Source of the DNA: Strigamia acuminata
Taxonomy: Eukaryota
Direction: 5' to 3'
NCBI GenBank assembly: GCA_949358305.1
Contig: OX442314.1
Span: 3,286,001 to 3,350,000, forward strand
DNA: 64,000 nucleotides
Made by a program: the position numbers and the translations under genes
In this document: one piece after another, positions 1 through 64,000 of the stretch
How the letters are laid out: every line of letters begins with the position of its first letter
Numbering within the stretch: position 1 is the stretch's first letter
Notes under the pieces: generated by a model
What the model was told of the DNA's origin: nothing
The model's database searches: none
What the model saw: only the letters and a program-made list of their open reading frames with translations

Positions 1-1685
1 GTCACCTACACCTGTGCGTCGCAATCCCCCACGAAAAGGAAAGGATACAGGGGAACGCACAGTTCCAGCTGGTGAGTTATTGCCGTTGGACATGTCTAAA
101 TGGCAAAGACGGCAGTCTGTGCGAAAATCAGGCGCAACGGCTGGGCAGGTTGATGTTTATTACATTTCACCAAAGCATGACAGAATTCGAAGTCGTGTTG
201 AAGTTGTGCGGTGGTATCGGGACGAGGGATACGAGTATATCTCGGAATTGTTCAACTTCAAAGACATCAATGTCGGTTTTGCTGGTTGTTGCTCTGTAGA
301 GCCTGACACCTACGAAGAGGCTGTAGCAGGTGTGGGAAAACCTGATTGGGAAAGGGCAATGGAGGACGAAATCGACATTTTTAAAGAACGAGAGGTGTAT
401 GTCGAGGTTGACAAAAGTGAAGTCAAGGATAAAACCTTGCTAGGGACAAAATGGATTTATAAACTCAAAAGGGATCATACGGGTGCGATTAGCAGATATC
501 GTGCTCGTCTTGTTGCACAAGGGTTCAAGCAGAAGCCCGGCATTGACTTTACGGAGGTCTTCTCCCCCGTAGTCAACTTTGTGTTGGTCATGATGTTCTT
601 TTGTACTCTTGTAGTATTAAGGAGCTGGCGTGACTTACACCTTGACATCAAGGCCGCATATCTATATGGGGACCTCGATGAGGTGCAGTACATCAACATC
701 CCCAAGGGATATCGAACACCTGAAAACCAACACAAATGTTGGGAGTTGAGAAAATCTCTCTATGGGCTTCATCAGTCTGGTCGTATGTGGTACCAGCGCT
801 TACACGACCAGCTGATTGAAATAGGTTTTGAACCGGTTTTGGGTCTTAACTGTGTGTATAGCTTGGGTTCGGACGCCATACTCATCTTTTACGTCGATGA
901 TATTGTGTTATTTTCGAGGGATGAGTTGGCAGAAGAGTGCGTTTTAGAATGGATTCAACAATCCTTTGAGATTGTCAATTTGGGCCCCGTCACCCTTTTA
1001 TTAGGGATTGAGTTTTGTAGGGACGGGGGGAATATCCTCATTCATCAACGCACCTATATTGCGAAGCTCTGCAAGCAATACGGTATTGACCCATCTCACC
1101 GTGTTAGAGTGCCTGGCACGCCCGGCACTATGATCCAAAAAGTCTAAACGGGAGAACGTGTTAATTCGAGTTTTCCATATCGGTCTCTTGTCGGAAGTTT
1201 GCTCTTCATCGCAAGTCGCACAAGACCCGATATCCTGTTTTCTGTAATTGTATTGTCTCAATACAACGAGACTCACTCGACACGACACGTAAACATGCTG
1301 CTTCAAGTGTTGCGTTACCTGGCTAATACGCCGAATTTCTCCATTAATCTTGGGAACTGCCAAAGTGACAAGTTAACTGTTTATACAGATGCGTCTTACG
1401 CGCTGGATCAAGACAAACGCCGAAGTTTTGGCGGGCACATTATCTATTTGGGTGGTGTCCCCGTCTCCTGGAACTGCCATAAGCAGACCATTACTGCCCT
1501 TTCCATTATGGAAAGCGAATTTTTGGCGGTTGTGGACGGTGTGAAGGAGATAATTTGGTTAGAACGCATATTTGACGCGGAAGTGATGATTGACGGCTTT
1601 GACCGGGAAATACCATGTGTTTATGCCGATTCAATGCCTGCGATTCAATATGCGAAAAACCGCATAGAAAATCGCGCAAACAAAC
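1..1685 (+). pseudogene. Copia A pol fragment (MBD, RT, RNase H), disrupted
   Basis: RT motifs (YRARLVAQGF, LYGLHQSG, FYVDD) and RNase H (YTDASY, SIMESEF); in-frame TAA at 1145-1147 where G has Gln; cut by insertion B at 1686. Confidence 0.9.
101..260 (+). other. MBD-like domain in Copia A
   Basis: WQRRQSVRKSGATAGQVDVYYISPKHDRIRSRVEVVRWY matches the canonical MBD pattern W-x5-R-K-S-G-x2-A-G-x2-D-V-Y-Y-x-S-P-x5-R-S. Confidence 0.88.
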
Positions 1686-2544
1686 TGTAGGACACTCGCC
1701 AAAATATTCATAAACGCAGTGGAAATAATAAAATACCCGATATATGAATGTCCTATCCAATAAATCGTCAAACGTCGGGCGGCGCGTCGTTAGGCTTTCC
1801 GGCGATGCGTATGCTCGGCGTCGTTCGCGTTGTGGAAACGTTCGCTCCTCGGGACGTGTATTCAACGTGAAATACAACGAAAATAAATATAAAGTTTTGT
1901 AAAATAAATGTACTCACATGTGATAATGTTATATTATCACATATTAACCAATGTGAAACCAATGTCTGGGTTTCACAATCCAAGCTGTGTTCAAATGTAG
2001 TTGAATCTTAAATGTAATGTCCAAAACTGTTAGTTTTCCATGCCTAGAAAATAGGTGAAGTTGGTCCAATCTGGGCCTATTTTCATGAATGTATAATGAG
2101 GTGTCTGGCAGAAGAAAAACACACGTACACGGTTGAAAACTAAAACAGAATGAATGACTTTTATTCTGGTGACGTCATTGAATTTACACACAGTACAAAT
2201 CTTATGACAAAACGAAAAAGATAATAAATAAAGATACAATCTCTCACCACGATGATGTCATTGCTTTGACATCATCACCACAGACTAACACGTTACGAGA
2301 ACATTAACACATTTCGTGTGGCGCCCTCGTACCGCATACAAGCAACAACACTATAACATTTTACATCAAATAAGCCGAAATTCATCCAGTTTATACAATA
2401 AACGATCAACATATATCAAACCATTTACTGACACAAATATGCTTTCACAATTTCGACTTAAGACTCTAAATTCTCGTATTTAAACAATGTTATACAATTC
2501 AATTATCAGATTTTAACGTCTAACAATTATCTCTTTATGTAACA
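1686..2544 (-). repeat. Copia B 3' LTR
   Basis: Direct repeat of 7077-7935; only one mismatch noticed by eye (1811 vs 7202). Confidence 0.97.
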
Positions 2545-2579
2545 ATCACCTCCTTAAATGTTACACGTTATATCTTGAT

Positions 2580-5500
2580 TCAAACATCCAACATATCTGC
2601 ACACAAGTCTTTTAACCGGTCCTGAGGCAGCCACTTTGTGAACAAATCTGCTAAATTCCATTTTGTCGGAATTTTCTCAATTGAGAAATACTCTTTCTCG
2701 AACCAGTCTCTTAAGAAGCAATAGCGTATTCGGATATGTTTAGTTTTAGAATTTTCAAGATCATTTTCCACAAATTGTATCGATGACAACGAATCCGAAT
2801 ACACTATTGGCATATTAATATAATCAAAAAGCACACAACTTTCGAATATGCTGGATAGCCAATATCCTTCCTGGACGGCGTGAACTAGCGCCAAATATTC
2901 CGCTTCCATAGTACTGCACGCCACGGAACTTTGTTTCCGACAACCCCAACTAATGAGGGCGTCGCCCATAAACAATGCAAACCCCCCAAAACTTTTGCAG
3001 TGATGGAGATCCGTCGCCCAGGAAGCATCGGTGTAAATGCGCAAATCCGTATTAGCGCATTTCGATAAATTAACACAATAATTTTTTGTATTCACAACGT
3101 ATTGAGCAATTTGTACAAGAGCCTTGACGTGTTTTTGAGTGTAGCTTGTGTTAAATTGGGACATGTATATTGTGGAATATAAAATGTCCGGCCTTGTCCT
3201 GGACGCGAGGAACATCAAACTCCCGACCAGCGATCGATATGGAAAGTCTGAGTTCGGATCAACTTCTTTAACATTGTGATTAAACGTTGACCCGGCTGCA
3301 ATAGGAACTCTCACTTTCGTATTTTGAGTCAAGTTGAATTTCACAGCCAACTTATCTCTGAAATGCTTCTGGTGGAGGCATACCTTCCCATTCTCACGAT
3401 AAAATTTCACACCTAGCAATTTTGTGATCCGACCCAAGTTCACAATGTTGAATTTTCGTTTAATGAGGTCAATTAGGGCGCTCTGGGTTTCCACATCTTT
3501 TGCAAACAAAATCATGTCGTCCACGTATATCAAGAGGACGGCACTGCGATCAAAAGTGTAAACGCAATTGCATCCAATCACTTTGGTGAAACCCAAATCC
3601 AGCAGACTGGTATTTAACTCCTCGAACCACATCCTGCCGGATTGGTGTAATCCGTACAATGATTTGTACAGGAGCCAAACATTGTCTGTTCCAGGTGTTC
3701 CGAAACCCTGCGGGATTTCCATGTGGATTGGGCAGTCCAGCTTGCCGTACAAGTACGCGCATTTCACGTCCAGATGGGCGTCCACCCAACCACGCAAGAT
3801 CACCAATAGGCAGAAGAACAGTCGAATTAACGTAAAATTTACGACTGGCGAAAACACTTCTGTGTAATCAACCCCTTGTGTCTGCCTAAAACCTTGTGCT
3901 ACAATTCTCGCACGATATCTGACGATATTGCCATCTTCGTCTGGTTTTAGCTTGTAAACCCACTTGTGACCCAAGACCTTTGCCTTTGGTCGTGGCACCT
4001 CTTCGTACACCTCCCTTTCCTGTAATGTCTCTATCTCTTCCTCCATCGCCTCTCTCCATTCTTTCGACTGAGGCGAGGAAGTCGCCTCCTCGTATGTTTT
4101 GGGCTGCGTGACAGCACAATACACGCTAATGGGAGGCGTCGTTGCTGTGAGGACCGTTTCCATTGGTTCCTCATCGGATGATTGCTCAATTGTATTGATG
4201 GGCTCCTTCACTGGGGTGAAATCGAATTTTAAAGGATTGTAGAAGATTCTATTCCCCCTGCAGAAAGCCTCGACTTCTTTCTTTGTCTTCAAAGGCCCTG
4301 TGCCATCAGGTGCGTAAAACAGCACATCAATTCTCCCAGCTGTAACACCTCCTTGCCTGGTCACTTGCTCCCTATCCCACCCATCTGCATCTGTGGTTCG
4401 GGTGGCAATTCGAGGTTTCTTAACTTTTGCCCCCCCTTGGACTGGCTGTGTGGGAATAGGCGCTTGGGCCATTGGTCCCACTTGTGGTGGGACCTGCGCG
4501 AGGGGTGCTGGGACTTTACGCATAACGGGAGGCGAACCCGGTGGTGTAGTGGGTGGCATCGGATCATGGAATTCCTGTTGATACAACCCACTCTCATCCG
4601 AATCGTAACCATTTGTATCCAAATCTGGTTGTTGAACATTTATGTCCACAGCATTAAAGGACTTCCAGTCCCTGGACTCATCAATGACTAAATGTTTTGT
4701 TTCGACTACCTCATTTGTAATTGGATTCCAAACCCTATAACCCCTTGTAGTGAATGCATACCCCACCAGTATGCCCTTCCATGCTCTTGAGTCGAGTTTG
4801 CTAGCTCTTTTGGGTTTGGGAATATGTACGAAACATAACGAGCCAATTGCACGTAAATGCTTCACTGCCATGCTTCTTTGTCTGAATTTAATGTAAGGAA
4901 TTTGTCCCTTCGCAAATAAATGTGGATACCTGTTCTTTAAATAAATGTAGCTGACAGCCAATTCTGCCCACAAAATCCACGGCAAATTTGTATCCTCAAT
5001 TATTGCGCGCACATTGTTTAATATTGAGCGGTTTAATCGCTCCGCAATGCCGTTCATTTGTGCTGAGTACGGGTTTGTTCTTTGGGCACCAATGCCCTTT
5101 TGTTGCAGAAAAGAATCAAATTCCTTGCTGCAAAACTCCCCACCCCGGCCCGTTCTGATTTCATGCACCTTTCTATTCGAACGGCGCTCAACGCGCGCCA
5201 AGAACGTTTTGAAAATTGGAAAAGCCTCGTCCTTCGTTTTCATAGGATAAACCCACGAGAATCGCGTTGCATCATCCACAATGCACAACAAATAACGTGC
5301 ACCACCCAGTGATGTTGTGGGGTTGGGCCCCCACACGTCTATATGCAACAATTCAAGCGGTTCCCCACGCTCGCGATCATCTCTAACTTTGTAATTAGCA
5401 CGGGTTGATTTTGCAATTCTGCATGAATCACACGCAAAATTGTTTAGATTTCCCGTGAAATCTAATCCCGTGGTCTCCTCACTTTTCAACAACGTGGCTA

Positions 5501-7010
5501 GCCCCTGAACATGCATGTGGGCAAAACGCTTATGCCACGTGTCGACAGAAACTGCAAAACTTTGCACAACAGGTGCAGGTTGTCGGGAAACAATTTCATA
5601 ACTTGGACTCTTGCTCTGTAATTGCTCAATTCGTTTTACATCTTTCTGTACAATCAATGGTGAAACTTGGGTAACATTTTGAGAAACTGAATTCAAATTA
5701 TTAACAATGGCATTTGTCATATTCTCATTCATTTGAACCTTTCCTTGGACACGATACAATCCATCTGACTGCCTGTTTGCTAACAATAAACACTCCTTGT
5801 TATTTTGTAAATACACTCTCAACACACCATTGTATATGTGTTGATTGAATCCAGCTTCATCAATTTTCCCACTTGAAATCAAATTGCGCTTGAAACCCTC
5901 GACAAAATACACATTTATTAAGTCCACATGGTTGTGGATTCCATTTGCAATTGTGCTGATGCATACAGCACCACAGCCAGTAATACTAGCTGTGCCCTGA
6001 CCCAATTGTAATTTTGTAGGAGGTAATGACTTGAAAGTCTGGAAATATTCCAATTTCCCGCATACGTGATCTGATGCACCGGAATCCACAAACCATGCGT
6101 CCTCATCACATACTTTTTCAATTGAATTGGACACACTTTCCCCCAAAAATGATGCATAAAAGGCTCCACGTAAACCCTTGCCTCGTTGGGGCTGTCCGCG
6201 CCCTTTGCCACGTCCACGAGTGTTGTCCTGTTGTTTTGTATTTGGCATTTGACAGTTCCGTGCAATATGTCCCTTTTCGTGGCAATTGTAACATAAAATA
6301 TTGGAAAAGTTGCTCTTACCTCCTTTGTTGTCTTGTTTCCTCGATCCTTGCTGATTGTTGGAAGCACTGACACTGAGAGCACTGGATTCCATCGTTGGAG
6401 AACTCGTTCCTGTCGTGTATCGACGACGTGCACTCTCGGCAAGCAATGCCTCGGAAACTTTATCAAACGTGAAGTCCCCGTCACTCCACTGGTAAATAGC
6501 CTGCACTTGATGTTCGTAGTCTTTACGAATTCTATTTATTAAAGTATAGGCTTTTACTTTGTCATTCGGCTCTTGTTTTATTGATTTCAATTCGTCGGCT
6601 GCCAATTCGACACGTGTGATAAACGTATCGACTTCCTCTTTATCGCCGCAACGAATCGTGTAAAAATCCTCGAGAATCTTTGCATTTCTCGCGACTGACG
6701 TGGGTTCGTGAAGCTTTTTGAGGTAATCCCACACCTCCTTCGATGTGTCCAGCTTTAACAGCGACGGTTTCAGTCTGGTCGCGACGCTGTTGCACAAAAT
6801 CCCACGTGCACGAGCTTTCCGCTTCTCGTATTTAGCCAAGTCCGTAGCCGACGTTCCATCCGGCGGCGCTTTAATTGTTTCGTCGTGGAATCCCCACAAA
6901 TTGAGTTCCTGAAGCAACAATTGAACGTCCACTTTCCACGTCTCGTAGTTGTTTTTGTCAAGCGGCGCGATTCCTGCCGCCGCCGACGCCGCGCTTCCCT
7001 TCGACGCCAT
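2580..7010 (-). CDS. Copia B polyprotein (gag, CCHC knuckle, protease, integrase, MBD-like, RT, RNase H), 1476 aa
   Basis: CYNCHEKGHIARNC; VDSGASDH; WHKRFAH..CDSC; LHIDVWGP; IYVDD; YTDASW. Second integrase Asp motif reads RTGRGGEF. Confidence 0.95.
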   Translation of the reverse strand: MASKGSAASAAAGIAPLDKNNYETWKVDVQLLLQELNLWGFHDETIKAPPDGTSATDLAKYEKRKARARGILCNSVATRLKPSLLKLDTSKEVWDYLKKLHEPTSVARNAKILEDFYTIRCGDKEEVDTFITRVELAADELKSIKQEPNDKVKAYTLINRIRKDYEHQVQAIYQWSDGDFTFDKVSEALLAESARRRYTTGTSSPTMESSALSVSASNNQQGSRKQDNKGGKSNFSNILCYNCHEKGHIARNCQMPNTKQQDNTRGRGKGRGQPQRGKGLRGAFYASFLGESVSNSIEKVCDEDAWFVDSGASDHVCGKLEYFQTFKSLPPTKLQLGQGTASITGCGAVCISTIANGIHNHVDLINVYFVEGFKRNLISSGKIDEAGFNQHIYNGVLRVYLQNNKECLLLANRQSDGLYRVQGKVQMNENMTNAIVNNLNSVSQNVTQVSPLIVQKDVKRIEQLQSKSPSYEIVSRQPAPVVQSFAVSVDTWHKRFAHMHVQGLATLLKSEETTGLDFTGNLNNFACDSCRIAKSTRANYKVRDDRERGEPLELLHIDVWGPNPTTSLGGARYLLCIVDDATRFSWVYPMKTKDEAFPIFKTFLARVERRSNRKVHEIRTGRGGEFCSKEFDSFLQQKGIGAQRTNPYSAQMNGIAERLNRSILNNVRAIIEDTNLPWILWAELAVSYIYLKNRYPHLFAKGQIPYIKFRQRSMAVKHLRAIGSLCFVHIPKPKRASKLDSRAWKGILVGYAFTTRGYRVWNPITNEVVETKHLVIDESRDWKSFNAVDINVQQPDLDTNGYDSDESGLYQQEFHDPMPPTTPPGSPPVMRKVPAPLAQVPPQVGPMAQAPIPTQPVQGGAKVKKPRIATRTTDADGWDREQVTRQGGVTAGRIDVLFYAPDGTGPLKTKKEVEAFCRGNRIFYNPLKFDFTPVKEPINTIEQSSDEEPMETVLTATTPPISVYCAVTQPKTYEEATSSPQSKEWREAMEEEIETLQEREVYEEVPRPKAKVLGHKWVYKLKPDEDGNIVRYRARIVAQGFRQTQGVDYTEVFSPVVNFTLIRLFFCLLVILRGWVDAHLDVKCAYLYGKLDCPIHMEIPQGFGTPGTDNVWLLYKSLYGLHQSGRMWFEELNTSLLDLGFTKVIGCNCVYTFDRSAVLLIYVDDMILFAKDVETQSALIDLIKRKFNIVNLGRITKLLGVKFYRENGKVCLHQKHFRDKLAVKFNLTQNTKVRVPIAAGSTFNHNVKEVDPNSDFPYRSLVGSLMFLASRTRPDILYSTIYMSQFNTSYTQKHVKALVQIAQYVVNTKNYCVNLSKCANTDLRIYTDASWATDLHHCKSFGGFALFMGDALISWGCRKQSSVACSTMEAEYLALVHAVQEGYWLSSIFESCVLFDYINMPIVYSDSLSSIQFVENDLENSKTKHIRIRYCFLRDWFEKEYFSIEKIPTKWNLADLFTKWLPQDRLKDLCADMLDV
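4260..4385 (-). other. MBD-like domain in Copia B
   Basis: DGWDREQVTRQGGVTAGRIDVLFYAPDGTGPLKTKKEVEAFC between integrase and RT. Confidence 0.8.
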
Positions 7011-7058
7011 TTTTCCGTCGTATCGTCGCTATTTTCCGTCGATATCGGGTTTTAGCAG

Positions 7059-7076
7059 AACCATCCTCTGCTACCA
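7059..7076 (-). promoter_or_regulatory. PBS of Copia B (initiator tRNA-Met 3' end)
   Basis: Plus strand AACCATCCTCTGCTACCA equals the last 18 nt of metazoan tRNA-iMet; directly abuts the 5' LTR. Confidence 0.93.
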
Positions 7077-7935
7077 TGTAGGACACTCGCCAAAATATTC
7101 ATAAACGCAGTGGAAATAATAAAATACCCGATATATGAATGTCCTATCCAATAAATCGTCAAACGTCGGGCGGCGCGTCGTTAGGCTTTCCGGCGATGCG
7201 TTTGCTCGGCGTCGTTCGCGTTGTGGAAACGTTCGCTCCTCGGGACGTGTATTCAACGTGAAATACAACGAAAATAAATATAAAGTTTTGTAAAATAAAT
7301 GTACTCACATGTGATAATGTTATATTATCACATATTAACCAATGTGAAACCAATGTCTGGGTTTCACAATCCAAGCTGTGTTCAAATGTAGTTGAATCTT
7401 AAATGTAATGTCCAAAACTGTTAGTTTTCCATGCCTAGAAAATAGGTGAAGTTGGTCCAATCTGGGCCTATTTTCATGAATGTATAATGAGGTGTCTGGC
7501 AGAAGAAAAACACACGTACACGGTTGAAAACTAAAACAGAATGAATGACTTTTATTCTGGTGACGTCATTGAATTTACACACAGTACAAATCTTATGACA
7601 AAACGAAAAAGATAATAAATAAAGATACAATCTCTCACCACGATGATGTCATTGCTTTGACATCATCACCACAGACTAACACGTTACGAGAACATTAACA
7701 CATTTCGTGTGGCGCCCTCGTACCGCATACAAGCAACAACACTATAACATTTTACATCAAATAAGCCGAAATTCATCCAGTTTATACAATAAACGATCAA
7801 CATATATCAAACCATTTACTGACACAAATATGCTTTCACAATTTCGACTTAAGACTCTAAATTCTCGTATTTAAACAATGTTATACAATTCAATTATCAG
7901 ATTTTAACGTCTAACAATTATCTCTTTATGTAACA
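7077..7935 (-). repeat. Copia B 5' LTR
   Basis: Direct repeat of 1686-2544. Confidence 0.97.
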
Positions 7936-7940
7936 CAAAC

Positions 7941-8104
7941 ACATAGACGTGAAATTGCATTTCTTGCGCGACTGGTTCGAGAAAGGTGTTTTTCGAATCA
8001 GGCACATCCCAGGGACCCTCAACGTCGCCGACATTATGACAAAGTGGTTGTCCCGCGCAAAATTGGACGCGTTGTGCGAGCACATTTTTGTCGCGACAAA
8101 TTGA
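7941..8104 (+). pseudogene. Copia A RNase H C-terminus (continuation after B)
   Basis: HIDVKLHFLRDWFEKGVFRIRHIPGTLNVADIMTKWL..., stop at 8102-8104; matches the C-terminus of G. Confidence 0.92.
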
Positions 8105-8121
8105 TTAATCGAAGGGGGATT

Positions 8122-8554
8122 TATTAGTATGCGATTAATTATTTTGTCCGTTTCCCCATGCATTTCTGGATAGGCATGGCAGATATGTGTGTTGGCATCC
8201 TTTGGATACCCGTGTAGCGCATATTAATGCTACTCTTATGTGTTAACACACATATTCTATGTTTCTTGTGTCGTCTGCTTGAGAAAGCGATAAATGTTGT
8301 TTTCCGTGTTGTTTATCGGTTACTTATGCCTAGGTTAACAATTACTTATATTGTAAAGAACAAATCAATGCTTGTTGCTATTGATTTGTCCTATTGTCAT
8401 ATTTTGTATGGTTTGAGACCAATTAGCCTCAAACCCAGTTGCTTTTATGTTTTCATGTGATTAAAACATGGCGGGCGCGAAGTGCGAGCTCCCCGCACAT
8501 TTTAAGCTGGTTTCAACTCCTTTCCGATGTTTCCTGGCCTCCACGGACTTATCA
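8122..8554 (+). repeat. Copia A 3' LTR
   Basis: Follows the PPT; recognisably similar to the G LTR (reverse complement of 58855-59320); starts TATTAG (G has TGTTGG), ends TCA at the satellite. Confidence 0.75.
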
Positions 8555-8555
8555 A

Positions 8556-10132
8556 AACCGGGGGTCGACCGACTCGAACCGGGGGTCGACCGACTCGAAC
8601 CGGGGGTCGACCGACTCGAACCGGGGGTCGACCGACTCGAACCGGGGGTCGACCGACTCGAACCGGGGGTCGACCGACTCGAACCGGGGGTCGACCGACT
8701 CGAACCGGGGGTCGACCGACTCGAACCGGGGGTCGACCGACTCGAACCGGGGGTCGACCGACTCGAACCGGGGGTCGACCGACTCGAACCGGGGGTCGAC
8801 CGACTCGAACCGGGGGTCGACCGACTCGAACCGGGGGTCGACCGACTCGAACCGGGGGTCGACCGACTCGAACCGGGGGTCGACCGACTCGAACCGGGGG
8901 TCGACCGACTCGAACCGGGGGTCGACCGACTCGAACCGGGGGTCGACCGACTCGAACCGGGGGTCGACCGACTCGAACCGGGGGTCGACCGACTCGAACC
9001 GGGGGTCGACCGACTCGAACCGGGGGTCGACCGACTCGAACCGGGGGTCGACCGACTCGAACCGGGGGTCGACCGACTCGAACCGGGGGTCGACCGACTC
9101 GAACCGGGGGTCGACCGACTCGAACCGGGGGTCGACCGACTCGAACCGGGGGTCGACCGACTCGAACCGGGGGTCGACCGACTCGAACCGGGGGTCGACC
9201 GACTCGAACCGGGGGTCGACCGACTCGAACCGGGGGTCGACCGACTCGAACCGGGGGTCGACCGACTCGAACCGGGGGTCGACCGACTCGAACCGGGGGT
9301 CGACCGACTCGAACCGGGGGTCGACCGACTCGAACCGGGGGTCGACCGACTCGAACCGGGGGTCGACCGACTCGAACCGGGGGTCGACCGACTCGAACCG
9401 GGGGTCGACCGACTCGAACCGGGGGTCGACCGACTCGAACCGGGGGTCGACCGACTCGAACCGGGGGTCGACCGACTCGAACCGGGGGTCGACCGACTCG
9501 AACCGGGGGTCGACCGACTCGAACCGGGGGTCGACCGACTCGAACCGGGGGTCGACCGACTCGAACCGGGGGTCGACCGACTCGAACCGGGGGTCGACCG
9601 ACTCGAACCGGGGGTCGACCGACTCGAACCGGGGGTCGACCGACTCGAACCGGGGGTCGACCGACTCGAACCGGGGGTCGACCGACTCGAACCGGGGGTC
9701 GACCGACTCGAACCGGGGGTCGACCGACTCGAACCGGGGGTCGACCGACTCGAACCGGGGGTCGACCGACTCGAACCGGGGGTCGACCGACTCGAACCGG
9801 GGGTCGACCGACTCGAACCGGGGGTCGACCGACTCGAACCGGGGGTCGACCGACTCGAACCGGGGGTCGACCGACTCGAACCGGGGGTCGACCGACTCGA
9901 ACCGGGGGTCGACCGACTCGAACCGGGGGTCGACCGACTCGAACCGGGGGTCGACCGACTCGAACCGGGGGTCGACCGACTCGAACCGGGGGTCGACCGA
10001 CTCGAACCGGGGGTCGACCGACTCGAACCGGGGGTCGACCGACTCGAACCGGGGGTCGACCGACTCGAACCGGGGGTCGACCGACTCGAACCGGGGGTCG
10101 ACCGACTCGAACCGGGGGTGGACCGACTCGAA
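8556..10132. repeat. 21-bp CpG-rich tandem array 1, (AACCGGGGGTCGACCGACTCG)n, about 75 copies
   Basis: Near-perfect tandem repeat read directly; 4 CpG per unit and a GGTCGACC palindrome. Confidence 0.99.
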
Positions 10133-10289
10133 TCTGTTGTTTATCGATGCCAAACAGTCCTCCGTACTTGTTCTGCGCATTTCTAGTGTTTTCCTGCATC
10201 AAGCAGTGTTTTGTATGTATTTAGACTTTAAGTTATTATTTAGCACTGGGCATAATGCTGCCCCTATCAGTATTATATAAGTTTATTCG

Positions 10290-12688
10290 CGAATTTGCGA
10301 TAAATTTTCTATTTGCAGATTTCCGCGACGATTTTCGTCTTTAGAACGTTCGAGACGACACGCTGACGTTCTCTAGTAGTCTGGATTACCGGCACTACGA
10401 TTGTTTATTTAATTTTGTTCGAATTTCCGCGGGATTCGCAATTTTCGAAACGAATTTTGTGTATTTTCAGATTTTCGCCGTTTTCCAACGAGAATCAACG
10501 TTGGAAACCCATTTTACACAGCGTGAACGACGATTTGGACTAATTCCCAACTTAGTACACCGTGTACGGTCGTTGTATCGACGATTTTTCTCGAAGAAAC
10601 GACGATTTTCGACGATTTTCGCATTTAAATGCGCAACTACGCCATTTTCATCTCTAGATTGGCGCAACGTCTCATCATACTAATTAAAAATTGCTTTTCA
10701 GTTGTCGTAATTAGCTTGTTAGTATTTAAGGTCGTATTATGTTTTTGTGGGTCCCTTAGAATAGTTTGTGCCCTTCGGTTCAGTCGAACCACCGCACACA
10801 CTCATTCCTAGCCAGTGCTTACCGCGGCCAACAGGTACTCCCGCGCCTCCAGGTAGGCGAACGAACCACTGTGTGTTGGCTGGCTAGGGTTATCTGACCA
10901 CTTCAGAAGTGGTTGCCCAATTCGATTGATATCCGCTTTGACAGTGCTTCGATCAGTACGCCATATTTGTGTTGTGCAACGCGATATCGTGCTACGAGAC
11001 CGTCAAGTGCTCCAATCGTACCATTCTCAATCCAGTGTGTTTTGCTACGGATAGTTTCGTAACTTCACGTCATCATGTCCAAGTCCGTCGAAGGAAACTC
11101 CGGGCGACTTCCCATTCTCAGCGTAGGAAACTACGAACTATGACAGCGCTCTATGCGCATGGTACTGAGAAGTGAAGAATTATGGAAACATGTGACGGAA
11201 GAAGAGGAGGAAGATTTCCTTAAAACCGCCGGAGATAAGGAGAAGAAGAAATACAAGCGTCGTAAAGCCAAGGCATTAGGCTTAATATACTGTTCTGTAA
11301 GCGAGGCGAAAAAGTCCGCCCTAGACGATTGTAAAACCCCGAAGGAAGCATGGGACATTTTAGCCAACATTTATGCGCCATCATCTCGTGCGCGGCAGGC
11401 AGCCGTGCGCCGCGAATTTTTGAATTTGCGCCTAGAACAAGGCGAGGATATGGCCGATTTCCTAAGTCGCGTTGACTATCATGTCCGCCAGATGAAGGAC
11501 ATCGGGGAAACAACTTTGCCAGATCATCACGCTTACCAGTACCTGGATTTACTGCCCTGGGAATATTCGCAGATTTCATTCACAATATATCACTTGCCTA
11601 AAGGAGAATTTACACCAAAGAAAGTGTCCGAACAGTTGCTCGCGGAACATATGCGACTCAAAGTTATGGATTCGCGCGACATAGACAATTCTAAACCTCC
11701 ACGTGCCTATGCTGGTGAAAAACAGCAACGTGGGAGAAATCGTTCTCGTCCCTCTCGACCGTTATCTTCGGTGCAGTGTTTTAATTGCCAGGAATTTGGC
11801 CATTACGCAAACAAATGTCCATTACCGTCGCGCCGAGATGACAAGAATCAACCGGCAGCTTCACTTCAAAGAAAGCCGAGGAGTTCAAGCCGTAAACGCA
11901 ATAAGAACTCAAACCGAGATGATTCTAGGCCAAGGGGGAATTCCAACGCAAGGCGGGAAACGAACTTTTTCTCCAGTGCTCCGCAACAGTTGCCCACAAT
12001 TCACTTCATGCAATCACATGAATGGATAGTGGATTGTGGGGCAACCGATCATGTGTGCCACGTCCAGGCTTGGTTTCAGGACTTTGTCAAAGTTGTGCCC
12101 TTTAATATCGCATTGGGTCAAGGACATTCCGAAGTTCTAGGAAAGGGCAAAATCCAGATTATCTCCATGATCAACAACGTAGAATGTGTCGTAAATCTCC
12201 AAGATGTGTTGTATGCGCCAAAATTTGAAGCGAATTTGATTTCAGTGTCAAAAATGGACAAAACTAAACATCACATCCATATTTGGAATGGAGACGGCTT
12301 GTGCCCACCTTCAACACTAATGTCAACAGTGGATATACCTATTGCGCAGTTGACCGCTCTGACCCGAACATTAGTCACGACAGAAGAGGATTTCATCCAG
12401 TATCCAAGGGCAAAGAAAAAGTCGAAAGATCCTGAACTTTTTACTGATTTTCAGCTCGAATTCCTTCCTTTGCCAAATGAAATTCCTCCACCTGTACCAA
12501 TCAAAGTAACCCAGTCCAAGACACCTCCTGTACCTGTTCCTACCAATCCATTACCTCAAATCCCATCCTTTGCCGACACATTAAAGGCAAACCCTTTGAT
12601 CTCCCACCTGAATTCAAATTCAAAACCGAATTCAAAGCCAACCAACGCAAAGACGGTTGCAGCGCCATTGGTTAAAAAGGATGCGACT
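10290..12688 (+). mobile_element. Truncated Copia C (5' leader, gag, protease), relative of Copia E
   Basis: Leader 10290-11074 resembles E leader 16313-17185; no LTR or PBS recognised; ends at KDAT just before the integrase HHCC. Confidence 0.8.
11075..12688 (+). pseudogene. Copia C gag-protease pseudogene
   Basis: ATG 11075, TGA at 11141-11143 (Trp in E), CFNCQEFGHYANKC, VDCGATDH, in-frame deletion of about 25 aa relative to E after IHIWNG. Confidence 0.88.
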
Positions 12689-13743
12689 CTTGGTATACAT
12701 CTGCTTGTTCCATGTCGCGGTTGTGCGCTGACGCTTTAACTTGTCAATATCGGCCATATTTCAACAAAAATTGTTCGACTTACAGTTTTTTGTTCAATCT
12801 CCGGTTCAAACCAATGTGCCGGGTTTCGGCACCAATGTTAAATCCCTCTCGTAACACACTGCAGTCGAGTTCTTGTTTAAAAATTCGTATTGTTGTCGTA
12901 CAAAAAAATCACCTTTTGTTGTATCCAAATCGTCCGGTTTGTTCGCAAAAAGAGTCGCCTTTTTGTAGTCTCAAAATAGTTCGTATTTGCAGGTCAGTTT
13001 CCAACCAGTCTCGGTTGAAAAAGTGTAACAGTCCTTTAGATGTGAAGAAAACACACACACACTCAGGTTAAAGTAAATGTTGCACACTGATTTTATTCTT
13101 GTTTCTACAGACTACCGTATATCTGCAAATAGCACACCCGTGCGCTATTTGCCAAAATTTTTTTTTAACCGCGCGCTATTAGAGGCCCGTGGGCTATTAG
13201 AAGCCCGCGGTTTATTTCAAATCTGAAAAATTGTAACGAAACGTATGGATGACGAATTGATTAAAAATTGTATTAAGTTTATTCTGAATCGATTAACATT
13301 TCCTCATTTTCCTCATTTTCCTCATCACCTTCTTCAACACGGAGACACACCGAATTTCTTTGCAGCCTTTTCGCCGGAATTCTCCTTGGCATACTGAATT
13401 GCTGCCAACTTAAAGCTGAGATCAAACGAACGTGGCATCTTGAAGCACAATACTACTCAATCCAAACTGTGCTACTTATATACTGGTACCAACAATTGAA
13501 ACGTTTCCGAGACATAACACCAATTATGATACGTCTCGGTAATGTAACAATTTGCCCCGTGCGCTAAACAAGGTCCGCGCCTTATTTGTAAAAACGACTT
13601 TGACCCCGTGTATTACTTAAGGTCCGTGGGCTATTAAGGGCCCGTGTAGTAATCGACAATATACGGTATATATCTAATCAAATGAGGTTAATTGGTTGTT
13701 CACCATTGGTGAAACAAAATACAAAGAAAATGAAAAATAATAG
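12689..13743 (-). mobile_element. BEL/Pao-like remnant: split 5' LTR, tRNA-Phe PBS and gag start
   Basis: Minus strand: LTR end ...TTAACA (12836), PBS TGGTGCCGAAACCCGG (12819-12834), then ATG 12757 MADIDKLKRQRTTA. LTR has AATAAA and a GT-rich U5; interrupted by the pogo element and Gypsy F, with probable TGTAAA start displaced to 41970-41975. Confidence 0.6.
13115..13666 (-). mobile_element. Internally deleted pogo/Tigger-like (Tc1-mariner) DNA transposon, 552 bp
   Basis: TA-CCGTATAT...ATATACGG-TA termini with TA TSD; subterminal CCCGTG(G/C)GCTATT repeats; minus-strand remnant 13438-13279 MPRSFDLSFKLAAIQYAKENSGEKAAKKFGVS (Brinker-type HTH start) joined out of frame to an acidic tail. Confidence 0.8.
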
Positions 13744-13998
13744 TGTGGAGTTTTTCGGGTGTAACGGGCGATAACGATCGCCAGGGGGCGGGCGGACACA
13801 AACGGAATATGTCCGATAAACGTTTTGGGGGTGAACAGCCAATTGGGGGCCGTTCTTTGTAATCAACCAATCAGGGTTGACCAGTCTGATATATAATCAG
13901 TTTGTTTTGTTTAATAAAATCACTTGAAGTTAACTAGAGCTTGTAGTTGTGTCTTGGTAATTTTGGGTCAGCTAGTCTCAGCTTTGAGATTGTTTACA
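13744..13998 (+). repeat. Gypsy F 5' LTR
   Basis: TG..CA; repeat of 41711-41965 with about 6 mismatches by eye. Confidence 0.95.
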
Positions 13999-14011
13999 TC
14001 AGAAGTGGGAT
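13999..14011 (+). promoter_or_regulatory. PBS of Gypsy F (tRNA-Leu, lacking the 3'-terminal 5 nt match)
   Basis: TCAGAAGTGGGAT is complementary to tRNA-Leu ...ATCCCACTTCTGA(CACCA). Confidence 0.75.
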
Positions 14012-14198
14012 AGAAGGATTCGATGCGACGATAGACGATAAAGTAGACGAGAAAGTAGAAGAAGTAAGAGGCGACAACTGTTTTTGGCGACGGGAACGAA
14101 AATCGGGGTAACAAATAGCGCGTGGACGGTTCGGGAAACAAGAGACGATTCGCCGAATAAACACGTGCTACGAAGGTTAGCCGAACTTCGAACGAGAG

Positions 14199-15738
14199 AT
14201 GGCCGACGCGGAAGCAGTATTAGCAAAAATCCAACTTAAAGAGATTCCATCGTACAAAGATTTAAACGTGCTGAGGACCCGAGAGATTAGACCGCTATTA
14301 CGGGAGCGGAAAATTGTGCCACAGAAGTTGAAAACAGACATGTTGGGACAATTATGGCGCGCGTTACGTACGGAAGCGGGAATCGTAGAACGAGTAGAAA
14401 GCGACGACGAGGATGACAACGACAAAGAAGAAGAAGAAGAAAAGAACGATTTAGAAAACGACGACGACAAGTCGAAGACAGAAGAGAACGTGTCGCTAGA
14501 AGCAGACGGCGTGTACAGTAAAGATCTGATGATGACAAAGATGTTGCAGATGATGGAAAGCATGCAAAAATCGCAGAGAGAGCCGAAGGAAGTAAAGAAC
14601 GCGCCGAAGTTGCCACGATTCTCGGGCGAACGAAGCGAGCTGCGTACGACCACGCAATGGTTATAAGATGTTCGCGAATACGCCAAAGAATATAAGTGGA
14701 CGAATGTGACCAAAGTAACGACGGCGGCAGCAGCGTTAGAAGGACCAGCGAAGGTGTGGCAAGACAGCGCAGGAACGACGATCCGGAACTTCGACAAATG
14801 GGCGATCGAGCTGACGAAGAATTTTCCAGATCGACAACTGTCTTACGAAGATAAAGAACGATTGATTCGAGCTCCACAGAAGAACGACGAGACCACCGAA
14901 ACCTATTTACATCAAAAATGGGCCACGTGCGAAAGACTGGGAATGTCGATCAGCGACGCGCAGAATTATCTGTTAGTTGGACTAAGAAGCAAAGCAGCGA
15001 CGGCGCCGATGTACGTTGTCCAATATCAACACATCAGCGAGATGGTTGGAACGGCGCAAAACCTGGAAGCTCGAGCGAAGGGGACAACGATCGAAGCAAA
15101 GACGAAAACGAGCTCTACGAGGCCAAACGGAAGAGGATTCGACGCAAGGCCGAAGTGTTTTAGGTGCGGCGAGAAGGGGCACCAGAAGTCAGATTGTCCG
15201 AACGAGCTGAAGTGTTTTAAATGCCACGAATCGGGCCATCTGGCGAATGCGTGTCCAAATGGAGTAAAATGCTTCAATTGTAACGGGTTTGGACACATGG
15301 CAAACGCGTGTCCAGAGCCGAAGAAAGAGCGGAAGCAGCCATCAAAGGACAAGTTGGACGTTAAAACGAAGAAGATTTACAAAATCGAAGCCAAGGAGAT
15401 GCAGCCAGAATTCGAGACCATTATGTGGGTCGATGGAAAGAAATGCAGCGCGGGAATCGATACGCAAAGCGCCGTGTGTCTGATTAGTAAGACGTTTTCG
15501 CAACGTACAAAGATCGAGGAGCCGGACTACGAATACGTGATCGAAGGATTTAATCAAGATGCAAGTCGTTATCGTGGGCGAACGAGATGTGATGTAGAAA
15601 GCGCAAACGTGAAATTGGCGGGTGTCGAGTTCTATGTGGTCGACGACGCCAGAATGCCGACGGAAGTCTGGATAGGGAAACCATTCTTGAAACACCTGAC
15701 GATCACGATGCAATCAGACGGAGGTTACGTGACGTTCA
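14199..15738 (+). pseudogene. Gypsy F gag-protease (fragment 1)
   Basis: ORFs 14199 and 14706 are in one frame split by TAA 14664-14666; three CX2CX4HX4C; protease IDTQS; cut by E. Confidence 0.9.
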
Positions 15739-16299
15739 TGTTGGTCCTAAGACCAAATTTGTTGTCGATATCAAATGTTTATATACTATATGTTTTGTGT
15801 TCAAACACATTGTATTGATATTTGATCATTTATTTACTGTTTTCTCTATTTGGATTTATTTTCTGCTGTCCAGTATGTAATTCCATACTTTGCTTATGTT
15901 TTACTTAGATGATTTGTTCTTTAATTTAAAACTTAATGTTAATAACTGTCACCAGAGTGCTGTGACACTCTTACCCCGAATCCAAGATGGCAGCGCACAC
16001 AGGTGTGTGCACTTTCACATCTTTCACCTTTGGAAATCCATTTATGTAAGATATGGTTTACTTTTCATTAAACTTTTATGTTTTTAAGTGTTTACCTTCA
16101 CTTTAGAGCACCTTCAGTGCTATTTAAGCGCATATAAGCGACCACAAGTCACGCACTCGCTCGAACCGCATCACGCGCTCGCTCGAATCGCATCACGCGA
16201 TTCTGTTATCGGAATTAACCGTCGCGCATTTGCGACGAGCTTTATTTCACGCTTCCACATCGGTTCATTTGCCGATTATTTGCGCACCACTCACCTACA
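15739..16299 (+). repeat. Copia E 5' LTR
   Basis: Direct repeat of 22354-22914. Confidence 0.97.
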
Positions 16300-17185
16300 G
16301 TGGTAGCAGAGGTCTGGGGACGATCTGCTCTTATTTTTCACCTAATTTTCGGCGTAATTTTCGCGGGATTTGCGATTTTTGCGGCGAAATTCATTTTATT
16401 TTCAGATTTCGCCGATTTCGACGATTTCCGCCCGAATCTTTGCTTCGAAACGTTCGATCGACGTTCTGGACTGCCAGGGCAGTCTATTTCACCATTGCTT
16501 CGTTAATTTTGTCCGAAATTCCGCGGGATTCGCGAATTTCGCGACAAATTTTTGTTTTTTTCAGGTTTTTCGTCAATCTGGATTCACTTCTCCGCTTAGC
16601 ACGTTGCGGCGGATACAACGAGAATCCAATACTAGATTATTGGCCGCTTAGTTCCCCGGTGAACGGCGGTTATCACCGATCTTTTCAAGCGGACGAAGAG
16701 CCTCGAATTTTCGAGAAGAATTCGGACATTGACGTCCGAATTGCGCTTTCTCCAGCTTTTCGAGAAAGCTGCGCCGTGCCTTCATTTGCACGAGGATTGC
16801 ACCCGCGATCGATTCATCTATTTCTCCTTGTGTCGAAATTACTTGTTAGCATTAAGATAATATTTAAGGCTTTTGGGGGACATTTAGCATCGTATTCGCC
16901 CTTCGATCGAATCCGATCAAGCGATTACGTATTCTCCGGTAGTGCTTGTCGTGGTACAAGTGAGGTTTCCCGCGGGCCCAGGTGCACCGATCGGACCCTC
17001 TCAGACTGGCTACCGGAGGTTTTTGAATTCCTTCAGAAGGAATTGCCCAATTTGACGGTTTCCGCCTCGAAAGTGCTTCGCATCGAGTGTTGTGCTTCGT
17101 TTTCGTGCAGTGCTACGGTGTCTCCTGTGTGCCATTTCCCTGAGCCTGTGTTTTCGTCGCGTTGTTGTCAGTTTTCAACGCCACG

Positions 17186-20100
17186 ATGCACAAATCCGGA
17201 GATTCATCGAGCAAAATTCCCGTACTCGGAGTTGGAAACTACGAGCAGTGGCAACGATCGATGCGGATGCTCTTAAAGTCCGAGGGCCTTTGGAGGCATG
17301 TTACCGAGGAGAAGGAAGTCGAACATTTAGCTACCTTGACGGAAAAAGAAAAGGATCGGTACATGACCAAGAAAGATAAAGCCCTCGGTCACATCTATAT
17401 CCAAGTCAGCGAGCCCAAAAGATCAGTGTTGGACACGTGCAACACGCCGAAAGAGGCGTGGGACGCGCTGGCTAAGATTTATGCGCCAAGCTCACGGGCC
17501 AGAAGAGCAGCCATGCGTTGGGAGTTTTTAAATCTCCAGATTGGACCCAACGAGGATATGCCGGATTTTATTGCCCGAGTCGATCACTACGTGAGGCAAT
17601 TAAAGGACGTTAAGGAGGAAACTTCGCCCGACCACCACGCATATCAGTATCTTAAGGGATTGCCACCTGAGTATGCCCAGGCAACGTTCGCAATTTACCA
17701 TTGGCCGGATGACAAATTTACACCGACTTTGGTTGCCGAACAGTTGATATCCGAACAATCTCGTTTAAGATCGGCGGGTCTGCTTCGAACAACTCCACCG
17801 ACGGCTCATGCTTCTGCGAAAGGACAGTTTCGCCAACGCAATAAATCCGGTGCCCGTGATTTGTCAACTATTCGGTGTTTCAATTGCGACCAGATGGGCC
17901 ACTACGCGAATAAGTGCCCCCACCCTCGACGTGAGAATCCGAACCCGAATCAGTCGACGGCTTCCGTACAACGCTCCTCGAGAAGTAAGAGTCGAAGACG
18001 GAATAAGACCGCCGTCGCCAAGGTCGAAGACACTCGTCCTCGAGGGAGCTCACGTCCAATTCGGAAAGGGACATTTTTCTGCAGTGCACCGCAAGTCGTT
18101 GAGCGCCCAGTTGCCCACTTTATGCAATCCAATGAGTGGATTGTTGACTGCGGCGCTACCGACCACGTGACCCATGTGCGAGCGTTATTCACCGATTTCA
18201 CGAACATTCCGCCTTTCGATATCGAATTGGGCCAAGGCAAATCGCAAGTTACTGGACGAGGAACGGTTCAACTTCTCACGTCAGTTGATGATGCAGATTG
18301 CGTTTTGGATTTGACCAACGTTCTATATGCACCGAATTTCGAAGCCAATTTGATTTCGGTGTCGAAAATCGATAAAACGCGACATCATATCCACATTTTC
18401 AACGGAGAAGTTAATGTTTATGAATCGGACTATCGTTTGCCAATCATTCGTGCAAAGGAACGTGGTGGCTTGTATTATTTGGACGGTTTGTGTTCGGTTC
18501 CCATCAGTTCGACAACGGTTTCGACGGCCACTCCACCGGTAATTCAACCTGTCAAAACACTGGTCACGACAGAAGTGGATTTCGACAATGTACCGAAACC
18601 GGCTAAAGGAAAACAAAAGCAACGGGAAATTACAGACTATCGTTTCGAACTGCCAGCGGTTGAGAGTGTGAAGGCAATTCCCACCCAACCAATTCCAAAC
18701 CTGACCGATCCCACTCATTTTCCCGTCCTTACTCCCGTTTCTTCACCGGTCATTGTCAATCCGACCACACAGTCCTATTCCAATGCTCTGCAATTCCTGC
18801 CAACTTCCCCTCCTCCTGGCAATTTACCTCCGTCACAGAAGAAGGTAATTGCTAATCCTGCTTCGGTTAAAGACGCCACCGGTCTATGGCATAGTCGACT
18901 CGGTCATCTGCATACTAATGCAATGAAGCTTCTGGCAGCTAACGACCAGGTTTATGGTTTGCAACCAGCTGAAGTTCGACAGGAATTGTCGTGTAACGAC
19001 TGCAGAATTGCTAAATCGACCAGAGCTTCACATAAACCGGACCCGAATCCCTGTACATCGAAACCTTTGGATCTTCTACACATGGATTTGTGGGGGCCAG
19101 CCCCGCTCACATCACTGGGCGGTTCGGATTATGTTTTCACCATTATCGACGATGCCACGCGTTACACGTGGATTATCCCGTTGGCGCAGAAATCCCAGAC
19201 CTTTGGGGCATTTAAGGACTTCGTCGCCCGAGTCGAACGAATTCAGAACACTCGCGTGAAAGCGATCAGATCCGACCGTGGCGGCGAATTCATGTCAAAT
19301 GAATTCTTGAACTACCTCAAAGAAAAGGGCATCCAAGGGCAGAGGACCAATCCCGCATCACCTCAAATGAACGGGACTGCAGAACGCATAAATCGAACAA
19401 TGGCCGACAGTGTCCGATCTCTTATCTCTGAAACTCAACTCCCGGATGACCTTTGGGCAGAACTCGCAGTCACTTTCGCGTATGTGAAGAACCGAAGTCC
19501 GCATTCGAGATTGAATAACCAAATTCCCTATATCCTATGGCGACAACGAGCATTGTCTTTACGACACCTACGCAAAATGGGGTCCAAATGCTGGGTGCAT
19601 TACACCGCGCCAGGCCGCAAGAAACTAGATCCGCGTGCATGGGAGGGATATCTCGTTGGTTACGCGACTGGTACCCGCGGATATAGAGTTTGGAATCCAG
19701 TAGAAGATCGAGTTTACGAAACGGTTCACGTCAAGATCGATGAACGCCAATCATATCGGAAATCTCTTCGTGGCGCATCTCAACGGCCCGAAGAAACTTT
19801 TTCTGATGTCGGACAGCAATCGGTTTCGTTTAACGACAACGTCCAGTTCCATGACTGGCCAAGAGGATCCGATTCCGAACATTCTGATCATTCCGACGAC
19901 GATTCCGATAATGGTGGAGCTAGCCATGCTAGCGGCGTATCGACATCTCACTCTGTTCATACACCGGTCATCCAATTGCCGCCCCCGACAACGCCAGAGC
20001 AGTTATTGTTGGATGCGTGTGCACTGCAATTACCGAGTTCGGCAAGTCTAGGACATTCACAATCGTATCCCATCCTCTATCAGGAAGGAGATACAGATGA

Positions 20101-22144
20101 CGATATTGCTGACTTTGATGACCAAGCCATTCTTCCAAGAACATCTGATTTCACTGGGACATCTGCAGAACAGTCTCCTCGCCAATCACCGCCTGGTTCT
20201 CCAGCTAGATACATCACATATCGCCGGAAAACCCGTGGAGCAGATCTTTCTCACACAGTGTCGGTATTTGACGATACTCCAATGTCTCCTGCTCCAATTC
20301 AGCACATAGTCGGGACAGAAGTCTTGCCTGCTACGGATCGCCATACTGCATATATTTGGCGACCCATTGGGGGAGATTCCGAGTGCAGTGACTGGAGACG
20401 CGAGGAACACCTCCGGAAGGATCAAGTCCCGGGATCGATTAAAACGGACGTTTACTACTTTCCGATGCCCGGCATTCGACTTAGATCTCAGAGAGATGTT
20501 GAGGAATATTGTATGCTCAACAATATCGATTATGAGCCAGAACTGTTTATTTGGAGCAACATTGAGTATACATTGCCGACTATTCCGGGTGTTCGTCATG
20601 CCGCTCATCTCTGTAGAACGGAACCAGCTTCCTACGCTGAAATCCCGAAATTCTCCGACGCTCCGAAATGGCGCGAAGCCATTAAGGAAGAGCTCGACAC
20701 ATTTACCGAAAGAGAAGTTTATCTCGAAGTTCCAAGGCCACCGGACACTACGATTCTTGGCTGCAAATGGCTTTTTAAGCTGAAGACCGATGCAGCAGGG
20801 ACGATCACCAGATATCGAGCTCGTTTAGTCGCCCAGGGTTTTCGTCAAACTCTCGGAGTCGACTACGATGAAGTTTTTAGTCCGGTGGTGAATTTCGTCT
20901 TAATCCGTTTATTCTTCTGTCTTCTCGTCGTGTTGCGTGGTTGGAAGGATGCACACTTAGATGTGAAATGTGCGTACCTGTATGGTGAACTTAAACATAA
21001 AGTCTACATGCGGATCCCTGCAGGTGCCACATGTTCCAACCCCAACAATGTGTGGCTCCTCATCAAGTCACTATACGGACTCCACCAGTCGGGAAGACAG
21101 TGGTTCGAAAAATTGGACGAAACGCTTCGAGACCTCGGATTCCGAAGAATGCCCGCGTGTAATTGTGTTTACGTCTTCGGAAATTCCGCTATCATGTTAG
21201 TCTATGTGGACGATATTATTTTATTCTACGCATCCGACAGTGTTTTCGACCAATTGATCCGACTCATCAGTTCGAAATTCCAAATCGTCAATCTCGGTCC
21301 GATTACGAAATTGTTAGGTGTCGAGTTTATCCGTGATATGGGACGCACATTCATTTCCCAACGTGCTTATATTGCGAAGATTATCAAAAAGTTCGGTACC
21401 TCGACCAACAAGCTCGTGAAAGTTCCCGTGACACCCGGGACGACACTCGTCAGAGGATCGACCGAGAATTTGGAAGATTTCCCATACCGCTCGCTGATCG
21501 GATCACTGTTATTTTTGGCTTCAAGGACACGCCCCGACATCCTTTACTCCGTTATTCACTTATCGCAGTATAATACCTGTTACAATAAGACCCACATTCG
21601 AGCATTACTTCAAGTCTTGCAGTACGTGGCAAACACCGCAGACTTTTGTATCGAACTATCGGGCTGTACATCTTCACAATTGTGGGCTTACACCGACGCT
21701 TCGTGGGCATGCGATCCGGAGACATCATTGAGTTTCGGCGGCTATATTACTTTCATCGGCAACATTCCAATCGGCTGGTCCTGTCGTAAACAGTCGACCG
21801 TGGCATGCTCAACAATGGAAGCAGAATTTATCGCCCTTGTTGAGTGTGTCAAGGAGCTTTACTGGTTGGACCACGTTTATCTTCAGTTTCCGATCCTCAA
21901 CCGATTATCGCGACCCGTCATTTATTCCGACGCTCTCTCGGCCATACAGTTTACTTCCAACGATGTCGAAACTTCAAAAACTCGACATATTCGTGTACGA
22001 TATCACTGGCTCAGGGAGTGGTATACGGCGGGACGTTTCGAACTCCGAAAAGTGCCCGGCGACCTGAACGTCGCCGACATCTTCACGAAGTGGCTCGGAT
22101 CGGAACGTTTACAATCGTTGATTTCTCGGATTTTCCGATTGTAA
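17186..22144 (+). CDS. Copia E polyprotein (gag, protease, integrase, MBD-like, RT, RNase H)
   Basis: First ATG 17186; CFNCDQMGHYANKC, VDCGATDH, WHSRLGH..CNDC, intact D-D-E (LHMDLW, RSDRGGEF, AERINR), VYVDD, YTDASW. Confidence 0.96.
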   Translation: MHKSGDSSSKIPVLGVGNYEQWQRSMRMLLKSEGLWRHVTEEKEVEHLATLTEKEKDRYMTKKDKALGHIYIQVSEPKRSVLDTCNTPKEAWDALAKIYAPSSRARRAAMRWEFLNLQIGPNEDMPDFIARVDHYVRQLKDVKEETSPDHHAYQYLKGLPPEYAQATFAIYHWPDDKFTPTLVAEQLISEQSRLRSAGLLRTTPPTAHASAKGQFRQRNKSGARDLSTIRCFNCDQMGHYANKCPHPRRENPNPNQSTASVQRSSRSKSRRRNKTAVAKVEDTRPRGSSRPIRKGTFFCSAPQVVERPVAHFMQSNEWIVDCGATDHVTHVRALFTDFTNIPPFDIELGQGKSQVTGRGTVQLLTSVDDADCVLDLTNVLYAPNFEANLISVSKIDKTRHHIHIFNGEVNVYESDYRLPIIRAKERGGLYYLDGLCSVPISSTTVSTATPPVIQPVKTLVTTEVDFDNVPKPAKGKQKQREITDYRFELPAVESVKAIPTQPIPNLTDPTHFPVLTPVSSPVIVNPTTQSYSNALQFLPTSPPPGNLPPSQKKVIANPASVKDATGLWHSRLGHLHTNAMKLLAANDQVYGLQPAEVRQELSCNDCRIAKSTRASHKPDPNPCTSKPLDLLHMDLWGPAPLTSLGGSDYVFTIIDDATRYTWIIPLAQKSQTFGAFKDFVARVERIQNTRVKAIRSDRGGEFMSNEFLNYLKEKGIQGQRTNPASPQMNGTAERINRTMADSVRSLISETQLPDDLWAELAVTFAYVKNRSPHSRLNNQIPYILWRQRALSLRHLRKMGSKCWVHYTAPGRKKLDPRAWEGYLVGYATGTRGYRVWNPVEDRVYETVHVKIDERQSYRKSLRGASQRPEETFSDVGQQSVSFNDNVQFHDWPRGSDSEHSDHSDDDSDNGGASHASGVSTSHSVHTPVIQLPPPTTPEQLLLDACALQLPSSASLGHSQSYPILYQEGDTDDDIADFDDQAILPRTSDFTGTSAEQSPRQSPPGSPARYITYRRKTRGADLSHTVSVFDDTPMSPAPIQHIVGTEVLPATDRHTAYIWRPIGGDSECSDWRREEHLRKDQVPGSIKTDVYYFPMPGIRLRSQRDVEEYCMLNNIDYEPELFIWSNIEYTLPTIPGVRHAAHLCRTEPASYAEIPKFSDAPKWREAIKEELDTFTEREVYLEVPRPPDTTILGCKWLFKLKTDAAGTITRYRARLVAQGFRQTLGVDYDEVFSPVVNFVLIRLFFCLLVVLRGWKDAHLDVKCAYLYGELKHKVYMRIPAGATCSNPNNVWLLIKSLYGLHQSGRQWFEKLDETLRDLGFRRMPACNCVYVFGNSAIMLVYVDDIILFYASDSVFDQLIRLISSKFQIVNLGPITKLLGVEFIRDMGRTFISQRAYIAKIIKKFGTSTNKLVKVPVTPGTTLVRGSTENLEDFPYRSLIGSLLFLASRTRPDILYSVIHLSQYNTCYNKTHIRALLQVLQYVANTADFCIELSGCTSSQLWAYTDASWACDPETSLSFGGYITFIGNIPIGWSCRKQSTVACSTMEAEFIALVECVKELYWLDHVYLQFPILNRLSRPVIYSDALSAIQFTSNDVETSKTRHIRVRYHWLREWYTAGRFELRKVPGDLNVADIFTKWLGSERLQSLISRIFRL
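20387..20560 (+). other. MBD-like domain in Copia E
   Basis: SDWRREEHLRKDQVPGSIKTDVYYFPMPGIRLRSQRDVEEYC immediately before the RT start (EPASYAE). Confidence 0.85.
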
Positions 22145-22353
22145 CTTTATCGTGACATTCTTAATTTATTTTTTTCCCGATTGCGAGGATCATCGAGTTT
22201 CAGAGGGAATATTCGGGCTTCCGCAGAGTTTTTCAATGATAGTACCCGGCTCGGTGATTCGACATTATTATTTCCCTTTTGATTAATGTTTATACTATAA
22301 TTCTAGTACCCGATTGTATCTTTCCCCGAACATTTAAGATCGAAGGGGGGATT

Positions 22354-22914
22354 TGTTGGTCCTAAGACCAAATTTGTTGTCGATATCAAATGTTTATATA
22401 CTATATGTTTTGTGTTCAAACACATTGTATTGATATTTGATCATTTATTTACTGTTTTCTCTATTTGGATTTATTTTCTGCTGTCCAGTATGTAATTCCA
22501 TACTTTGCTTATGTTTTACTTAGATGATTTGTTCTTTAATTTAAAACTTAATGTTAATAACTGTCACCAGAGTGCTGTGACACTCTTACCCCGAATCCAA
22601 GATGGCAGCGCACACAGGTGTGTGCACTTTCACATCTTTCACCTTTGGAAATCCATTTATGTAAGATATGGTTTACTTTTCATTAAACTTTTATGTTTTT
22701 AAGTGTTTACCTTCACTTTAGAGCACCTTCAGTGCTATTTAAGCGCATATAAGCGACCACAAGTCACGCACTCGCTCGAACCGCATCACGCGCTCGCTCG
22801 AATCGCATCACGCGATTCTGTTATCGGAATTAACCGTCGCGCATTTGCGACGAGCTTTATTTCACGCTTCCACATCGGTTCATTTGCCGATTATTTGCGC
22901 ACCACTCACCTACA
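22354..22914 (+). repeat. Copia E 3' LTR
   Basis: Direct repeat of 15739-16299. Confidence 0.97.
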
Positions 22915-22919
22915 GTTCA

Positions 22920-23123
22920 GACCGAGGGAAGGGATGCGAGACGAATCAGGAATTTCAAGAATCGAGCCAAAGATCACTGCAGCAAAGCCGCGAGCGCTCG
23001 TGATCGACGAAAACAAAGTGGTACCAGCCCACTCGATAAGTTTGGTGACGGTACGAGCGAAGAGTCAGTCAGACGGATTGTTTTACGTAGAAAACAAGCA
23101 CGCGGTGACGGATCGGTTGGAAG
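22920..23123 (+). pseudogene. Gypsy F pol fragment 2 (PR-RT linker)
   Basis: Short stretch between the TSD of E and the TSD of D, same purine/CpG-rich composition as F. Confidence 0.8.
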
Positions 23124-23428
23124 TGTTGAAATTGCTTGTATACTTGTGTTAATTGCATAGTTCTGCAGCAATGGTGTGGAAAATGTCCAAAGTAAAAACA
23201 CAGGTGTTTATAGGTATGAAATCAAACATAGAGTGAGTTTTATTTCTCAAGTCACATGACATGCCCATAGGTATACAACACCATCTTATGGGAATAAAAG
23301 CAAACACACTTGTAAATAGAGCAGCGGCTATTTGTTTAGCCAAATGCAAAAGATAACAAAAGGTCACGATAAATATACAAAGTGTCACAGCTTGACAATA
23401 CGATACATCAGCACACAATATCTCAACA
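23124..23428 (-). repeat. Copia D 3' LTR
   Basis: Direct repeat of 28696-29000. Confidence 0.96.
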
Positions 23429-23446
23429 ATCGGCCCCCTCGTATTA

Positions 23447-26400
23447 TCAAGCGCTCAATACATTCATATCAACCAGAAAACGATTACAGAAATACACCAA
23501 ATCGGTTTTATCCACGGATTTTGTGAAAATATCCGCAAGGTTGCACTTAGTGCCCACGTGTGTAATCTGAAGGTTATCTCTTCTTACTAGCTCCCGAATG
23601 AAGTGATATCGCACGTCGATATGCTTCGTTTTGCGATTCTCGACGTTTGACTTTGTAAAATCAACTGTCGATATGTTATCGCATAACACATGGTGATTGA
23701 ATTTATCCGCTAATTTGGGAACAATTTCGTACAGCACTCTTAGAATCCATATGTAGTCTTTTACTGTTTCAGTAAGAGCTACATATTCTGCCTCCATGGT
23801 TGATAAAGTGACGTTTCGTTGTTTGAACGTTCTCCAATATACGGGTGAATTTCCGAGCAACACAATAGTTCCTCCAACAGAAATACGATCATCTCTGTTG
23901 TTTGCATAGTCGGAATCGCTGTAGCCAACGACCTCGACACGATCATTTGGGAAGAGCATCAATCCAAGGCTCTTTGTTGTCCTGAGGTAACTAAGCAAAT
24001 CCAGCAATGCGATCCAATGGTCCCATCCTGGATTGGACTGAAATTGGCTAAGGATGTTGATGGCATAGGTTAAATCGGGCCTGGTTCTTGATTCAATAAA
24101 TGCCAAACATCCCAGTAGATTCCGGTAGGAAATTTTCTCCATAATCCTAAAGTCTTCGATCGTGTTGGGACATTGTTGTTTGGTGAGAATGGTAGATTTT
24201 ACCATTGGCTGCGATCGAATCTTCACTAACTTCAAGTGGTCGTCGAATCTCAACAAGACTTTATTGATGTAGGTCTTTTGATGTAACACCATCTGCTCTC
24301 TATATGAGGGAAATTCGACGCCTAACAATTTTTTTGTCTGTCCAAGAATGACCAAATCGAATTGTGTTTTGACCATGTTTAACACATTCATGGCATCTTC
24401 ATATTGCTTTCCAAAAACTACAATATCGTCCACGTAGACTATTAAATATGCGATGTTTCCATATTTATAGACGCAGTTACACCAATTTACGTGTTGCAGT
24501 CCGAGTCCAAGCAAAGTGTCCTCCAATTCAATTCCCCATTCACGTCCTGACTGGTGCAGACCGTAAATTGCACGAAGAAGTTTACAGACGTAATTCTCCT
24601 TGCCTTGGCAAACGAAACCCTTTGGCTGGCGCATATAAACAGTTTTGTGCAACTTCGCGTAGAGGTAAGCACACTTCACGTCGGCTTGGATGTAACTCCA
24701 CTTCAACATGCAGACAAGCAACGTGAACATAAATCGAACGATAGAGAAGTCGACTACTGGTGAAAATGTTTCTTCGTACGACTCGCCGTAGACTTGTGAG
24801 AAGCCTTGCGCGACAAGTCTCGCTTTGTAGCGTGCGATTTTCCCCTCATCGTTCTGTTTGGTGGTGTATATCCACTTGCAGCCAATTATCTTGGTGTCTG
24901 GCGGCGGTGGAACCAACTCCCATACCTCACGCTCGTGCATCGTATCAATCTCGTCGCACATCGCTTGATCCCACTGTTGTTTTTCAGGTGCATTGGCGAC
25001 TTGTTCAAAGCGCGTTGGTATAAATACTTCGAGATGATTCGCTTCCAAGTCAACGTCAATGTCATCCGCAGTTACATTCGACTCGAAAGGCTTCTTTTTC
25101 CTTTTGTCGTCAAAAAGGTGTTCCGGAATGCGAAGATTGTGCTCCACACAATAGCGTTTGACCTCCGGAATTGAACGCAGTCTTGGTTTGTCGTATCCCT
25201 CAATTGTATATTCAATGTCCTTCTGCCCTGTTGGTCTCGCCTTCTCGGTCTTTTTCCATACGAGAGCTGGTATGGTCGGAATTGGGTTTGGAAAAACCTG
25301 TCCAGGTTGTTGCAAAATGTTTGGTTGCTGCACTGCTGGTAAGTTGTGTTGCAATGCATCTTCGGGCAGTCTAAACTTCAACCTAAGTGGAGGTAACTCT
25401 TCTCCTTCTTTCTTCTTGATAGGTTGTGGCGGGGGTAGCGGTGGCCTCACATCCTCGTCGGAGTAATATTGACGGTCATTATCGTTGTCCAGATTATCAT
25501 TGAGATTGTCAATGTATGTCGTATATCTCTCCGGTAGGCCCAGCACGCCTTCAACTCCGCGCCTGCTCTCAACGAATTTAACGTCACTGGTCTCAATAAC
25601 TTTTGAAAAATCAGGTAACCAGACTCTGTATCCCTTTGTAATTCTGGAATATCCTAACATAATTCCATGCAGTCCTTTGTTATCGATTTTTCCATCACGT
25701 ACTCGCTTTTGCACAAAACACAGACTTCCAAATTTTCGTAAATGCCGAAGTGATGGTTTGCGGCCATAATATAACTCCATTGGTGTTTTGTCTGAGTTTA
25801 ACTTCGCTATCCTATTCCTGAGGTAGTTGAAAGTTAAAATTGCCTCGCCCCAAAAGCGATGTTCCAGTTGTGCGTCATAAATGAGCGCTCGCATGCCGTT
25901 TGCTAGTGTCTGATTCAATCTTTCAGATACGCCGTTTTGGGCGGGCGTGTACGCATTTGTCCGTTCATGAGCGATCCCTTGTTGGTCAAGATACTCTCCA
26001 AATTTATTGGAGCAAAACTCCATCCCATTGTCCGTGCGGATGGCCAGGATTGATTTTCCCAGTAGTCTCTCAATCCGTTTTGCGTGTTTTTGAAAAATGC
26101 CGAACACTTCATCCTTCTGTTTCATCAGGTAAACCGTGGAATAACGGGAAAAATCATCCGTAATGGTCAGGAAATATCTATTTCCTGAAAGTGTTGGCGT
26201 TGAAAAAGCCCCGCATACATTCATGTGCAAAAGTTCCAACGGTTGCTTCGACCTAATTCCTGGTAAAGATTTATGAGAGATGGCCTTTTTCTTCGCCAGC
26301 GTGCAAACGTCACACTGCGTGATTGGCACGTCCAAAATCGGTAGTCCAACTACTGCATCCCGCTTGCTCATTTCTTGCACGCTTGGGAAGTGGATGTGTC

Positions 26401-27910
26401 CAAGTCTCTCATGCCATAATCTAGCTTCTTCTGGATTGGATGCCTTTTTGGTCGAGCTACTTGGTTCTTGTGTTTGTTGTGTTTGTTGTTCTCCAGTACT
26501 CGCCTTGTTGCTTTCTTTCAACTTCAATTTTTCAATGTCTGGTTTCGAATCACTTGTTTTGACATAATAAAGTCTGTCCTTCTTAACTGCTTCCATCAAT
26601 TGTCGTTTCCATTGTGGATCGTAGATTTTCACTACTCCTGAGCCAATTGCCACTTTGCATCTGGCTTCGTCGATGCAAGGTCCCGACAATAGATTTCTTC
26701 TCAAATCCGGCGCATAATATACCTTTTTCAATGTGATTGGAATTGTGTCATTTCCCACCACACACATTACACACACATCTCCTACTCCTTGGATTTGTAT
26801 CAAAGTCTTTTTATCTGCTTGGCTAATGGTGCCTTTCATTTCTTGGAAATTTACGAATTGATTCCTATCCTTACAGAAATGCCCAGTGGCCCCGGTATCA
26901 TAGATCCAACAACTGCTGGTTGCGCCGCACTGCAGCATTTCCTCTTCACTCAATTCGGTAAGGAAGCCAACATTCATCATCTCCGTGTCCAATTCTTCGA
27001 CAGTATTCGTGTTCTGGCTATTAGCTGGTGTGAGTTGGACTGTGCAATCCCTCGCCCAGTGTCCTGGCTGATTGCATCGGAAACACGGCCCCCGTGGTGA
27101 TGATCCGGTGGTGTTTCCTCGAAAATTTCTTGTGTTTTTGTTTCCACGATAATTCGATCGTCCAGCTCTTTGTCCTCCTCCAAACCCACGATTATTCTGG
27201 CTACTGTTCCCTTGTTGCTGTTGTTGCTGGAACTTTGGTGTGTTTTTGTTACTCTTCGTGTTGGAGTTGTTTGGCCCCATGCTGAAGGCATCGATAACTG
27301 ACCCCTGGCCAGAATCCCGCCTCTGTTGCGCAAGTCTGCTTTCTTCGGCCACTAACTCCACTTCCACCTTTTCCAGTGTAAAGTCTTTGTCATCCCATCT
27401 GTATATGCTCTGCACAATCGATTGAAACTCCTGTGGCAAATAACGAATCAACTGGAAGGCTTTATACAGATTGTCCAACTCGTGTTTAACGTCCGCTAAT
27501 TTCTTCGCGGCATTCCTAATTTTAGCGGCAAAAATCCCAATTGTTTCTGTGGTTGGATCATACTTAAGGCTGAAAAATTCATCCAATAGACGGATTATGC
27601 GTGCTCTGGATACCGGCTCAAAATTCGTTTTCAAGGTGATCCACGCCGTCTTGGCATCTTCAATCCCGTTGAGCAGCTCGTGGTACTGCTCCTCGATTGA
27701 ATAGTAAATCAAACTAAAAGCTCTTCCTTTTCGCAGCTGATAGTCGGATCGATCTCGCCATGACGCTCCAGGTGCTAGTGCTTCCTCTGTTCCATCTGTG
27801 AACGCCCAACAACCGTGGTGCATCAACAGAACCTTAATCTGTTGCTTCCAGCCGTCATAATTTGTGCGGTTCAACAACGTGACTTTTCTGTCCAATTTGT
27901 CCGAATCCAT
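23447..27910 (-). CDS. Copia D polyprotein, 1487 aa
   Basis: CFRCNQPGHWARDC, YDTGATGH, WHERLGH..CDVC, VYVDD, YSDSDY; first integrase Asp reads Asn (LHMNVCG). Confidence 0.94.
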   Translation of the reverse strand: MDSDKLDRKVTLLNRTNYDGWKQQIKVLLMHHGCWAFTDGTEEALAPGASWRDRSDYQLRKGRAFSLIYYSIEEQYHELLNGIEDAKTAWITLKTNFEPVSRARIIRLLDEFFSLKYDPTTETIGIFAAKIRNAAKKLADVKHELDNLYKAFQLIRYLPQEFQSIVQSIYRWDDKDFTLEKVEVELVAEESRLAQQRRDSGQGSVIDAFSMGPNNSNTKSNKNTPKFQQQQQQGNSSQNNRGFGGGQRAGRSNYRGNKNTRNFRGNTTGSSPRGPCFRCNQPGHWARDCTVQLTPANSQNTNTVEELDTEMMNVGFLTELSEEEMLQCGATSSCWIYDTGATGHFCKDRNQFVNFQEMKGTISQADKKTLIQIQGVGDVCVMCVVGNDTIPITLKKVYYAPDLRRNLLSGPCIDEARCKVAIGSGVVKIYDPQWKRQLMEAVKKDRLYYVKTSDSKPDIEKLKLKESNKASTGEQQTQQTQEPSSSTKKASNPEEARLWHERLGHIHFPSVQEMSKRDAVVGLPILDVPITQCDVCTLAKKKAISHKSLPGIRSKQPLELLHMNVCGAFSTPTLSGNRYFLTITDDFSRYSTVYLMKQKDEVFGIFQKHAKRIERLLGKSILAIRTDNGMEFCSNKFGEYLDQQGIAHERTNAYTPAQNGVSERLNQTLANGMRALIYDAQLEHRFWGEAILTFNYLRNRIAKLNSDKTPMELYYGRKPSLRHLRKFGSLCFVQKRVRDGKIDNKGLHGIMLGYSRITKGYRVWLPDFSKVIETSDVKFVESRRGVEGVLGLPERYTTYIDNLNDNLDNDNDRQYYSDEDVRPPLPPPQPIKKKEGEELPPLRLKFRLPEDALQHNLPAVQQPNILQQPGQVFPNPIPTIPALVWKKTEKARPTGQKDIEYTIEGYDKPRLRSIPEVKRYCVEHNLRIPEHLFDDKRKKKPFESNVTADDIDVDLEANHLEVFIPTRFEQVANAPEKQQWDQAMCDEIDTMHEREVWELVPPPPDTKIIGCKWIYTTKQNDEGKIARYKARLVAQGFSQVYGESYEETFSPVVDFSIVRFMFTLLVCMLKWSYIQADVKCAYLYAKLHKTVYMRQPKGFVCQGKENYVCKLLRAIYGLHQSGREWGIELEDTLLGLGLQHVNWCNCVYKYGNIAYLIVYVDDIVVFGKQYEDAMNVLNMVKTQFDLVILGQTKKLLGVEFPSYREQMVLHQKTYINKVLLRFDDHLKLVKIRSQPMVKSTILTKQQCPNTIEDFRIMEKISYRNLLGCLAFIESRTRPDLTYAINILSQFQSNPGWDHWIALLDLLSYLRTTKSLGLMLFPNDRVEVVGYSDSDYANNRDDRISVGGTIVLLGNSPVYWRTFKQRNVTLSTMEAEYVALTETVKDYIWILRVLYEIVPKLADKFNHHVLCDNISTVDFTKSNVENRKTKHIDVRYHFIRELVRRDNLQITHVGTKCNLADIFTKSVDKTDLVYFCNRFLVDMNVLSA
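25148..25258 (-). other. Divergent MBD-like domain in Copia D
   Basis: WKKTEKARPTGQKDIEYTIEGYDKPRLRSIPEVKRYC at the same position as in A, B, E, G; keeps W, R, D, RLRS and the EV..YC helix. Confidence 0.65.
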
Positions 27911-28683
27911 CCTGATTTACGATAGTAAACGACTCGAACTTGGTTTCACACACGGCCCGAACACTTGTTTCCCCCAAAAAACACTTTCTGTACTGGTAAA
28001 TCGCAACTAGGTGCAGTGTTGCGAGGTTAGTTCGCTCTTAAACTAAGTTAGTAAATCCTGTTACAACACTAAGCTAACAATATATCGAAAATTCAACAAA
28101 AATTCAGTAAAATGTTCGAAAGTGGTGTTTTCCTGACGTTGTCTAGCTGTAGTTCTAGTTGAATTACACTTCCCGTGTATTTTGCAGCTCAAAATTGTCT
28201 TTTCTCGTTGATTCTCTCGTCTTGTGTCGATTCCGCAAATTGTTCATTAAATTCCAGGTCGTTCCCGTGAAAATCCTTTTCCTCCGCTTGTATTATCCTG
28301 GATTCCCGTTCACACTTCGCGTGTGGTTGATGGGAATTTGCGCCGTCGTATAATCCACGTCGAGACGTTTTTTTTTAACCCAAAAATAACGACACGTCGT
28401 CGTTACGTATCGGCGCTTTCCACTCCCGAAATAAATTCCCGAAAACAGGAATAAACAAAAGAAAGAATTAATAATTGTATATAGTTCGAACCAATTATTG
28501 TTCCTGTGCTCCGTGGCGTCTAGTTGTCGCCTCCAAAGTCGTGGAATCCAGGCACAAACACAAATTGATGACATCCATCATGGGCGCCGCCATTTTGGAT
28601 GAAAATGAGGAAATTTTCCCTGCTGGCCTCAAATGACTCAAACTGCTCCAAAATCACACTGGACACTTTCCCTGCTTTATGTA

Positions 28684-28694
28684 GGCCCATAACC
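28684..28694 (-). promoter_or_regulatory. PBS of Copia D (internal/half tRNA-iMet type)
   Basis: GGTTATGGGCC is complementary to the anticodon arm GGCCCATAACC of tRNA-iMet, as in Drosophila copia. Confidence 0.85.
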
Positions 28695-28695
28695 T

Positions 28696-29000
28696 TGTTG
28701 AAATTGCTTGTATACTTGTGTTAATTGCATATTTCTGCAGCAATGGTGTGGAAAATGTCCAAAGTAAAAACACAGGTGTTTACAGGTATGAAATCAAACA
28801 TAGAGTGAGTTTTATTTCTCAAGTCACATGACATGCCCATAGGTATACAACGCCACCTTATGGGAATAAAAGCAAACACACTTGTAAATAGAGCAGCGGC
28901 TATTTGTTTAGCCAAATGCAAAAGATAACAAAAGGTCACGATAAATATACAAAGTGTCACAGCTTGACAATACGATACATCAGCACACAATATCTCAACA
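28696..29000 (-). repeat. Copia D 5' LTR
   Basis: Direct repeat of 23124-23428. Confidence 0.96.
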
Positions 29001-29005
29001 GGAAG

Positions 29006-29765
29006 TACCGGAAGGCCTGATCGAAGTGAAGAACGAGCGGGCAACGATGCCGATAATCAACAACGGACCAGAAGAAGTACGAGTCACACGAGGTCGAAAG
29101 CTTGGGCATGTTGAAATCACCGAAGAAGAACCGTCGTTGCACCAGGTACAAGTCAAGAAAGTCGCGACGATCGAGGCAAGTTCGAGGATGCGAATAACGG
29201 CCGACGAAATTAATTTGGGCAAGTCAGTGACGCCGGAAGAAAAGGAGATCGTACTGACGATGATTAACGACGAATTTCGAGACTGTTTCGCAACGAATTT
29301 GGAGGAGGTCGGATGTTTTCCAGATCTCAAGATGGATATCGAAGTTACGACGACGAGGCCAACGAATTTGCGGCGATACCAGTATTCAGCAGCGCAGCAA
29401 AAAGAGATTGACAAGATGGTCGCCGAGTTGGAAGGAGCAGGATTCGTGACGCGATCAAAGAGTCCATTCAACAGTCCGATCGTGATGGTGCGCAAGAAAA
29501 CCGGCGAATGGAGAATTTGTATTGATTTCAGATCGCTCAACGAAATAACGGTGAAGGAACACTTTCCGTGCCCCAGGATGGATGAGTTACTCGACGGGAC
29601 GCACGAATGGAGAGTCTTCCTAGTGTTCGATTTGGCGTCGGGTTACTACCAGATCGAATTGACGGCTGAAGCGCAAGAGAAGACAGCATTTTCGACAATG
29701 AACGGCAAATATCAGTTTGTGCGGATGCCGTTTGGGTTGATAAACGCGCCGTTTGTTTTCAATCG
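29006..29765 (+). pseudogene. Gypsy F pol fragment 3 (RT N-terminal half)
   Basis: SPFNSPIVMVRKKTGEWRICIDFRSLN, DLASGYYQI, KTAF, MPFGLINAP; cut by element I. Confidence 0.93.
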
Positions 29766-31667
29766 TGTGACGGTTTACAATGGCTATAAATGCCTATTTT
29801 CTTAGAAAGAAGCGCTGTTGCGCCATTATCATGATATCTCGAAGATATTCTGTGTAAAACTGATAAATGTCTGGAATAAAGTTATTTATGATGTTTCAAA
29901 TACAAAGATGTTCGTTTATTAAGAATAAACACTCATTCCTACTTGATATCAAAGGATTCCGGCCGAATCACGAAGAGTCGTCTGCTAAAACCGCATTTGT
30001 CAATGCGCAATGTTGCCACAAGATGGCGCGATTACGATTTAGCGGCAAATTCAAGATATGAATATAAAACATGTAAATAAATATAAAACTATATTTACTA
30101 GAACGAAACGAAGCTTTGTGAACATTAATATAAAGATATATTAATGTCTTTTGATGTTAAATACATTATAACTTCCATTTTCTGCGGGATAGAACATTTG
30201 GTGATCAATCGATCAACCGATCGATCTGATTGGTGGATCCATTTCCGGCCCTGGGTATCCAGTTCCGGTTGTGGTGAGAATTAGCATAATGCTCCTCCGT
30301 ATCCACTTCCGGTGATACGGGATTGGAGGGATTCGTGGAACCCATGTTCCAATTGGATGACTGGATTAATCCTTAATCCAGTCAGGTTATATAAACCCAA
30401 ACAACCGGCCATTCGGCAGCTCTGTTTGATTATTTTCTGTTTGGTATTGTTACTTAAGAAATATGATTCGTTGTTCACGTAAAAAACCTTTTGGTTCTTT
30501 GTTGATTTATTCGCAAAGAACCGTTGCATGATTCTACAGAATCATGCCACCGCCGGCAATTGAAGTCGAAGTGCTGGGATTATTATGTTGCATAAATGTT
30601 ACAGTCTACGGTTGCGACGCCGAAGGAGAACCCGCCGTTGTGCAATTCAGTATCCTCCGGACAGGACCAAGTTGTCTTTTTCGGTATGAACGTATTCCGT
30701 TACCACGAGTAGCATCGGTATTGTTGAGAATCGGTTCCTTCACCTGATGGTGCCAAAGCAGTCTGTTTTACAGTAACCACGAGTAGCACCAAGTGTTTGG
30801 CAAGCTGATTCTCATGGTATTCGATGCCAAAGCAGTCGGTCTATTATTAGTACCGCGAGAGATAAAACTGCTGTGCGGAGCCGCGAGCTATCGACCCCTG
30901 TGTACGTGGTACCGTCAACCACTCGATGGACGACCGTGCTGCGACGCCGGGGACGCTTGATACCGTTCTGCATGGCAAGGCGTATATTCTAATCGATGGC
31001 AATTGTGTGTTGCGACGGGAAGCTTAATCTTCATTTTATTTATAACAGCAAAACTTAAACTCGACAACCAGTTGGACCAAAATCAAGTCAGAAGACTTAA
31101 TCTCATATTGAACTCAATATAACCGATAAGTTGACGACAACTTATTCCCGAAATATCTAAATAAGAATTCACAACGATATGAATTAAATATAATTCATAA
31201 GTGGAATATTGATAAGTAAATGAATACATTTACTTACACCAATATCCTCCCAAAGTTGTGGCGGTGCAGACAAAGTCAACCGCAATGCTCAGATCATTCG
31301 ATTTATCGACGTGCGATAGTTTACACAGCGAACCAAGGAAACCAGCGAAGCCGTATCGGACTCCAGGACACAGCCATCCGGCTTAAGATGACATCTATAA
31401 TCAGGTCGAGCGATGGGGAAACCGCTCCCATATTCCAGACCCGTAGTGATATTATTCTAGGGCCAGTTGGCCAATTCTTTGTATAGTTTAATAGCTGATT
31501 TAACTTGCCAAATGTCGGCATTAGTCCTATGTATAATTTAGCCTTGATATTATTGTTTACCAACAATAAACTGTCTTGTATTTATCTCGTATTGTATTCA
31601 CTGTTTATTTATTGCGATCTCTTCCCGGTACCATTGTTAAATGGGAGTTGTGGTCGTCACCGTCACA
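29766..31667 (+). repeat. Element I 5' LTR (1902 bp)
   Basis: Direct repeat of 37574-39475, one mismatch noticed; TATATAAA at about 30388. Confidence 0.96.
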
Positions 31668-32520
31668 CGTGGAGGTCCCACCGAGATAGGTTGCAATTAA
31701 ATTCAATTGAATTGCAAACAGTGAACTTTTGAGATAAATATTAACTAAACAGATTTAGTTAAAAATAGACAAACAGCTTTTCAGTTTTACTTTTCATCCG
31801 AGAAGTTAAACTGATGAAATAGAAATGTGTAGTAGATTTTCCTTCATTATTTTCGTTTGAAGAGTTTAGGGATTTCAAAGACTACCACCTAATCTCACAC
31901 GTGGAGGTCCCACCGAGATTAGGTTGCAATTAAATTCGATTGAATTGCAACAGTGAATATTGGAGATAAATATTTAACTAAAAGATTTAAGTTAAAAATA
32001 GACAGATTAAATTTTCAGTTTATATTTCCATGTGAAGAAGTTAAACTGATGAAATAGAAATACGTAGTAGATTTTCCTTCATTATTTTCGTTTGAAGATT
32101 TTAGGGATTTCAAAGACTACCACCTAATCTCACACGTGGAGGTCCCACCGAGATTAGGTTGCAATTAAATTCGATAGAATTGTAAAAGTGAATTTTGAGA
32201 TAAATATTTAACTAAAAGATTTAGTTAAAAAACAGACAAGTTTCAAACCATGTTTATTTTCTTGAGAAAAAACCAAAACAGTCCTTTAACTAGGAATTTC
32301 GGAAGTTATAGACCTATCACACGATCACTGAAATAGGTTGCAAATTAATTCGATCGAATTGCAAAAGCGAATCTTGAATCCGATATTAACTAAAAAATTT
32401 TAGTTAAAACAGACAAATAGATTTTCAGTTTATATTTTCATGTGAAAAGTTAAACTGACGAAATGGAAACGTTTAGTGAACTCTCTTTACTATTTTCGTT
32501 CGACAATTTAAGGAATACGA
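31663..32520 (+). repeat. Tandem about 233-bp repeats carrying PBS copies
   Basis: TCACACG-TGGAGGTCCCACCGAGAT with PBS starting at 31670, 31902 and 32137, plus a degenerate fourth unit from about 32317; the 18-mer is complementary to the tRNA-Gln 3' end. Confidence 0.88.
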
Positions 32521-35079
32521 AGTATTTTAAATAAGAAATCAAAAAAGTTTCGAGTGAAATAAGAATACAGATATTTTTTTCGAAGTTTGTTTTATTTCGA
32601 AAAGCTAAAAACATACAAGTTTAGAAGGCGGACTTCTTACGAATTTATCTTTCCACCTGAAAAGTTAAAACGAAGAAAACACCGCAACTATTTGGAAATA
32701 TTTACAAGAAATTAAGTTTCTTGTAACTGTACGTCGACGCCGATAGCCAGCGACCACGCGCCGTAGCAATACGCGTCGATCTCCGTATCAAACGCAGCCG
32801 GGAAGCTACTCAAACCTTCAACGCAAGGTGCGAACGAATGCTTGGAAATTATGGCGGACAACAGATAAAAGACAGCGGAGAAATGTTACAGAAGGTTCGT
32901 AGAGATTTATTTAAGTGTCGCGAACTAATTTTTCCACTGCCATCGGTACCAAAGATAATTTAGTTGTTGGAGAAAAACAACACACTCCATTTCGCAGAAA
33001 AGATTTGCAAATCGAAATGAATATTACCTTTATTTGAAGGAATTAACTATTTTCACAAAAAGTACATTTTTTCCTTCGGGACAATGGAAATTAAGAAAAT
33101 ATAAAATGGCGGCGAATGAAGTTGCCGACCACGTAGAATAGTATTTTTTACATTGAAAGTTACGAATCACGATAAACGCTTTCCCTCGGAAAAGTAAAAG
33201 GATTTCATTCAATCTTTCCTTTCGGAAATTTAACAGTGTTTTAAGTTTCCAACGATATTTGGGTCTCCCAAATTTTGAGAATTTCTAAATGAAATTTAGC
33301 TGTGTGAAAAACAACGAATATTTTTAGTAATCTAATCGGACATTTTCCCACATGATTTCTTAAAACCGGAATAACAAATCCATTTGTGGCTATGAACTTT
33401 GCCACATGAAATATTTACGGAGCGAATATTTTTTGATTGGATTGAAGCTTTAAAATCAGATAGCTGACTTAAACGAAGAAAATAAGTTTCAAAGTAATTA
33501 TTTTTCTTTCGGAAAAATCAAATAAATCACCGCTGATGAAAAGTTGTATTTTTCCATTCGAAAAACTAAGAATTGCACAAGATTTATCTTCTATTTTGAA
33601 CATAGATTTTATTCGGAAAAGGAAAGATTCTAGATACATTATTTTTCTCTAAAAATTAAGAATTTAGTCAATTTTCCTAAAGGTTAATGGAATGTCATCA
33701 TATATTTCGTTCGTAATTTACGTGTTAAAGTTTAATCAGAAAAACGATTGAATATGTTTTATTTGCGATAAGTAAAAGAAAGGTTCTTTAAAAATGGAAT
33801 TTCGATGCAAATCCCACAGTAAAGGGAATGTTATGTGTGAGCAATTAACGAAAAGTTGGAATAACTTCATTTTATTTCATTCAAAAGTAGTTGTGAAAAA
33901 TCAATTTCAAATATTTTTCAAAGAAAAATTATTTTTATCGGAAAAAAGTAATTTACATGTCCTCGCGCGGACCGAGTAGTAAACTGCTTAATTGTGACAT
34001 CGATACTGTTATTGTGTCACGTGTTATACGGAATTCCAAACCAGTGAATTACGAATTTTGGCGCGATAGGAATAAAAGTTTGACAGTGAAAGTTCTCCAG
34101 ATTTGTCTTTTCATTTGAAAAGTTCAAATTGAGGAAATGCTGCAGCAGATGAAGGTATTTACGACAATTGCGATCTAAATATTCTTTCATTAGAAAGATA
34201 AAAGATTTCTACAAAACATCTCGTTATTAGAGATAAGGGGGACGAAAATTATTAAAACGAATAATCAAAGACACGTCCTTCGTAAATACCGCAAAGGAAT
34301 AACCAATTGTGAAAACAATTGTCCGCTCAAGAAAATTGGAATTTAGCTAGATATTTTCTTTCGAAAAATCAAAGCAATTGTCATCAAAAAGAAAGATTTG
34401 ATGAATAATTTTTACCCAAAAGTCTAAAGGATTGTCGAATAGTTTTCTCCCGAAAAACAAGTACACATTTGTACCAATAACTTTATCGTTTAAAGTGAAA
34501 TTTCGAATATTTTCTTTTGGAAGATTAGAGAATTAGATAATTTTTCTCGCAAAACAAATTTAAAGAATTTTAACGAATTTTTATTTGTTAAAAAAAATTG
34601 TTAAAAAAGGGGGAGATGGATGGTGAAAATTTATTTTTTACACTCGAAAAATGGAATTTAGCCCCGAAAAAGTAAAGACTTGGTCAAATTATTTTTCCTA
34701 TTGGAAATGAATACACAATGTTGGGAATCGAAAATAGATTTCAATTACAAAGGAATGATTATGTGAACGATAATTGAATAAGAATAAGAAAAATTGAGAG
34801 TTTGAGAAAACTTTATTAAAGTTGTGGTTGTAACGATATCACACACTAACGGAATAATTAAAAGAAAAATATTTTTTGAAGAAAAGTTATTTAATTATTT
34901 GGATTGGTAAAAATCCCAAAGTTCAAGAAGATTGAAGTAAGTTTATTTTATTTTCATTTGAAAAATACAATATTTTACGAATGTCTTCCCGAAGGAATTT
35001 TATTTTATCGGTAAAATTGAATCTCGAAGGGAACGGACTTAGTAGAGAACTACTAAATAGATGTAACGTCCTTTATACC

Positions 35080-35177
35080 ATTGGCCGACACTAACATCCG
35101 CCAATCAGAAGCCGGGAGATCTAGGAATCCCCAGCCCCCTGCTATTAAAGGAGGACCAGATCAGACACTGATCATTC
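35080..35177 (+). promoter_or_regulatory. Putative internal Pol II promoter of the orphan ORF
   Basis: ATTGG 35080, CCAAT 35101, TATTAAA 35143 and Inr-like TCATTC 35172 (29 bp after the TATA-like box) in a local GC-richer island. Confidence 0.5.
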
Positions 35178-35437
35178 GTTTCCAGACCAGACCCGGAGAC
35201 GTGTTCCAGAGCCATCTTGACCACGCCGTCCCGATTTCAGTCACGATTCGAATTTTGTGTGCCGTGTAACCTGCAAAGCTACACGTGTTAAACAAACGCG
35301 AAGTGTAATTTTACTGTGTTAACGTAAAGTTTAGAAGTGTTTCTTGTGGAAAAAGTGTATTATATTGTTCTTTTAAAGGGCGTATATTCGTGTTCTTTAT
35401 AATTAAAGAATTAAAATCGTCAGATTTTGAATTTAGT

Positions 35438-36961
35438 ATGGCTCAAAAACCATTGAAAATGGTCGATCTCGAGGGAATTAATAAACGAACAAACTTAAAT
35501 TTAAGTTATGTACCACTTGGCGATCAAACAGAAAAGATTCCTGATCATTTTACTCTGTATTGTAATCGTCATGGACTGGATAAAACCAAGTTTAAAAATA
35601 TAACCGAAGCTTCGGACTATGTAACAGCTAGGAACTGGCGAGATCGTACCCAATCTCAATCTTCGCATCGAGATCCAGTACGGAATCCACAAACATCCAG
35701 TCGAAACTTAGTGAATCAAGATTCTCATACTATGTTTCAAACATCCAGTAGTGGATCTAACTTTGAAAAGTTTAAACCACCTAATTCGGTAGATAAGGGG
35801 GAAAAGAATTATAAACCTAATAATTCTCGTCCAGAGAGTTCCTTAACTAACCAGTCGGTTGTTCAGAACAAATTAAAACTCTATTACAATCGAGATCAGC
35901 TGATTTCAGTTCGATATACTAATCTAGCTGAAGCACAACGATATGTGGCTAGCCTTCATCTGCCGATTAACCTACCACTATCAAAAGAATTGGGAACGGT
36001 AAACAAAAGTTTTGGGCCATCAATACCAGTGCAAAAAGAAGATATTCGGGCTGCAAACAAACATTTGCGGTCACCGAATCCTCGCGATGGATTTACGAAT
36101 CTTTTTTCCAACTATACGAGCGAGAAAAGTGGTTTACCTACTCCAAACAAATGTTTGCAGTCACTTAACTTACAACAAAGCATCCGATCGCCGAACACAA
36201 ACTCATGTTTGCGGACAAATGATTTGTCCACCAAAAAGAAGAGTCTTCAGCCAAGACAATTCTATCTAACGCCCATTTCAAAACGGAAAAAGGTCCAACA
36301 CAATAATAAGAGGGACTTTAAACCTAAAAAAGAAAGTTTTTTGACTAACCCACGGGAGATTCGGTATCAATTCGAACAGTATTGTAAACAATACCAGTTA
36401 AATTCAGCTGAATTTAATAGTATAGACGAAGCGCAACAATTTGTATTTCGAAGTCAATACCGTACTCAACGAATAAACCCAGACCCAGTCGTCAATCTGA
36501 CGGAGATACAACAATTTGCGCCTGGAAAGCAACCCTGCAATATCCAGAAGAATTCATCTCAACGAGAGGAATTAAGAACTTCAAAAAAGCGTTTTCGGTC
36601 ACCAAGTCCAGCTGGTGATGAAGAAACTTCAAGTACAAACCAACATGTTCAAAAACTGACTGAACACCCAGGTTTCCAATCATCAGTTCCACGACTTAGA
36701 GTCAAATATAGATCCCCTCGTTTGTTGCGGGATTTCACAATTCCAAATATGGGTCCCTTCCACGTATGGTTTTCCAATGAGGGTCCCATTCATGTATGGT
36801 TTTCCAGAGATGACCTAAAACAAAAAGTTGGGTCGTCACGGTCATTTACACTGCCAAGTGAGTACACTGTGTGTAACTGCCCAAAGAAAAACGTCGAAAG
36901 AAATCAGTACAGCAGGCTGAGAGATCTCGGAAATTTGCAAATATGCGAGCTCAATATTTAG
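35438..36961 (+). CDS. Orphan 507-aa basic protein with three copies of a 29-aa module
   Basis: Long open frame in AT-rich DNA, ATG 35438; ungapped internal repeats at about 35537, 35861 and 36359; no retroelement motif recognised. Confidence 0.65.
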   Translation: MAQKPLKMVDLEGINKRTNLNLSYVPLGDQTEKIPDHFTLYCNRHGLDKTKFKNITEASDYVTARNWRDRTQSQSSHRDPVRNPQTSSRNLVNQDSHTMFQTSSSGSNFEKFKPPNSVDKGEKNYKPNNSRPESSLTNQSVVQNKLKLYYNRDQLISVRYTNLAEAQRYVASLHLPINLPLSKELGTVNKSFGPSIPVQKEDIRAANKHLRSPNPRDGFTNLFSNYTSEKSGLPTPNKCLQSLNLQQSIRSPNTNSCLRTNDLSTKKKSLQPRQFYLTPISKRKKVQHNNKRDFKPKKESFLTNPREIRYQFEQYCKQYQLNSAEFNSIDEAQQFVFRSQYRTQRINPDPVVNLTEIQQFAPGKQPCNIQKNSSQREELRTSKKRFRSPSPAGDEETSSTNQHVQKLTEHPGFQSSVPRLRVKYRSPRLLRDFTIPNMGPFHVWFSNEGPIHVWFSRDDLKQKVGSSRSFTLPSEYTVCNCPKKNVERNQYSRLRDLGNLQICELNI

Positions 36962-37573
36962 CAAAGAATCATGTTGATTAACATGATATGATACACAAAG
37001 ATTCCCCGATTATAGTGTAAACAGAAAATCCTCTTCTAAAAATCATGACCTCTCTTCTAAAGAAAAGGGGGACAAAATATAAAAGTTAGAATTAACAAAA
37101 TTTTGAAAAGTAATGCTACATTATTAAGACAACTAGTTTAATTAAATTAGTCAATTGTACAAAGAATACCAAGTGACTCCGGTCATGACAATTAAGGGGG
37201 ACAATTATGATTTCTTAATTGTCAACTCTTATCATCCGAAAGCTATTATTGTATATTTATAGCGATACATCTGACTAGGCATATGAAATAAATAATTTGT
37301 GATAACACAAATGATGACTTTATGTATGACGAAGGTTTCTTCAAAAGAAGACTTGGAAATAAATTCTCAACTTGAATTTGTACTATTAGAAAAGTTATTT
37401 CGGCAGAAAATCAGAACTTAGATAATTCAATTAGTTTACGTAAATTCAAATTCAGAATTGGAAGTCACAATATCTCCAAGATACATCAAGTCCGAAAAAA
37501 TAGCATTTATGCTAATTCAGAGAATAACGAAAATTCTATAAAATTTTATATAATTGTGTTATTAAGGGGGATG

Positions 37574-39475
37574 TGTGACGGTTTACAATGGCTATAAATG
37601 CCTATTTTCTTAGAAAGAAGCGCTGTTGCGCCATTATCATGATATCTCGAAGATATTCTGTGTAAAACTGATAAATGTCTGGAATAAAGTTATTTATGAT
37701 GTTTCAAATACAAAGATGTTCGTTTATTAAGAATAAACACTCATTCCTACTTGATATCAAAGGATTCCGGCCGAATCACGAAGAGTCGTCTGCTAAAACC
37801 GCATTTGTCAATGCGCAATGTTGCCACAAGATGGCGCGATTACGATTTAGCGGCAAATTCAAGATATGAATATAAAACATGTAAATAAATATAAAACTAT
37901 ATTTACTAGAACGAAACGAAGCTTTGTGAACATTAATATAAAGATATATTAATGTCTTTTGATGTTAAATACATTATAACTTCCATTTTCTGCGGGATAG
38001 AACATTTGGTGATCAATCGATCAACCGATCGATCTGATTGGTGGATCCATTTCCGGCCCTGGGTATCCAGTTCCGGTTGTGGTGAGAATTAGCATAATGC
38101 TCCTCCGTATCCACTTCCGGTGATACGGGATTGGAGGGATTCGTGGAACCCATGTTCCAATTGGATGACTGGATTAATCCTTAATCCAGTCAGGTTATAT
38201 AAACCCAAACAACCGGCCATTCGGCAGCTCTGTTTGATTATTTTCTGTTTGGTATTGTTACTTAAGAAATATGATTCGTTGTTCACGTAAAAAACCTTTT
38301 GGTTCTTTGTTGATTTATTCGCAAAGAACCGTTGCATGATTCTACAGAATCATGCCACCGCCGGCAATTGAAGTCGAAGTGCTGGGATTATTATGTTGCA
38401 TAAATGTTACAGTCTACGGTTGCGACGCCGAAGGAGAACCCGCCGTTGTGCAATTCAGTATCCTCCGGACAGGACCAAGTTGTCTTTTTCGGTATGAACG
38501 TATTCCGTTACCACGAGTAGCATCGGTATTGTTGAGAATCGGTTCCTTCACCTGATGGTGCCAAAGCAGTCTGTTTAACAGTAACCACGAGTAGCACCAA
38601 GTGTTTGGCAAGCTGATTCTCATGGTATTCGATGCCAAAGCAGTCGGTCTATTATTAGTACCGCGAGAGATAAAACTGCTGTGCGGAGCCGCGAGCTATC
38701 GACCCCTGTGTACGTGGTACCGTCAACCACTCGATGGACGACCGTGCTGCGACGCCGGGGACGCTTGATACCGTTCTGCATGGCAAGGCGTATATTCTAA
38801 TCGATGGCAATTGTGTGTTGCGACGGGAAGCTTAATCTTCATTTTATTTATAACAGCAAAACTTAAACTCGACAACCAGTTGGACCAAAATCAAGTCAGA
38901 AGACTTAATCTCATATTGAACTCAATATAACCGATAAGTTGACGACAACTTATTCCCGAAATATCTAAATAAGAATTCACAACGATATGAATTAAATATA
39001 ATTCATAAGTGGAATATTGATAAGTAAATGAATACATTTACTTACACCAATATCCTCCCAAAGTTGTGGCGGTGCAGACAAAGTCAACCGCAATGCTCAG
39101 ATCATTCGATTTATCGACGTGCGATAGTTTACACAGCGAACCAAGGAAACCAGCGAAGCCGTATCGGACTCCAGGACACAGCCATCCGGCTTAAGATGAC
39201 ATCTATAATCAGGTCGAGCGATGGGGAAACCGCTCCCATATTCCAGACCCGTAGTGATATTATTCTAGGGCCAGTTGGCCAATTCTTTGTATAGTTTAAT
39301 AGCTGATTTAACTTGCCAAATGTCGGCATTAGTCCTATGTATAATTTAGCCTTGATATTATTGTTTACCAACAATAAACTGTCTTGTATTTATCTCGTAT
39401 TGTATTCACTGTTTATTTATTGCGATCTCTTCCCGGTACCATTGTTAAATGGGAGTTGTGGTCGTCACCGTCACA
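37574..39475 (+). repeat. Element I 3' LTR
   Basis: Direct repeat of 29766-31667. Confidence 0.96.
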
Positions 39476-39479
39476 ATCG

Positions 39480-41697
39480 AGTGATGGAGTTGGCGTTCGA
39501 ACATTTGCCATACGAAGTACTGCGCAGATATATGGACGATCTTCTATCGGGTGCGAAAACGAACGCGGAGTTAATCGAGAAGATGAGGAAGATCTTAATC
39601 GAGGTGAGAAGATCGAAGCTTACATTGAAGTTGAGCAAATGCCACTTCCTCTGCGAGGAAGTACAGTTTCTCGGGTTACGACTGACGAAGGACGGCCTAC
39701 GACCAGGATTCGAGAAAACAAGCGCGATCAAGAATTTTGCGAAGCCAAAAGACGTACGAGGCATAAGGAGTTTTCTGGGATTATGTGGATATTTCCGACG
39801 ATTCATCGCAGGATATGCGACAAAAACGAGAGCGCTAACGAAATTGACTCGAAAGAACGAAACGTTTGTGTGGACAACTGAGTGTGAAGCAGCGTTTCAG
39901 GGGTTGATTGGAGAATTGATTGCGGAGCCAGTGTTGAAGATCTACGATAACACACGACTGTGCGAGGTGCATACGGACGCATCACAAGACGGGATCGGGG
40001 CAGTATTGATGCAGCGAGGCGAAGGAAACGATCTGCATCCGATTATCTATGCGAGTAGAACAACGACCGAATGCGAGAAGGGATACCATTCAACGGAGCT
40101 CGAGTTAATGGCGGTAGTTTGGGCGGTGTTAAAATTTCGAATATACAGCGCAGAATTCACGGTGGTGACAGATTGCGAAGCAGTACGATATGGGTTGAAG
40201 AAACGGGAGTTGACGCCACGAATCGGGAGATGGGTGTTGGCGCTTTCGGAATATAATTTCAAAGCAATACATCGACCAGGATTACTCATCGGCCACGTCG
40301 ACGCCCTGAGTAGGAACGTGGAACCAGCAAGCGGCGAGGAAACGGAGATGGAACGACGGTTCAAAGTTAACCAAATTAAATTTACAGAAGGCGACTGGCT
40401 CGTGGCTGCGCAGGAAAGCGATCCCGAGTGTAAAGAGTTGAAGGACGCGTTGTTGGTAGAAGATAAAAGTTTATTGGACGAACGAATGCAGCACAAGATT
40501 CGAGGATACAAGATCAAGAAAGGACACGTTTACTTCGAGTTAACGGTAAACGGACGGCGAAGAGATGTGTTGTATTTGCCCAAGATGATGAGGAGACAGA
40601 TCACGAACGAAGTACATATTGGACACGCGCATCCGGGGGTCGATGCAACGATTGAGGCGATTCGAAAGAGGTTTTGGTTCCCCAGGATGCGAAGTTACGT
40701 GAAAGCAGCCGTAGGAGCGTGTATCGAGTGTTTGATGAGGAAGGAACCAGGAGGAAAACGAGCCGGCGAGTTGAATATCATCGAGAGGCAAAAGGTGCCG
40801 TTCCACACAGTTCACCTGGATCATGTGGGCCCCTTTCCAAAGAGCGGCATTGGATACCGACACATTTTGGTGGCAGTGTGCAATTTTTCGAAATTGGTTT
40901 TTCTAATGCCGGTAAAATCAACGAACGCAACAACTACGTGCAGAGAGATTCGGAAGTTATGCGCACGAATGTGGATCCCGACGCGGATTATTACAGATCG
41001 AGGAACGGCGTTTACCAACGCGTTGTTTGCAGAAATGTGCAAAGAATTCGAGATTCGACACGTGCTGACTTCGACGGAAAATCCGAGAGCGAACGGGCAA
41101 GTGGAAAGGATGAACCGAACGATAGTCCCGATGTTGGCGAGCCAAACGACGAAGAACGACGGGAGCGATTGGAGCAAAGGGATCGACAAGATCGAAATCG
41201 CGATCAACTCAAGAGTCAACCAATCGACCAAGAAAACACCATTGGAGGTGTTGTACGGGTTCCAGCCGAGAACGATCATCGAGCCAAAATTAGCAGCGAT
41301 AGTAGTTGAGGAAAACGATGAAGACGAGACGGAAATCGAGGACGTAAGAAACGAAGCGTACGAAACACTGACGGAAAACCAGATCAAGCAGAAAAAGGCG
41401 TTCGATAGACATCGAGGACCAAACCGGACATACGAAGTCGGGGATATGGTCGTCGTACGAAGGAAAGCGATCGCAATACAAGGCAAAGCGGGGAAACTCA
41501 GTAATCTGTATCGAGGACCATTGCGAGTAAGTCGGCGGATTTCGAGCACAGTGTACGAGATTACAAGTCTCGAGAACCCGCCTCGATACAAAACGACCGC
41601 ACCAATCGACCAGATGAAGAAATGGACATTCGAGGACGACGCGACATCAGGAGCCGAAGACGAATTAACAAGTGTCGGCGGGGACGCCGACATTTAG
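39480..41697 (+). pseudogene. Gypsy F pol fragment 4 (RT C-half, RNase H, integrase)
   Basis: YMDD, HTDAS, ELELMAVVWA, HVDALSR, H-H-C-C, HLDHVGP, TDRGTAF, NGQVERMNR, YRGP. The N-terminal part of ORF 39313 is LTR read-through. Confidence 0.94.
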
Positions 41698-41710
41698 TCG
41701 GATGACCGAG

Positions 41711-41965
41711 TGTGGAGTTTTTCGGGTGTAACGGGCAATAACGATCGCCAGGGGGCGGGCAGACACAAACGGAATATGTCCGATAAGCGTTTTGGGGGTG
41801 AACAGCCAATTGGGGGCCGTTCTTTGTAATCAACCAATCAGGGTTGACCAGTGTGATATATAATCAGTTTGTTTTGTTTAATAAAATCACTTGAAGTTAA
41901 CTAGAGCTTGTAGTTGTGTCTTGGTAATTTTGGGTCAGCTAGTCTCAGCTTTGAAATAGTTTACA
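41711..41965 (+). repeat. Gypsy F 3' LTR
   Basis: Direct repeat of 13744-13998. Confidence 0.95.
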
Positions 41966-41998
41966 ATAGTTTACAAAAACCCACATCTATTAATAGTA

Positions 41999-42067
41999 AG
42001 GTCAACTAGGGGTTCCAGGAAATCAACTGAGGTCAACTAGGGGTTCTAAGAAATCAACTGAGGTCAA
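41999..42067. repeat. 31-bp tandem duplication
   Basis: AGGTCAACTAGGGGTTC(C/T)A(G/A)GAAATCAACTG x2 plus a partial unit. Confidence 0.85.
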
Positions 42068-42270
42068 ACAACGACAATTTTTAGGCTAAAGTCAAAGTTC
42101 AACCACCTTAAGCAATCAACAAACTCTTTCTATTTTAAAACCCTAGTTTTCACATGCATTGATAGAAAGGTAAAACAAGTAAATATAAAAAACAAAGTCA
42201 GAACACCAGTTGAAATTTTATTAGGGAACAGAGATAGAGGTAGAGATTTGCAAAGGTTCAAAATTTAAAT

Positions 42271-42390
42271 AATCGACTCTTTGCGAGTAAAAATTGACTT
42301 TTTGCGTGTAAAAATTGACTTTTTGCGTGTAAAAATTGACTTTTTGCGTGTAAAAATTGACTTTTTGCGAGTAAAAATTGATTTTTTGCA
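42271..42390. repeat. AT-rich 21-bp minisatellite (GTAAAAATTGACTTTTTGCGT), about 5.5 copies
   Basis: Read directly. Confidence 0.92.
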
Positions 42391-43060
42391 TTTTGTGTGC
42401 TTAAAAATAAATACGGAGTACATTTTTAGATTAAAAATTTCAGTTTGTCTCAAAAACTCATTTTGACACTTAATTTCATAATTCAGTCTCAAAAAGTTAT
42501 GCATTCTACAAAGAAGTGTGGTATTTGCATCATCAAGGCAGAATTCAAGACTGTCAGACGGCAAGAAATGAGACGTCCTTGGTGCCAATAACAGCTGCTG
42601 CAGCAAAAGCTTGTGGACTAGGACTACTATGTATTCTATGCAAGATTTTATTTTAAAATGTTACATCCCGATTGTCTTACACTGGAGATTTACAATTGTC
42701 TTCAATCTTAGTAATGAGCTTAGGTTTCAATTAAAACAACATCCTTAGCAATGTGTGTTCTTGCATGAAACTGATGCTCTGTTTATTCTCCAAAGACAGA
42801 TTAAGCCAGAGAAAATGTCAAATTTTCTTTCCAAGTTTTTTTTCTTTGTGTTTAGCACAAAGATGTCTTCAGTGGACAAAATAAATGTAAACGAGGAAGT
42901 ACTACTGTCTGATATGTTTCATCTTGCAAGCAGAATTTTTTTTAGAAAGAATGTTTTTTCTTCTAAAATGGAAGTGAAAGGAATTCTGCCTCTCATGTGA
43001 ATTCTGCCTCTCATGTGAAATTCTCATGTTTATGAGTTTTTGACTTTCGACCTTATTCAT

Positions 43061-46028
43061 GAATCGGGGGTCGACCGACTCGAACCGGGGGTCGACCGAC
43101 TCGAACCGGGGGTCGACCGACTCGAACCGGGGGTCGACCGACTCGAACCGGGGGTCGACCGACTCGAACCGGGGGTCGACCGACTCGAACCGGGGGTCGA
43201 CCGACTCGAACCGGGGGTCGACCGACTCGAACCGGGGGTCGACCGACTCGAACCGGGGGTCGACCGACTCGAACCGGGGGTCGACCGACTCGAACCGGGG
43301 GTCGACCGACTCGAACCGGGGGTCGACCGACTCGAACCGGGGGTCGACCGACTCGAACCGGGGGTCGACCGACTCGAACCGGGGGGTCGACCGACTCGAA
43401 CCGGGGGGTCGACCGACTCGAACCGGGGGGTCGACCGACTCGAACCGGGGGGTCGACCGACTCGAACCGGGGGGTCGACCGACTCGAACCGGGGGTCGAC
43501 CGAATCGAACCGGGGGGTCGACCGACTCGAACCGGGGGGTCGACCGACTCGAACCGGGGGGTCGACCGCCTCGAACCGGGGGGTCGACCGCCTCGAACCG
43601 GGGGGTCGACCGACTCGAACCGGGGGGTCGACCGACTCGAACCGGGGGTCGACCGACTCGAACCGGGGGGTCGACCGACTCGAACCGGGGGTCGACCGAC
43701 TCGAACCGGGGGTCGACCGACTCGAACCGGGGGTCGACCGACTCGAACCGGGGGTCGACCGACTCGAACCGGGGGTCGACCGACTCGAACCGGGGGTCGA
43801 CCGACTCGAACCGGGGGTCGACCGACTCGAACCGGGGGTCGACCGACTCGAACCGGGGGTCGACCGACTCGAACCGGGGGTCGACCGACTCGAACCGGGG
43901 GTCGACCGACTCGAACCGGGGGTCGACCGACTCGAACCGGGGGTCGACCGACTCGAACCGGGGGTCGACCGACTCGAACCGGGGGTCGACCGACTCGAAC
44001 CGGGGGTCGACCGACTCGAACCGGGGGTCGACCGACTCGAACCGGGGGTCGACCGACTCGAACCGGGGGTCGACCGACTCGAACCGGGGGTCGACCGACT
44101 CGAACCGGGGGTCGACCGACTCGAACCGGGGGTCGACCGACTCGAACCGGGGGTCGACCGACTCGAACCGGGGGTCGACCGACTCGAACCGGGGGTCGAC
44201 CGACTCGAACCGGGGGTCGACCGACTCGAACCGGGGGTCGACCGACTCGAACCGGGGGTCGACCGACTCGAACCGGGGGTCGACCGACTCGAACCGGGGG
44301 TCGACCGACTCGAACCGGGGGTCGACCGACTCGAACCGGGGGTCGACCGACTCGAACCGGGGGTCGACCGACTCGAACCGGGGGTCGACCGACTCGAACC
44401 GGGGGTCGACCGACTCGAACCGGGGGTCGACCGACTCGAACCGGGGGTCGACCGACTCGAACCGGGGGTCGACCGACTCGAACCGGGGGTCGACCGACTC
44501 GAACCGGGGGTCGACCGACTCGAACCGGGGGTCGACCGACTCGAACCGGGGGTCGACCGACTCGAACCGGGGGTCGACCGACTCGAACCGGGGGTCGACC
44601 GACTCGAACCGGGGGTCGACCGACTCGAACCGGGGGTCGACCGACTCGAACCGGGGGTCGACCGACTCGAACCGGGGGTCGACCGACTCGAACCGGGGGT
44701 CGACCGACTCGAACCGGGGGTCGACCGACTCGAACCGGGGGTCGACCGACTCGAACCGGGGGTCGACCGACTCGAACCGGGGGTCGACCGACTCGAACCG
44801 GGGGTCGACCGACTCGAACCGGGGGTCGACCGACTCGAACCGGGGGTCGACCGACTCGAACCGGGGGTCGACCGACTCGAACCGGGGGTCGACCGACTCG
44901 AACCGGGGGTCGACCGACTCGAACCGGGGGTCGACCGACTCGAACCGGGGGTCGACCGACTCGAACCGGGGGTCGACCGACTCGAACCGGGGGTCGACCG
45001 ACTCGAACCGGGGGGTCGACCGACTCGAACCGGGGGGTCGACCGAATCGAACCGGGGGGTCGACCGACTCGAACCGGGGGGTCGACCGACTCGAACCGGG
45101 GGTCGACCGACTCGAACCGGGGGGTCGACCGACTCGAACCGGGGGGTCGACCGACTCGAACCGGGGGGTCGACCGACTCGAACCGGGGGGTCGACCGACT
45201 CGAACCGGGGGGTCGACCGACTCGAACCGGGGGGTCGACCGACTCGAACCGGGGGGTCGACCGACTCGAACCGGGGGGTCGACCGACTCGAACCGGGGGT
45301 CGACCGACTCGAACCGGGGGTCGACCGACTCGAACCGGGGGTCGACCGACTCGAACCGGGGGTCGACCGACTCGAACCGGGGGTCGACCGACTCGAACCG
45401 GGGGTCGACCGACTCGAACCGGGGGTCGACCGACTCGAACCGGGGGTCGACCGACTCGAACCGGGGGTCGACCGACTCGAACCGGGGGTCGACCGACTCG
45501 AACCGGGGGTCGACCGACTCGAACCGGGGGTCGACCGACTCGAACCGGGGGTCGACCGACTCGAACCGGGGGTCGACCGACTCGAACCGGGGGTCGACCG
45601 ACTCGAACCGGGGGTCGACCGACTCGAACCGGGGGTCGACCGACTCGAACCGGGGGTCGACCGACTCGAACCGGGGGTCGACCGACTCGAACCGGGGGTC
45701 GACCGACTCGAACCGGGGGTCGACCGACTCGAACCGGGGGTCGACCGACTCGAACCGGGGGTCGACCGACTCGAACCGGGGGTCGACCGACTCGAACCGG
45801 GGGTCGACCGACTCGAACCGGGGGTCGACCGACTCGAACCGGGGGTCGACCGACTCGAACCGGGGGTCGACCGACTCGAACCGGGGGTCGACCGACTCGA
45901 ACCGGGGGTCGACCGACTCGAACCGGGGGTCGACCGACTCGAACCGGGGGTCGACCGACTCGAACCGGGGGTCGACCGACTCGAACCGGGGGTCGACCAA
46001 CTCGAATCGGGGGTGGACCAACTCGAAT
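43061..46028. repeat. 21-bp CpG-rich tandem array 2, about 140 copies, with 22-bp (G6) variant blocks
   Basis: Same unit as array 1; G6 units cluster at about 43379-43670 and 45009-45280. Confidence 0.99.
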
Positions 46029-46345
46029 CTGTTGTTTATCGATGCCAAACAGTCCTCCGTACTTGTTCTGCGCATTTCTAGTGTTTTCCTGCATCAAGCA
46101 GTGTTTTGTATTTATTTAGACTTTAAGTTATTATTTAGCACTGGGCATAATGCTGCCCCTATCAGTATTATATAAGTTTATTCGCGAATTTGCGATAAAT
46201 TGTGCCACAGAAGTTGAAAACAGACATGTTGGGACAATTATGGCGCGCGTTACGTATGGAAGCGGGAATCGTAGAACGAGTAGAAAGCGACGACGAGGAT
46301 GACGACGACAAAGAAGAAGAAGAAGAAAAGAACGATTTAGAAAAC
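46029..46345 (+). repeat. Duplicated junction fragments (copies of about 10134-10306 and 14311-14459)
   Basis: Near-identical to the right flank of array 1, fused at AAATT to a piece of Gypsy F gag. Confidence 0.92.
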
Positions 46346-49300
46346 ATAGGTTAAATCGGGCCTGGTTCTTGATTCAATAAATGCCAAACATCCCAGTAGA
46401 TTCCGGTAGGAAATTTTCTCCATAATCCTAAAGTCTTCGATCGTGTTGAAACATTGTTGTTTGGTGAGAATGGTAGATTTTACCATTGGCTGCGATCAAA
46501 TCTTCACTAACTTCAAGTGGTCGTCGAATCTCAACAAGACTTTATTGATGTAGGTCTTTTGATGTAACACCATCTGCTCTCTATATGAGGTAAATTCGAC
46601 GCCTAACAATTTTTTGTCTGTCCAAGAATGACCAAATCGAATTGTGTTTTGACCATGTTTAACACATTCATGGCATCTTCATATTGCTTTCCAAAAACTA
46701 CAATATCGTCCACGTAGACTATTAAATATGCGATGTTTCCATATTTATAGACGCAGTTACACCAATTTACGTGTTGCAGTCCGAGTCCAAGCAAAGTGTC
46801 CTCCAATTCAATTCCCCATTCACGTCCTGACTGGTGCAGACCGTAAATTGCACGAAGAAGTTTACAGACGTAATTCTCCTTGCCTTGGCAAACGAAACCC
46901 TTTGGCTGGCGCATATAAACAGTTTTGTGCAACTTCGCGTAGAGGTAAGCACACTTCACGTCGGCTTGGATGTAACTCCACTTCAACATGCAGACAAGCA
47001 ACGTGAACATAAATCGAACGATAGAGAAGTCGACTACTGGTGAAAATGTTTCTTCGTACGACTCGCCGTAGACTTGTGAGAAGCCTTGCGCGACAAGTCT
47101 CGCTTTGTAGCGTGCGATTTTCCCCTCATCGTTCTGTTTGGTGGTGTATATCCACTTGCAGCCAATTATCTTGGTGTCTGGCGGCGGTGGAACCAACTCC
47201 CATACCTCACGCTCGTGCATCGTATCAATCTCGTCGCACATCGCTTGATCCCACTGTTGTTTTTCAGGTGCATTGGCGACTTGTTCAAAGCGCGTTGGTA
47301 TAAATACTTCGAGATGATTCGCTTCCAAGTCAACGTCAATGTCATCCGCAGTTACATTCGACTCGGAAGGCTTCTTTTTCCTTTTGTCGTCAAAAAGGTG
47401 TTCCGGAATGCGAAGATTGTGCTCCACACAATAGCGTTTGACCTCCGGAATTGAACGCAGTCTTGGTTTGTCGTATCCCTCAATTGTATATTCAATGTCC
47501 TTCTGCCCTGTTGGTCTCGCCTTCTCGGTCTTTTTCCATACGAGAGCTGGTATGGTCGGAATTGGGTTTGGAAAAACCTGTCCAGGTTGTTGCAAAATGT
47601 TTGGTTGCTGCACTGCTGGTAAGTTGTGTTGCAATGCATCTTCGGGCAGTCTAAACTTCAACCTAAGTGGAGGTAACTCTTCTCCTTCTTTCTTCTTGAT
47701 AGGTTGTGGCGGGGGTAGCGGTGGCCTCACATCCTCGTCGGAGTAATATTGACGGTCATTATCGTTGTCCAGATTATCATTGAGATTGTCAATGTATGTC
47801 GTATATCTCTCCGGTAGGCCCAGCACGCCTTCAACTCCGCGCCTGCTCTCAACGAATTTAACGTCACTGGTCTCAATAACTTTTGAAAAATCAGGTAACC
47901 AGACTCTGTATCCCTTTGTAATTCTGGAATATCCTAACATAATTCCATGCAGTCCTTTGTTATCGATTTTTCCATCACGTACTCGCTTTTGCACAAAACA
48001 CAGACTTCCAAATTTTCGTAAATGCCGAAGTGATGGTTTGCGGCCATAATATAACTCCATTGGTGTTTTGTCTGAGTTTAACTTCGCTATCCTATTCCTG
48101 AGGTAGTTGAAAGTTAAAATTGCCTCGCCCCAAAAGCGATGTTCCAGTTGTGCGTCATAAATGAGCGCTCGCATGCCGTTTGCTAGTGTCTGGTTCAATC
48201 TTTCAGATACGCCGTTTTGGGCGGGCGTGTACGCATTTGTCCGTTCATGAGCGATCCCTTGTTGGTCAAGATACTCTCCAAATTTATTGGAGCAAAACTC
48301 CATCCCATTGTCCGTGCGGATGGCCAGGATTGATTTTCCCAGTAGTCTCTCAATCCGTTTTGCGTGTTTTTGAAAAATGCCGAACACTTCATCCTTCTGT
48401 TTCATCAGGTAAACCGTGGAATAACGGGAAAAATCATCCGTAATGGTCAGGAAATATCTATTTCCTGAAAGTGTTGGCGTTGAAAAAGCCCCGCATACAT
48501 TCATGTGCAAAAGTTCCAACGGTTGCTTCGACCTAATTCCTGGTAAAGATTTATGAGAGATGGCCTTTTTCTTCGCCAGCGTGCAAACGTCACACTGCGT
48601 GATTGGCACGTCCAAAATCGGTAGTCCAACTACTGCATCCCGCTTGCTCATTTCTTGCACGCTTGGGAAGTGGATGTGTCCAAGTCTCTCATGCCATAAT
48701 CTAGCTTCTTCTGGATTGGATGCCTTTTTGGTCGAGCTACTTGGTTCTTGTGTTTGTTGTGTTTGTTGTTCTCCAGTACTCGCCTTGTTGCTTTCTTTCA
48801 ACTTCAATTTTTCAATGTCTGGTTTCGAATCACTTGTTTTGACATAATAAAGTCTGTCCTTCTTAACTGCTTCCATCAATTGTCGTTTCCATTGTGGATC
48901 GTAGATTTTCACTACTCCTGAGCCAATTGCCACTTTGCATCTGGCTTCGTCGATGCAAGGTCCCGACAATAGATTTCTTCTCAAATCCGGCGCATAATAT
49001 ACCTTTTTCAATGTGATTGGAATTGTGTCATTTCTCACCACACACATTACACACACATCTCCTACTCCTTGGATTTGTATCAAAGTCTTTTTATCTGCTT
49101 GGCTAATGGTGCCTTTCATTTCTTGGAAATTTACGAATTGATTCCTATCCTTACAAAAATGCCCAGTGGCCCCGGTATCATAGATCCAACAACTGCTGGT
49201 TGCGCCGCACTGCAGCATTTCCTCTTCACTCAATTCGGTAAGGAAGCCAACATTCATCATCTCCGTGTCCAATTCTTCGACAGTATTCGTGTTCTGGCTA

Positions 49301-49686
49301 TTAGCTGGTGTGAGTTGGACTGTGCAATCCCTCGCCCAGTGTCCTGGCTGATTGCATCGGAAACACGGCCCCCGTGGTGATGATCCGGTGGTGTTTCCTC
49401 GAAAATTTCTTGTGTTTTTGTTTCCACGATAGTTCGATCGTCCAGCTCTTTGTCCTCCTCCAAACCCACGATTATTCTGGCTACTGTTCCCTTGTTGCTG
49501 TTGTTGCTGGAACTTTGGTGTGTTTTCGTTACTCTTCGTGTTGGAGTTGTTTGGCCCCATGCTGAAGGCATCGATAACTGACCCCTGGCCAGAATCCTGC
49601 CTCTGTTGCGCAAGTCTGCCTTCTTCGGCCACTAACTCCACTTCCACCTTTTTCAGTGTAAAGTCTTTGTCATCCCATCTGTATAT
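46345..49686 (-). pseudogene. Copia D2 polyprotein fragment (gag C-part to RT, MBD-like at about 47428-47538)
   Basis: ORF 46603-49647 is almost identical to the D protein. Confidence 0.93.
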
Positions 49687-50205
49687 TGTTACGTGGCCAG
49701 ACTGACTACTGTTTGACCACGTAAATACTTTACTATTAAACTGGGGGTTTGCAATTGCACTAAGTTAAACTAGCATTTAAACTGTGTTGCTAATAAGAAG
49801 GTAATGAAGAGGACTCATTGTATTATTATTAAAATATAACAGTATGTTTATTAAATCATAAATACAATCTGAATTGAACCAAAGATTAACTTAAAACTAA
49901 ATCTTATAAAACTATCTTAAATCTAGTAAGCATGAATAACTTTGGTGGGTGAAGAACCTCAAGATGCCGCGGCAGTACCTGCCCGACAACCTCTCGGAAT
50001 GAAAGCTCGGAATGAACTGACGTTTCAGTTCTCCTCATCAGCCAAGTAAACTTGGGTGATTCTACTATTACTTAATGGGTAAATTAGTGAGATCATTCGC
50101 TTAAGGCGAACTCTAGTGAGGGTTTACAGCATTAATTCGAATCGTTTAGTTACGGAAGCGAGGCGGCGACAACCGGTTCACAGTGTGCTCGTCAACCTCG
50201 TAACA
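49687..50205 (-). repeat. Gypsy H 3' LTR
   Basis: Direct repeat of 57523-58041. Confidence 0.97.
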
Positions 50206-50688
50206 GCCCCCTCCTTTAGATTTTTGGACCCCAAAAACAAATTATTTAACTAAACAAACTCCCTTGTTGTTCATGCTTATATATGAGTTCATTCCCTGTT
50301 ATTCATGCTTACTTTCACAAAACTTATACTTTAAACAATATTTACTAAAAACAATTTCAAATTACAAAAATTCAAAATCATATGTCAATTATTACACAAA
50401 TACACTTTCAAGATTAACACTTTTTGATATTTTTACACTTATATTACTTTTTTTTCAGTTTTCCTATTTTCTATACAACCTAATAATTCAAAAAAAATAA
50501 TATACACTACATTCAATGTGAATGAAAATGAAAACAATAACAAAATTAAGAAAAACAATATCAACTTCAAATAATAAAAAAAATAATGTCTCTGCTCGCT
50601 CCAGTACACCTGGGCTCACATCATTGACGAATAATACAAAATAAATAATACACAAAAAAAATAATTTCACACAACACTTAATGTCCAA

Positions 50689-50907
50689 TTAAGGCTGGTT
50701 TTCCTCCTTTTCGAATGGGATCAACTTCTCGTGTAAGATCTCGTACACTATTCGCTGGCGCAAATCGATCGGATGGCCATGGCGCATGTTGTCCCTGTCT
50801 TCAATATATCGGCGGGCAAAATATCAGATAGTGGGCCCGCAGCTGTCACCGTCAAGCTGCTGCATGCGGGGCGGGTCCCACTTCTCATAGCCCCGTGGAA
50901 ACACCAT
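50689..50907 (-). pseudogene. Ulp1/SENP (C48 protease)-like C-terminal fragment in the 3' region of Gypsy H
   Basis: Manual translation MVFPRGYEKWDPPRMQQLDGDSCGPTI*YFARRYIEDRDNMRHGHPIDLRQRIVYEILHEKLIPFEKEENQP; one internal TGA at 50824-50826. Confidence 0.6.
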
Positions 50908-51470
50908 TCAAGTCTAATATGTGCAGAAAATAAATTAAACTCATTAATTACAATTGATTACTGGCCAATACAATTCATGTTCACAATCAATTTGTCTAAA
51001 TTTCGTTAAACTTTTAACTTTATACAATATTCAAATTATTTCATCTAAACCAATTAAATATTCATAGCTATTTCTATTAAATTTTAAAATTAAATGTCAA
51101 GTTAACATTTCAAAAATGTGCGAAGTTCTCTTTATTCGCTGGAAAAATGGCGATAGATTCGTTCCGTTCTGTTCACTTTCGGCACTTTTATTAATATTAT
51201 CCAAAACTGGAGAAAAATGTCTCAAAATTGTTCAAATCAACTAGTAAATTCGAGTTATTCTTGGTTCACTGCAAATAACTTGCGTTCGCCTCAAAAAACA
51301 AGAAAATACAACTTCAAAATCGTGTCACGTCTCGTCTGCGTTCATATTAACTTTCGTCAATTAAAAGTACCTACTTTCACAGAAAATATGCGAAATCCTC
51401 GTCAATCACACTCGGAGAATAACAATTCCCTTCGCTCACTGCAAATAACTTGCGTTCACTTAAAGAAAAG

Positions 51471-54400
51471 CTAGTAAAATGCAGTGTAATCTTGGCGTGG
51501 TTGCGATCTAAGTCGTCGTGACCGGAAATCACTTTCAGCAGGACGTCGCGCATGCGTATCGGCGCCAACAGCATTTGCGACACCTGGTGATGGTTTCTGC
51601 AACCGATTCTTCTTGCTTTCGTCTGGCGACGATTTTAGCAACTGATTTCGCTGTTCTAACTCAACTTCCTTTTTCACTCGACGTGCCTCAATTTCTTTCG
51701 GCCCGTAAATTGCCTTCAATCGCTCCCTTTCAGTTAGAACCGGCGAATCCGACGTTTTATCTCCGGATTCAAAGAAACTCCTCAACGAAATTTGATCATC
51801 ATCATCAATAAACCTTTCCTTCGCTCCTACTTTAGGCCTATCTCGCGGATCATCGTCCTTCTTCACAATTTCCGCATTTTGATCGTCTTTTTGCGAACTT
51901 CCTTGCACTTCATCAGAAAATGTTACTTTCTTCAATGGTAGATCCTGCAGAATAGTTTCTGGAATTTCCTCTCGCGGCTTATATGGTTTTAAACGCTCAA
52001 CATTGACAATACTAGTTTTCTTTCCTGATGAATTCCTTACTTCATAATCGTTTGGCGCTGTGCGTCGAACTATTTCATATGGTCCAGAAAATGGTGGCAG
52101 GAGTTTTTCGCTTAACCCTACTTTCCTATTCGGAGTTTTCAAGTAAACTAATTCCCCTGGTTCGAATTCCACCACAATTCTGTCCAAATCAAATCTTCTC
52201 TTGCTTTTCTCACTCTGCCATTCTAGTCTTTCGTTGGCAATTTTCCGCATCTCCCGCATAAATCTAGAAGTGCGAAGAGTGAATTCCTTTCGAGGAAGAT
52301 TCAAGTTCACATCCACACTCAAATCAACTTCATAACCTTTCAACAAATAATATGGGGTATATCCAGTTGTTTCATGGACTGCTGAATTATAGGAGAAAAT
52401 GACAAATGGTAAAAATTCATCCCAATCTGTGTGATCTTTATTAGTATAACATGTCAACATTTTGGCAAATGTTGCATTGAATCTTTCCGTTAATCCGTTG
52501 GTCCTTGGATGGTACCCGGAAGTAGATCTGTGCTGGGATTTAAACAGTGCTGATACTTCATTGATCATTTCGTTCCTGTACTCTGTCCCCTTATCGCTGA
52601 GTATCTCGCGTGGACTTCCCTCTTTGAGCATCACCTCGAATACAAGAGTTTTCGCTGCTTCCAACGCTGTACATGCTGGAGCCGCTCTGGCGATGACTGC
52701 ACGCGACAAGTAATCAGTGATAACAAAAACATATTTATTTCCACTATTTGAAACTGGAAAGCTTCCTAACGTGTCTATACCAATCCTCTCAAACGGTCTT
52801 GAAATCGTCGACCAAGGTTGTAATAAACCTTTTTGTGGAGTGGTCATTGACTTACTTCCTGCGCAATGTGGACAACTGAGAACGTAATTCCTTACGTCCC
52901 TGTATATCCTCGGCCAAAAGAATCTTACTCTAATTCTTTTCCACGTCTTATTTAGGCCGAGATGAGCACCTACGAGCCCGTCATGCATTTCTTCTAACAC
53001 TTGCTTACGTAAATGCTGCGGTACTACTAAAAGGTTTCCTTCCATGTTTAGAGAATTGTAACTTTTCTTTCTAAACAACGTGTTATCCAGGAGAACGAAC
53101 TGTTTTAAAGGACGTTTCCTGTTTCTTGGAAGTTGCTCAATGTTCTCCATTGCGGTGATGATCTCCAAAATTTTCTCATCCTTACGCTGTTCTACAGGTA
53201 AGTTGAGTTTTTCGAGAAGTAGTAAGGGAATAATTTCTTTTTCTTCCTCACCAATCTCTTCTTGGATTCGGCTAAGAGCATCTGCATCCGTGTGCTTCTT
53301 GCCTGACTTATGCATCACATCGTAGTCGTAATCTACCAGTTGTAAACTCCACCTGGCCAATCTACCGTTGGGATTTTTCACCTTATTCAGCCATTGTAAC
53401 GCAGAATGGTCTGTCACAATTGTAAATTTCCTACCGTAAAGATATGGTCTGTACTTGTTAATGCCGAATATTATGGCTAAACATTCTCTTTCCGTAGCTG
53501 TGTAATTTTGTTCCGCTGTACTTAACAATCGACTGGCGTAACAAATCACATGTTCTTGCTTGTTAATACGCTGCTTCAAAATTGCACCAAGCCCATAAGC
53601 ACTTGCATCCGTAGATACAATGAATGGCTCTGCAAAATTTGGATGTGCCAATACTGGTACCGTAACTAAAGCTGTCCGTAAGGCCTTAAACGCTGTTTCC
53701 TGTGGTGGTCCCCAATCAAAAGCTTCATCTTTGCGAGTTAAGTTGGCTAAGGGCTTAGATACGTCCGCAAATCCTGGAATAAACTTTCGATAATACGAAC
53801 ATAAACCCAAAAACCCTCTCAACTGCTTCAAATTTGTTGGTTTTGGAAATTTAGCTACACTTTCCAAATTACGTGGATCAGGTGACACTCCATCAGAATC
53901 AACTATGTGGCCTAAATATTTGATGGTATTAGTACCAAACGTACATTTGCTAAGTTTAACCTTTAAGTTTGCCAACCGCAGCTTGCTGAAGACAGCATCG
54001 AGATCCTGAAGATGCTGATCAAATGTCTTTGAAAATATTATAAGGTCGTCAATATAAGCTATACAGACCTTGCCAAGAAGATTACCAAGCACCTTGTTCA
54101 TCAATTTTTGAAACGCAGCTGGGCTATTACATAATCCCATTCCTAGGACGTTAAACTCAAAATGTCCGCTTGAAGTGGTAAACGCTGTTTTTTCACGATC
54201 CTGTTCATCTATTTCGACTTGATAATATCCTTGAATAAGATCCATCATCGAAAAATACTGGGCCCCTGCCAGTTGGTCCAATGTATCGTCAATCCTGGGC
54301 AGTGGGTATACCATTTTCTTTGTGATCGCGTTTAACCTCCTCCAATCGACACAAAATCTCCATTTACCGTCTCTTTTCTTGATGAGAAGTACTGGTGCAC

Positions 54401-55523
54401 TCCATGGACTTTCTGATTCCCTAATGACTCCCATCTCAAGCAACTTTCTGGTCTCTTCTGCCTCTACTTCTTTTTCTGCGATTGAACGTCTATAAGGCTG
54501 CAAATGTATTGGATCATGGTCCCCCGTATCAATTTTGTGTTTAAATGTTGTTACTCTACCTAAGTCTTTGTCTGTGGCTGCAAATCTATCCTGATTCCTT
54601 TGAAGTAACTGCTTCATCTGCTCTTGTTGGCTTTTGTTCATCTTATCTTTAGCAATCGAGGAGTCAAAGTCAAAGCAATGTACTTGGTTTTCATCTGTCA
54701 ACTCAACCGCTTTGGTTGAGGAGTCAGTGCAATACACTTGCTTCTCATCCAACAACCCAATTTCGATAATGTAATACGCCTTACCAATTGCAGATTTCTC
54801 CTTCAGAAAGACTGATTTGTTTGTTGGATTAGCCACACGCAGAACTCCTTTACCATACTCAAAATTTGTTAATGTTTTACAACACAAAATTCCAAACCTA
54901 TCTATTACATTTCCTAGAGGTTCCATAAACATTTCTGTGGTTAGTTTTGTATTTAAATAAACTGGTATAACGCATTCATGCATTGGTGGAATTGAGATAT
55001 TCTTCATTACTCTGGCAACATAACTCTGGTCCGAAAATGATCTATTTATTGGAAAAACTGCTTCTTCTACTCCACTATCATTGTTCCGGCCCACAAAGAT
55101 TTTTTGTAAATCATAATCGACGACAGTTCTCGTTGACCTCATGAATGGATCCCCCAATAAAAGCTGATGATGAAATCCTGACACTATTAACACTTCCACT
55201 CTATAGGTCAGTTTTCCAATTGCAATGTTCATTTTTGTTTTACCCACTGGAACTACCAAATCCTTTCCTATCCCACGTAGCCTAATGTTAGGGCTGGGTG
55301 AATAATCCAATTGAAGAGCTATTGCAACTTCTTCGCTTAGCAGGTTTCGTTTGGCTCCAGTGTCCATTACCGCTTTTATTTCCATTTCTTTTACAATTAC
55401 TGGGATCTCCAACAATGATTCTGATACCTGAACGTCAATTATAATTATCTTACTCTTCTTCTTTTGTCTTTTCCTTTTCTTTGGGTGGCAACAATTTCTC
55501 TGTGGCCGTTCAACTAGTTTTTC
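51471..55523 (-). CDS. Gypsy H pol (protease, RT, RNase H, integrase), entered by -1 frameshift
   Basis: MDTGA, YIDD, STDAS, ERECLAI, HTDADALSR, GIDTLG, SDKGTEY, NGLTERFN, GPY; frame is open up to the slippery site at 55517-55523. Confidence 0.94.
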   Translation of the reverse strand, partial: EKLVERPQRNCCHPKKRKRQKKKSKIIIIDVQVSESLLEIPVIVKEMEIKAVMDTGAKRNLLSEEVAIALQLDYSPSPNIRLRGIGKDLVVPVGKTKMNIAIGKLTYRVEVLIVSGFHHQLLLGDPFMRSTRTVVDYDLQKIFVGRNNDSGVEEAVFPINRSFSDQSYVARVMKNISIPPMHECVIPVYLNTKLTTEMFMEPLGNVIDRFGILCCKTLTNFEYGKGVLRVANPTNKSVFLKEKSAIGKAYYIIEIGLLDEKQVYCTDSSTKAVELTDENQVHCFDFDSSIAKDKMNKSQQEQMKQLLQRNQDRFAATDKDLGRVTTFKHKIDTGDHDPIHLQPYRRSIAEKEVEAEETRKLLEMGVIRESESPWSAPVLLIKKRDGKWRFCVDWRRLNAITKKMVYPLPRIDDTLDQLAGAQYFSMMDLIQGYYQVEIDEQDREKTAFTTSSGHFEFNVLGMGLCNSPAAFQKLMNKVLGNLLGKVCIAYIDDLIIFSKTFDQHLQDLDAVFSKLRLANLKVKLSKCTFGTNTIKYLGHIVDSDGVSPDPRNLESVAKFPKPTNLKQLRGFLGLCSYYRKFIPGFADVSKPLANLTRKDEAFDWGPPQETAFKALRTALVTVPVLAHPNFAEPFIVSTDASAYGLGAILKQRINKQEHVICYASRLLSTAEQNYTATERECLAIIFGINKYRPYLYGRKFTIVTDHSALQWLNKVKNPNGRLARWSLQLVDYDYDVMHKSGKKHTDADALSRIQEEIGEEEKEIIPLLLLEKLNLPVEQRKDEKILEIITAMENIEQLPRNRKRPLKQFVLLDNTLFRKKSYNSLNMEGNLLVVPQHLRKQVLEEMHDGLVGAHLGLNKTWKRIRVRFFWPRIYRDVRNYVLSCPHCAGSKSMTTPQKGLLQPWSTISRPFERIGIDTLGSFPVSNSGNKYVFVITDYLSRAVIARAAPACTALEAAKTLVFEVMLKEGSPREILSDKGTEYRNEMINEVSALFKSQHRSTSGYHPRTNGLTERFNATFAKMLTCYTNKDHTDWDEFLPFVIFSYNSAVHETTGYTPYYLLKGYEVDLSVDVNLNLPRKEFTLRTSRFMREMRKIANERLEWQSEKSKRRFDLDRIVVEFEPGELVYLKTPNRKVGLSEKLLPPFSGPYEIVRRTAPNDYEVRNSSGKKTSIVNVERLKPYKPREEIPETILQDLPLKKVTFSDEVQGSSQKDDQNAEIVKKDDDPRDRPKVGAKERFIDDDDQISLRSFFESGDKTSDSPVLTERERLKAIYGPKEIEARRVKKEVELEQRNQLLKSSPDESKKNRLQKPSPGVANAVGADTHARRPAESDFRSRRLRSQPRQDYTAFY

Positions 55524-56863
55524 GAATTTTGGGCCTTCGTTTGTGCCTGAGGATTAGGGTTTCCATCTTGCTGTTCACCTCTTCTCCTCTTTTTATTCCA
55601 CTTCCAGCTGTTACTTCCACCTCTTTCCTGTTGCTGTTGTTGCTGTTGTTGTTGTTGCCTGGGTGGATTGTAAAACTCACAGCTGAAATGATGATAACAT
55701 CCGCATGAACGGTTATTAGAATCATTACTATTGTTAGTATTATAATTATTGTAATTAGGGTTAAAGCCTTGTCTACTGCCTCTACTTCTACCTCCTTGAT
55801 TATACTGTCCCCTATTCCTTATTGGCGCATACCACTGATTTTGTATCAGTATCGACTCTTCATCCAGCAAATCCACTGACTCTGCCTCTAACAATCGCCG
55901 CTTTAAATCAGCGACTTCAGCTATTAACTCAGCGTGGGTTGGTTGGGTCCCCACGGTTCCACTCAGTTTACCTGCTGTTACCGGGATCACCTTCTCATCC
56001 ACGATTTTTTTAAACGCTGCAAGTAGAACATCTGCTGGGTCTTTTACTTTATGACTTTCGAATAACTTAATTCTCTCTTCCATATCCGCCAATGTCTTCG
56101 GGAATACAGTAATCAACATCTTTTGCATTTCCGGCTTCAATCCTTGAAAAATATAATTAATCTTCAAATTCTCAGGTAATTCTGGTCGCGCATAAGCACA
56201 TTCGGCCAAGACCTTCTTCATAAATGCATCGGCTTTACCATCTGAATGCCTCATAAAATGAAGAGTGTTCAATACATTTTCCTGGCTTTTCCTGAACTTC
56301 TTTTCGATTTGTGGCTTCCATTCTGTCCAAGTCCAGGTTGGATTCGTTTTATATTGTTCCACAAACCATGCCAGTCCGTCAGTCTTAAGGGCTAACGGCA
56401 ATTGTTTCACTCGTTCATCATCTGATGCTATTGTAGCTTCATAAGCCACAAGCCATTGGTCGATGTTACCTTTTTCTGTATCATAACAAACAACTTCGCG
56501 CTTTTGTATCAAAATACCCTTGAGAAGATCAGTTAAAACTGTTGTTGGATCCGCCATCTTGGATACAGTTCCTTTTGATGTGGATTCCTTTAATTTTACT
56601 GGCGTTAACAATTCAAATACTGATTGAAAAGACTTTGATTGCGCAAATTTTAATGGGGTTGCAAAAACAAGTTTATCATCCAATGTGGAAGTATTTTGCT
56701 CAACCTCCTTTATTCCCGGTTCCGACTGTGAAGTTGTTTTCCTTTTTCTAACCGCTACTTTGGAATCATCCACTGTGCTTACTAATTCTCTTTCTAATTC
56801 TTGATTCTTTAAGTCCAGTAGATTATCCACTTGCGCCTGTGATAACTTAACTGGCTGATCCAC
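55514..56863 (-). CDS. Gypsy H gag (start uncertain: GTG 56863 or ATG 56558)
   Basis: Capsid-like region (LAWF..WTEWK..F; YIFQGLKPE), RG/Q-rich tail, ends G-AAA-AAC-TAG. Confidence 0.85.
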   Translation of the reverse strand: MDQPVKLSQAQVDNLLDLKNQELERELVSTVDDSKVAVRKRKTTSQSEPGIKEVEQNTSTLDDKLVFATPLKFAQSKSFQSVFELLTPVKLKESTSKGTVSKMADPTTVLTDLLKGILIQKREVVCYDTEKGNIDQWLVAYEATIASDDERVKQLPLALKTDGLAWFVEQYKTNPTWTWTEWKPQIEKKFRKSQENVLNTLHFMRHSDGKADAFMKKVLAECAYARPELPENLKINYIFQGLKPEMQKMLITVFPKTLADMEERIKLFESHKVKDPADVLLAAFKKIVDEKVIPVTAGKLSGTVGTQPTHAELIAEVADLKRRLLEAESVDLLDEESILIQNQWYAPIRNRGQYNQGGRSRGSRQGFNPNYNNYNTNNSNDSNNRSCGCYHHFSCEFYNPPRQQQQQQQQQQERGGSNSWKWNKKRRRGEQQDGNPNPQAQTKAQNSKN

Positions 56864-57522
56864 TGTTAAGCCTTTAATTATACCTTCACTTTATTCACAG
56901 AACGCTCTTAACAACTCACAACTTTTACTAACCCTGAAATAAACTTATGCACAATTAATTATCACAATTAGTCACTAATTCAAAATAAATTTCAATAACA
57001 AAAAAAAATTATTATTATTTCCTGAAAAATAATCAAAATTAATCATCAAAATCAACATAAACTTCTACATAAACCAAAAAGAAAACATTTCCTATAATTG
57101 AATCATTATTAATATAAGTTTTATCATTAAACAAACATTGAATATTCACCACTCTTAACCTCCAAAACAACCTCATTTTATTATAAATTCAACTTGAGTA
57201 AATATCTTTAATAAATTCAAATATGTAAATCTTATTAGTGCACTATAATTAAATATTCAACTGCAATTGACCCTAAAAGAAAGTTTTCACAATGAGTCAC
57301 CTTTCAATCTTATCACTCATGCAAATGAGTTTGCAACTTTTCAAAATTTTATATGACTTTTATTTGAATTTTACTGAATTTTAATGCAAATTTGTACGGA
57401 TTTCAAATGGATCTTCTAATTTTAGCAAATAACTGGCCAATTTCACTTTACTTTTACTACTTTTCACTACTTTTAGCCAATTAATGGGTCTCAAATAGAA
57501 AGAACCGCAATCTCCACCACTT

Positions 57523-58041
57523 TGTTACGTGGCCAGACTGACTACTGTTTGACCACGTAAATACTTTACTATTAAACTGGGGGTTTGCAATTGCACTAAG
57601 TTAAACTAGCATTTAAACTGTGTTGCTAATAAGAAGGTAATGAAGAGGACTCATTGTATTATTATTAAAATATAACAGTATGTTTATTAAATCATAAATA
57701 CAATCTGAATTGAACCAAAGATTAACTTAAAACTAAATCTTATAAAACTATCTTAAATCTAGTAAGCATGAATAACTTTGGTGGGTGAAGAACCTCAAGA
57801 TGCCGCGGCAGTACCTGCCCGACAACCTCTCGGAATGAAAGCTCGGAATGAACTGACGTTTCAGTTCTCCTCATCAGCCAAGTAAACTTGGGTGATTCTA
57901 CTATTACTTAATGGGTAAATTAGTGAGATCATTCGCTTAAGGCGAACTCTAGTGAGGGTTTACAGCATTAATTCGAATCGTTTAGTTACGGAAGCGAGGC
58001 GGCGACAACCGGTTCACAGTGTGCTCGTCAACCTCGTAACA
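57523..58041 (-). repeat. Gypsy H 5' LTR
   Basis: Direct repeat of 49687-50205. Confidence 0.97.
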
Positions 58042-58045
58042 ATAT

Positions 58046-58549
58046 GCTCTGCACAATCGATTGAAACTCCTGTGGCAAATAACGAATTAACTGGAAGGCT
58101 TTATACAGATTGTCCAACTCGTGTTTAACGTCCGCTAATTTCTTCGCGGCATTCCTAATTTTAGCGGCAAAAATCCCAATTGTTTCTGTGGTTGGATCAT
58201 ACTTAAGGCTGAAAAATTCATCCAATAGACGGATTATGCGTGCTCTGGATACCGGCTCAAAATTCGTTTTCAAGGTGATCCACGCCGTCTTGGCGTCTTC
58301 AATCCCGTTGAGCAGCTCGTGGTACTGCTCCTCGATTGAATAGTAAATCAAACTAAAAGCTCTTCCTTTTCGCAGCTGATAGTCGGATCGATCTCGCCAT
58401 GACGCTCCAGGTGCTAGTGCTTCCTCTGTTCCATCTGTGAACGCCCAACAACCGTGGTGCATCAACAGAACCTTAATCTGTTGCTTCCAGCCGTCATAAT
58501 TTGTGCGGTTCAACAACGTGACTTTTCTGTCCAATTTGTCCGAATCCAT
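58046..58549 (-). pseudogene. Copia D2 gag N-terminus
   Basis: Identical to the first about 169 aa of the D protein, then runs into the H LTR. Confidence 0.93.
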
Positions 58550-58854
58550 CCTGATTTACGATAGTAAACGACTCGAACTTGGTTTCACACACGGCCCGAA
58601 CACTTGTTTCCCCCAAAAAACACTTTCTGTACTGGTAAATCGCAACTAGGTGCAGTGTTGCGAGGTTAGTTCGCTCTTAAACTAAGTTAGTAAATCCTGT
58701 TACAACACTAAGCTAACAATATATCGAAAATTCAACAAAAATTCAGTAAAATGTTCGAAAGTGGTGTTTTCCTGACGTTGTCTAGCTGTAGTTCTAGTTG
58801 AATTACACTTCCCGTGTATTTTGCAGCTCAAAATTGTCTTTTCTCGTTGATTCT

Positions 58855-59320
58855 TGAAGAGCGTATTTGGACCTGTAGCATGCGGAAATAACTTGCAAAC
58901 CGATTATAAAGTGCGGTTAACTCGCAACACGCGACCGCCATCTTTATTCACCATGAAAGCATAAAAACAAGTGATCTGGGTTGAGGCTATATGATCTCAA
59001 CTCAGGTTACAGAGTAACAACGAGAACAAATCTATTAGTATAACCAAATAGATTTATTCTTTACAATAATACAACGTAAAGACTAAAGTAATGGATAAAT
59101 AATACCAAACATAACTAAAGGATCGTCGCTTAACAAGCAGACGACGGGACGCGCGTTATCACATCGACACAGCCAGTTGGAGTACGAAACAAGCGTAGTT
59201 TAAAAAGCAGAATCAACTGGCTGACCATTCGTAACAATATATGAAGTAACGCGCCTATTGTGCCTATTCGGAACTGCACAACAAATATGATTATCGCAAA
59301 TAATTCATCGCAAACCAACA
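58855..59320 (-). repeat. Copia G 3' LTR
   Basis: Bounded by the PPT and by the break in D/D2 identity at 58854. Confidence 0.85.
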
Positions 59321-59337
59321 AATCCCCCTTCGATGAA

Positions 59338-62300
59338 CTACTTTGCCGCTACAAAAATTTGCTCGCACAATGCATCTAGTTTTGCGCGAGATAGCCACTT
59401 GGTCATAAGGTCGGCTACATTAAGGGTTCCCGGGATATGTCTGATTCGAAAAACACCTTTTTCAAACCAGTCGCGCACGAAATGCAACTTAACGTCAATA
59501 TGTTTGTTTGCGCGATTTTCTATGCGATTCTTCGCATATTGGATCGCTGGCATTGAATCAGCGTAAACACATGGTATTTCCCGGTTGAGCCCATCCATCA
59601 TCACATCCGCACCAAATATGCGCTCCAACCAAATTATCTCCTTTACACCATCGACCACCGCCAAAAATTCGCTTTCCATAATGGAAAGTGCTGTAATGGT
59701 CTGCTTATGGCAGTTCCATGAGATTGGGACACCTCCCAGGTAGATGATGTGCCCACCAAAGCTTCGGCGTTTGTCTTGGTCCAATGCGAAGGACGCATCC
59801 GTATAAACGGTCAAATTTTCGCTTTGGCAGTTTCCCAAGTTAATAGAGAAATTTGGCGTGTTCCCCAAGTACCGCAAGATTTGGAGCAGCATGTTCACGT
59901 GTCGAGTCGAGTGAGTCTCGTTGTATTGAGACAACACTATCACCGAAAACAAAATATCGGGTCTTGTGCGACTAGCAATGAAGAGCAAACTGCCGACAAG
60001 GGACCGATACGGAAAACTCGAATTGACACGTTCCCCCGTCTGAACCTTTTGGATCATGGTGCCCGGAGTGCCAGGCACTCTAACTCGATGACAAGAGTCA
60101 ATCCCATATTGCTTACACAACTTTGCAATATAAGCGCGTTGATGAATAAAGATATTCTCCCCGTCCCTACAAAACTCTATCCCTAATAAAAGGGTGACGG
60201 GGCCCAAATTGACAATCTCAAATGATTGTTGAATCCAATCCAAAACGCACTCCTCTGCTATGTTGTCTTTTGAAAACAATACTATGTCATCGACATAGAA
60301 AATAAGTATAGCGTCAGTGCCCAAGCTATACACGCAATTGAGACCCAAGATCGGTTCAAATCCAATTTCAATCAGCTGGTCGTGGAGTCGCTGGTACCAC
60401 ATACGACCAGACTGATGAAGCCCGTAAAGAGACTTTCTCAGTTCCCAACATTTGTGTTGGTTTTCAGTCGTTCGATATCCTTTTGGGATGTGGATATATT
60501 GCACTTCGTCGAGGTCCCCATATAGGTATGCGGCCTTAATGTCAAGGTGTACGTCACGCCAGCCCCTCAGTACCACTAACACACAGAAGAACATCATGAC
60601 TAACACGAAGTTGACTACTGGGGAAAATACCTCAGTAAAGTCAATGCCTGGCTTCTGCTTAAAGCCCTGTGCAACAAGACGAGCACGATATCTTCTAATC
60701 GTACCCGTGTGATCTCTTTTCAACTTGTATATCCATTTTGATCCCAATAAGGTTTTGTCTTTAACTTGATCTTTGTCGACTTCGACATAAACCTCACGCT
60801 CTTTGAAGATATTTATTTCATCTTCCATCGCGTTTTCCCAATCAGGTTTGCTGGCGCCTTTGACCGCTTCTTCGTACGTGTCCGGCTCGACAGAGCAGCA
60901 ACCAGCAAAACCGATAGTCACATCTTTGAAGTTAAACAATTCTGATTTATATTCATATCCCTCGGCTTTGCACCAACGGACAACCTCAACACGGCTGCGG
61001 AGCTTCTCGTGCTTTGGTGTGATGTACCAAACATCAACTTTCCCAGCTGTTGCCCCGCTTTGACGTACAGTCTGTCGTCTTTGCCACAAAGTCATATCCA
61101 ACGGCAATAACTCGCTGGTCGAAGTTGTGCGTTCGCCAGTGTCTTTCCCTTTTCTAGGCGGGTTGCGACGAGGGAGAGTGGGCGACAATTGGGGTGATAA
61201 TTGGGGACTTGCATCTGGGTCCTCAACTTCCTCTTCAACTTCTCCTTCATTGTCGTCGGGATAAATATTGAAGAAATCCCTATCATCCCCCTTCGCCCCA
61301 CCGATTTCATCAAAATTTAGGCCATGTATATCTCCAATGATGTATTGCATGGCATCTACATAGTCGGGTCCCCCAGGTGGTCTGGCCTGAATGGGTCTCT
61401 CCACGAGTTTTTCAACCACTTTGACCCCTTCCTCGGGGATAGGTTCGCTATGAACACTGTCTGTGTCAGAGTCATTACAAGACTCTTCACCTGATAAATC
61501 TGAATCGTCAGTAGCAGGTGATAGGCCAGATTGGGGATTCTTTACATTCTCGTACCAGAAATTCTGTTCCAAAATTTTAACGTGTTTTGAGAGAAAAACT
61601 TGGTTTTTGTTCGGATCCCAAATCCGATAACCACGGGTGGAAGAGGCATATCCAACTAAAGCCCCCGCCCATGCTCTCTCTTGTAACTTCCCAGCCCTTG
61701 TCTGCGAAGGAACATGCACATAAGTCAAAGCACCAATGCATTTGACATGTCGTAGGGATAATTTCTTGTTGAAAAATACATTATAAGGTGTTCTTCCCCC
61801 CAATCCCGCATGTGGAAACCGATTTTTCAAATAAACGACAGAGACTGCAAGTTCTGCCCACAGGGATGGGGGAAGACTATTTTCAATCATTAAAGCCCTG
61901 ATTCCACCAAGAATGGTACGGTTCGTTCTTTCAGCGATTGAGTTCATCTCAGGGCTGTATGCGTTCGTCCGCATACACTTCAGCCCAATGCTACCGGCAT
62001 ATTCATCCCATTGTTTGGATACAAATTCCCCTCCATTGTCAGTTTTGATCGACTTGACTTTCCTAGAAGTCGTTCTTTCAATTTCGGTTAACCACTTCTT
62101 AAAATGGCCCAAAACTTCGCTCTTTTTCTTCATAATCACGATCCACATCAATCGTGAGAAGTCATCGACCATGACCAAATAGTAGTACGCCCCACCTATG
62201 CTCTTAACTGGTGAAGGGCCCCACACGTCTAAATGGACAATTTCTAAAATCCCTTTGGTCGAAATGTTCGCAATGGGGAGGAAACTGGCACGTGTGCTTT

Positions 62301-64000
62301 TCGCCCTCGAACAAGCATCACAACTCGACAATTCCGTGTTGGACAACTTCAAACCAAACACTTCAGTAGATTTGTTTAACAATGCAATTCCCTTTGCATT
62401 GAGGTGTCCCATACGAGAGTGCCAGATGTCCATCGTTTGGGGTTTATCTGGTTTAATCGAAGCATTCTTTCCATTTACAACCCCATTTCTATTTGTTAAA
62501 TTGTTTTGCACAATTGTTTTCAAAATTTTCGCATCCTTGGGCTTATCGCCCTTGCTGGCTACTAAGCTAGACTGTGTGTCGGTCAAAACACTCGATTGTT
62601 GATTCGAAATTTTCATACTCGCATTGTTCGCAACGATCGCTGACGCATTATTCGCAGTTTTCGCTTGCCCCTTATTCGCAGGTACAGGTTTCCCTGATTT
62701 ACTCAAATTCTGGGTTAATGCGGTTCTAAAATCAACGTGTGTTAGTAAAGATTTCACAATTTCTTCACCCGCTAAAGGTGGAGTCGGTGCCACTGTTGCA
62801 CTCTGTTGCGCAGACAGTGCAACTGTGTTTACAGAATTCTTTGCATTAATGCGACAATTGACTTTGTACATCCTATCACTCGTACGTATCGCAGTGATAG
62901 AAGGATCATCAATTGTCACATCATAAATAAACATTTTACCATTCTTCACAATGGTTGTCGCCCCAGCTTCATCCGTACGACCTAAAGAAATCAAATTCTT
63001 TTTGAAGTTGGGTGCGTAATAAACGTTTTTCAACGTTAGTTCACGTGTTTGTTGTCCATTAATCGAAACTAAAGTCACATTTCCAATGCCTTCGATTTTT
63101 GACTTTCCGTCTCCTTGTTGAACAGAATAACCAGTCAATGGTTTAAAGTCCGAAAACCAGGTTTTGTTGAACGAAAAGTGGTCCGTCGCACCTGTGTCGA
63201 CGTACCATTGCGAATCGTAGTTCGCATGCGACAATAAAGACACTACAACAGGGGGTTGTTCTTGGCAAATCGCTGCGGAGAAATAAGACACCGGGGAATT
63301 GCTAAAAATGTCCATTTGCGTGACGTTGGCCGTCTGCTGGCTCTTCCCACGACTCTTCCCTCGTTGACTGCCCCTGCTGAACTGTCCTGTCGGGTTTCCT
63401 CTCGTAGCACCTTGTTGCTGTTTTGGTGGGGACGAGCATTCCCGGGCGAAGTGATTAGTTCCGCCACAGTTGTAACAGACGCGTGGAAAACTGGGGGCAT
63501 TTCCCCCCCGGCCACGTTGCCATCTGCCTTTGGTGAAATAGGCACCCGTATTCTCAATTGTGCCCAATGATACACCAAATTCATCCGTTTGCTCGTAGAG
63601 GCGATTATATTCGCCTAATAAACGTTCTTTGACGGCCTTCGAGGTAAATTCCGGGTCTCCCCAGTGGTAGACCGTCTGCTTGACCGTTTCGTATTGACGT
63701 GGCAGCAGATCCAGGTACTGGAAGGCCAGGAATTCGTCGGAAATGTCTATTTTGACGTCTTTCAATTCCAGCACCTTCCTGTCGACTCTGGCTAGGAAAA
63801 CCATCATTTCCTCTTGCTCATGGAGTTTCAACATGAGAAATTCGCGACGAAGTCGGGCTTTGCGTGCCCTGGTAGTGGGCTGGTAAGCAGCTTTGAGCGC
63901 TTCCCAAACCTCTTTGGCCCCTTCGTGTGCCACAGCCACTACCTGTTGGGCTTTTCCACAAGCCAGACAAATGGTGGAGCGCGCTTTCTCCTCGCGCTTG
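59338..64000 (-). CDS. Copia G polyprotein (5'-partial)
   Basis: CYNCGGTNHFAREC, VDTGATDH, WHSRMGH..CDAC, intact D-D-E (HLDVWG, KTDNGGEF, AERTNR), FYVDD, YTDASF; frame open to the window edge. Confidence 0.95.
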   Translation of the reverse strand, partial: KREEKARSTICLACGKAQQVVAVAHEGAKEVWEALKAAYQPTTRARKARLRREFLMLKLHEQEEMMVFLARVDRKVLELKDVKIDISDEFLAFQYLDLLPRQYETVKQTVYHWGDPEFTSKAVKERLLGEYNRLYEQTDEFGVSLGTIENTGAYFTKGRWQRGRGGNAPSFPRVCYNCGGTNHFARECSSPPKQQQGATRGNPTGQFSRGSQRGKSRGKSQQTANVTQMDIFSNSPVSYFSAAICQEQPPVVVSLLSHANYDSQWYVDTGATDHFSFNKTWFSDFKPLTGYSVQQGDGKSKIEGIGNVTLVSINGQQTRELTLKNVYYAPNFKKNLISLGRTDEAGATTIVKNGKMFIYDVTIDDPSITAIRTSDRMYKVNCRINAKNSVNTVALSAQQSATVAPTPPLAGEEIVKSLLTHVDFRTALTQNLSKSGKPVPANKGQAKTANNASAIVANNASMKISNQQSSVLTDTQSSLVASKGDKPKDAKILKTIVQNNLTNRNGVVNGKNASIKPDKPQTMDIWHSRMGHLNAKGIALLNKSTEVFGLKLSNTELSSCDACSRAKSTRASFLPIANISTKGILEIVHLDVWGPSPVKSIGGAYYYLVMVDDFSRLMWIVIMKKKSEVLGHFKKWLTEIERTTSRKVKSIKTDNGGEFVSKQWDEYAGSIGLKCMRTNAYSPEMNSIAERTNRTILGGIRALMIENSLPPSLWAELAVSVVYLKNRFPHAGLGGRTPYNVFFNKKLSLRHVKCIGALTYVHVPSQTRAGKLQERAWAGALVGYASSTRGYRIWDPNKNQVFLSKHVKILEQNFWYENVKNPQSGLSPATDDSDLSGEESCNDSDTDSVHSEPIPEEGVKVVEKLVERPIQARPPGGPDYVDAMQYIIGDIHGLNFDEIGGAKGDDRDFFNIYPDDNEGEVEEEVEDPDASPQLSPQLSPTLPRRNPPRKGKDTGERTTSTSELLPLDMTLWQRRQTVRQSGATAGKVDVWYITPKHEKLRSRVEVVRWCKAEGYEYKSELFNFKDVTIGFAGCCSVEPDTYEEAVKGASKPDWENAMEDEINIFKEREVYVEVDKDQVKDKTLLGSKWIYKLKRDHTGTIRRYRARLVAQGFKQKPGIDFTEVFSPVVNFVLVMMFFCVLVVLRGWRDVHLDIKAAYLYGDLDEVQYIHIPKGYRTTENQHKCWELRKSLYGLHQSGRMWYQRLHDQLIEIGFEPILGLNCVYSLGTDAILIFYVDDIVLFSKDNIAEECVLDWIQQSFEIVNLGPVTLLLGIEFCRDGENIFIHQRAYIAKLCKQYGIDSCHRVRVPGTPGTMIQKVQTGERVNSSFPYRSLVGSLLFIASRTRPDILFSVIVLSQYNETHSTRHVNMLLQILRYLGNTPNFSINLGNCQSENLTVYTDASFALDQDKRRSFGGHIIYLGGVPISWNCHKQTITALSIMESEFLAVVDGVKEIIWLERIFGADVMMDGLNREIPCVYADSMPAIQYAKNRIENRANKHIDVKLHFVRDWFEKGVFRIRHIPGTLNVADLMTKWLSRAKLDALCEQIFVAAK
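60970..61086 (-). other. MBD-like domain in Copia G
   Basis: WQRRQTVRQSGATAGKVDVWYITPKHEKLRSRVEVVRWC. Confidence 0.87.

Follow-up and report, generated by a model that had tools for sequence, protein, structure and literature searches.

The locus considered here raises the question of whether a retrotransposon that encodes an MBD and the CpG-rich tandem repeat joined to it form a dedicated pair, or whether the junction records one ordinary insertion. It lies in a stretch of 64,000 nucleotides of Strigamia acuminata (GCA_949358305.1, contig OX442314.1, positions 3,286,001 to 3,350,000), which was analyzed as a whole and is called the window. A preliminary description of this DNA had read the junction as a possible reader/target pair, with the repeat arrays as a landing pad for MBD-Copia elements. 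The element concerned (A) and the two arrays are the following; a strand is given where one applies.

1-1685, forward strand: left piece of element A, with the end of the integrase-RT linker, the MBD, the RT and the start of RNase H; it runs off the window and has one in-frame stop
101-229, forward strand: MBD of A (Pfam PF01429, E 1.2e-9; alignment to MBD1 chain 1d9n_A, E 4.6e-10)
7936-8121, forward strand: right piece of A, with the end of RNase H and the polypurine tract (~8111-8121)
8122-8554, forward strand: 3' LTR of A, 433 bp, with TA...CA ends
8555-10134: array 1, 75 units of a 21-bp repeat, 71% GC, 4 CpG per unit, first base variant
41970-43060: left flank of array 2, AT-rich and depleted of CpG (o/e 0.45), containing short tandem repeats of 31, 21 and 18 bp that are unrelated
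43061-46029: array 2, ~140 units of the same 21-bp repeat, with two blocks of a 22-bp variant (extra G); TRF places its end at 46027

Element A is split by the nested element B (1686-7935). Its RT is recognized as RVT_2 (Pfam, E 8.6e-53) and the MBD lies in frame upstream of it, the integrase being off the window. This MBD keeps R22, D32, Y34 and R44 (MBD1 numbering, from the alignment to 1d9n_A), which we take to be the methyl-CpG-contacting residues of MBD1. Y34 is among the MBD residues named in the available part of the article by de Mendoza, Pflueger and Lister (2019, PMC6673714), where CopiaMBD elements are described from the centipede Strigamia maritima and from Stegodyphus spiders. In an RT tree (125 rows, quick maximum-likelihood search, midpoint root, Strigamia sequences left out), A groups with B, D, E and F of the window in one clade of 38 rows (SH-aLRT 99). 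The clade contains all 30 MBD-positive rows, including proteins of Araneus and Stegodyphus mimosarum, and 8 of the 38 have no detected MBD. The profile built from the window detects no MBD in the clade members P0005, P0006, P0008, P0009, P0011, P0022 and P0030; the MBD-free members could possibly be secondary losses. The closest database relatives have 43-48% identity over the MBD-RT region and, compared by eye, A has SGATAGQ-DVY and RSR-EV in common with the DAP-seq-tested Strigamia CopiaMBD1. Since the MBD residues are kept and the RT falls inside the MBD-Copia clade, A is, as judged from its sequence, a CopiaMBD retrotransposon, a kind already described (PMC6673714).

The window is built largely of further elements, which enter the argument as neighbors and as targets.

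1686-7935, reverse strand: element B, full-length MBD-Copia in the RNase H of A; LTRs of 859 bp with 1 difference; TSD CAAAC
10250-12293 (start approximate), forward strand: element C, truncated Copia with 5' UTR, gag and protease
13744-41965, forward strand: Gypsy1, base of the main nest, hosting D, E and H; LTRs 2.35% apart; TSD ATAG
15739-22914, forward strand: element D, full-length MBD-Copia in Gypsy1; identical LTRs; TSD GTTCA
23124-29000, reverse strand: element E, MBD-clade Copia with a degenerate MBD-like stretch; LTRs 1.3% apart; TSD GGAAG
58855-64000, reverse strand: element F, of the sister family of A (83% DNA identity), within a copy of E; its MBD has W at position 34

The gag-PR-INT-RT order is complete in F, B and D, with the MBD between the integrase SH3 and the RT, and the left piece of A is 87% identical to F over 381 aa. 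Position 34 of the MBD differs among the families, being Y in A and D, L in B, W in F and E in element E. D keeps R22, D32, Y34 and R44, and its MBD passes the cut-off when scanned alone (PF01429, 24.1 bits vs 21), while that of E is below the cut-off. The MBD stretches of B, F and E lie at 4185-4406, 60904-61110 and 25070-25276. B, which has L34 and K44, retains a full ORF and near-identical LTRs despite the loss of Y34 and R44. C shows 49% amino acid identity with the MBD-bearing D, and no integrase, MBD, RT or 3' LTR of C was found in the window. Its ORF runs on in frame for 148 aa (12294-12739) as a proline-rich, non-Copia stretch with no Pfam family, a predicted fusion at the truncation point.

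LTR pairs of the window elements are 0-2.35% apart, and Gypsy1, which has no MBD, is the oldest dated element and landed in CpG-poor DNA. The LTR element H (29766-39475) has 1.9-kb LTRs with 1 difference and a 4-bp TSD (ATCG). A tandem of about 235 bp begins where its 5' LTR ends and repeats the PBS-like sequence, which is presumably tRNA-Gln-like, and its single ORF of 550 aa (35309-36961) matches no Pfam family. With no gag-pol seen, H looks like a very young non-autonomous element. A small MITE-like element (13113-13668) has 25-bp imperfect terminal inverted repeats starting TACCGTA.

The junction itself is as first described: the 3' LTR of A ends at 8554 and the array starts at 8555. These limits are backed by the alignment with F, whose 3' LTR is co-terminal with that of A and whose end is fixed by the interrupted copy of E. 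They are also backed by high-depth contigs of the public runs X1-X3, which have ends or breaks at 8554 and at, or directly beside, 8122. The B/A stretch was present in 3 of the 5 public runs listed (X1-X3, from two studies, one of them possibly the source of the window). No piece bridging the join with at least 31 letters on each side was found among 24 of 438 pieces listed, which weighs neither way. The LTR of the A family starts with TA, not TG (8122-8127), the public-run contigs agreeing with the window, so that the family as a whole likely has this start. Compared with contigs of its family, A has 2 differences in 370 bases and 4 in 316, from which its age would be comparable with those of E and Gypsy1.

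The repeat carries 4 CpG per 21 bp in both arrays, as previously stated, which corresponds to 18.9 CpG per 100 bp, and the two arrays hold 7.1% of the bases of the window and 22% of its CpGs. The context, described as otherwise AT-rich, is not so for most of the surroundings, where retroelement bodies have 44-49% GC and 4.8-9.4 CpG per 100 bp. Among the stretches measured, the AT-rich ones are the LTR of A (39% GC), 32600-37500 (33-36%) and the left flank of array 2 (33%). The last is indeed non-LTR, and its CpG depletion is of the kind that old methylated DNA tends to have. In array 2, the two 22-bp blocks (43376-43680 and 45005-45290) lie ~1.6 kb apart and have an internal point variant in common, being a higher-order duplication inside this array; the extra-G variant also occurs in contigs of runs X2 and X3. 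A SalI site is present in each unit of both arrays.

Several possible natures of the repeat were examined and rejected. Derivation from an LTR of the window was not accepted, since the best scores are short and marginal (8 LTRs on 2 strands, 16 comparisons; shuffles scoring as well were 2/200 for the LTR of D, 0/200 for that of G and 1/200 for that of H). A 22-bp tandem in the LTRs of D (2.3 copies; 16149-16199 and 22764-22814) has 9 bases in common with the 21-mer, again marginal against shuffles. A coding repeat was dismissed, since all six frames are open across the arrays for the sole reason that the unit contains no stop, and the reading frame of array 2 is broken by its 22-bp variants. 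The predicted fold of four units does not surpass that of shuffled sequences (z 0.57), and the matches to Rfam mir-434 are due to chance (29.8 bits against a gathering score of 100). A 26-nt pattern of the repeat had no matches in metagenome contigs or in viral contigs.

Outside the window, a loose end in runs X2 and X3 is another left edge of the repeat, resembling that of array 2 (14 matches, 1 mismatch and 2 gaps, by eye) and carrying its edge variant. Because of this resemblance and the variant in common, the 21-bp repeat is probably part of a sequence that is itself repeated and keeps one left flank. In array 1 the edge variant is absent, which fits an insertion of A inside the array. Words of the repeat are commoner than the LTR of A in all three public runs, the summed depth being ~3.5x (X1) to ~40x (X2) that of the LTR, a ratio of depth and not of copy number.

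Array 1 had been said to start in mid-unit, a wording with no fixed meaning in a tandem array, and its starting register is the same as that of the left edge of array 2. The first base is A where the unit has G, a variant found in no other unit of either array; the edge units of both carry other point changes. We retain the integration of A into the satellite as the preferred reading, given that the join coincides precisely with the terminal CA of the LTR; the mismatch of the first array base to the unit counts against it.

That mismatch is one argument for another origin of the join, in which an unprocessed cDNA end was captured at a break, or a deletion ended beside the LTR, in a repeatedly rearranged locus. 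The two bases that follow the CA of A are AA, as between the 5' LTR and the PBS in the A family (runs X2 and X3), which would explain the sole mismatch to the array, seen in no other unit. The locus also has at least three other joins not made by transposition (46197-46201, 46345 and ~12293). However, a random deletion is unlikely to end within 2 bases of an LTR terminus, point changes are present in other edge units, and the G to A change is what deamination of a CpG of the unit would give. All six complete elements of the window have clean TSDs, and the sister element F has a standard end. We regard a rearrangement as quite unlikely and keep integration as the preferred origin of the join.

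The two arrays are not independent of each other, as appears from the comparison of their right sides, where two further stretches have to be considered.

10135-10306, forward strand: right flank common to both arrays, with 1 difference in 172 bp; it begins TGTTG and has no recognizable PBS
46030-58854: second post-array block, with the right flank, a piece of Gypsy1 gag (corresponding to 14311-14459) and a piece of E (corresponding to 24064-28215)

After array 1 the order is the 172-bp flank, the truncated Copia C, Gypsy1 and E. Copy 2 is colinear with it, missing 10307-14310 and 14460-24063, and its piece of E is split by the Gypsy element G (49687-58041). Aligned over 4476 bases, the copies show 18 differences (0.40%). 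Because the arrays have a common right flank and lie in colinear copies ~0.4% apart, they likely represent a single locus whose duplication came later than the insertions of Gypsy1 and E; the second copy may also be an assembly join of two haplotypes. At this divergence ~3 variants would be expected among the 73 internal units of array 1, and there are none (P 0.046), all being identical (TRF score 3147, 99% matches, 75.1 copies). This suggests that array 1 was recently expanded or homogenized, or was smoothed by the assembly. The common right flank would be a 5' LTR of C in truncated form or, alternatively, sequence bordering a repeat that carries the array.

If it is the former, the 21-mer could be a true, repeated CopiaMBD hotspot, which A entered on the left and C, independently, on the right, with 5-bp targets in one register and each strand cut between the C and the G of a CpG. 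On the right, each array breaks off 5 bases into a unit; TGTTG comes next, a pentamer that opens the LTRs of D, E and F and is found at 0.19% of non-array positions. The 5' UTR of C, a relative of the MBD-bearing D, begins ~115-150 bp after the right edge of the array. The junction of A implies the register of that edge (a coincidence with a chance of 1 in 21, recognized post hoc), and the target of D also has one cut between C and G. A second LTR start at the right edge, if real, would favor the preliminary description and double the insertions in arrays. Nevertheless, neither a PBS nor an LTR-terminal CA plus PBS was found upstream of the gag of C. The right flank matches the LTR of D no better than shuffles do (114/200 as good, not significant), and its match to the LTR of E is marginal (0/200, with a score of 52 against a shuffle maximum of 51, in one of 16 comparisons). 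The 5-base variant is also present at the left edge of array 2 and may therefore be the old end of a seed repeat; the targets of B, E and F have no CpG at the cut, and none of the 4 A-family flanks listed is satellite. We consider such a repeated hotspot unlikely, though a serious alternative. Its fuller version, a minisatellite that is a recurrent, register-specific hotspot where the families of A and C both entered one 1.6-kb array at 5-bp targets framed by two CpGs, seems to us rather unlikely; if true, the hotspot would be the first single-sequence natural target for MBD-guided integration.

Against a role of the arrays as a general landing pad, the insertions of the MBD clade in the window can be counted. 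Five have a readable target (A, B, D, E and F) and only that of A is in an array, the other four being in other retroelements; C has no readable target, the second E was omitted as a duplicate, and the window was chosen for the junction. With this sample, at least one array insertion in five has a probability of 0.31 under a uniform distribution and of 0.71 if weighted by CpG; with the arrays counted as one locus, the values calculated by hand are ~0.12 and ~0.37. B, D and E inserted into coding sequence of other retroelements, at 8.4, 9.3 and 9.7 CpG per 100 bp (89th, 93rd and 96th percentiles among non-array 300-bp windows), and the target of F, readable on one side only, has 3.3 (23rd percentile). 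The non-Copia elements Gypsy1, G and H have targets at the 14th, 32nd and 93rd percentiles. CpG-rich targets may simply reflect a nest built of CpG-rich elements, since B and E, with MBDs lacking Y34, and the non-Copia H also sit in such targets.

In the public runs, likewise a very small sample, 0 of 4 target flanks of A-family LTRs among 18 of 33 loose-end rows listed are satellite, two of the four having 3-4 CpG in 30 nt and two having none. The 80 metagenome loci kept from 565 Copia relatives contained no MBD and no match to the repeat, and are uninformative on an association with satellite. As regards a possible methylation of the array, substitutions of the CpG type make up 9 of the 30 between the duplicated segments, which is not significant against an assumed 20% (p 0.11, n=29 in the test), and the 73 unmutated CpG-rich units of array 1 show no deamination. 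The proposal that the arrays nucleated the MBD-Copia cluster is not supported. They did not demonstrably nucleate the nest, because its oldest dated element, Gypsy1, has no MBD and lies in CpG-poor DNA; they are, in addition, likely one locus.

Pericentromeric or centromeric heterochromatin had also been proposed, and in its strongest form the repeat would be a centromeric or pericentromeric satellite with MBD-Copia as its centrophilic retrotransposon, as for plant centromeric retrotransposons. Deeply nested, very young LTR elements in a gene-free window are typical of heterochromatin, and the words of the repeat exceed the LTR of A in all three runs. LTR elements invade satellite arrays throughout the eukaryotes, and among 263 candidate centromere satellites there are 32 whose units are shorter than 100 bp, according to the available part of a recent preprint (bioRxiv 10.64898/2026.09.17.752431). 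On the other hand, nothing in the window points to a centromere. Long satellite arrays (100 kb to Mb) are absent from it, the arrays being of 1.6 and 3.0 kb, bounded by non-satellite DNA and occupying 7% of the window, and their edges have flanks in common with another locus (by eye), as for a dispersed minisatellite. A centromeric role is in our view very improbable.

Another way of attracting insertions would be through the Pol III machinery. tRNA genes are such insertion platforms for yeast Ty1 and Ty3, and the minus-strand B-box of each unit could be a putative TFIIIC platform. GTTCRANNC, presumably the Pol III B-box pattern, has 212 matches in the arrays, in every core unit on the minus strand, and occurs in 647 of 200000 shuffled units (0.3%). 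However, this match was recognized post hoc, the stricter GGTTCGANNCC gives 0 matches, and nothing links the CopiaMBD integrase to Pol III. A Pol III gene or a tRNA-derived repeat was rejected, the arrays having the loose B-box pattern but no A-box, with 0 tRNA genes and no Rfam family near its gathering score. The chance that Pol III explains the insertion is very slight.

We prefer, with a confidence that goes somewhat beyond an even chance, to see the junction of A and the array as one ordinary insertion under the published preference for CpG-dense DNA and not as a dedicated pair. A reader/target pair holds in the general sense published for CopiaMBD (PMC6673714, available part), but not as a special partnership. 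What is observed, and what this reading builds on, are the junction, the MBD with its four key residues, the place of A in the clade, the order in which the elements are nested and a second copy colinear with the first; in an ordinary nest of LTR elements, the array is the spot richest in CpG. According to the available part of PMC6673714, CopiaMBD domains bind CpG-dense methylated DNA by DAP-seq and young CopiaMBD copies have CpG-richer 150-bp flanks. Guidance of integration by the MBD is presented there as proposed and unproven, its authors being unable to reject other scenarios; in that proposal the MBD between integrase and RT would tether the integration complex to methylated CpG-rich chromatin. 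The complex of A would then have been drawn to CpG-dense, probably methylated DNA in general and would have integrated inside an array belonging to a repeated sequence with a common left flank. Later, the block of array, C, Gypsy1 and E would have been duplicated in tandem, plausibly via unequal exchange between arrays, and copy 2 would have lost two segments. If array 1 was expanded or homogenized recently, the target met by A was possibly shorter than 1.6 kb.

Our literature search, with most subscription journals outside its reach, found no pairing of MBD-Copia with a satellite. In the main text of PMC6673714 the terms satellite, tandem, centromer-, nested and TSD do not occur, and in that of the preprint there is no MBD, methyl-CpG, Strigamia, centipede or myriapod. 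The published case for steering by the MBD consists, in the part available, of binding data and flank statistics (PMC6673714). To this the locus adds a single junction that fits the known CopiaMBD preference. No natural substrate is cleaner for this question than a homogeneous repeat with 19 CpG per 100 bp, and counting CopiaMBD against Gypsy junctions in arrays, with their register, would test MBD steering directly. The genome itself has several active CopiaMBD families, with and without Y34, which provide a built-in control.

GC-rich minisatellites (VNTRs) can be carried within dispersed repeats, and the arrays resemble them in the 21-bp unit, in their kilobase length differing between duplicated loci, and in having degenerate edge units around a homogeneous core. 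With the centrophilic LTR retrotransposons (plant CRM chromoviruses, Athila and centromeric Copia), as far as the available part of the source describes them, the locus has in common an element with a chromatin reader that abuts a tandem repeat, in a region of nested elements without genes; it differs in its kilobase arrays, its 21-bp unit and the position of most insertions outside the arrays. In comparison with the available description of CopiaMBD (PMC6673714), the family of A differs in the TA...CA ends of its LTR, and Y34 is changed in several families of the window. The likeness extends to the Copia domain order with the MBD between integrase and RT in one ORF, to the methyl-CpG-contacting residues in A and D, to insertion in CpG-dense, LTR-rich DNA, and to the grouping of the RT of the window elements with spider MBD-Copia proteins.

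Follow-up and report, generated by a model that had tools for sequence, protein, structure and literature searches.

Copia retrotransposons with a methyl-CpG-binding domain in a nested repeat locus of Strigamia acuminata: three of five elements are without the usual tyrosine 34

Can a DNA-reading domain carried by a retrotransposon choose the sites where the element inserts, and does it have to read methylation to do so? The question is raised by a stretch of 64,000 nucleotides of the Strigamia acuminata genome (assembly GCA_949358305.1, contig OX442314.1, positions 3,286,001 to 3,350,000 of the forward strand), called the window hereafter. It is made up of LTR retrotransposons nested in one another and of two 21-bp satellite arrays; a scan of 17 of its open reading frames (ORFs) recognised no host gene. 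A sequence-only reading had seen a methyl-CpG-binding domain (MBD) in several of its Copia elements, and proposed that the domain steers their integration. The elements are CopiaMBD, a published system (de Mendoza, Pflueger and Lister 2019, PMC6673714), and the statement in that reading that MBD-bearing Copia are known from centipedes and spiders was right. The capture of the domain itself is thus already published. The new point of the locus is that three of its five distinct elements are without the usual tyrosine at residue 34 of the MBD.

We found MBD coding at six sites (A, B, E, D, D2 and G), at or overlapping the places where the sequence-only reading had put them. A profile of 61 database domains, window sequences excluded (58 linked to a Copia integrase or RT, and three further transposon MBDs), gave six strong matches in a six-frame search of the window (29.6-61.7 bits, iE <=1.4e-10), and its sole match elsewhere in the window scored -4.6 bits. 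The expectation that the Pfam model (PF01429) would recognise the modules held for three of the six, A (38.1 bits), B (29.0 bits) and G (39.8 bits), which pass its cut-off of 21 bits. E stays below it with 19.1 bits (E 0.001) and reaches 52.5 bits with the 61-domain profile; D and D2 have no Pfam match at E 0.01, and D obtains 29.6 bits (iE 1.4e-10) with that same profile, which all six pass. Leave-one-out profiles placed D, E, B and G each correctly, with 0 of 300 shuffles reaching the score in any of these cases. The G domain has MBD1 (1d9n, E 7e-8) as its best PDB sequence match, from which the residue numbers 22, 32, 34 and 44 used here are taken. A homologue search with the G MBD region gave no match among 43 candidates, and ESM Atlas gave no usable match for that of D.

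Structure prediction gave rankings rather than significant matches. The AF2 model of the E domain (pLDDT 76.7) has the strand-strand-helix layout of MBDs, and a Foldseek search with it ranks MBD or TAM domains in each of its top 12 rows, though no row reaches E<=0.001; the top six rows of a VIA-align search with the AF2 model of D are MBDs at a weak Z of 3.0-3.8, none at Z>=5, so that in both searches the ranking alone is informative. Taken with the matches to Pfam and to the 61-domain profile, these rankings bear out the identification of the modules as MBDs.

The proposed position between integrase and RT was also confirmed. The RT start motif follows the MBD in frame after 15-39 residues in all six copies. 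In B, E, D, D2 and G the MBD comes 95-212 residues after the integrase SH3 domain, behind a low-complexity linker, and the integrase of A lies outside the window. A hydrophobic stretch directly before the RT start, which recurs in relatives, presumably resembles a Copia protease site; cleavage there would separate the MBD from RT and keep it with the integrase. The full Copia domain order is present in B, E, D and G, and part of it in A and D2.

Element E (15739..22914, plus strand) has two 561-bp LTRs (15739-16299 and 22354-22914, their ends set by the GTTCA target-site duplication) and a single open gag-PR-IN-MBD-RT-RH frame (17144-22141). Its LTRs show 0 differences and its catalytic motifs DDE and YVDD are intact, as had been noticed from the sequence. 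The MBD core (20393..20548, plus strand) has R22 at 20414-16, D32 at 20447-49, Y34 at 20453-55 and R44 at 20483-85. Here and in the other integrases, the DDE positions are those taken to be the catalytic ones. Element A is represented by its 3' part (2..8554, plus strand), with MBD-RT at 2-1144, an in-frame stop at 1145-1147, a canonical MBD core (101..253, plus strand; Y34 at 158-160), an RNase H interrupted by the insertion of B, and a 3' LTR (about 8122-8554) whose CA end lies directly at the satellite. Its sister G (58855..64000, minus strand; 83% DNA identity) has intact DDE and YVDD motifs, an open frame that leaves the window (59341-63999), a 3' LTR at about 58855-59320 and an MBD core at 60934..61086 (minus strand; Trp34 at 61027-29).

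Element B (1686..7935, minus strand) has 859-bp LTRs with one difference, a CAAAC target-site duplication and an open frame (2583-7028) in which the second DDE position is not acidic; its MBD core (4224..4379, minus strand) has Leu34 at 4320-22 and Lys44 at 4287-89. Element D (23124..29000, minus strand) has 305-bp LTRs with four differences, a GGAAG target-site duplication and an open frame (23450-27916), and its MBD core (25112..25258, minus strand) has a short loop of spider type and Glu34 at 25211-13. D2 (46345-49686) and D3 (58042-58854) are a single broken second copy of D, split by Gypsy-2 and entered by G. The D2 core (47392..47538, minus strand) is identical to that of D in protein, and both copies are without the acidic residue at the first DDE position. 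The primer sites of B (7066-7076) and E (16301-16311) are of a common type, which in E we take to be that of the iMet 3' end, and the site of D (28683-28694) is of another, presumably the copia-type internal iMet; the D site is a single match at a level reached in 14 of 100 shuffles.

The insertions can be ordered by their LTR pairs and target-site duplications: B entered the RNase H of A; Gypsy-1 (13743..41965, plus strand; 8.6-9.6 CpG per 100 bp) received E, D and an element without MBD, X; and the second copy of D received Gypsy-2 and G. X (29766-39475) has 1.9-kb LTRs with one difference and a target-site duplication of 4 bp (ATCG); tandem repeats follow its 5' LTR, and its one ORF (35441-36958, 506 aa) contains an internal repeat. 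This ORF has no Pfam or ESM Atlas match and no RT or integrase ORF was seen in X, which has the appearance of a young LTR element that is non-autonomous and carries an orphan gene. Gypsy-2 (49687-58041, minus strand) has identical LTRs and separate frames for a gag-like protein (55517-56890, no Pfam match) and pol (51474-55553). Fragment C (10397-12736) is related to E and has gag and protease only, with no integrase, MBD or RT match. The unstranded 21-bp satellite forms two arrays (8556..10180 and 43060-46080) with the same right flank; it is 71% GC, GpC-free and open in all six frames, and the first array, which abuts the 3' LTR of A, has 18.6 CpG per 100 bp and 74 of 75 units identical. At 46101-46345 the flank of the satellite meets 149 bp of Gypsy-1 gag (14311-14459) and the RT of D2, which is truncated; such a junction suggests that the locus was rearranged or that the assembly was joined here.

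The elements share their descent with the MBD-bearing Copia of centipedes and spiders. In an RT tree of 54 rows, all five distinct elements and the MBD-bearing relatives form one clade (100/100), and the same clade is found (97/90) in a tree of 59 rows with metagenome outgroups. The first tree took 25 of 120 RT matches, and its outgroups were mostly plant Copia together with metagenome elements. Strigamia P0119 entered the trees as a 90-residue piece, and they included neither a Stegodyphus RT nor the RT alignment of the 2019 paper. The group of 14 rows that includes the short Strigamia piece also contains A, G, B and E, and D belongs to a spider-rich group, a split matched by the two types of primer site. 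Both the affinity with Strigamia and spider elements and the four lineages that had been proposed (A/G, B, E and D/D2) agree with the two trees.

A profile of the window MBDs matched 756 proteins at E<=0.001, and a Copia integrase or RT is also present in 58 of the best 150. An organism name was available for 14 of the 30 proteins looked up, nine from Strigamia and five from spiders, and the named MBD-bearing relatives (from Strigamia, Araneus, Trichonephila and Oedothorax) are all from centipedes or spiders. P0034, P0043, P0049, P0070, P0108 and P0150 are CopiaMBD-type proteins of Trichonephila clavipes, Oedothorax gibbosus or Araneus ventricosus. According to the 2019 paper, its survey found CopiaMBD in only two genera, with Nephila clavipes on the scanned list (PMC6673714); Araneus, Trichonephila and Oedothorax extend the family beyond these. 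The MBD of E is 51% identical to that of Strigamia P0050, and no relative exceeds 51% MBD identity. Matches to RT only were mostly too short to contain an MBD, and the three with upstream room all carry one. A full-length profile search gave 29 distant matches, none with a precomputed MBD, which served as outgroup alone, and no relative was found among the viral contigs searched.

The variation at the methyl-reading residues is the main novelty. Of the motif W..R..G..G..DVYY..P...RS..EV, described earlier as common to all copies, the DVYY part occurs only in A and E; its place is taken by DVWY in G, by DVLF in B, where Lys-Thr also replaces Arg-Ser, and by DIEY in D/D2, which have the short loop. 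Arg22 and Asp32 are kept in six of six copies, and Arg44 in all except B (Lys). Position 34 is Tyr in A and E, Trp in G, Leu in B and Glu in D/D2. Published work assigns the reading of the methyl-CpG pair to Arg44 and to Arg22, the latter held by Asp32. When Tyr34 was put back into human MBD3, methyl-CpG affinity rose about tenfold, yet the authors of that work held that the tyrosine is no absolute requirement and that the first arginine contributes most (bioRxiv 10.1101/338061). The selectivity gap between MBD2 and MBD3 was ascribed mainly to residue 34 (PMC9520026), and changing the second finger of MBD2 from Arg to Lys led to an 8-fold loss (PMC8600091). Methyl-selective binding cannot therefore be assumed for B, D/D2 and G, which are CopiaMBD variants by descent and methyl readers by prediction. 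By analogy with the effects of Tyr34 in MBD3 and of the second-finger change in MBD2, B would be the weakest methyl reader and G and D intermediate, the published passages being on residues other than Leu, Trp and Glu at position 34.

How unusual are these changes? Tyr34 is present in all 61 database domains and, by our by-eye reading of Table S3, in 22 of 22 CopiaMBD rows (PMC6673714); that paper has the DNA-binding residues conserved in 'most copies'. The contrast of three in five with none in 61 is biased because the 61 domains were chosen by MBD score. An RT-first sample of 19 metagenome loci is fairer. Seven of them have an MBD, with Tyr in six; the other 12 comprise three loci without upstream room, L011 with an internal deletion, and eight distant RTs (25-35% identity). 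Tyr loss in three of five elements here against one of seven loci there gives p 0.22, which does not establish it as a peculiarity of this host. The seventh locus, L002:534-737, is a Copia of the A/B/E/G branch with peptide tandem repeats before a strongly eroded MBD, in which Asp32, Tyr34 and Arg44 are all changed. A single origin of the loss, with B, G and D as a clade, was rejected (AU p 1e-97). Since that clade is rejected and A, the sister of G, has Tyr, the three changes are independent.

Assembly errors are an unlikely source of the replacements, because contigs from public runs keep the residues of G and B and because Glu34 is present in both D and D2. One contig of run X1 is G without a difference across codon 34, and two others have 10 and 12 differences from G, none at codon 34, where these contigs start. 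A contig of run X3 has 15 differences from B over 4203-4337, 12 of them at third positions; codon 34 is unchanged, and the difference in codon 44 is silent. Run X6 has no cover of G.

These observations are probably best explained by an MBD that, translated in frame with the polyprotein, tethers the integration complex to CpG-dense DNA. The domains of A and E are predicted to be methyl-selective, and those of B, D and G to be weaker binders of methyl-CpG. After the protease has cut between MBD and RT, the MBD would stay with the integrase and bring the integration complex to CpG-dense DNA, so that new copies would land in CpG-rich repeats and produce the nesting seen in the window. The domains without Tyr34 may keep CpG recognition through Arg22 and Asp32 with a lower preference for methylation. 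It is conceivable, if doubtful, that the changes are themselves adaptive, i.e., that three CopiaMBD lineages independently swapped Tyr34 while amplifying, and were retuned from methyl-CpG to plain CpG-dense DNA as the host methylome changed. In that case A (Tyr) and G (Trp) would provide a natural sister pair for testing it.

The changes at residue 34 might instead reflect relaxed selection, the MBD working in A and E while it decays, or has no more than a structural role, in B, D and G. In favour of decay are the variety of the replacements (Trp, Leu and Glu), the fall of D below Pfam detection, the more eroded domain of L002, and the integrases of B and D/D2, each without one catalytic acid; because of these missing acids, decay stays a rival for B and D. 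Yet the MBD is under purifying selection, as measured for A against G and for the B subfamily. Between A and G, its dN/dS is 0.12 (51 codons), against 0.06 for RT; a limit to this comparison is that dS is near saturation and that the 28-codon stretch before the MBD is constrained like the MBD itself (0.09). Of the 15 differences in the B subfamily, 12 fall at third positions, and residues 34 and 44 are left unaltered. The diverged G and B subfamilies thus keep the changed residue among mostly third-position differences. Arg22 and Asp32 are retained in six copies with open frames, and the DDE of G is intact. B also inserted at a local CpG peak of A, with 12 and 13 CpG per 150 bp in its flanks, a density reached by 1.3% of A windows. 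On balance we regard decay as unlikely.

The density of CpG around the insertions, counted per 100 bp in 150-bp flanks, is compatible with a tethering of integration by the MBD, within the limits set by a clustered sample. It is 8.3 for B, 9.3 for E, 9.7 for D and 6.3 for G (one side of which is homologous D sequence), and 18.7 for A, on one side only, the satellite. The elements without MBD have 9.3 (X), 2.3 (Gypsy-1) and 4.0 (Gypsy-2). The four non-satellite MBD sites have a mean of 8.4, and the background outside the satellite is 5.1 (p about 0.006 by random window draws), although they are not independent, since E and D lie in one target element; the three non-MBD sites give p 0.47 against random window draws. 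A direct comparison of five MBD with three non-MBD LTR sites is not significant (p 0.125), with E, D and X in the same Gypsy-1. The window shows no shortage of CpG (o/e 1.25), and its young duplicates bear no significant footprint of methylation, with transitions at 9 of 828 CpG against 14 of 2814 other C/G sites (2.2-fold, p 0.08). Transposon methylation is known to differ strongly between arthropods (PMC7343188).

These flanks could also result from post-insertion selection and clustering if the MBD acted outside integration, as a released peptide in competition with host MBD proteins or on the CpG-rich DNA of the element itself. The original authors raised this issue, stating that other roles cannot be rejected (PMC6673714), the linker of 95-212 residues between SH3 and MBD could hold a further cut, and the flank contrast with non-MBD elements stands at p 0.125. 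However, the place of the MBD beside the integrase is fixed in all lineages, and the published insertion bias tracks the host methylome, in opposite directions in the centipede and the spider (PMC6673714), so that we hold a role outside integration to be quite improbable. Finally, it might be suggested by cores just 24-28% identical to that of E, by the loop and primer-site type of D and by an outgroup without named animal MBD-less Copia that unrelated Copia lineages captured the domain separately or resemble each other by chance. This is largely refuted and extremely improbable, given one supported RT clade, the same position, a common C-terminal extension, shuffles that never reach the observed scores, and monophyly in the 2019 RT tree (PMC6673714).

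Methyl-CpG binding by such domains has a precedent in the 2019 study, where three Strigamia CopiaMBD domains bound methyl-CpG in DAP-seq, on CpG-dense DNA, and where the steering of integration was the favoured, unproven hypothesis of the authors (PMC6673714). In our literature search, which mostly did not extend to subscription journals, neither a follow-up on CopiaMBD nor a variant without the tyrosine came up, and passages of 10.1101/2021.11.30.470311 and PMC8226279 hold nothing further on CopiaMBD. The locus is a test set for the question left by that study, whether the MBD sets the insertion sites, because one genome brings together canonical domains (A and E), domains without the tyrosine (B, D and G) and LTR elements without MBD, and the public runs are deep. 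If flanks and binding follow residue 34, this would establish a causal link between domain and targeting, and an adaptation to host methylation.

The window elements are closest to the CopiaMBD of Strigamia maritima and Stegodyphus, which have the same single gag-PR-IN-MBD-RT-RH frame, domain type, purifying selection and CpG-rich flanks (PMC6673714), the flanks here being rich in relation to the window background. The short loop of D also occurs in Stegodyphus domains (by eye, Suppl. Table S3, PMC6673714). In contrast to the published CopiaMBD, with Tyr34 in every row of that table, B, D/D2 and G are without it, and this locus unites a branch that contains Strigamia elements (A, G, B and E) with a spider-rich one (D). 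The host proteins MBD1, MBD2, MeCP2 and MBD4 share the fold and the set of Arg22, Asp32 and Arg44, whereas the window domain sits in a transposon polyprotein, and the Pfam matches of the window include no repression or NuRD-recruiting domain and no chromodomain. MBD3 (Phe34) and the TAM domain of BAZ2A are precedents, in the passages available, for weaker or methyl-independent binding after a change of residue 34 or of an arginine finger. BAZ2A has, by eye, a Trp in the column of the Trp of G, but B, D and G keep the Arg22 and Asp32 that BAZ2A lacks. A functional analogy, drawn in the 2019 paper itself, is with chromoviruses, whose integrase ends in a chromodomain, an epigenetic reader proposed to aim at heterochromatin (PMC6673714). 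Chromoviruses have the Gypsy domain order and read histone marks, whereas the MBD of the window elements is a reader of DNA.

Follow-up and report, generated by a model that had tools for sequence, protein, structure and literature searches.

A recently inserted LTR retrotransposon of Strigamia acuminata with no detectable gag or pol and a candidate orphan accessory gene

Non-autonomous families of LTR retrotransposons usually lose all coding capacity or retain Gag alone. The mouse families ETn and VL30 are moved by helpers with similar LTRs, and their LTRs, like those of mammalian MaLR elements, are far shorter than the 1,902-nt LTRs described here. Among non-autonomous elements, LARDs feature a conserved, structured internal RNA. 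The first-pass annotation of the present locus regarded LARDs as mainly known from plants; rarity in animals is overstated, as related animal families appear in the available portions of three sources (PMC4028053, PMC12067270, PMC5131818). For the honey bee, the available text gives automated LARD calls that were left aside uninspected (PMC4028053), and animal TRIMs have also been published (PMC6934838, available in part).

Here we describe an element found in a 64,000-nt stretch of Strigamia acuminata DNA (GCA_949358305.1 OX442314.1:3286001-3350000; hereafter the window, with positions counted from its first letter). Going by the available portions of the LARD definition (PMC6696364, PMC6431247), it resembles a LARD in exceeding 4 kb (9,710 nt), in its two LTRs, primer-binding site (PBS), polypurine tract (PPT) and target-site duplication (TSD), in the absence of gag and pol, and in its many copies and predicted structured leader. 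It differs in having an intact 507-codon ORF, a predicted promoter, three copies of the PBS and an animal host. The earlier description of the element as LARD-like therefore stands for its lack of pol, its multi-copy state and its LARD-like way of working, but not for class membership, since a LARD is non-coding and this interior holds a 507-aa ORF whose frame is kept.

The architecture is that of an LTR retrotransposon, an assignment about which we have almost no doubt. Features other than the TSD are given on the plus strand. The LTRs (29766-31667 and 37574-39475) are 1,902 nt each, enclose an interior of 5,906 nt and differ by one mismatch (T/A at 30769); their termini, TGTGACGG...CCGTCACA, are of the TG...CA type with 8-nt inverted ends. 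The duplicated target site ATCG lies at 29762-29765 and 39476-39479. The PBS (31670-31687), separated from the 5' LTR by a 2-nt spacer, is complementary at 18 of 18 positions to the 3' end of tRNA-Gln(UUG), and its 18-mer corresponds to the 3' end, including CCA, of tRNA-Gln(TTG) genes at five of eight loci (ARAGORN). The PPT, AAGGGGGA (37564-37571), likewise lies 2 nt before the 3' LTR. Within the 5' LTR, a long R region is inferred from TATAAA at 30390 and AATAAA at 31565, and two windows are predicted to be structured (30816-30965, z -3.1; 31116-31265, z -5.1).

The insertion is recent, although one mismatch in a 1,902-nt LTR pair does not allow it to be dated. The element interrupts the reverse transcriptase (RT) region of a Gypsy pol gene, leaving RVT_1 profile positions 1-131 on the left and 147-205 on the right. 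Because the LTRs of this interrupted Gypsy element (257 nt) are 97.7% identical and two Copia elements have also inserted into it, we conclude that the element with 1,902-nt LTRs arrived later. The perfect TSD, PBS and PPT, the near-identical LTRs and the recent movement reported by the first-pass annotation are thus borne out.

No trace of gag or pol was found in the interior. A six-frame motif scan found YxDD, CCHC, HHCC and DTG all absent. The same scan showed a single GPF per strand and a single TDGS. The search for decayed pol that the annotation had proposed, a tblastn comparison of the interior with 11 Gag and Pol proteins from neighbouring elements, gave a best E of 0.043, and 15 short interior ORFs compared with Pfam gave nothing better than E 0.11; Pfam revealed no sign of gag or pol in the long ORF either. 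By motifs, tblastn and Pfam, we found no RT, RNase H, integrase or protease in the element, which upholds the earlier description of an interior without RT, integrase or gag.

The element very probably belongs to a non-autonomous, multi-copy family, an indirect reading based on assembled contigs. Three of six listed sequencing runs (X1, X2 and X3, from two studies) carry 52-56% of the element's words; one of these runs may be the source of the window itself. Contigs from the three runs cover all 30 bins of the LTR and interior, and the non-coding interior pieces are ~99% alike between contigs and the window copy. Dominant interior contigs reach depths of ~8,000-10,500 (X1), 14,000-25,000 (X2) and 207-352 (X3), compared with 67-199 (X1) and 27-108 (X3) for rare, diverged contigs. 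Taking the shallowest contigs as single copies, a rough reading gives ~100 copies in X1 and ~5-12 in X3; contig depth does not count copies, however, and for X1 and X2 the kind of library is not recorded. Depth in X1 exceeds that in X3 by only 2.6-fold for the interrupted Gypsy flank and by ~26-43-fold for the dominant interior contigs, so the difference in abundance between samples appears real. A fourth run, X6, contained only short diverged pieces, and no RNA dataset containing the element was present among the runs listed.

These depths bear on whether the locus could be an assembly artefact, or an autonomous element that lost its inner part in a single event. The window copy's ORF variant is indeed a minority type (depth 199 versus ~9,000 in X1), and no contig or listed piece in the runs spans the whole interior or element, both of which would suit such an origin. 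However, the TSD is clean and lies inside a foreign RT gene, the LTRs differ by a single mismatch, and three runs from two studies all cover the whole non-coding interior deeply. Given this coverage, and dominant contigs that far exceed the rare ones, the data argue for a family rather than a single deletion or a unique capture, and we consider a deletion or artefact extremely unlikely. Two outcomes that would have told against the original interpretation, an interior of unique captured DNA and gag-pol in other copies, did not appear: the whole interior is deep in X1, X2 and X3, and among the matches listed no deep contig carried a gag-pol block inside the interior, nor did X1 or X2 show long loose ends there. 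The claim that the element is non-autonomous is likewise supported, as the searches recovered no remnant of gag or pol.

Bin for bin, the LTR is covered several-fold more deeply than the interior, with less depth over its first 400 nt than over the remainder; this pattern may reflect solo LTRs, or relatives with part of the LTR in common. Four X3 contigs depart from the element at 31695, just past the PBS, with 30 letters visible beyond that point, and could represent the helper.

Evidence on the identity of the helper comes from the element's ends. Both ends carry 2-nt spacers in addition to the 4-bp duplication; the three Copia neighbours checked have a TSD of 5 bp. A 4-bp TSD is typical of many invertebrate Gypsy clades, without being diagnostic. 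A tRNA-Gln PBS is less informative. The PBS pattern had no match in viral contigs and 99 matching stretches in metagenomes, and none of 98 metagenome loci matched the element over at least 30 nt or matched its cargo. We scanned 16 ORFs from 12 of these loci, picked for long frames: five loci were Bel/Pao, three Gypsy, one gammaretrovirus-like and one unrelated, and two had no match. Because this PBS occurs in Bel/Pao, Gypsy and gammaretrovirus-like loci, it cannot name the helper. The earlier proposal of a Gypsy-type helper was made from the 4-bp TSD, and that duplication is its reason here too; on that footing we regard a Ty3/Gypsy-type helper as likely. Of five neighbouring elements examined in the window, none has the same PBS or LTR ends. 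Two neighbouring Copia elements scored above the Pfam cut-off for MBD and a third just below it; CopiaMBD is reported, in the available part of one source, only from one centipede and two spiders (PMC6673714), a distribution that points to an arthropod as the likely host.

The region after the 5' LTR shows an unusual multiplication of priming signals. The leader (31663-32516) consists of four tandem units of ~200-235 nt, each opening with TCACACG, and the unit starts correspond to the last letters of the LTR. Intact PBS copies begin at 31670, 31902 and 32137, while the PBS core of the fourth unit is deleted. We predict that this repeated-PBS leader is a priming and packaging region. Its second unit is predicted to form a closed, multi-branched RNA (z -2.75) whose fold outranks those of 198 of 200 shuffles. 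Across 39 windows of 150 nt from 31716 on, one reached z -4.3 and another z -2.5. The AT-rich non-coding interior that follows (32517-35069) contains decayed internal repeats. The motif AAGGGGG occurs six times in the interior including the true PPT (2,000 shuffles: mean 0.12, maximum 2). Besides the PPT there are five extra purine tracts, with PPT-like tracts at 34235 and 34607 and, in the 3' non-coding region (36962-37563), at 37065 and 37194. A triple primer site combined with extra purine tracts may represent cis-level tricks of a parasite on a parasite.

The interior contains a single long ORF (35438-36961; 507 aa), starting 3,751 nt past the first PBS; in 300 shuffles of the ORF region the longest stop-free frame was 150 codons. 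Upstream, the region 35070-35437 is predicted from its motifs to hold the ORF's own promoter and 5' leader. It includes two CCAAT boxes (ATTGG at 35080 and CCAAT at 35101), TATTAAA at 35143 and an Inr-like TCATTC at 35172, with ~30 nt between the last two. Just upstream of TATTAAA, on the minus strand (35123-35132), lies GGGGATTCCT, which occurs once in the window and which we take to be a kappaB-like motif; a literature search on this 10-mer returned nothing relevant among the matches listed. The 264 nt leading to the ORF are free of ATG, as in only 19 of 5,000 shuffles. The first-pass annotation had noted neither this promoter-like region nor the repeated PBS and the additional purine tracts.

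The predicted product is basic (pI 9.9), with repeated RSP motifs and a KRKK stretch that is presumably a nuclear signal. It contains three related modules, predicted to be helical (35513-35650, 35822-35974 and 36320-36472), every pairwise score of which exceeds all 1,000 shuffles. The first is predicted as a helix-loop-helix (mean pLDDT 79, from a three-row alignment). The full-length model is weak (pLDDT 40), with about three quarters predicted as coil and no long helical block.

By sequence, profile, language-model features and the fold of module 1, the cargo protein appears to be an orphan with no credible relative. Homologs were found in none of 3,274 candidates of near full length and none of 362 shorter proteins, and a module profile matched none of 166 longer proteins and had no further match elsewhere in the window or in the 98 PBS loci. 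The ESM Atlas held nothing usable for the whole protein or for residues 295-348, and Foldseek found no fold match for module 1 in the PDB and a best E of 4.8 in BFVD. Several candidates were rejected. The sole HMMER match among 1.84 billion representatives (P0002, E 5.6e-4) is a repeat protein aligning to a linker at 24-26%, and the best PDB sequence-profile match (E 0.022) is an unrelated protein. The best VIA-align match for module 1, an E3-binding-type helical domain (Z 3.6, rmsd 1.9, 33 aligned), falls within background. Visual comparison suggested an MBD tail or the hybrid-binding domain of RNase H1, an idea dropped for lack of a Pfam match. Rfam gave two matches, both at chance level.

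Such an orphan could be a Gag that is no longer recognisable, with the family supplying its own particle in the manner of Bik-1 or TR-GAG. The Bik-1 ORF was itself an orphan until structure prediction revealed Gag, according to the available text (PMC12067270), the cargo is basic with repeated RSP motifs, and a full-length model at pLDDT 40 is too weak to weigh against any fold. Yet the ORF lies 3.7 kb beyond the PBS, behind its own promoter-like region, and not in the gag position, and a product that is largely coil without a long helical block gave neither a Gag profile match in the Pfam scan nor a CCHC motif. We therefore hold a cryptic Gag to be very improbable.

A further explanation is that a host gene was captured with its promoter through an LTR-mediated process, as a pseudo-LTR retrocopy, and amplified afterwards. 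The complete-looking promoter would fit such an origin, and the mechanism is reported across animals (PMC5131818). Against this, no parent-like protein turned up in the 1.84 billion representatives or in three word-index searches. In addition, the ORF and the element's non-coding DNA have a 35-nt PPT-like segment in common (34231-34265 and 35791-35824, 83%), which suggests long residence. Capture of a host gene accordingly seems improbable to us, if a little less so than a cryptic Gag.

Comparison between subtypes suggests that the frame of the ORF is kept while its sequence changes fast. In three pieces that span codons 1-320 and a few bases of the leader, the window copy differs from the dominant subtype at 58 of 837 nt; the corresponding figures are 4 of 357 nt for the tail of the ORF and 6 of 598 nt (3/305 and 3/293) for non-coding pieces (Fisher p 3e-11 for the contrast). 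The first 320 codons are thus ~7-fold more diverged than other interior DNA. Before codon 482, the dominant subtype carries indels of -90, -3 and +30 nt, all frame-keeping, and two one-base insertions lie immediately upstream of the ATG (35431 and 35436). In a rare subtype that is 82% identical, the only indels over 378 nt are a -1/+1 pair. Fast change with a kept frame would result either from diversifying selection or from exchange of the module region among subtypes.

The same comparison bears most directly on a reading in which the element is a true LARD whose cis signals suffice for movement and whose ORF is a decaying leftover. Substitutions fit neutrality (of 30 changed codons, 10 are synonymous where ~27% is expected, p=0.42, in the best-supported rows of ~58 or more differences; 3 of 8 within the modules). 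The most abundant subtype carries a +1 at codon 483 in three runs, so that its last 25 codons are not in common with the window copy and an alternative frame stays open for 31 codons, and no homolog was found in the libraries searched. However, at 7% divergence none of the three indels upstream of codon 482 shifts the frame, the 82%-identical subtype is also frame-kept, none of the 30 + 5 changed codons examined is a stop, and a leader as free of ATG as this one arose in only 19 of 5,000 shuffles. We judge a passenger ORF unlikely, though less so than the other alternatives; were it correct, the element would be an ordinary animal LARD-like family. The suggestion that the family maintains its cargo ORF thus holds for the reading frame across subtypes and finds no echo in an excess of synonymous changes.

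With moderate confidence, we interpret the locus as a recent copy of a gag- and pol-less, helper-moved family with a retained, internally promoted orphan accessory gene. The LTR would drive a full-length element RNA, whose structured leader, with its repeated primer-site modules, would let helper Gag take it into particles. Priming by helper RT would occur on tRNA-Gln and the PPT, perhaps also on internal purine tracts, and helper integrase, cutting 2 nt per end, would leave the 4-bp duplication. The cargo gene, in the env/ORF3 position and transcribed from the predicted internal promoter, is most likely a retained accessory gene; that the ORF is translated and useful to the family seems to us reasonably probable. 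Its product would most likely bind nucleic acid or chromatin in the nucleus and aid the family's expression or RNA handling, although we propose a nuclear regulatory role only tentatively. More speculative, and unlikely as a whole, is an arms race in which the cargo binds the element's repeated motifs as a counter-silencing or RNA-handling factor specific to the family: a swap of the module region would have allowed a ~ten-fold subtype expansion in some host samples and not others, with the extra primer-site modules outcompeting helper RNA. Close subtypes that differ mainly in cargo, and strongly in abundance between samples, provide a natural test. That gag and pol were dropped and a fast-diverging, separately promoted orphan kept would mean that the gene pays for itself, and to our knowledge few element-encoded regulators are known in animals.

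Compared with described systems, the element comes closest to animal LTR families that depend on a partner. As far as the available text goes, zebrafish Bik-1 and Bik-2 and chicken ENS-1 are likewise LTR families of many copies that lack pol, encode a single long ORF and need a partner in trans (PMC12067270), but they are endogenous retroviruses whose ORF derives from Gag, whereas the cargo here is placed 3', is not detectably Gag and is mostly coil. Mammalian MaLR is similarly a non-autonomous animal LTR family with a helper bearing similar LTRs (PMC5131818, available in part); the helpers of MaLR, ETn and VL30 are known ERVs, however, and none of these families has a repeated-module cargo. 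For the cargo itself, the available portions of other sources offer analogies only. CERV of Cer1 is a lineage-specific orphan accessory protein kept by its element (PMC10309623), VANC of VANDAL works by way of short motifs repeated within the element that encodes it (PMC6719617), and extra ORFs occur in Ogre and bdelloid LTR elements, 3' extra ORFs being established (PMC6431247). Like these, the cargo is a lineage-specific orphan beside cis signals, but their host elements encode their own enzymes, and no sequence or fold links them to it. Among the matches listed in our literature search, no arthropod family lacking gag and pol had either a repeated PBS or an orphan gene near its 3' end. Animal LTR families without pol are thus already known; what differs here is a coding, LARD-like interior with an orphan that appears to be separately promoted.

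Young LTR elements are nested throughout the entire window. The Gypsy element at 13742-41965, whose 257-nt LTRs share 97.7% identity, contains three nested insertions: the cargo-bearing element (29766-39475) and two Copia elements, one at 15739-22916 with identical LTRs and one at 23124-29000 with LTRs 98.7% identical. A second copy of the latter (99.6%) is present as two halves (46345-49686 and 57522-58854), split by the insertion of another Gypsy element (51471-56890). This Gypsy has a different PBS, which we take to be tRNA-Ala-like, a 700-nt leader, and an AT-rich 3' region of 1.3 kb.

Within the cargo-bearing element, contigs assembled from sequencing runs were two- to three-fold shallower across the LTR's initial 400 nt (29766-30195) and had loose ends near 30196-30203. 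Together, these features hint at a related family, possibly the helper, whose LTR starts differently. The last domain of the cargo ORF carries a tandem duplication of 10 codons (36745-36815; GPFHVWFSNE / GPIHVWFSRD).

The tRNA-Gln PBS of this element also occurs, exactly, in Bel/Pao elements on metagenome contigs (L007, L023, L028, L035, and L066). Three other loci matching this 18-mer (L015, L017, and L051) lie on AT-rich contigs with 6-10 clustered tRNA genes, including a Gln tRNA gene with an encoded CCA end; these may be tRNA clusters of large viruses, which they resemble.

One 21-nt unit (71% GC) is arrayed twice with 99% matches, as 75 copies at 8556-10132 and 140 copies at 43061-46027. 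Since both arrays have common flanks on either side, this suggests a satellite carried by a mobile element.

Four Copia elements contain a methyl-CpG-binding domain (MBD, PF01429) between integrase and RT: 2580-7028 (-; E 8e-7), 59338-63999 (-; E 3e-10), 17144-22144 (+; E 1e-3, just below the Pfam cut-off), and 2-1690 (+; 83% identity to the 59338-63999 copy). They represent several distinct families with long open frames. According to one paper, published reports of such elements are limited to one centipede and two spiders (PMC6673714).

Follow-up and report, generated by a model that had tools for sequence, protein, structure and literature searches.

An extra primer-binding site (PBS) in an LTR retrotransposon would be expected to be both unstable and risky, yet it appears to be the usual state in the abundant and recently active family to which one element of the DNA analysed here belongs. 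The stretch analysed, hereafter the window, is 64 kb long, and the element in question has three exact copies of a single PBS following its 5' LTR. This raises the question of how additional start sites for reverse transcription are acquired, and of why they are then retained.

The window consists of nested copia and gypsy elements of eukaryotic type. Among them is an element of 9,710 bp (29766-39475), bounded by two 1,902-bp LTRs that differ at 1 base, whose insertion interrupts a gypsy RT gene (28945-29805 and 39307-41697). It has the features by which LTR retrotransposons are recognised, namely direct LTRs with TG...CA ends, a 4-bp target-site duplication (TSD), and a PBS and polypurine tract (PPT) in place. 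Neither gag nor pol (RT, RNase H, integrase) was found inside it, with no Pfam family matched at E<=0.01, and 1 ORF of at least 100 aa is present, encoding a protein of 507 aa for which there is no Gag or Pol domain, no credible homologue and no Atlas match. With intact LTRs and TSD, and a sole long ORF that contains no Gag or Pol domain, this is a young LTR retrotransposon of the non-autonomous kind. Its near-identical LTRs together with high contig depth in public sequencing runs point to recent activity of the family. Non-autonomous elements in the LARD/TRIM range, as portrayed in the available text of PMC13570524, likewise have intact LTRs, PBS, PPT and TSD without gag or pol, although the element described here differs from them in also carrying its orphan ORF.

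Perfect hairpins are numerous in this element, there being 9 in the LTR compared to 0.7 in shuffled sequence and 17 in the leader compared to 3.3; those in the two LTRs have perfect stems of 8-12 bp and mostly 3-4-nt loops. The polypurine motif of the element (an A-run, five G and an A) has 5 internal copies, which are candidate extra plus-strand starts. Two intact-looking copia polyproteins are encoded nearby, at 2583-7028 (-) and 17144-22141 (+), and both match the MBD family between integrase and RT (E 8e-7 and 1e-3; 29 and 19 bits, the cut-off being 21 bits); according to PMC6673714, MBD-bearing copia elements are known from arthropods as CopiaMBD, which gives no more than a hint of the group to which the host belongs. 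Furthermore, the same 21-bp GC-rich unit makes up two near-perfect arrays in the window, one of 75 copies (8556-10132) and the other of 140 copies (43061-46027), in which all six frames are open.

The orphan ORF would seem to be a cargo gene carried by a non-autonomous element that is abundant. Of 3,274 candidates with lengths of 278-888, none scored against it, and a structure model made from the single sequence reached a pLDDT of 40, with the motif copies near residues 45, 153 and 319 being the best-predicted helical parts. A single marginal match to a repetitive protein (E 6e-4) was rejected, and a likeness of the repeat motif to the RNase H1 N-terminal domain received no support from Pfam. 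A promoter-like cluster lies 260 nt upstream of the ORF (35075-35180) and contains a TATA-like box at 35143, two boxes of the CCAAT type and, ~30 nt downstream of the TATA-like box, an initiator-like motif; the cluster may be an internal promoter of the ORF's own.

The initial annotation of this leader had noted that TCACA followed by the PBS recurs at 31670, 31902 and 32137 in units of about 233 bp, and this is borne out: the 18-nt PBS is exact at all three positions, TCACA-CG stands directly 5' of each copy, units 1 and 2 are 232 and 235 bp in length, and the next best match in the 64 kb is one site with 5 mismatches. A repeat count of three is right for the exact PBS, but unit 3 is only a half unit, its homology stopping near 32269, and a fourth unit without a PBS, at 32317, had been overlooked (Table 1). 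The most decayed of the four units is the one farthest from the LTR, and the unit boundary falls exactly at the LTR end. Copies 2 and 3 of the PBS are followed by an extra T (31920, 32155), which is the base expected if plus-strand synthesis copied one more tRNA base (A58). The 18-mer is identical to the sequence that PMC1592299 gives as complementary to the 3'-terminal 18 nt of human tRNA-Gln3, and by this match the primer would be tRNA-Gln. No tRNA genes were found in the 64-kb window, nor were any other elements with the same PBS.

Beyond the repeated TCACA-CG, no internal homology to the LTR was detected in the leader. Tandem LTR-retrotransposons also repeat the junction of LTR end and PBS, however in the available text of PMC11899658 it is the whole LTR and internal region that is repeated, whereas here it is 5-7 nt of the LTR end only. 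The internal full LTR between units by which a tandem LTR-retrotransposon or tandem TRIM is recognised is absent here.

Table 1. Positions of the features of the non-autonomous element within the window.
Feature	Position	Strand	Details
Left target-site duplication	29762..29765	+	4 bp (ATCG); right copy 39476-39479
5' LTR	29766..31667	+	1902 bp, TG...CA, perfect 9-bp terminal inverted repeat; 1 difference from the 3' LTR
Unit 1	31663..31894	+	232 bp; true LTR end TCACA, CG spacer, PBS1, three AT-rich hairpins, arm for PBS2
PBS1	31670..31687	+	canonical place 2 nt past the LTR; complementary to tRNA-Gln 3' end
Hairpin enclosing PBS2	31887..31924	+	perfect 10-bp outer stem, 4-bp inner stem
Unit 2	31895..32129	+	235 bp; LTR-end mimic, PBS2 (31902-31919), hairpins, arm for PBS3
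Hairpin enclosing PBS3	32122..32159	+	PBS3 at 32137-32154; same as the PBS2 hairpin, in a 76-nt identical block
Unit 3	32130..32316	+	conserved first half; second half diverged and shortened
Unit 4	32317..32517	+	older, ~77% identical; TCACACG, 6-bp arm pair (arm from 32312) and AT-rich stems kept; PBS lost
Remaining leader	32518..35074	+	AT-rich, non-coding, many short inverted repeats
Sole long ORF	35438..36961	+	507 aa, basic, three copies of a ~25-aa motif
Internal polypurine motif copies	34231-34255, 34606-34616, 35791-35815, 37061-37085, 37191-37205		
Polypurine tract	37564..37571	+	short; 2 nt upstream of the 3' LTR
3' LTR	37574..39475	+	1902 bp, TG...CA

The second and third PBS copies had been described as caged, each between the arms of a perfect 10-bp inverted repeat, and the arms (31887-31896/31915-31924 and 32122-32131/32150-32159) are indeed reverse complements. 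An arm like this would arise by chance within 30 nt with a probability of ~2e-5, and the 51-nt hairpin folds at -17.5 kcal/mol with a z of -3.5. Two further points of the description stand in part: the inner GTGG/CCAC pair is present but is not specific to copies 2 and 3, as it lies inside the 25 nt that are shared and forms in copy 1 too, and copy 1 does lack a perfect upstream arm, although the LTR end can pair weakly at this place (mfe -9.7, centroid open). A stem flanking the PBS is reportedly known from the retroviral U5-leader, as described by Beerens et al. in 2000; there both PBS flanks pair, and a weak version of this is predicted at copy 1, whereas the strong stem of the present element is at the inner copies and over the last 5 PBS bases.

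The outer stem covers only those last 5 bases. The predicted cost of opening depends on context and is 7.7-8.7 kcal/mol for PBS1, 8.0-12.6 kcal/mol for PBS2 and 12.6-15.0 kcal/mol for PBS3, and a perfect primer duplex is modelled at -37.3 kcal/mol with the tRNA's own unfolding cost not counted. The added cost of the cage would be only 0.3-6 kcal/mol against some -37 kcal/mol for the primer duplex, and thus the hairpin is predicted to bias priming toward PBS1 and to leave the inner sites partly masked and not sealed. In a slice mimicking a two-PBS leader, the predicted pairing of the arm is 0.85 for the local partner and 0.15 for the flank of the upstream PBS. The folding strength of the unit as a whole is unexceptional (mean z -1.1, compared with -0.9 for the LTR and -1.4 for the ORF), and a search of Rfam gave 4 matches, all under the gathering score. 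The junctions resemble fold-back copies of their own downstream sequence. In snap-back modelling the favoured fold-back has a 1-nt stub (P 0.9), which would lose TCACA, and a 7-nt stub pairs in near-correct register at no more than 0.10; on these models a snap-back origin of the arm is not favoured.

That the PBS is perfectly conserved whilst the rest of the unit diverges, as first proposed, was an overstatement. Over 238 columns, 23 events separate units 1 and 2, whose identical runs outside the PBS (35, 30 and 26 nt) are longer than the 24 nt over the PBS; indeed 41 of 194 18-column windows off the PBS are invariant. If events are spread evenly the probability of an unchanged PBS is 0.16 for units 1 and 2 and ~0.06 for units 1-3, and a column-based Fisher test, which gives 0.013-0.049, counts one shifted homopolymer indel several times. 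From these comparisons the PBS is not clearly under special conservation. A block of ~110 nt (109 columns) around the unit junction holds 2 of the 23 changes between units 1 and 2, although this block was picked post hoc, and the low level of change there could be due to selection instead of refreshing.

It is in the stems of the three AT-rich hairpins of each unit that change is scarce, with 3 of 49 stem sites changed compared to 46 of 144 others (P 1e-4), in a test that took in unit 2, unit 4 and one public variant and in which stems were defined as perfect in unit 1. The bias persists within A/T and within G/C sites, and unit 4 alone has 1 change in 34 stem sites. No compensatory changes were seen, 0 of 29 predicted pairs being doubly changed among the 4 units. 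Selection appears to keep the chain of hairpin stems and not the PBS, and this chain is plausibly a structure for packaging or for binding of helper proteins.

Other copies of this leader come from three public sequencing runs that have this stretch (X1, X2 and X3, from two studies, with X1 and X2 belonging to one of them), none of which is identical to the window, no RNA run being listed with the stretch; X6 gave 6 short pieces, and X4 and X5, which are from other organisms and have almost no matching words, were left out. Short contigs do not count the units in each element and their depth is not copy number; by depth, unit 2 is the commonest unit of the family in X1 and X2, and unit 1 is rare, at ~1% of leader depth in two of the three runs (175/124 over the unit 1 body in X1 and 745/481 in X2, versus ~11,400 and 78,000-137,000 for unit 2). 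A 248-nt contig of X1, with a depth of 11,413, is identical to 31912-32159 and so spans unit 2, the arm and PBS3. Depths in X1 are alike for unit 2 (11,413), unit 3 (9,191-9,524) and the sequence downstream (9,496-11,019), which fits two intact PBSs per element. Two low-depth X1 contigs run from the LTR side into unit-2 sequence and omit 231 nt, with sides of 28-29 nt that make them weak alone, and the window's allele at 31864 was not found in X1 or X2. The commonest form in these two runs is probably LTR, PBS, unit 2, caged PBS, unit 3 and unit 4, with two intact PBSs, and there may be a minority in which unit 2 is repeated (depth ratio up to 1.2 in X1 and ~1.0 in X2).

A triplicated PBS as a design of the element is not upheld by these runs, in which the usual number appears to be two. 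What can be regarded as a trait of the family is the layout of an LTR-end mimic and an intact PBS in a hairpin, which the 248-nt contig at main depth spans and of which a diverged variant of X3 still reaches the arm and the start of the PBS. The initial annotation had reasoned that other copies with a single PBS, or a PBS no more conserved than the remainder of the unit, would speak against it, and the outcome is divided: the commonest form probably has two PBSs, but special conservation of the PBS is not supported, as it is lost in unit 4 and altered or deleted in some other copies.

Several unit types occur in X3 at comparable depth, including a near match to unit 1. Over 242 nt the diverged X3 variant has 24 substitutions as well as 11 gap letters, and still reaches the arm and the start of the PBS; at ~10-15% divergence the probability of 30 unchanged nt is ~0.04 if 4 unlisted substitutions lie elsewhere, and 0.35 if all are in the ends. 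Decay of the inner PBS is seen in a 255-nt contig of X2 (depth 2,273, ~3% of unit depth), which departs from it after the 12th base through a substitution and an insertion, and in two X3 contigs that retain the arm side and the downstream arm and are missing 13 PBS bases. At two positions, 32739 and 32763, the state of the window is that of X3 and not that of the majority in X1 and X2, and therefore the branch of the window element may predate the X1/X2 burst. In the majority form the two-T allele, the one matching the arm, appears to lie adjacent to the LTR, as would be expected if that form had lost unit 1, a recombinant gain being equally possible.

Insertions primed at an inner PBS might be visible as loose ends at 31899 or 32134, and none was present among the best 18 of 76 and the best 24 of 286 matches, a sample too insensitive to count; loose ends at the true LTR end (31667) were present in 4 and 5 contigs among the matches listed. 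Between 31200 and 33200 the majority subfamily's depth, set against that of old low-depth variants, varies strongly from run to run (~11,000, ~80,000 and ~200 in X1-X3), and such differences, in a measure that is not copy number, hint at sample-specific bursts. Loose ends at 31662-31698 in X2, X3 and X6 also reveal other sequences with TCACACG-PBS that are different on both sides, and these would be other families with the same primer, possibly with the helper among them.

The way in which a leader could gain and lose such units may be sought in the steps of reverse transcription. RNase H removes the R-U5 RNA after strong-stop synthesis, which leaves a template that ends at the PBS and a few U5 bases; RT is able to jump templates at ends, and plus-strand transfer relies on PBS complementarity. 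Minus-strand synthesis would run off the RNA template at this end, and a jump from it to an inner position or an inner PBS of a co-packaged RNA would result in the gain of a unit whose boundary is the LTR end. Priming at an inner PBS, or plus-strand transfer to it, would result in the loss of a unit or an extended LTR. The number of units would then be expected to drift, with two common and three here, copies near the LTR would be refreshed from the working PBS whilst older copies decay, and masked inner PBSs would escape removal more often, which would explain the cage without invoking a new function.

We hold with moderate confidence that the three PBSs belong to a tandem leader repeat in which the inner two are likely passengers of template jumps, tolerated because a hairpin is predicted to make them weaker in priming than the first. 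Of the four things that such jumping predicts, a variable number of units, fresh units near the LTR and decay of the distal ones are seen, and the fourth, that copies which are masked survive better, is one that we infer. Support comes from the boundary at the LTR end, the polarity of decay, the unit types and the decay of the inner PBS among copies, and the conservation of stems. Counting against a by-product are the exact inner PBS in what is the dominant and apparently amplifying subfamily, the diverged X3 variant that still reaches the arm and PBS start, and a cage that, given the modelled duplex of -37.3 kcal/mol, would not exclude the primer.

Voronin and Pathak reportedly engineered, in 2004, retroviral vectors with two PBSs in which initiation was frequent at both sites, and the sequence between both PBSs was reportedly deleted. 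Such a deletion is the removal route proposed here, although the vectors were artificial and their sites unmasked, whereas this is a natural element whose inner sites are predicted to be partly masked. Among HIV-1 isolates of the MAL type, going by the available text of PMC3185550, a 23-nt insertion duplicates the PBS in part; it also lies just downstream of the PBS in use, and isolates are polymorphic for it. It is however a mutated partial copy, whereas here the LTR end, the spacer and the full 18-nt PBS are repeated in units of 232-235 nt with a complementary arm. Duplication of a PBS is itself known, and the present case is a two-PBS leader with a masked inner site, to which this copy adds one more unit; among the literature matches listed, none describes hairpin-masked PBS units arranged in tandem in the leader of a retrotransposon.

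The alternative that fares best, and that we nonetheless consider unlikely, is that the inner PBS is a selected second site for tRNA-Gln, where the hairpin would be opened by a nucleocapsid-like chaperone that the helper supplies, and the extra tRNA would serve to bridge or condense dimers of the RNA or to give this Gag-less element an edge in the competition for packaging, with the hairpin blocking early priming. The majority state in X1 and X2 is a single intact caged PBS, which the diverged X3 variant reaches too, the TT allele and the AA arm match one another, and annealing of tRNA to the inner site is thermodynamically allowed in the models. There is also a parallel in Drosophila gypsy, with its second PBS, and yeast Ty3, with its bipartite PBS, which like this element have more than one primer-tRNA site per genomic RNA; in the available text of PMC1635307 the second, non-priming PBS of gypsy binds tRNA and forms a 5'-3' complex, only the 5' site being needed for cDNA synthesis. 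Those second sites are however at the 3' end of the genome, with the tRNA bridging the ends (PMC1635307, in the same text), whereas the copies here are in tandem in the 5' leader and in hairpins, and a search for a 3'-end site of this type, made with the 18-mer only, found no match within 4 mismatches outside the three leader copies. A selected site also sits poorly with unit 4, which keeps its stems and has lost its PBS, with the copies that have an altered or deleted inner PBS, and with a PBS that alone is not significantly more conserved than the unit.

A bolder version of the same idea is slightly more doubtful again. In this version the hairpin-gated second PBS would be a working part of Gag-less LTR parasites, opened only in the particle by the chaperone of the helper, where the extra tRNA-Gln bridges or tags the RNA to outcompete the helper genome, and it would have arisen repeatedly in unrelated LTR families. 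An advantage in packaging over the helper, as the initial annotation suggested, may exist, but it is the chain of hairpin stems and not the PBS that is conserved.

There is little to recommend the inner module as a spare start site, at which priming would give integrable DNA with LTRs one unit longer or would rescue a damaged first PBS. The mimic does keep the terminal CA and the 2-nt spacer exactly, such that TCACA-CG-PBS rebuilds the processed end, but just 5 bases of the LTR end are copied and the present LTRs contain no PBS-like remnant within 5 mismatches. It is more improbable still that the third unit arose in assembly, as a chimera between two subfamilies, and that real elements have two PBSs. 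Among the contigs listed none holds unit 1 exactly, or spans units 1 and 2 or the whole stretch; against this the LTRs are 1 base apart and the TSD is intact, so that the locus looks cleanly assembled, near-identical unit-1 sequence is found in X2 (183 nt with 3 differences) and X3 (133 nt with 2 substitutions and 1 gap), and as no run is identical to the window an absence there says little. Finally, the idea that the extra PBSs are decoys for 3' tRNA fragments (3'-tRFs) that would silence the element is barely credible and fits worst, because sites in cis would add more targets to the same transcript and, being predicted to be less accessible than PBS1, would make poor decoys; mammalian 3'-tRFs do silence LTR elements via the PBS, but the available text of PMC7472051 reports escape by PBS mismatches, and neither "decoy" nor "additional PBS" was found in it.

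If the inner sites are a by-product of template jumps, the array would be a record of RT jumps at the template end, a short hairpin would suffice to make an inner PBS tolerable, and annotation of the PBS and LTR end could slip by one unit. If on the other hand the element makes use of the inner site, this would be a means, so far undescribed, by which a non-autonomous element competes with its helper. Natural variants with two or three PBSs, some of them mutated or deleted, occur in the family, which makes the question testable from long-read genomes alone.

Follow-up and report, generated by a model that had tools for sequence, protein, structure and literature searches.

Non-autonomous LTR retrotransposons are usually either non-coding, as in the LARD and TRIM classes, or Gag-only. 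LARD elements are defined as non-autonomous elements of >4 kb with long LTRs, a primer site and a polypurine tract, and with no gag or pol (PMC6696364). In the TR-GAG elements the ORF is Gag and the element is under 4 kb (PMC4350172), and structure prediction showed the single ORF of the zebrafish element BHIKHARI to be Gag (PMC12067270). Accessory ORFs have been described in both plants and animals. Maize Grande has an accessory ORF (gene23) with its own promoter and a nuclear product (PMC7264820), while TRP28 is an additional ORF of Ty3/Gypsy elements such as Retand, some members of which are non-autonomous (PMC11963269). In Drosophila, the MDG1 group carries the accessory ORFs sORF1 and sORF2, of which sORF1 stains somatic nuclei (bioRxiv 10.1101/2025.03.14.642691), and several ORF3 types occur in the LTR elements of bdelloids (PMC5408684). 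With the exception of PMC7264820, these sources are cited for the passages that bear on accessory or Gag-only ORFs, and the likenesses and differences drawn below extend to those passages.

We analysed a window of 64,000 nucleotides from Strigamia acuminata (assembly GCA_949358305.1, contig OX442314.1, positions 3,286,001 to 3,350,000, forward strand), and all coordinates refer to this window. It contains an LTR retrotransposon of 9710 bp, element I, which lacks gag and pol as judged by self-alignment, termini, ORF list and tblastn, and which carries an orphan ORF. The structural features of element I and of the Gypsy element that hosts it are the following:

13742..41965, plus strand: host Gypsy element, with 257-bp LTRs at 13742 and 41709 and further Copia elements nested inside
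29762..29765, no strand: left target-site duplication ATCG (right copy at 39476-39479)
29766..39475, plus strand: element I, non-autonomous LTR retrotransposon (self-alignment, termini, target duplication)
29766..31667, plus strand: 5' LTR, 1902 bp, with TG...CA ends and 8-bp inverted termini (self-alignment)
31663..32239, plus strand: 235-bp tandem repeat in 2.5 copies, holding the LTR end and the primer-binding site, with a more degenerate part reaching 32516
31670..31687, plus strand: primer-binding site, complementary at 18/18 positions to the tRNA-Gln 3' end (exact copies at 31902 and 32137)
37564..37571, plus strand: polypurine tract, directly before the 3' LTR
37574..39475, plus strand: 3' LTR, 1902 bp (self-alignment)

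The two LTRs differ at one base, at 30769, and the insertion splits the RT gene of the older host Gypsy element, leaving positions 1-133 of the RVT_1 profile upstream and 131-205 downstream. Element I is a very recent, non-autonomous insertion whose helper is located outside the window. An assembly artefact was rejected, as the target duplication is clean and contigs from three sequencing runs cover all 30 bins. When 10 retroelement proteins of the window were compared with element I by tblastn, no remnant was found besides a 12-codon self-overlap; DNA similarity to the remainder of the window was not found either, nor was an autonomous partner within the 64 kb. The internal region held no matching end of a nested element, no Rfam family reached its gathering score, and none of 13 sampled 200-nt stretches of the internal region folded strongly (lowest z −2.2). 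We infer that an autonomous helper, probably of the Gypsy type and priming on tRNA-Gln, copies the element in trans. The 4-bp target duplication presumably fits Ty3/Gypsy, which is a hint only, as element I has no pol to classify by. An identical 18-mer is described as a tRNA-Gln3 primer-binding site in a passage of PMC1592299, and the same 18-mer begins a tRNA-Gln-TTG reverse primer listed in part of PMC12217144. PMC3564811 assigns it to Thr, a label that we take to be an error. Between 31663 and 32516 the LTR end and primer-binding site are triplicated, giving three perfect tRNA-Gln sites in a single element.

The closest described systems each share part of this arrangement. Like a LARD in the passages cited, element I combines a body of 9710 bp with long LTRs, a primer site and a polypurine tract and has no gag or pol, but the LARD interior is drawn as non-coding, whereas element I carries a 507-codon ORF and a probable promoter. 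Membership in the LARD class fails on this coding interior. Like TR-GAG and BHIKHARI, it is a recently active LTR element with a single ORF and no pol, but the ORF of those elements is Gag and that of element I is without a detected Gag feature, and the TR-GAG limit of <4 kb compares with 9.7 kb here. Assignment to TR-GAG fails on the same points: no Pfam Gag match, no CCHC knuckle, no Gag match by tblastn, and a length of 9.7 kb. Grande and Retand, as far as those passages describe them, also have an extra ORF in a long region before the 3' LTR, with no similarity to known proteins and with internal tandem repeats. Their ORFs are antisense, lie behind pol and belong to plants, whereas the ORF of element I is in sense orientation, gag and pol are absent, and neither TRP28 nor any other Pfam family was matched. 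With sORF1/sORF2 and bdelloid ORF3 the element shares a lineage-specific accessory ORF in an animal element of Gypsy type; those proteins, however, are described in the same passages as short, enzymatic or membrane proteins of autonomous elements, in contrast to the 507 aa found here with no membrane or enzyme domain. By analogy, element I appears to work like a Grande/Retand-like accessory ORF placed in a LARD-sized non-autonomous body. The literature covered yielded no animal LTR element whose sole ORF is a non-Gag accessory one, a weak negative, with Repbase and most subscription papers outside its scope.

The surroundings of element I are a nest of LTR retrotransposons, with at least five Copia and two Gypsy polyproteins identified by Pfam. 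Among named relatives, the best for the host Gypsy pol comes from the mite Dinothrombium tinctorium (51% identical); together with the CopiaMBD layout described below, it indicates a likely arthropod host. The host gag start (14181-14663, plus strand) has a helix-loop-helix-like pattern that is SAP-like by eye, without a Pfam SAP match, and two related Gypsy polyproteins (P0066 and P0079) start with a SAP domain. A 149-bp piece of this gag (14311-14459) recurs at 46197-46345 with 98.7% identity, between the second of two satellite-like arrays and the second copy of a Copia family, which suggests another copy that is nested or rearranged. The two arrays (8556-10132 and 43061-46027) consist of the same 21-bp G+C-rich unit in 75 and 140 copies, are 99% alike, and share a 170-bp tail that comes after each of them; stops are nearly absent from all six frames, and the arrays are possibly an LTR-borne or centromeric satellite. 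The Copia family with two copies (23124-29000 and 46345-58854, 99.6% identical) is broken in its second copy by an intact Gypsy element at 49686-58041, the 520-bp LTRs of which are identical. In the gag position of this intact element lies a 458-codon ORF (55517-56890, minus strand) with no Pfam match at E 1. Three Copia polyproteins (2583-7028, minus; 17144-22141, plus; 59341-63999, minus) have an MBD match between integrase and RT (Pfam E values of 8e-7, 1e-3 and 3e-10), and the elements at 2583-7028 and 17144-22141 are complete, with LTRs that differ at 1 and 0 bases. This CopiaMBD layout, with a methyl-CpG-binding domain, is known from a centipede and spiders in the part of PMC6673714 that treats it, and a host of any other group would widen its known range. 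The nesting of these elements in others fits the reported targeting of methylated repeats.

The orphan ORF is the sole ORF of >93 aa lying wholly within element I. Its position and intact 507-codon frame agree with the preliminary description, and its location within the element is borne out by the self-alignment, termini and target duplication. At the local base composition, an open frame of 507 codons has a probability of ~3e-15, and a chance ORF was rejected on this basis. The features of the ORF and its flanks are the following:

35080..35242, plus strand: probable internal promoter (motif matches)
35438..36961, plus strand: orphan ORF, 507 aa, pI 9.9 (ATG at 35438, stop ending at 36961)
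35537..35623, plus strand: module 1, aa 34-62 (predicted helix-loop-helix)
35861..35947, plus strand: module 2, aa 142-170
36032..36082, plus strand: short repeat, copy 1, aa 199-215, with an R-S-P motif at its end
36281..36292, plus strand: KRKK cluster resembling a nuclear-localisation signal, aa 282-285 (pattern match)
36359..36445, plus strand: module 3, aa 308-336 (predicted helix-loop-helix, pLDDT 83)
36560..36610, plus strand: short repeat, copy 2, aa 375-391, with an R-S-P motif at its end
36746..36805, plus strand: 30-bp tandem duplication giving GP.HVWFS twice, aa 437-456 (25/30 bases identical)
37287..37363, plus strand: two AATAAA poly(A)-like signals, at 37287 and 37358, after the stop (pattern match)

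Translation of the ORF from an LTR transcript is unlikely because 39 ATGs intervene between the primer site and the start codon. From 35174 to the start codon there are none, and since ATGs are absent past this probable start site, an internal promoter is the probable source of the transcript. Promoter-like motifs are found there (ATTGG at 35080, CCAAT at 35101, TATTAAA at 35143, and initiator-like TCATTC at 35172 and TCAGTC at 35237), with TATTAAA and TCATTC ~30 bases apart, a canonical spacing. The ORF is thus probably transcribed from an internal CCAAT/TATA/initiator promoter. In sequencing runs X1 and X2 the segment 35173-35263 stands out as a peak in depth, and in X1 and X6 it aligns within diverged contigs that do not match in their flanks. 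This block is common to diverged sequences in X1, X2 and X6 with different upstream flanks, and genes of other repeat families may be under the control of related promoters.

The three ungapped 29-aa modules of the preliminary description are present, with pairwise identities of 10, 10 and 8 of 29. Their sum-of-pairs BLOSUM62 score was 141, whereas 400 global shuffles averaged 55 with a maximum of 88 and 400 local shuffles averaged 58 with a maximum of 89. Ten of the 29 columns are hydrophobic in all three copies and five are invariant. The linkers are of low complexity as described, rich in S/N/K/R/Q/P. A second repeat pair and the GP.HVWFS duplication had also been proposed, and both are present, although a few of 600 shuffles scored as high as they do alone (51 and 52). 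Further support for the second pair comes from aa 122-215, which align with aa 288-391 as a single block (27/104 identical, pairwise E 4e-7). On this alignment, modules 2 and 3, like the second pair, derive from one longer duplication of ~100 residues. GP.HVWFS is a recent tandem duplication. No fourth module was found in the ORF, and no module was found elsewhere in the window or among 121 fetched proteins. The suggestion that the repeats are conserved as protein while diverged as DNA held for some pairs and not for others. Relative to a random scatter of an equal number of base changes, modules 1-2 (P = 0.005), modules 1-3 (P = 0.040) and the second pair (P = 0.022) were in line with it, but modules 2-3 were not (P = 0.77). 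The small P values are inflated, as the repeat segments were picked by protein similarity. Modules 2-3 are still 65% identical in DNA over 114 bp.

Structure prediction gave the module a simple fold. AlphaFold2, with the three modules supplied as an alignment, predicted a helix at 6-19, a 10-residue loop and a helix at 30-45 with no strand (pLDDT 83). In the full-length single-sequence model (mean pLDDT 40), modules 1 and 3 were the best-predicted parts and alike in fold, with short turns at aa 49-51 and 323-325, and little else was folded. The protein has four R-S-P motifs and is predicted to be mostly disordered, a view that is partly absence of evidence. No transmembrane segment was found (highest 19-residue Kyte-Doolittle mean 0.72) and no CCHC knuckle. 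An env-like ORF and a sORF2/FAST-like fusogen were rejected, as there is no membrane segment. A fold comparison of the module had been recommended, and Foldseek (PDB, viral) gave no match at E 0.001. The VIA wide fold search likewise placed none of 48161 chains at Z 5. Among its best 50 rows were nine bHLH/HLH proteins (Z 3.1-3.8, rmsd 3.1-3.7 over 39-46 residues) and four peripheral-subunit-binding domains (Z 3.2-3.9, rmsd 2.8-3.6), and no hybrid-binding, SAP or LEM chain; short helical models commonly score a Z below 4, and all module fold rows were in that range. In the peripheral-subunit-binding fold two helices run in parallel, and the loop between them includes a short helical turn; no sequence match was found in PDB.

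Sequence searches agreed that the protein is an orphan, as had been proposed, and the fold searches gave no significant match. HMMER against 1.84 billion cluster representatives returned one match, to a repetitive 915-aa protein at E 5.6e-4; it lies outside the modules and was judged spurious. The word-index search found no homologue among 893 candidates of similar length or 251 shorter ones, pattern matches on metagenome contigs gave 0/91 and viral contigs 0/148, and Pfam, PHROGs and PDB sequences gave nothing at a curated or convincing level. In the ESM Atlas, aa 25-75 had a best score of 0.85 with 122 shared features and aa 296-350 had no usable match, absence being demonstrated by neither.

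The preliminary description had likened the F-x-S-x-x-E-A tail of the module to the RNase H1 hybrid-binding domain and caulimovirus viroplasmin. This link is not supported, as the module is predicted to form two helices, has no strand and no Trp, and has no profile match. The consensus of the hybrid-binding and Cauli_VI families presumably has a similar F-x-S/T-x-x-E-A helix start at its C-terminal end. A Ser/Asn cap with Glu three residues on is a common helix N-capping box, and the F-x-[SN]-x-x-E-A tail falls exactly at the start of helix 2 in the predicted model. Read as a helix capping box, the tail accounts for the likeness to the hybrid-binding motif without homology. The hybrid-binding domain folds as beta-beta-alpha-beta-alpha in the pertinent passage of PMC7657459, a three-stranded sheet and two helices in contrast to two predicted helices here. 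Neither the hybrid-binding nor the Cauli_VI Pfam profile matched the whole protein, the three modules or the modules with 24-27 upstream residues, in searches where the HMMER filters remove most of the matches with E above 0.1. The accompanying idea that the module binds nucleic acid is likewise not favoured: the copies have net charges of −2, 0 and +3, and none of the columns is basic throughout. The protein may still act against silencing, as was also suggested.

Copies of the element were sought in public sequencing data. Three of the six listed runs contain 31-41% of the sampled words, and none of the runs is on record as RNA. In run X2, a 221-base contig identical to the window has a depth of 199, a form ~95% identical has a depth near 9000, and other forms ~82-85% identical have depths of 68-168, where depth does not equal copy number. 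Several subfamilies of the element exist. Relative to the window, the deepest X2 form has ORF indels of −90, −3 and +30, all in frame, and a +1 at codon 483, with an additional +1 immediately upstream of the ATG; the ~82% identical form carries −1 and +1 indels at codons 172-174 that compensate each other. This X2 tally comprises all six indel rows and one joint. In the deepest form 3/4 ORF indels are in frame compared with 1/11 in the flanks (Fisher P 0.033), counting the flank events among the matches listed, beyond which lie 94 further rows. The +1 at codon 483 is found in most of the X2 and X3 depth, and the last 25 residues are therefore not conserved. Two low-depth contigs had 5 and 6 gaps in the ORF comparison.

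The preliminary description had proposed dN/dS among copies as a check on selection, and the outcome was divided: the substitutions look neutral, which is partly against strong selection, while the frame appears to be kept across subfamilies. Of 35 displayed ORF substitutions in the deepest form, 11 are synonymous and 24 are replacements, with no stops, and a synonymous share of 22-31% is expected without selection; these are pooled from two contig comparisons, one with 40 of 120 rows, and leave out seven rows of a low-depth contig. The modules, 17% of the ORF, carry 6/35 changes and 3/24 replacements, one of them at an otherwise invariant tyrosine. The substitutions that separate the deepest form from the window thus look neutral, with the modules not spared, and the pattern is best described as a frame that seems to be kept with little residue constraint. 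Accessory proteins of Arabidopsis transposable elements have higher dN/dS than core ones and more predicted host contacts in the relevant part of PMC13547354. A young passenger in drift would look similar.

Taken together, we tentatively favour the reading that the ORF is an accessory gene of an LTR element without gag or pol, and that its product is likely a nuclear, multivalent protein-binding adaptor aiding expression or mobilisation. An autonomous helper would copy element I in trans, the internal promoter would transcribe the ORF, and the basic clusters would carry the protein into the nucleus. The three predicted two-helix modules may bind several copies of one protein partner, and this binding would favour expression or mobilisation of the element. 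The partner, at a guess, might be a host chromatin or silencing factor, or the Gag or integrase of the helper. We infer from the predicted models that the modules bind protein, and not nucleic acid, because the copies share a hydrophobic core and a helix cap and not a basic surface. It is unlikely, but by no means negligible, that the ORF is instead a passenger: a fragment taken up, promoter included, from a host gene or another transposon, which is now drifting in an element that spreads as a non-coding LARD-like parasite regardless. The neutral-looking substitutions (11/35 synonymous), the frameshift near the 3' end of the ORF in the deepest form, and a promoter-like block common to sequences with other upstream flanks, as if it came from another repeat, would all fit a passenger. 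It is opposed by the in-frame indels of the deepest form (3/4) and the ~82% form, which compensates its frameshift within two codons, and neither a donor among the 1.84 billion cluster representatives and word-index candidates nor a matching nested-element end in the internal region was found.

Other functions for the protein can be weighed on the same evidence. A nucleic-acid-binding accessory factor would also account for the pI of 9.9 and the basic linkers, with modules acting as DNA- or RNA-binding helical hairpins (Lsr2/SAP/LEM-like) or as RNase H1-type hybrid-binding domains, and linkers adding affinity, e.g., to the AT-rich internal DNA or RNA of the element. Repeated small helical modules within a disordered chain are typical of chromatin proteins, and the peripheral-subunit-binding fold, which supplied 4 of the best 50 (weak) VIA rows for the module, is to our understanding shared with the Lsr2 DNA-binding domain. 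We nevertheless consider such a factor distinctly improbable, given module charges of −2, 0 and +3 with no column basic throughout, no predicted strand as opposed to three in the hybrid-binding domain, and fold matches that all fall below Z 4. There is only a slim chance that the modules serve as dimerisation units of the HLH type, lacking a basic region, that pair with each other or titrate host bHLH factors, as Id/extramacrochaetae do. The nine bHLH/HLH proteins among the best 50 VIA rows point this way, as does the end of module 2, which we take to have the spacing of the HLH helix-2 pattern (basic, then L, A, Y-V, L); no Pfam HLH match was found, however, Z values under 4 are common for short helical models, and helix 2 of the module starts at a polar N-cap where HLH presumably has a buried hydrophobic, behind a loop that we believe to be shorter than the HLH consensus. 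A highly diverged Gag, in a Gag-only retroelement of the TR-GAG or BHIKHARI kind, is just as improbable. A single sense ORF of Gag-like size between LTRs, the precedent of BHIKHARI (PMC12067270, the passage on its ORF) and the other gag-position ORF in the window (55517-56890), likewise without a Pfam match, speak for it. Yet the protein has no CCHC knuckle, no Gag profile match and no tblastn match to the Gag proteins of the window, and its folded parts are two hairpins of 30-40 residues far apart with no capsid-sized bundle (in the single-sequence model with mean pLDDT 40). The primer site moreover lies 3.75 kb ahead of the ORF, with 39 ATGs in between.

The accessory-gene reading suggests that an orphan gene without a replication function pays its way, as it is kept, has a probable promoter, and belongs to an element that is still inserting and has several subfamilies. 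A bolder form of it, which we think rather unlikely, is that an animal LTR family without gag or pol has spread widely by means of a single accessory gene with its own promoter, the three-module protein of which protects the element against host silencing or redirects the helper machinery; this would be a helper-satellite relationship within a genome, built on an undescribed module. The finding rests on one locus, with neutral-looking substitutions, and the ORF defines a small protein module without detected relatives. If the accessory-gene reading is true, element I would offer a direct test of the roles of accessory proteins in animal retrotransposons, such as anti-silencing and helper hijacking.

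What the first reader, a model, noticed from the sequence alone, without database searches (positions are those of the whole stretch)
50689..50935. Hidden Ulp1/SENP SUMO-protease-like fragment downstream of pol in Gypsy H
Seen (absent from the ORF track): a GC-richer island in the AT-rich 3' region translates in the element sense to ...QQLDGDSCGPTI*YFARRYI...LRQRIVYEILHEKLIP. Established: C48 proteases have Q-x-(N/D)-x-x-(D/S)-C-G at the catalytic Cys and SENP1-type enzymes end in R-x-R-(M/I)-V-x-E-I-L-H-x-K-L; Ulp1 domains are known cargo of several DNA transposons, and SUMO is used in animal TE silencing. A pyrimidine tract plus AG (about 50914-50935) precedes it like a splice acceptor, in the env position. 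I could not find the His/Asp half and there is an internal TGA. Inference: relic, or spliced/read-through remnant, of a captured anti-silencing deSUMOylase in an LTR element.
Basis: partly seen in the sequence, partly recalled or inferred. Interest (0 to 1): 0.7.

Follow-up and report, generated by a model that had tools for sequence, protein, structure and literature searches.

The report
Retrotransposon's relic SUMO-protease gene
A young jumping gene carries the broken tail end of what is likely a SUMO-protease gene in the slot where retroviruses keep their envelope gene, and a distant relative carries such a gene whole in the same slot, which would give these elements a possible, untested way to strip the host's silencing tags.

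Summary
The fragment is real but is a relic. A GC-rich, codon-patterned island (50907-50689, minus) in a young Gypsy element reads as the last ~50 residues of a Ulp1/SENP (C48) protease. On its own the match is weak: PDB top 8 hits are SENP1/2, best E=0.01; Pfam finds nothing. The deciding evidence is a relative. L001 (pol 49% identical, same starred pol clade) carries an intact 360-aa C48 ORF3 with His-Asp-Gln-Cys (Pfam E=3e-23) between pol and a look-alike PPT/LTR junction, behind an acceptor-like AG. The internal TGA is not seen in contigs from three runs, so it is private or rare. No His/Asp half was found anywhere in this element, so it cannot be an active protease, with or without the stop; read-through or spliced rescue is not supported. 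Best reading: decayed env-slot SUMO-protease gene. An anti-silencing role of the intact form is inferred, untested. Ulp1 cargo is published for DNA transposons and NeSL/Utopia; nine paper searches found none in LTR elements. This scan noted Ulp1 in fungal LTR elements before (unchecked notes). Only one intact relative was found, and no RNA data.

The parts
57523..58041 (-). 5' LTR (TGTTACG...CGTAACA), identical to the 3' LTR
57505..57519 (-). primer-binding-site-like TGGTGGAGA..., 3 nt after the LTR (tRNA-Ala match is recalled, not tested)
55514..56890 (-). gag ORF, 458 aa stop to stop, open; no Pfam hit, gag-like Atlas neighbours
51471..55553 (-). pol ORF, 1360 aa, PR-RT-RNase H-integrase, open
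50916..51470 (-). AT-rich spacer (GC 0.30) between pol and the island, 14-22 stops per sense frame, holds a 39-bp imperfect direct repeat; no C48 similarity
50914..50940 (-). pyrimidine tract and AG (AG at 50915-50914), splice-acceptor-like, 6 nt before the ATG; use not shown
   Evidence: same layout in L001 and L004
50689..50907 (-). 72-codon relic ORF3: C-terminal part of a Ulp1/SENP (C48) domain, Gln motif at 50862, Cys codon 50841-50839, R-x-R-I-x-x-E-I-L helix from 50760
50824..50826 (-). in-frame TGA of this copy; not seen in the laid contigs of three runs
   Evidence: table 3
50206..50217 (-). polypurine tract; PPT-LTR junction closely resembles that of L001
49687..50205 (-). 3' LTR
49683..49686 (.). 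target-site duplication ATAT (second copy 58042-58045); the empty site is present in the sister Copia near 27400

Best explanation
The island is likely the decayed 3' end of a third gene of this Gypsy lineage, a SUMO-type (Ulp1/SENP) protease in the envelope slot, which survives whole in a relative (L001) and is predicted to be inactive here because its His/Asp half is missing. Shown: the layout, the C48 match of the relative's ORF3, the clade link, the missing half. Inferred: ORF3 would be made from a spliced subgenomic RNA using the AG just before its ATG, as other ORF3s are. The intact protein has a basic, NLS-like N-terminus and would go to the nucleus. It would most likely cut SUMO from co-repressors recruited to the element's chromatin (SUMO is the link from piRNA targeting to heterochromatin in Drosophila), easing silencing; I put about 0.4 on that role against others such as acting on Gag/integrase or DNA-repair factors. 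In the window's lineage most of ORF3 was lost, the family kept multiplying with gag and pol under purifying selection, and this copy's lineage gained a further stop.
For: L001 ORF3 (P0049): PF02902 E=3.1e-23; PDB SENP5/2/1 E=8e-17 to 2e-15 with H245, D262, Q310, C316 aligned; Atlas feature and structure neighbours are C48 clusters. It starts 16 nt before the pol stop and ends 156 nt before a PPT and TG start. PPT-LTR junctions of window and L001 are near alike. Window pol and L001 pol are 48.8% identical over RT-INT and sit in a 7-row clade with SH-aLRT 100 (quick tree, 36 rows). In the window's pol-to-LTR interval the best tblastn match to P0049 is the island, sense strand, to the C-terminal 47 residues, E=0.003; 7 of 3000 shuffles of the 72-mer reach its score on P0049 (relaxed gaps chosen after inspection). 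A shared V-x-x-R-G-Y-E stretch lies before the Gln motif in both: 153 of 20000 shuffles (post hoc). Both ORF3s have higher GC3 than their pol (0.68 vs 0.37; 0.51 vs 0.36). Pyrimidine tract, AG, 1-6 nt, ATG precedes ORF3 in the window, L001 and the TatD ORF of L004. All laid depth at the stop codon differs from the window in X1 (11 contigs), X2 (8) and X3 (3). Of 25 listed gag/pol variants classified, 19 are synonymous. His/Asp half absent.
Against: The fragment alone is not significant: Pfam 0, homologue search 0, 1.8-billion-protein search 0; PDB E rises to 0.13 with the longer frame; 8 of 300 block shuffles of the 3' interval match P0049 as well as the real one. Only one intact relative: P0049 found only itself among 1632 candidates at E<=1e-8, and its three sources may be one data set. 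The 3' DNA of the other four clade members (P0003, P0004, P0006, P0008) could not be fetched, so 'clade-wide ORF3' is not shown. L001 lacks its 5' end, so no LTR pair is seen. The fragment is about as close to human SENP1 as to P0049. The island sits 564 nt after pol whereas L001's ORF3 overlaps the pol stop. No transcript, splice or activity evidence; nothing tests anti-silencing.
Confidence: 0.7

Rival explanations
1. Independent capture: the element picked up the last exon of a host SENP gene with its intron end and 3' UTR, unrelated to L001's ORF3, and carries it as passenger DNA.
For: AT-rich intron-like DNA, AG, GC-rich exon, stop, T-rich tail is how a last exon looks; match ends exactly at the SENP C-terminus; GC (0.54) is higher than anything else in the element; similarity to SENP1 is at least as good as to P0049.
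Against: It needs two C48 captures into the same slot of one pol clade, while 0 of the 27 other loci match P0049; the RGYE stretch is shared with L001; the same spacer-AG-ATG layout precedes other ORF3s.
Confidence: 0.12
2. The 72-codon ORF is a maintained mini-protein made from a spliced RNA, working without catalysis (for example as a decoy that binds SUMO or a host SENP partner).
For: It has its own acceptor-like site, ATG and stop in one frame; other copies lack the internal stop; the only other listed variant in the island is synonymous; codon pattern is still strong; contigs of diverged copies touch the island's 3' part (table 5).
Against: This copy, with identical LTRs and open gag/pol, has a stop in it; 6 of its 9 copy-specific gag/pol differences are synonymous (p about 0.01), so its parent lineage was active and may have carried the stop. 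Weak start context (T at -3). The last helices of a C48 domain are unlikely to fold alone (inference). One variant is no test of selection.
Confidence: 0.08
3. Chance: the island is non-C48 sequence that resembles SENP1 by accident.
For: E=0.01 found by eye in 64 kb x 6 frames; Pfam and two large searches are blank; 8 of 300 shuffles reach the P0049 score.
Against: Codon periodicity in the same frame, two motifs at the right spacing, and a whole C48 gene in the same slot and strand of a clade-mate, found by a search that used only pol.
Confidence: 0.06
4. The island is the last exon of a working protease whose His/Asp half is spliced in from elsewhere, with read-through at the TGA.
For: Acceptor-like AG; stop absent in other copies.
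Against: No C48 N-terminal half in any sense frame of the element or six frames of the 3' interval; an in-frame TGA lies 3 nt after the AG.
Confidence: 0.04

Closest known systems
Ginger1 and Mutator/MULE DNA transposons with Ulp1 (pfam02902) (Bao, Kapitonov, Jurka 2010, PMC2836005; passages read)
   Same: A mobile element carries a C48 domain; Ginger1 even has a Gypsy-like integrase; a role in transposition or DNA repair was proposed.
   Different: Those are cut-and-paste DNA transposons with Ulp1 fused to the transposase. Here the carrier is a true LTR retrotransposon (RT, RNase H, LTRs, PPT) and C48 is a separate ORF after pol.
NeSL and Utopia-1_TSP non-LTR retrotransposons (Kojima and Jurka 2015, PMC4640811; passages read)
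   Same: Retrotransposon-borne Ulp1-like cysteine protease in animals.
   Different: Non-LTR elements; domain is N-terminal in the single polyprotein, not a stand-alone ORF3 in the env slot.
Non-env ORF3s of bdelloid rotifer LTR retrotransposons: GDSL esterase, DEDDy exonuclease, TM proteins (Rodriguez et al. 2017, PMC5408684; passages read)
   Same: Enzyme genes in the env slot, family-specific, gained and lost, typically expressed from spliced messages.
   Different: No Ulp1/SUMO/C48 in that paper's main text (0 occurrences); different lineages.
Cellular SENP1/2/3/5 SUMO proteases (PDB)
   Same: Closest solved structures to both the fragment and L001 ORF3; catalytic residues kept in L001.
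   Different: Window copy has only the Gln/Cys-bearing C-terminal part; substrate of the element-borne enzyme is untested.
Fungal LTR elements with a Ulp1 gene noted earlier in this scan (e1-9810503, e1-7136705; unchecked AI notes)
   Same: C48 gene carried inside an LTR retrotransposon.
   Different: Those notes describe a second Cys-rich gene and a dispersed DNA word; neither was found here (word enrichment null in window element and L001).

Membership tests
Peptidase C48 (Ulp1/SENP), window fragment | Pfam PF02902 score above the curated cut-off (20.7 bits) | tested here: not met
   0 families for the 72-mer and six frames of the 3' interval
Peptidase C48 (Ulp1/SENP), window fragment | Catalytic His and Asp upstream of the Cys | tested here: not met
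   no such half in any scanned frame
Peptidase C48 (Ulp1/SENP), window fragment | Gln...Cys-Gly motif and C-terminal helix in SENP order and spacing | tested here: met
   QQLDGDSCG and RQRIVYEIL align to SENP1 177-226 with one gap, E=0.01 and to P0049 310-356
Peptidase C48 (Ulp1/SENP), L001 ORF3 (P0049) | PF02902 above cut-off and His-Asp-Cys plus Gln | tested here: met
   83.2 bits, E=3.1e-23; H245, D262, Q310, C316 aligned to SENP5
Peptidase C48 (Ulp1/SENP), L001 ORF3 (P0049) | Cleaves SUMO (rather than NEDD8 or ubiquitin) | not testable with these tools
   best PDB hits are SENP5/2/1/3 and Ulp1; no assay
Ty3/Gypsy LTR retrotransposon (window element) | gag, then PR-RT-RH-INT order; LTR pair TG...CA; PBS; PPT; TSD | tested here: met
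Ty3/Gypsy LTR retrotransposon (L001) | ORF3 lies inside the element, between pol and a paired 3' LTR | tested here: inconclusive
   PPT, TG start and junction alike to the window's, but the contig lacks the 5' LTR
Env-slot ORF3 of LTR elements | Expressed from a spliced subgenomic RNA | not testable with these tools
   acceptor-like site by sequence only; no RNA run listed
Ginger1 DNA transposons | TIR element without RT, Ulp1 fused to transposase | tested here: not met
   element has RT, RNase H and direct LTRs; C48 is a separate ORF
VANDAL/VANC-like self-recognition system (as in earlier fungal notes) | Dispersed element-specific DNA word plus a Cys-rich partner gene | tested here: not met
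   no 6-8-mer significantly enriched after correction in either element; no second extra ORF

The most novel reading that the evidence does not exclude
An animal-type Gypsy lineage carries an active SUMO protease as a stand-alone accessory gene in the env slot and uses it as a counter-defence, removing the SUMO marks that link small-RNA targeting to heterochromatin; the window catches a high-copy family that has lost most of the gene, so gain and loss of a retrotransposon anti-silencing enzyme can be compared within one clade.
Probability: 0.3. Interest if true: 0.8.

Novelty: new variant of a known kind. Interest (0 to 1): 0.55.

Why it matters
Transposon-borne Ulp1 domains have been known since the 2000s but their job is still a guess, and few element-encoded suppressors of animal piRNA/heterochromatin silencing are known (own knowledge). 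SUMO is a required switch in Drosophila piRNA silencing (10.1101/2021.07.27.453956, abstract read). A free-standing, intact, 360-aa natural ORF (P0049) from an LTR element is a ready reagent to ask whether a transposon enzyme removes that switch. It also adds a SUMO protease to the list of non-envelope genes in the env slot. The window's own copy is only a fossil pointing to this.

Tried and rejected
No whole genome is held, so copies could not be counted or aligned. No RNA holder listed: no evidence either way on expression or splicing. Variant spectrum across the island could not be obtained beyond the 40 rows of 673 shown, so selection on the 72-codon frame is untested. Fragment searches blank: near-length homologues, 50% representatives, Pfam. 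None of 47 pol relatives has a fused C48 motif. Viral-contig scans: none with the wide pol alignment, none with P0049, 3 distant loci with the narrow alignment, none with the PPT-LTR pattern. Prokaryote-genome scan gave 7 distant loci, none with C48. Pfam on 3' regions was run on 4 of the first 18 loci only (L001, L004, L006, L007); all 28 were tested with P0049 by tblastn; 17 of 28 have at least 700 bases after the pol match. The tree is the quick one; rows with under 600 aligned columns and L019-L028 (fetched later) were left out. 'EHELYW' upstream of the island was considered as the His motif and rejected: wrong spacing, stops between, no score. Self-recognition DNA word: not found. Joints that skip part of the island (50796-50983, 50819-50952) are 'between: not known' and were not read as splicing. 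No complex prediction was run. Literature: searches found no paper on Ulp1 in an LTR element; term look-ups in PMC6431247, PMC6338049, PMC13524379, PMC5408684 gave 0 for Ulp1/C48, and PMC12903978 gave 0 for LTR. Supplements were not read, and Repbase Reports and GyDB cannot be searched here, so a prior annotation there is possible.

Full report
Setting. The window is a nest of LTR retrotransposons. The element in question lies on the minus strand, 58041-49687. It has two identical LTRs bounded by TGTTACG...CGTAACA, a PBS-like site, gag (458 aa), pol with PR-RT-RNase H-integrase (1360 aa), a PPT, and an ATAT target duplication; it sits in a Copia whose empty sister copy is near 27400. It is therefore a young Gypsy insertion with open gag and pol. 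The host is not given. Named pol relatives are chelicerates, a fish and a sea star, so an animal host is likely but inferred.

Observation. The island has GC 0.54 between flanks of 0.25 and a codon pattern of 0.58/0.35/0.68 in that frame (permutation p=0.00035, flanks flat). Read with X at the stop, the 72-mer ranks SENP1 and SENP2 in places 1-8 of 13 PDB hits, best E=0.01, aligned to the last 50 residues of SENP1. Pfam gives nothing, nor do two large protein searches. Taken alone this is a weak match for something picked by eye from 64 kb.

The relative that settles it. A metagenome scan with a pol alignment, blind to the island, returned 18 loci. The closest, L001, encodes right after pol an intact 360-aa ORF with a full Peptidase_C48 domain (E=3.1e-23 for P0049). 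Its best solved relatives are SENP5, SENP2 and SENP1, with His245, Asp262, Gln310 and Cys316 in place; Atlas neighbours agree. Its N-terminus is basic and NLS-like (sequence; inference). A pyrimidine tract and AG lie 5 nt before its ATG, and 156 nt after its stop come a PPT and a TG start whose junction is nearly the window's. L001 pol is 99.3% identical to P0005, and P0005 and P0049 share a longest contig of 7189 bases, which suggests one element, possibly from one data set. In a quick tree of 36 pol rows, the window, P0003, P0004, L001/P0005, P0006 and P0008 form a clade with SH-aLRT 100. L001 is the only member whose 3' DNA I could read. None of the other 27 loci matches P0049.

Link between fragment and relative. 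Within the window's 1.27-kb pol-to-LTR interval, the best match to P0049 is the island, in sense, to the last 47 residues of the domain (E=0.003; 8 of 300 block shuffles do as well). With relaxed gaps a shared RGYE stretch joins the alignment (7 of 3000 and 153 of 20000 shuffles; both post hoc). Each test is modest; together with slot, strand, codon pattern and the SENP ranking they make C48 ancestry likely (about 0.9) and descent from a shared ORF3 the simplest account (about 0.7 for the relic reading).

State of the gene. Three public runs of one organism hold the element at high depth, in several diverged versions. At the stop codon all laid depth differs from the window in all three runs (11, 8 and 3 contigs), and the codon is not a stop there. 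Contigs drop rare variants, so the stop is private or rare, not proven unique. The His/Asp half was not found in six frames of the 3' interval, the leader, or the off-frames of gag and pol, and a TGA follows the AG in frame. So the family form is at best a 72-residue piece that cannot be catalytic. Of 25 listed gag/pol variants classified, 19 are synonymous, including 6 of 9 that set this copy apart: the lineage was transposing under selection on gag and pol while lacking a whole ORF3. Whether the 72-codon frame is itself selected rests on one synonymous variant and is open.

How it likely works. ORF3s of LTR elements are typically separate units from spliced messages (PMC5408684, passage), and the spacer-AG-ATG layout recurs in L001 and in a TatD ORF of L004. 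The intact form would be a nuclear SUMO protease. In Drosophila, SUMOylation of Panoramix links Piwi to heterochromatin (10.1101/2021.07.27.453956, abstract and outline); SUMO-dependent KAP1-SETDB1 silencing of ERVs is noted in PMC4303303 (search listing only). Removing SUMO there is the most natural benefit, but Bao et al. proposed a DNA-repair role for transposon Ulp1 domains (PMC2836005, passages). Neither is tested here.

Comparison and novelty. Ulp1 cargo is published for Ginger1 and Mutator and NeSL/Utopia; enzyme ORF3s are published for rotifer LTR elements. Nine searches found no report of Ulp1 in an LTR element; supplements, Repbase Reports and GyDB were not seen. Two earlier unchecked notes of this scan describe it in fungal LTR elements with extra features that are absent here. 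I rate it a new variant of a known kind.

Verdict. Observation confirmed; interpretation partly supported. The window holds a dead remnant; the interest lies in the intact env-slot SUMO protease of its relative, known from one locus and without functional data. Interest 0.55; 0.8 if anti-silencing is shown.

Noticed in passing
L004:3745-5520 (+): A distant Gypsy-type pol is followed by an AT-rich spacer, a pyrimidine tract-AG-G-ATG and a 591-aa ORF with a TatD DNase domain (Pfam E=1.9e-40): possibly another enzyme in the env slot. No LTR seen on the contig.
   Followed up: partly
window 2580-7028 (-) and 17144-22144 (+): Two Copia polyproteins carry a methyl-CpG-binding (MBD, PF01429) domain between integrase and RT (E=8e-7 above cut-off; E=0.001 below).
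   Followed up: no
window 8400-10300 and 42900-46200: Near-perfect 21-bp tandem arrays, at least 193 overlapping 300-nt matches, open in several frames; Copia copies are inserted beside them.
   Followed up: no
window 23447-28215, 46345-49686 and 58042-58854: Two copies of one Copia, 99.6% alike; one is intact, the other is split by the Gypsy studied here.
   Followed up: partly
L005, L006, L007 after pol: gag-like ORFs (CCHC knuckle) lie downstream of pol rather than upstream; tandem copies or an unusual gene order.
   Followed up: no
L011:6033 onward; P0010, P0017, P0020, P0023: Other pol relatives outside the window's clade carry env-like ORFs or membrane-anchored tails, so the slot holds different cargo across neighbouring clades.
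   Followed up: no
window 51260-51298 and 51430-51468: 39-bp direct repeat (85% alike) in the spacer after pol; a second pyrimidine tract-AG lies right after the pol stop (about 51459).
   Followed up: no
L022-L027: Gypsy-type pol sequences inside prokaryotic MAG records, most likely eukaryotic contamination; L025 and L026 lie on contigs over 1 Mb.
   Followed up: no
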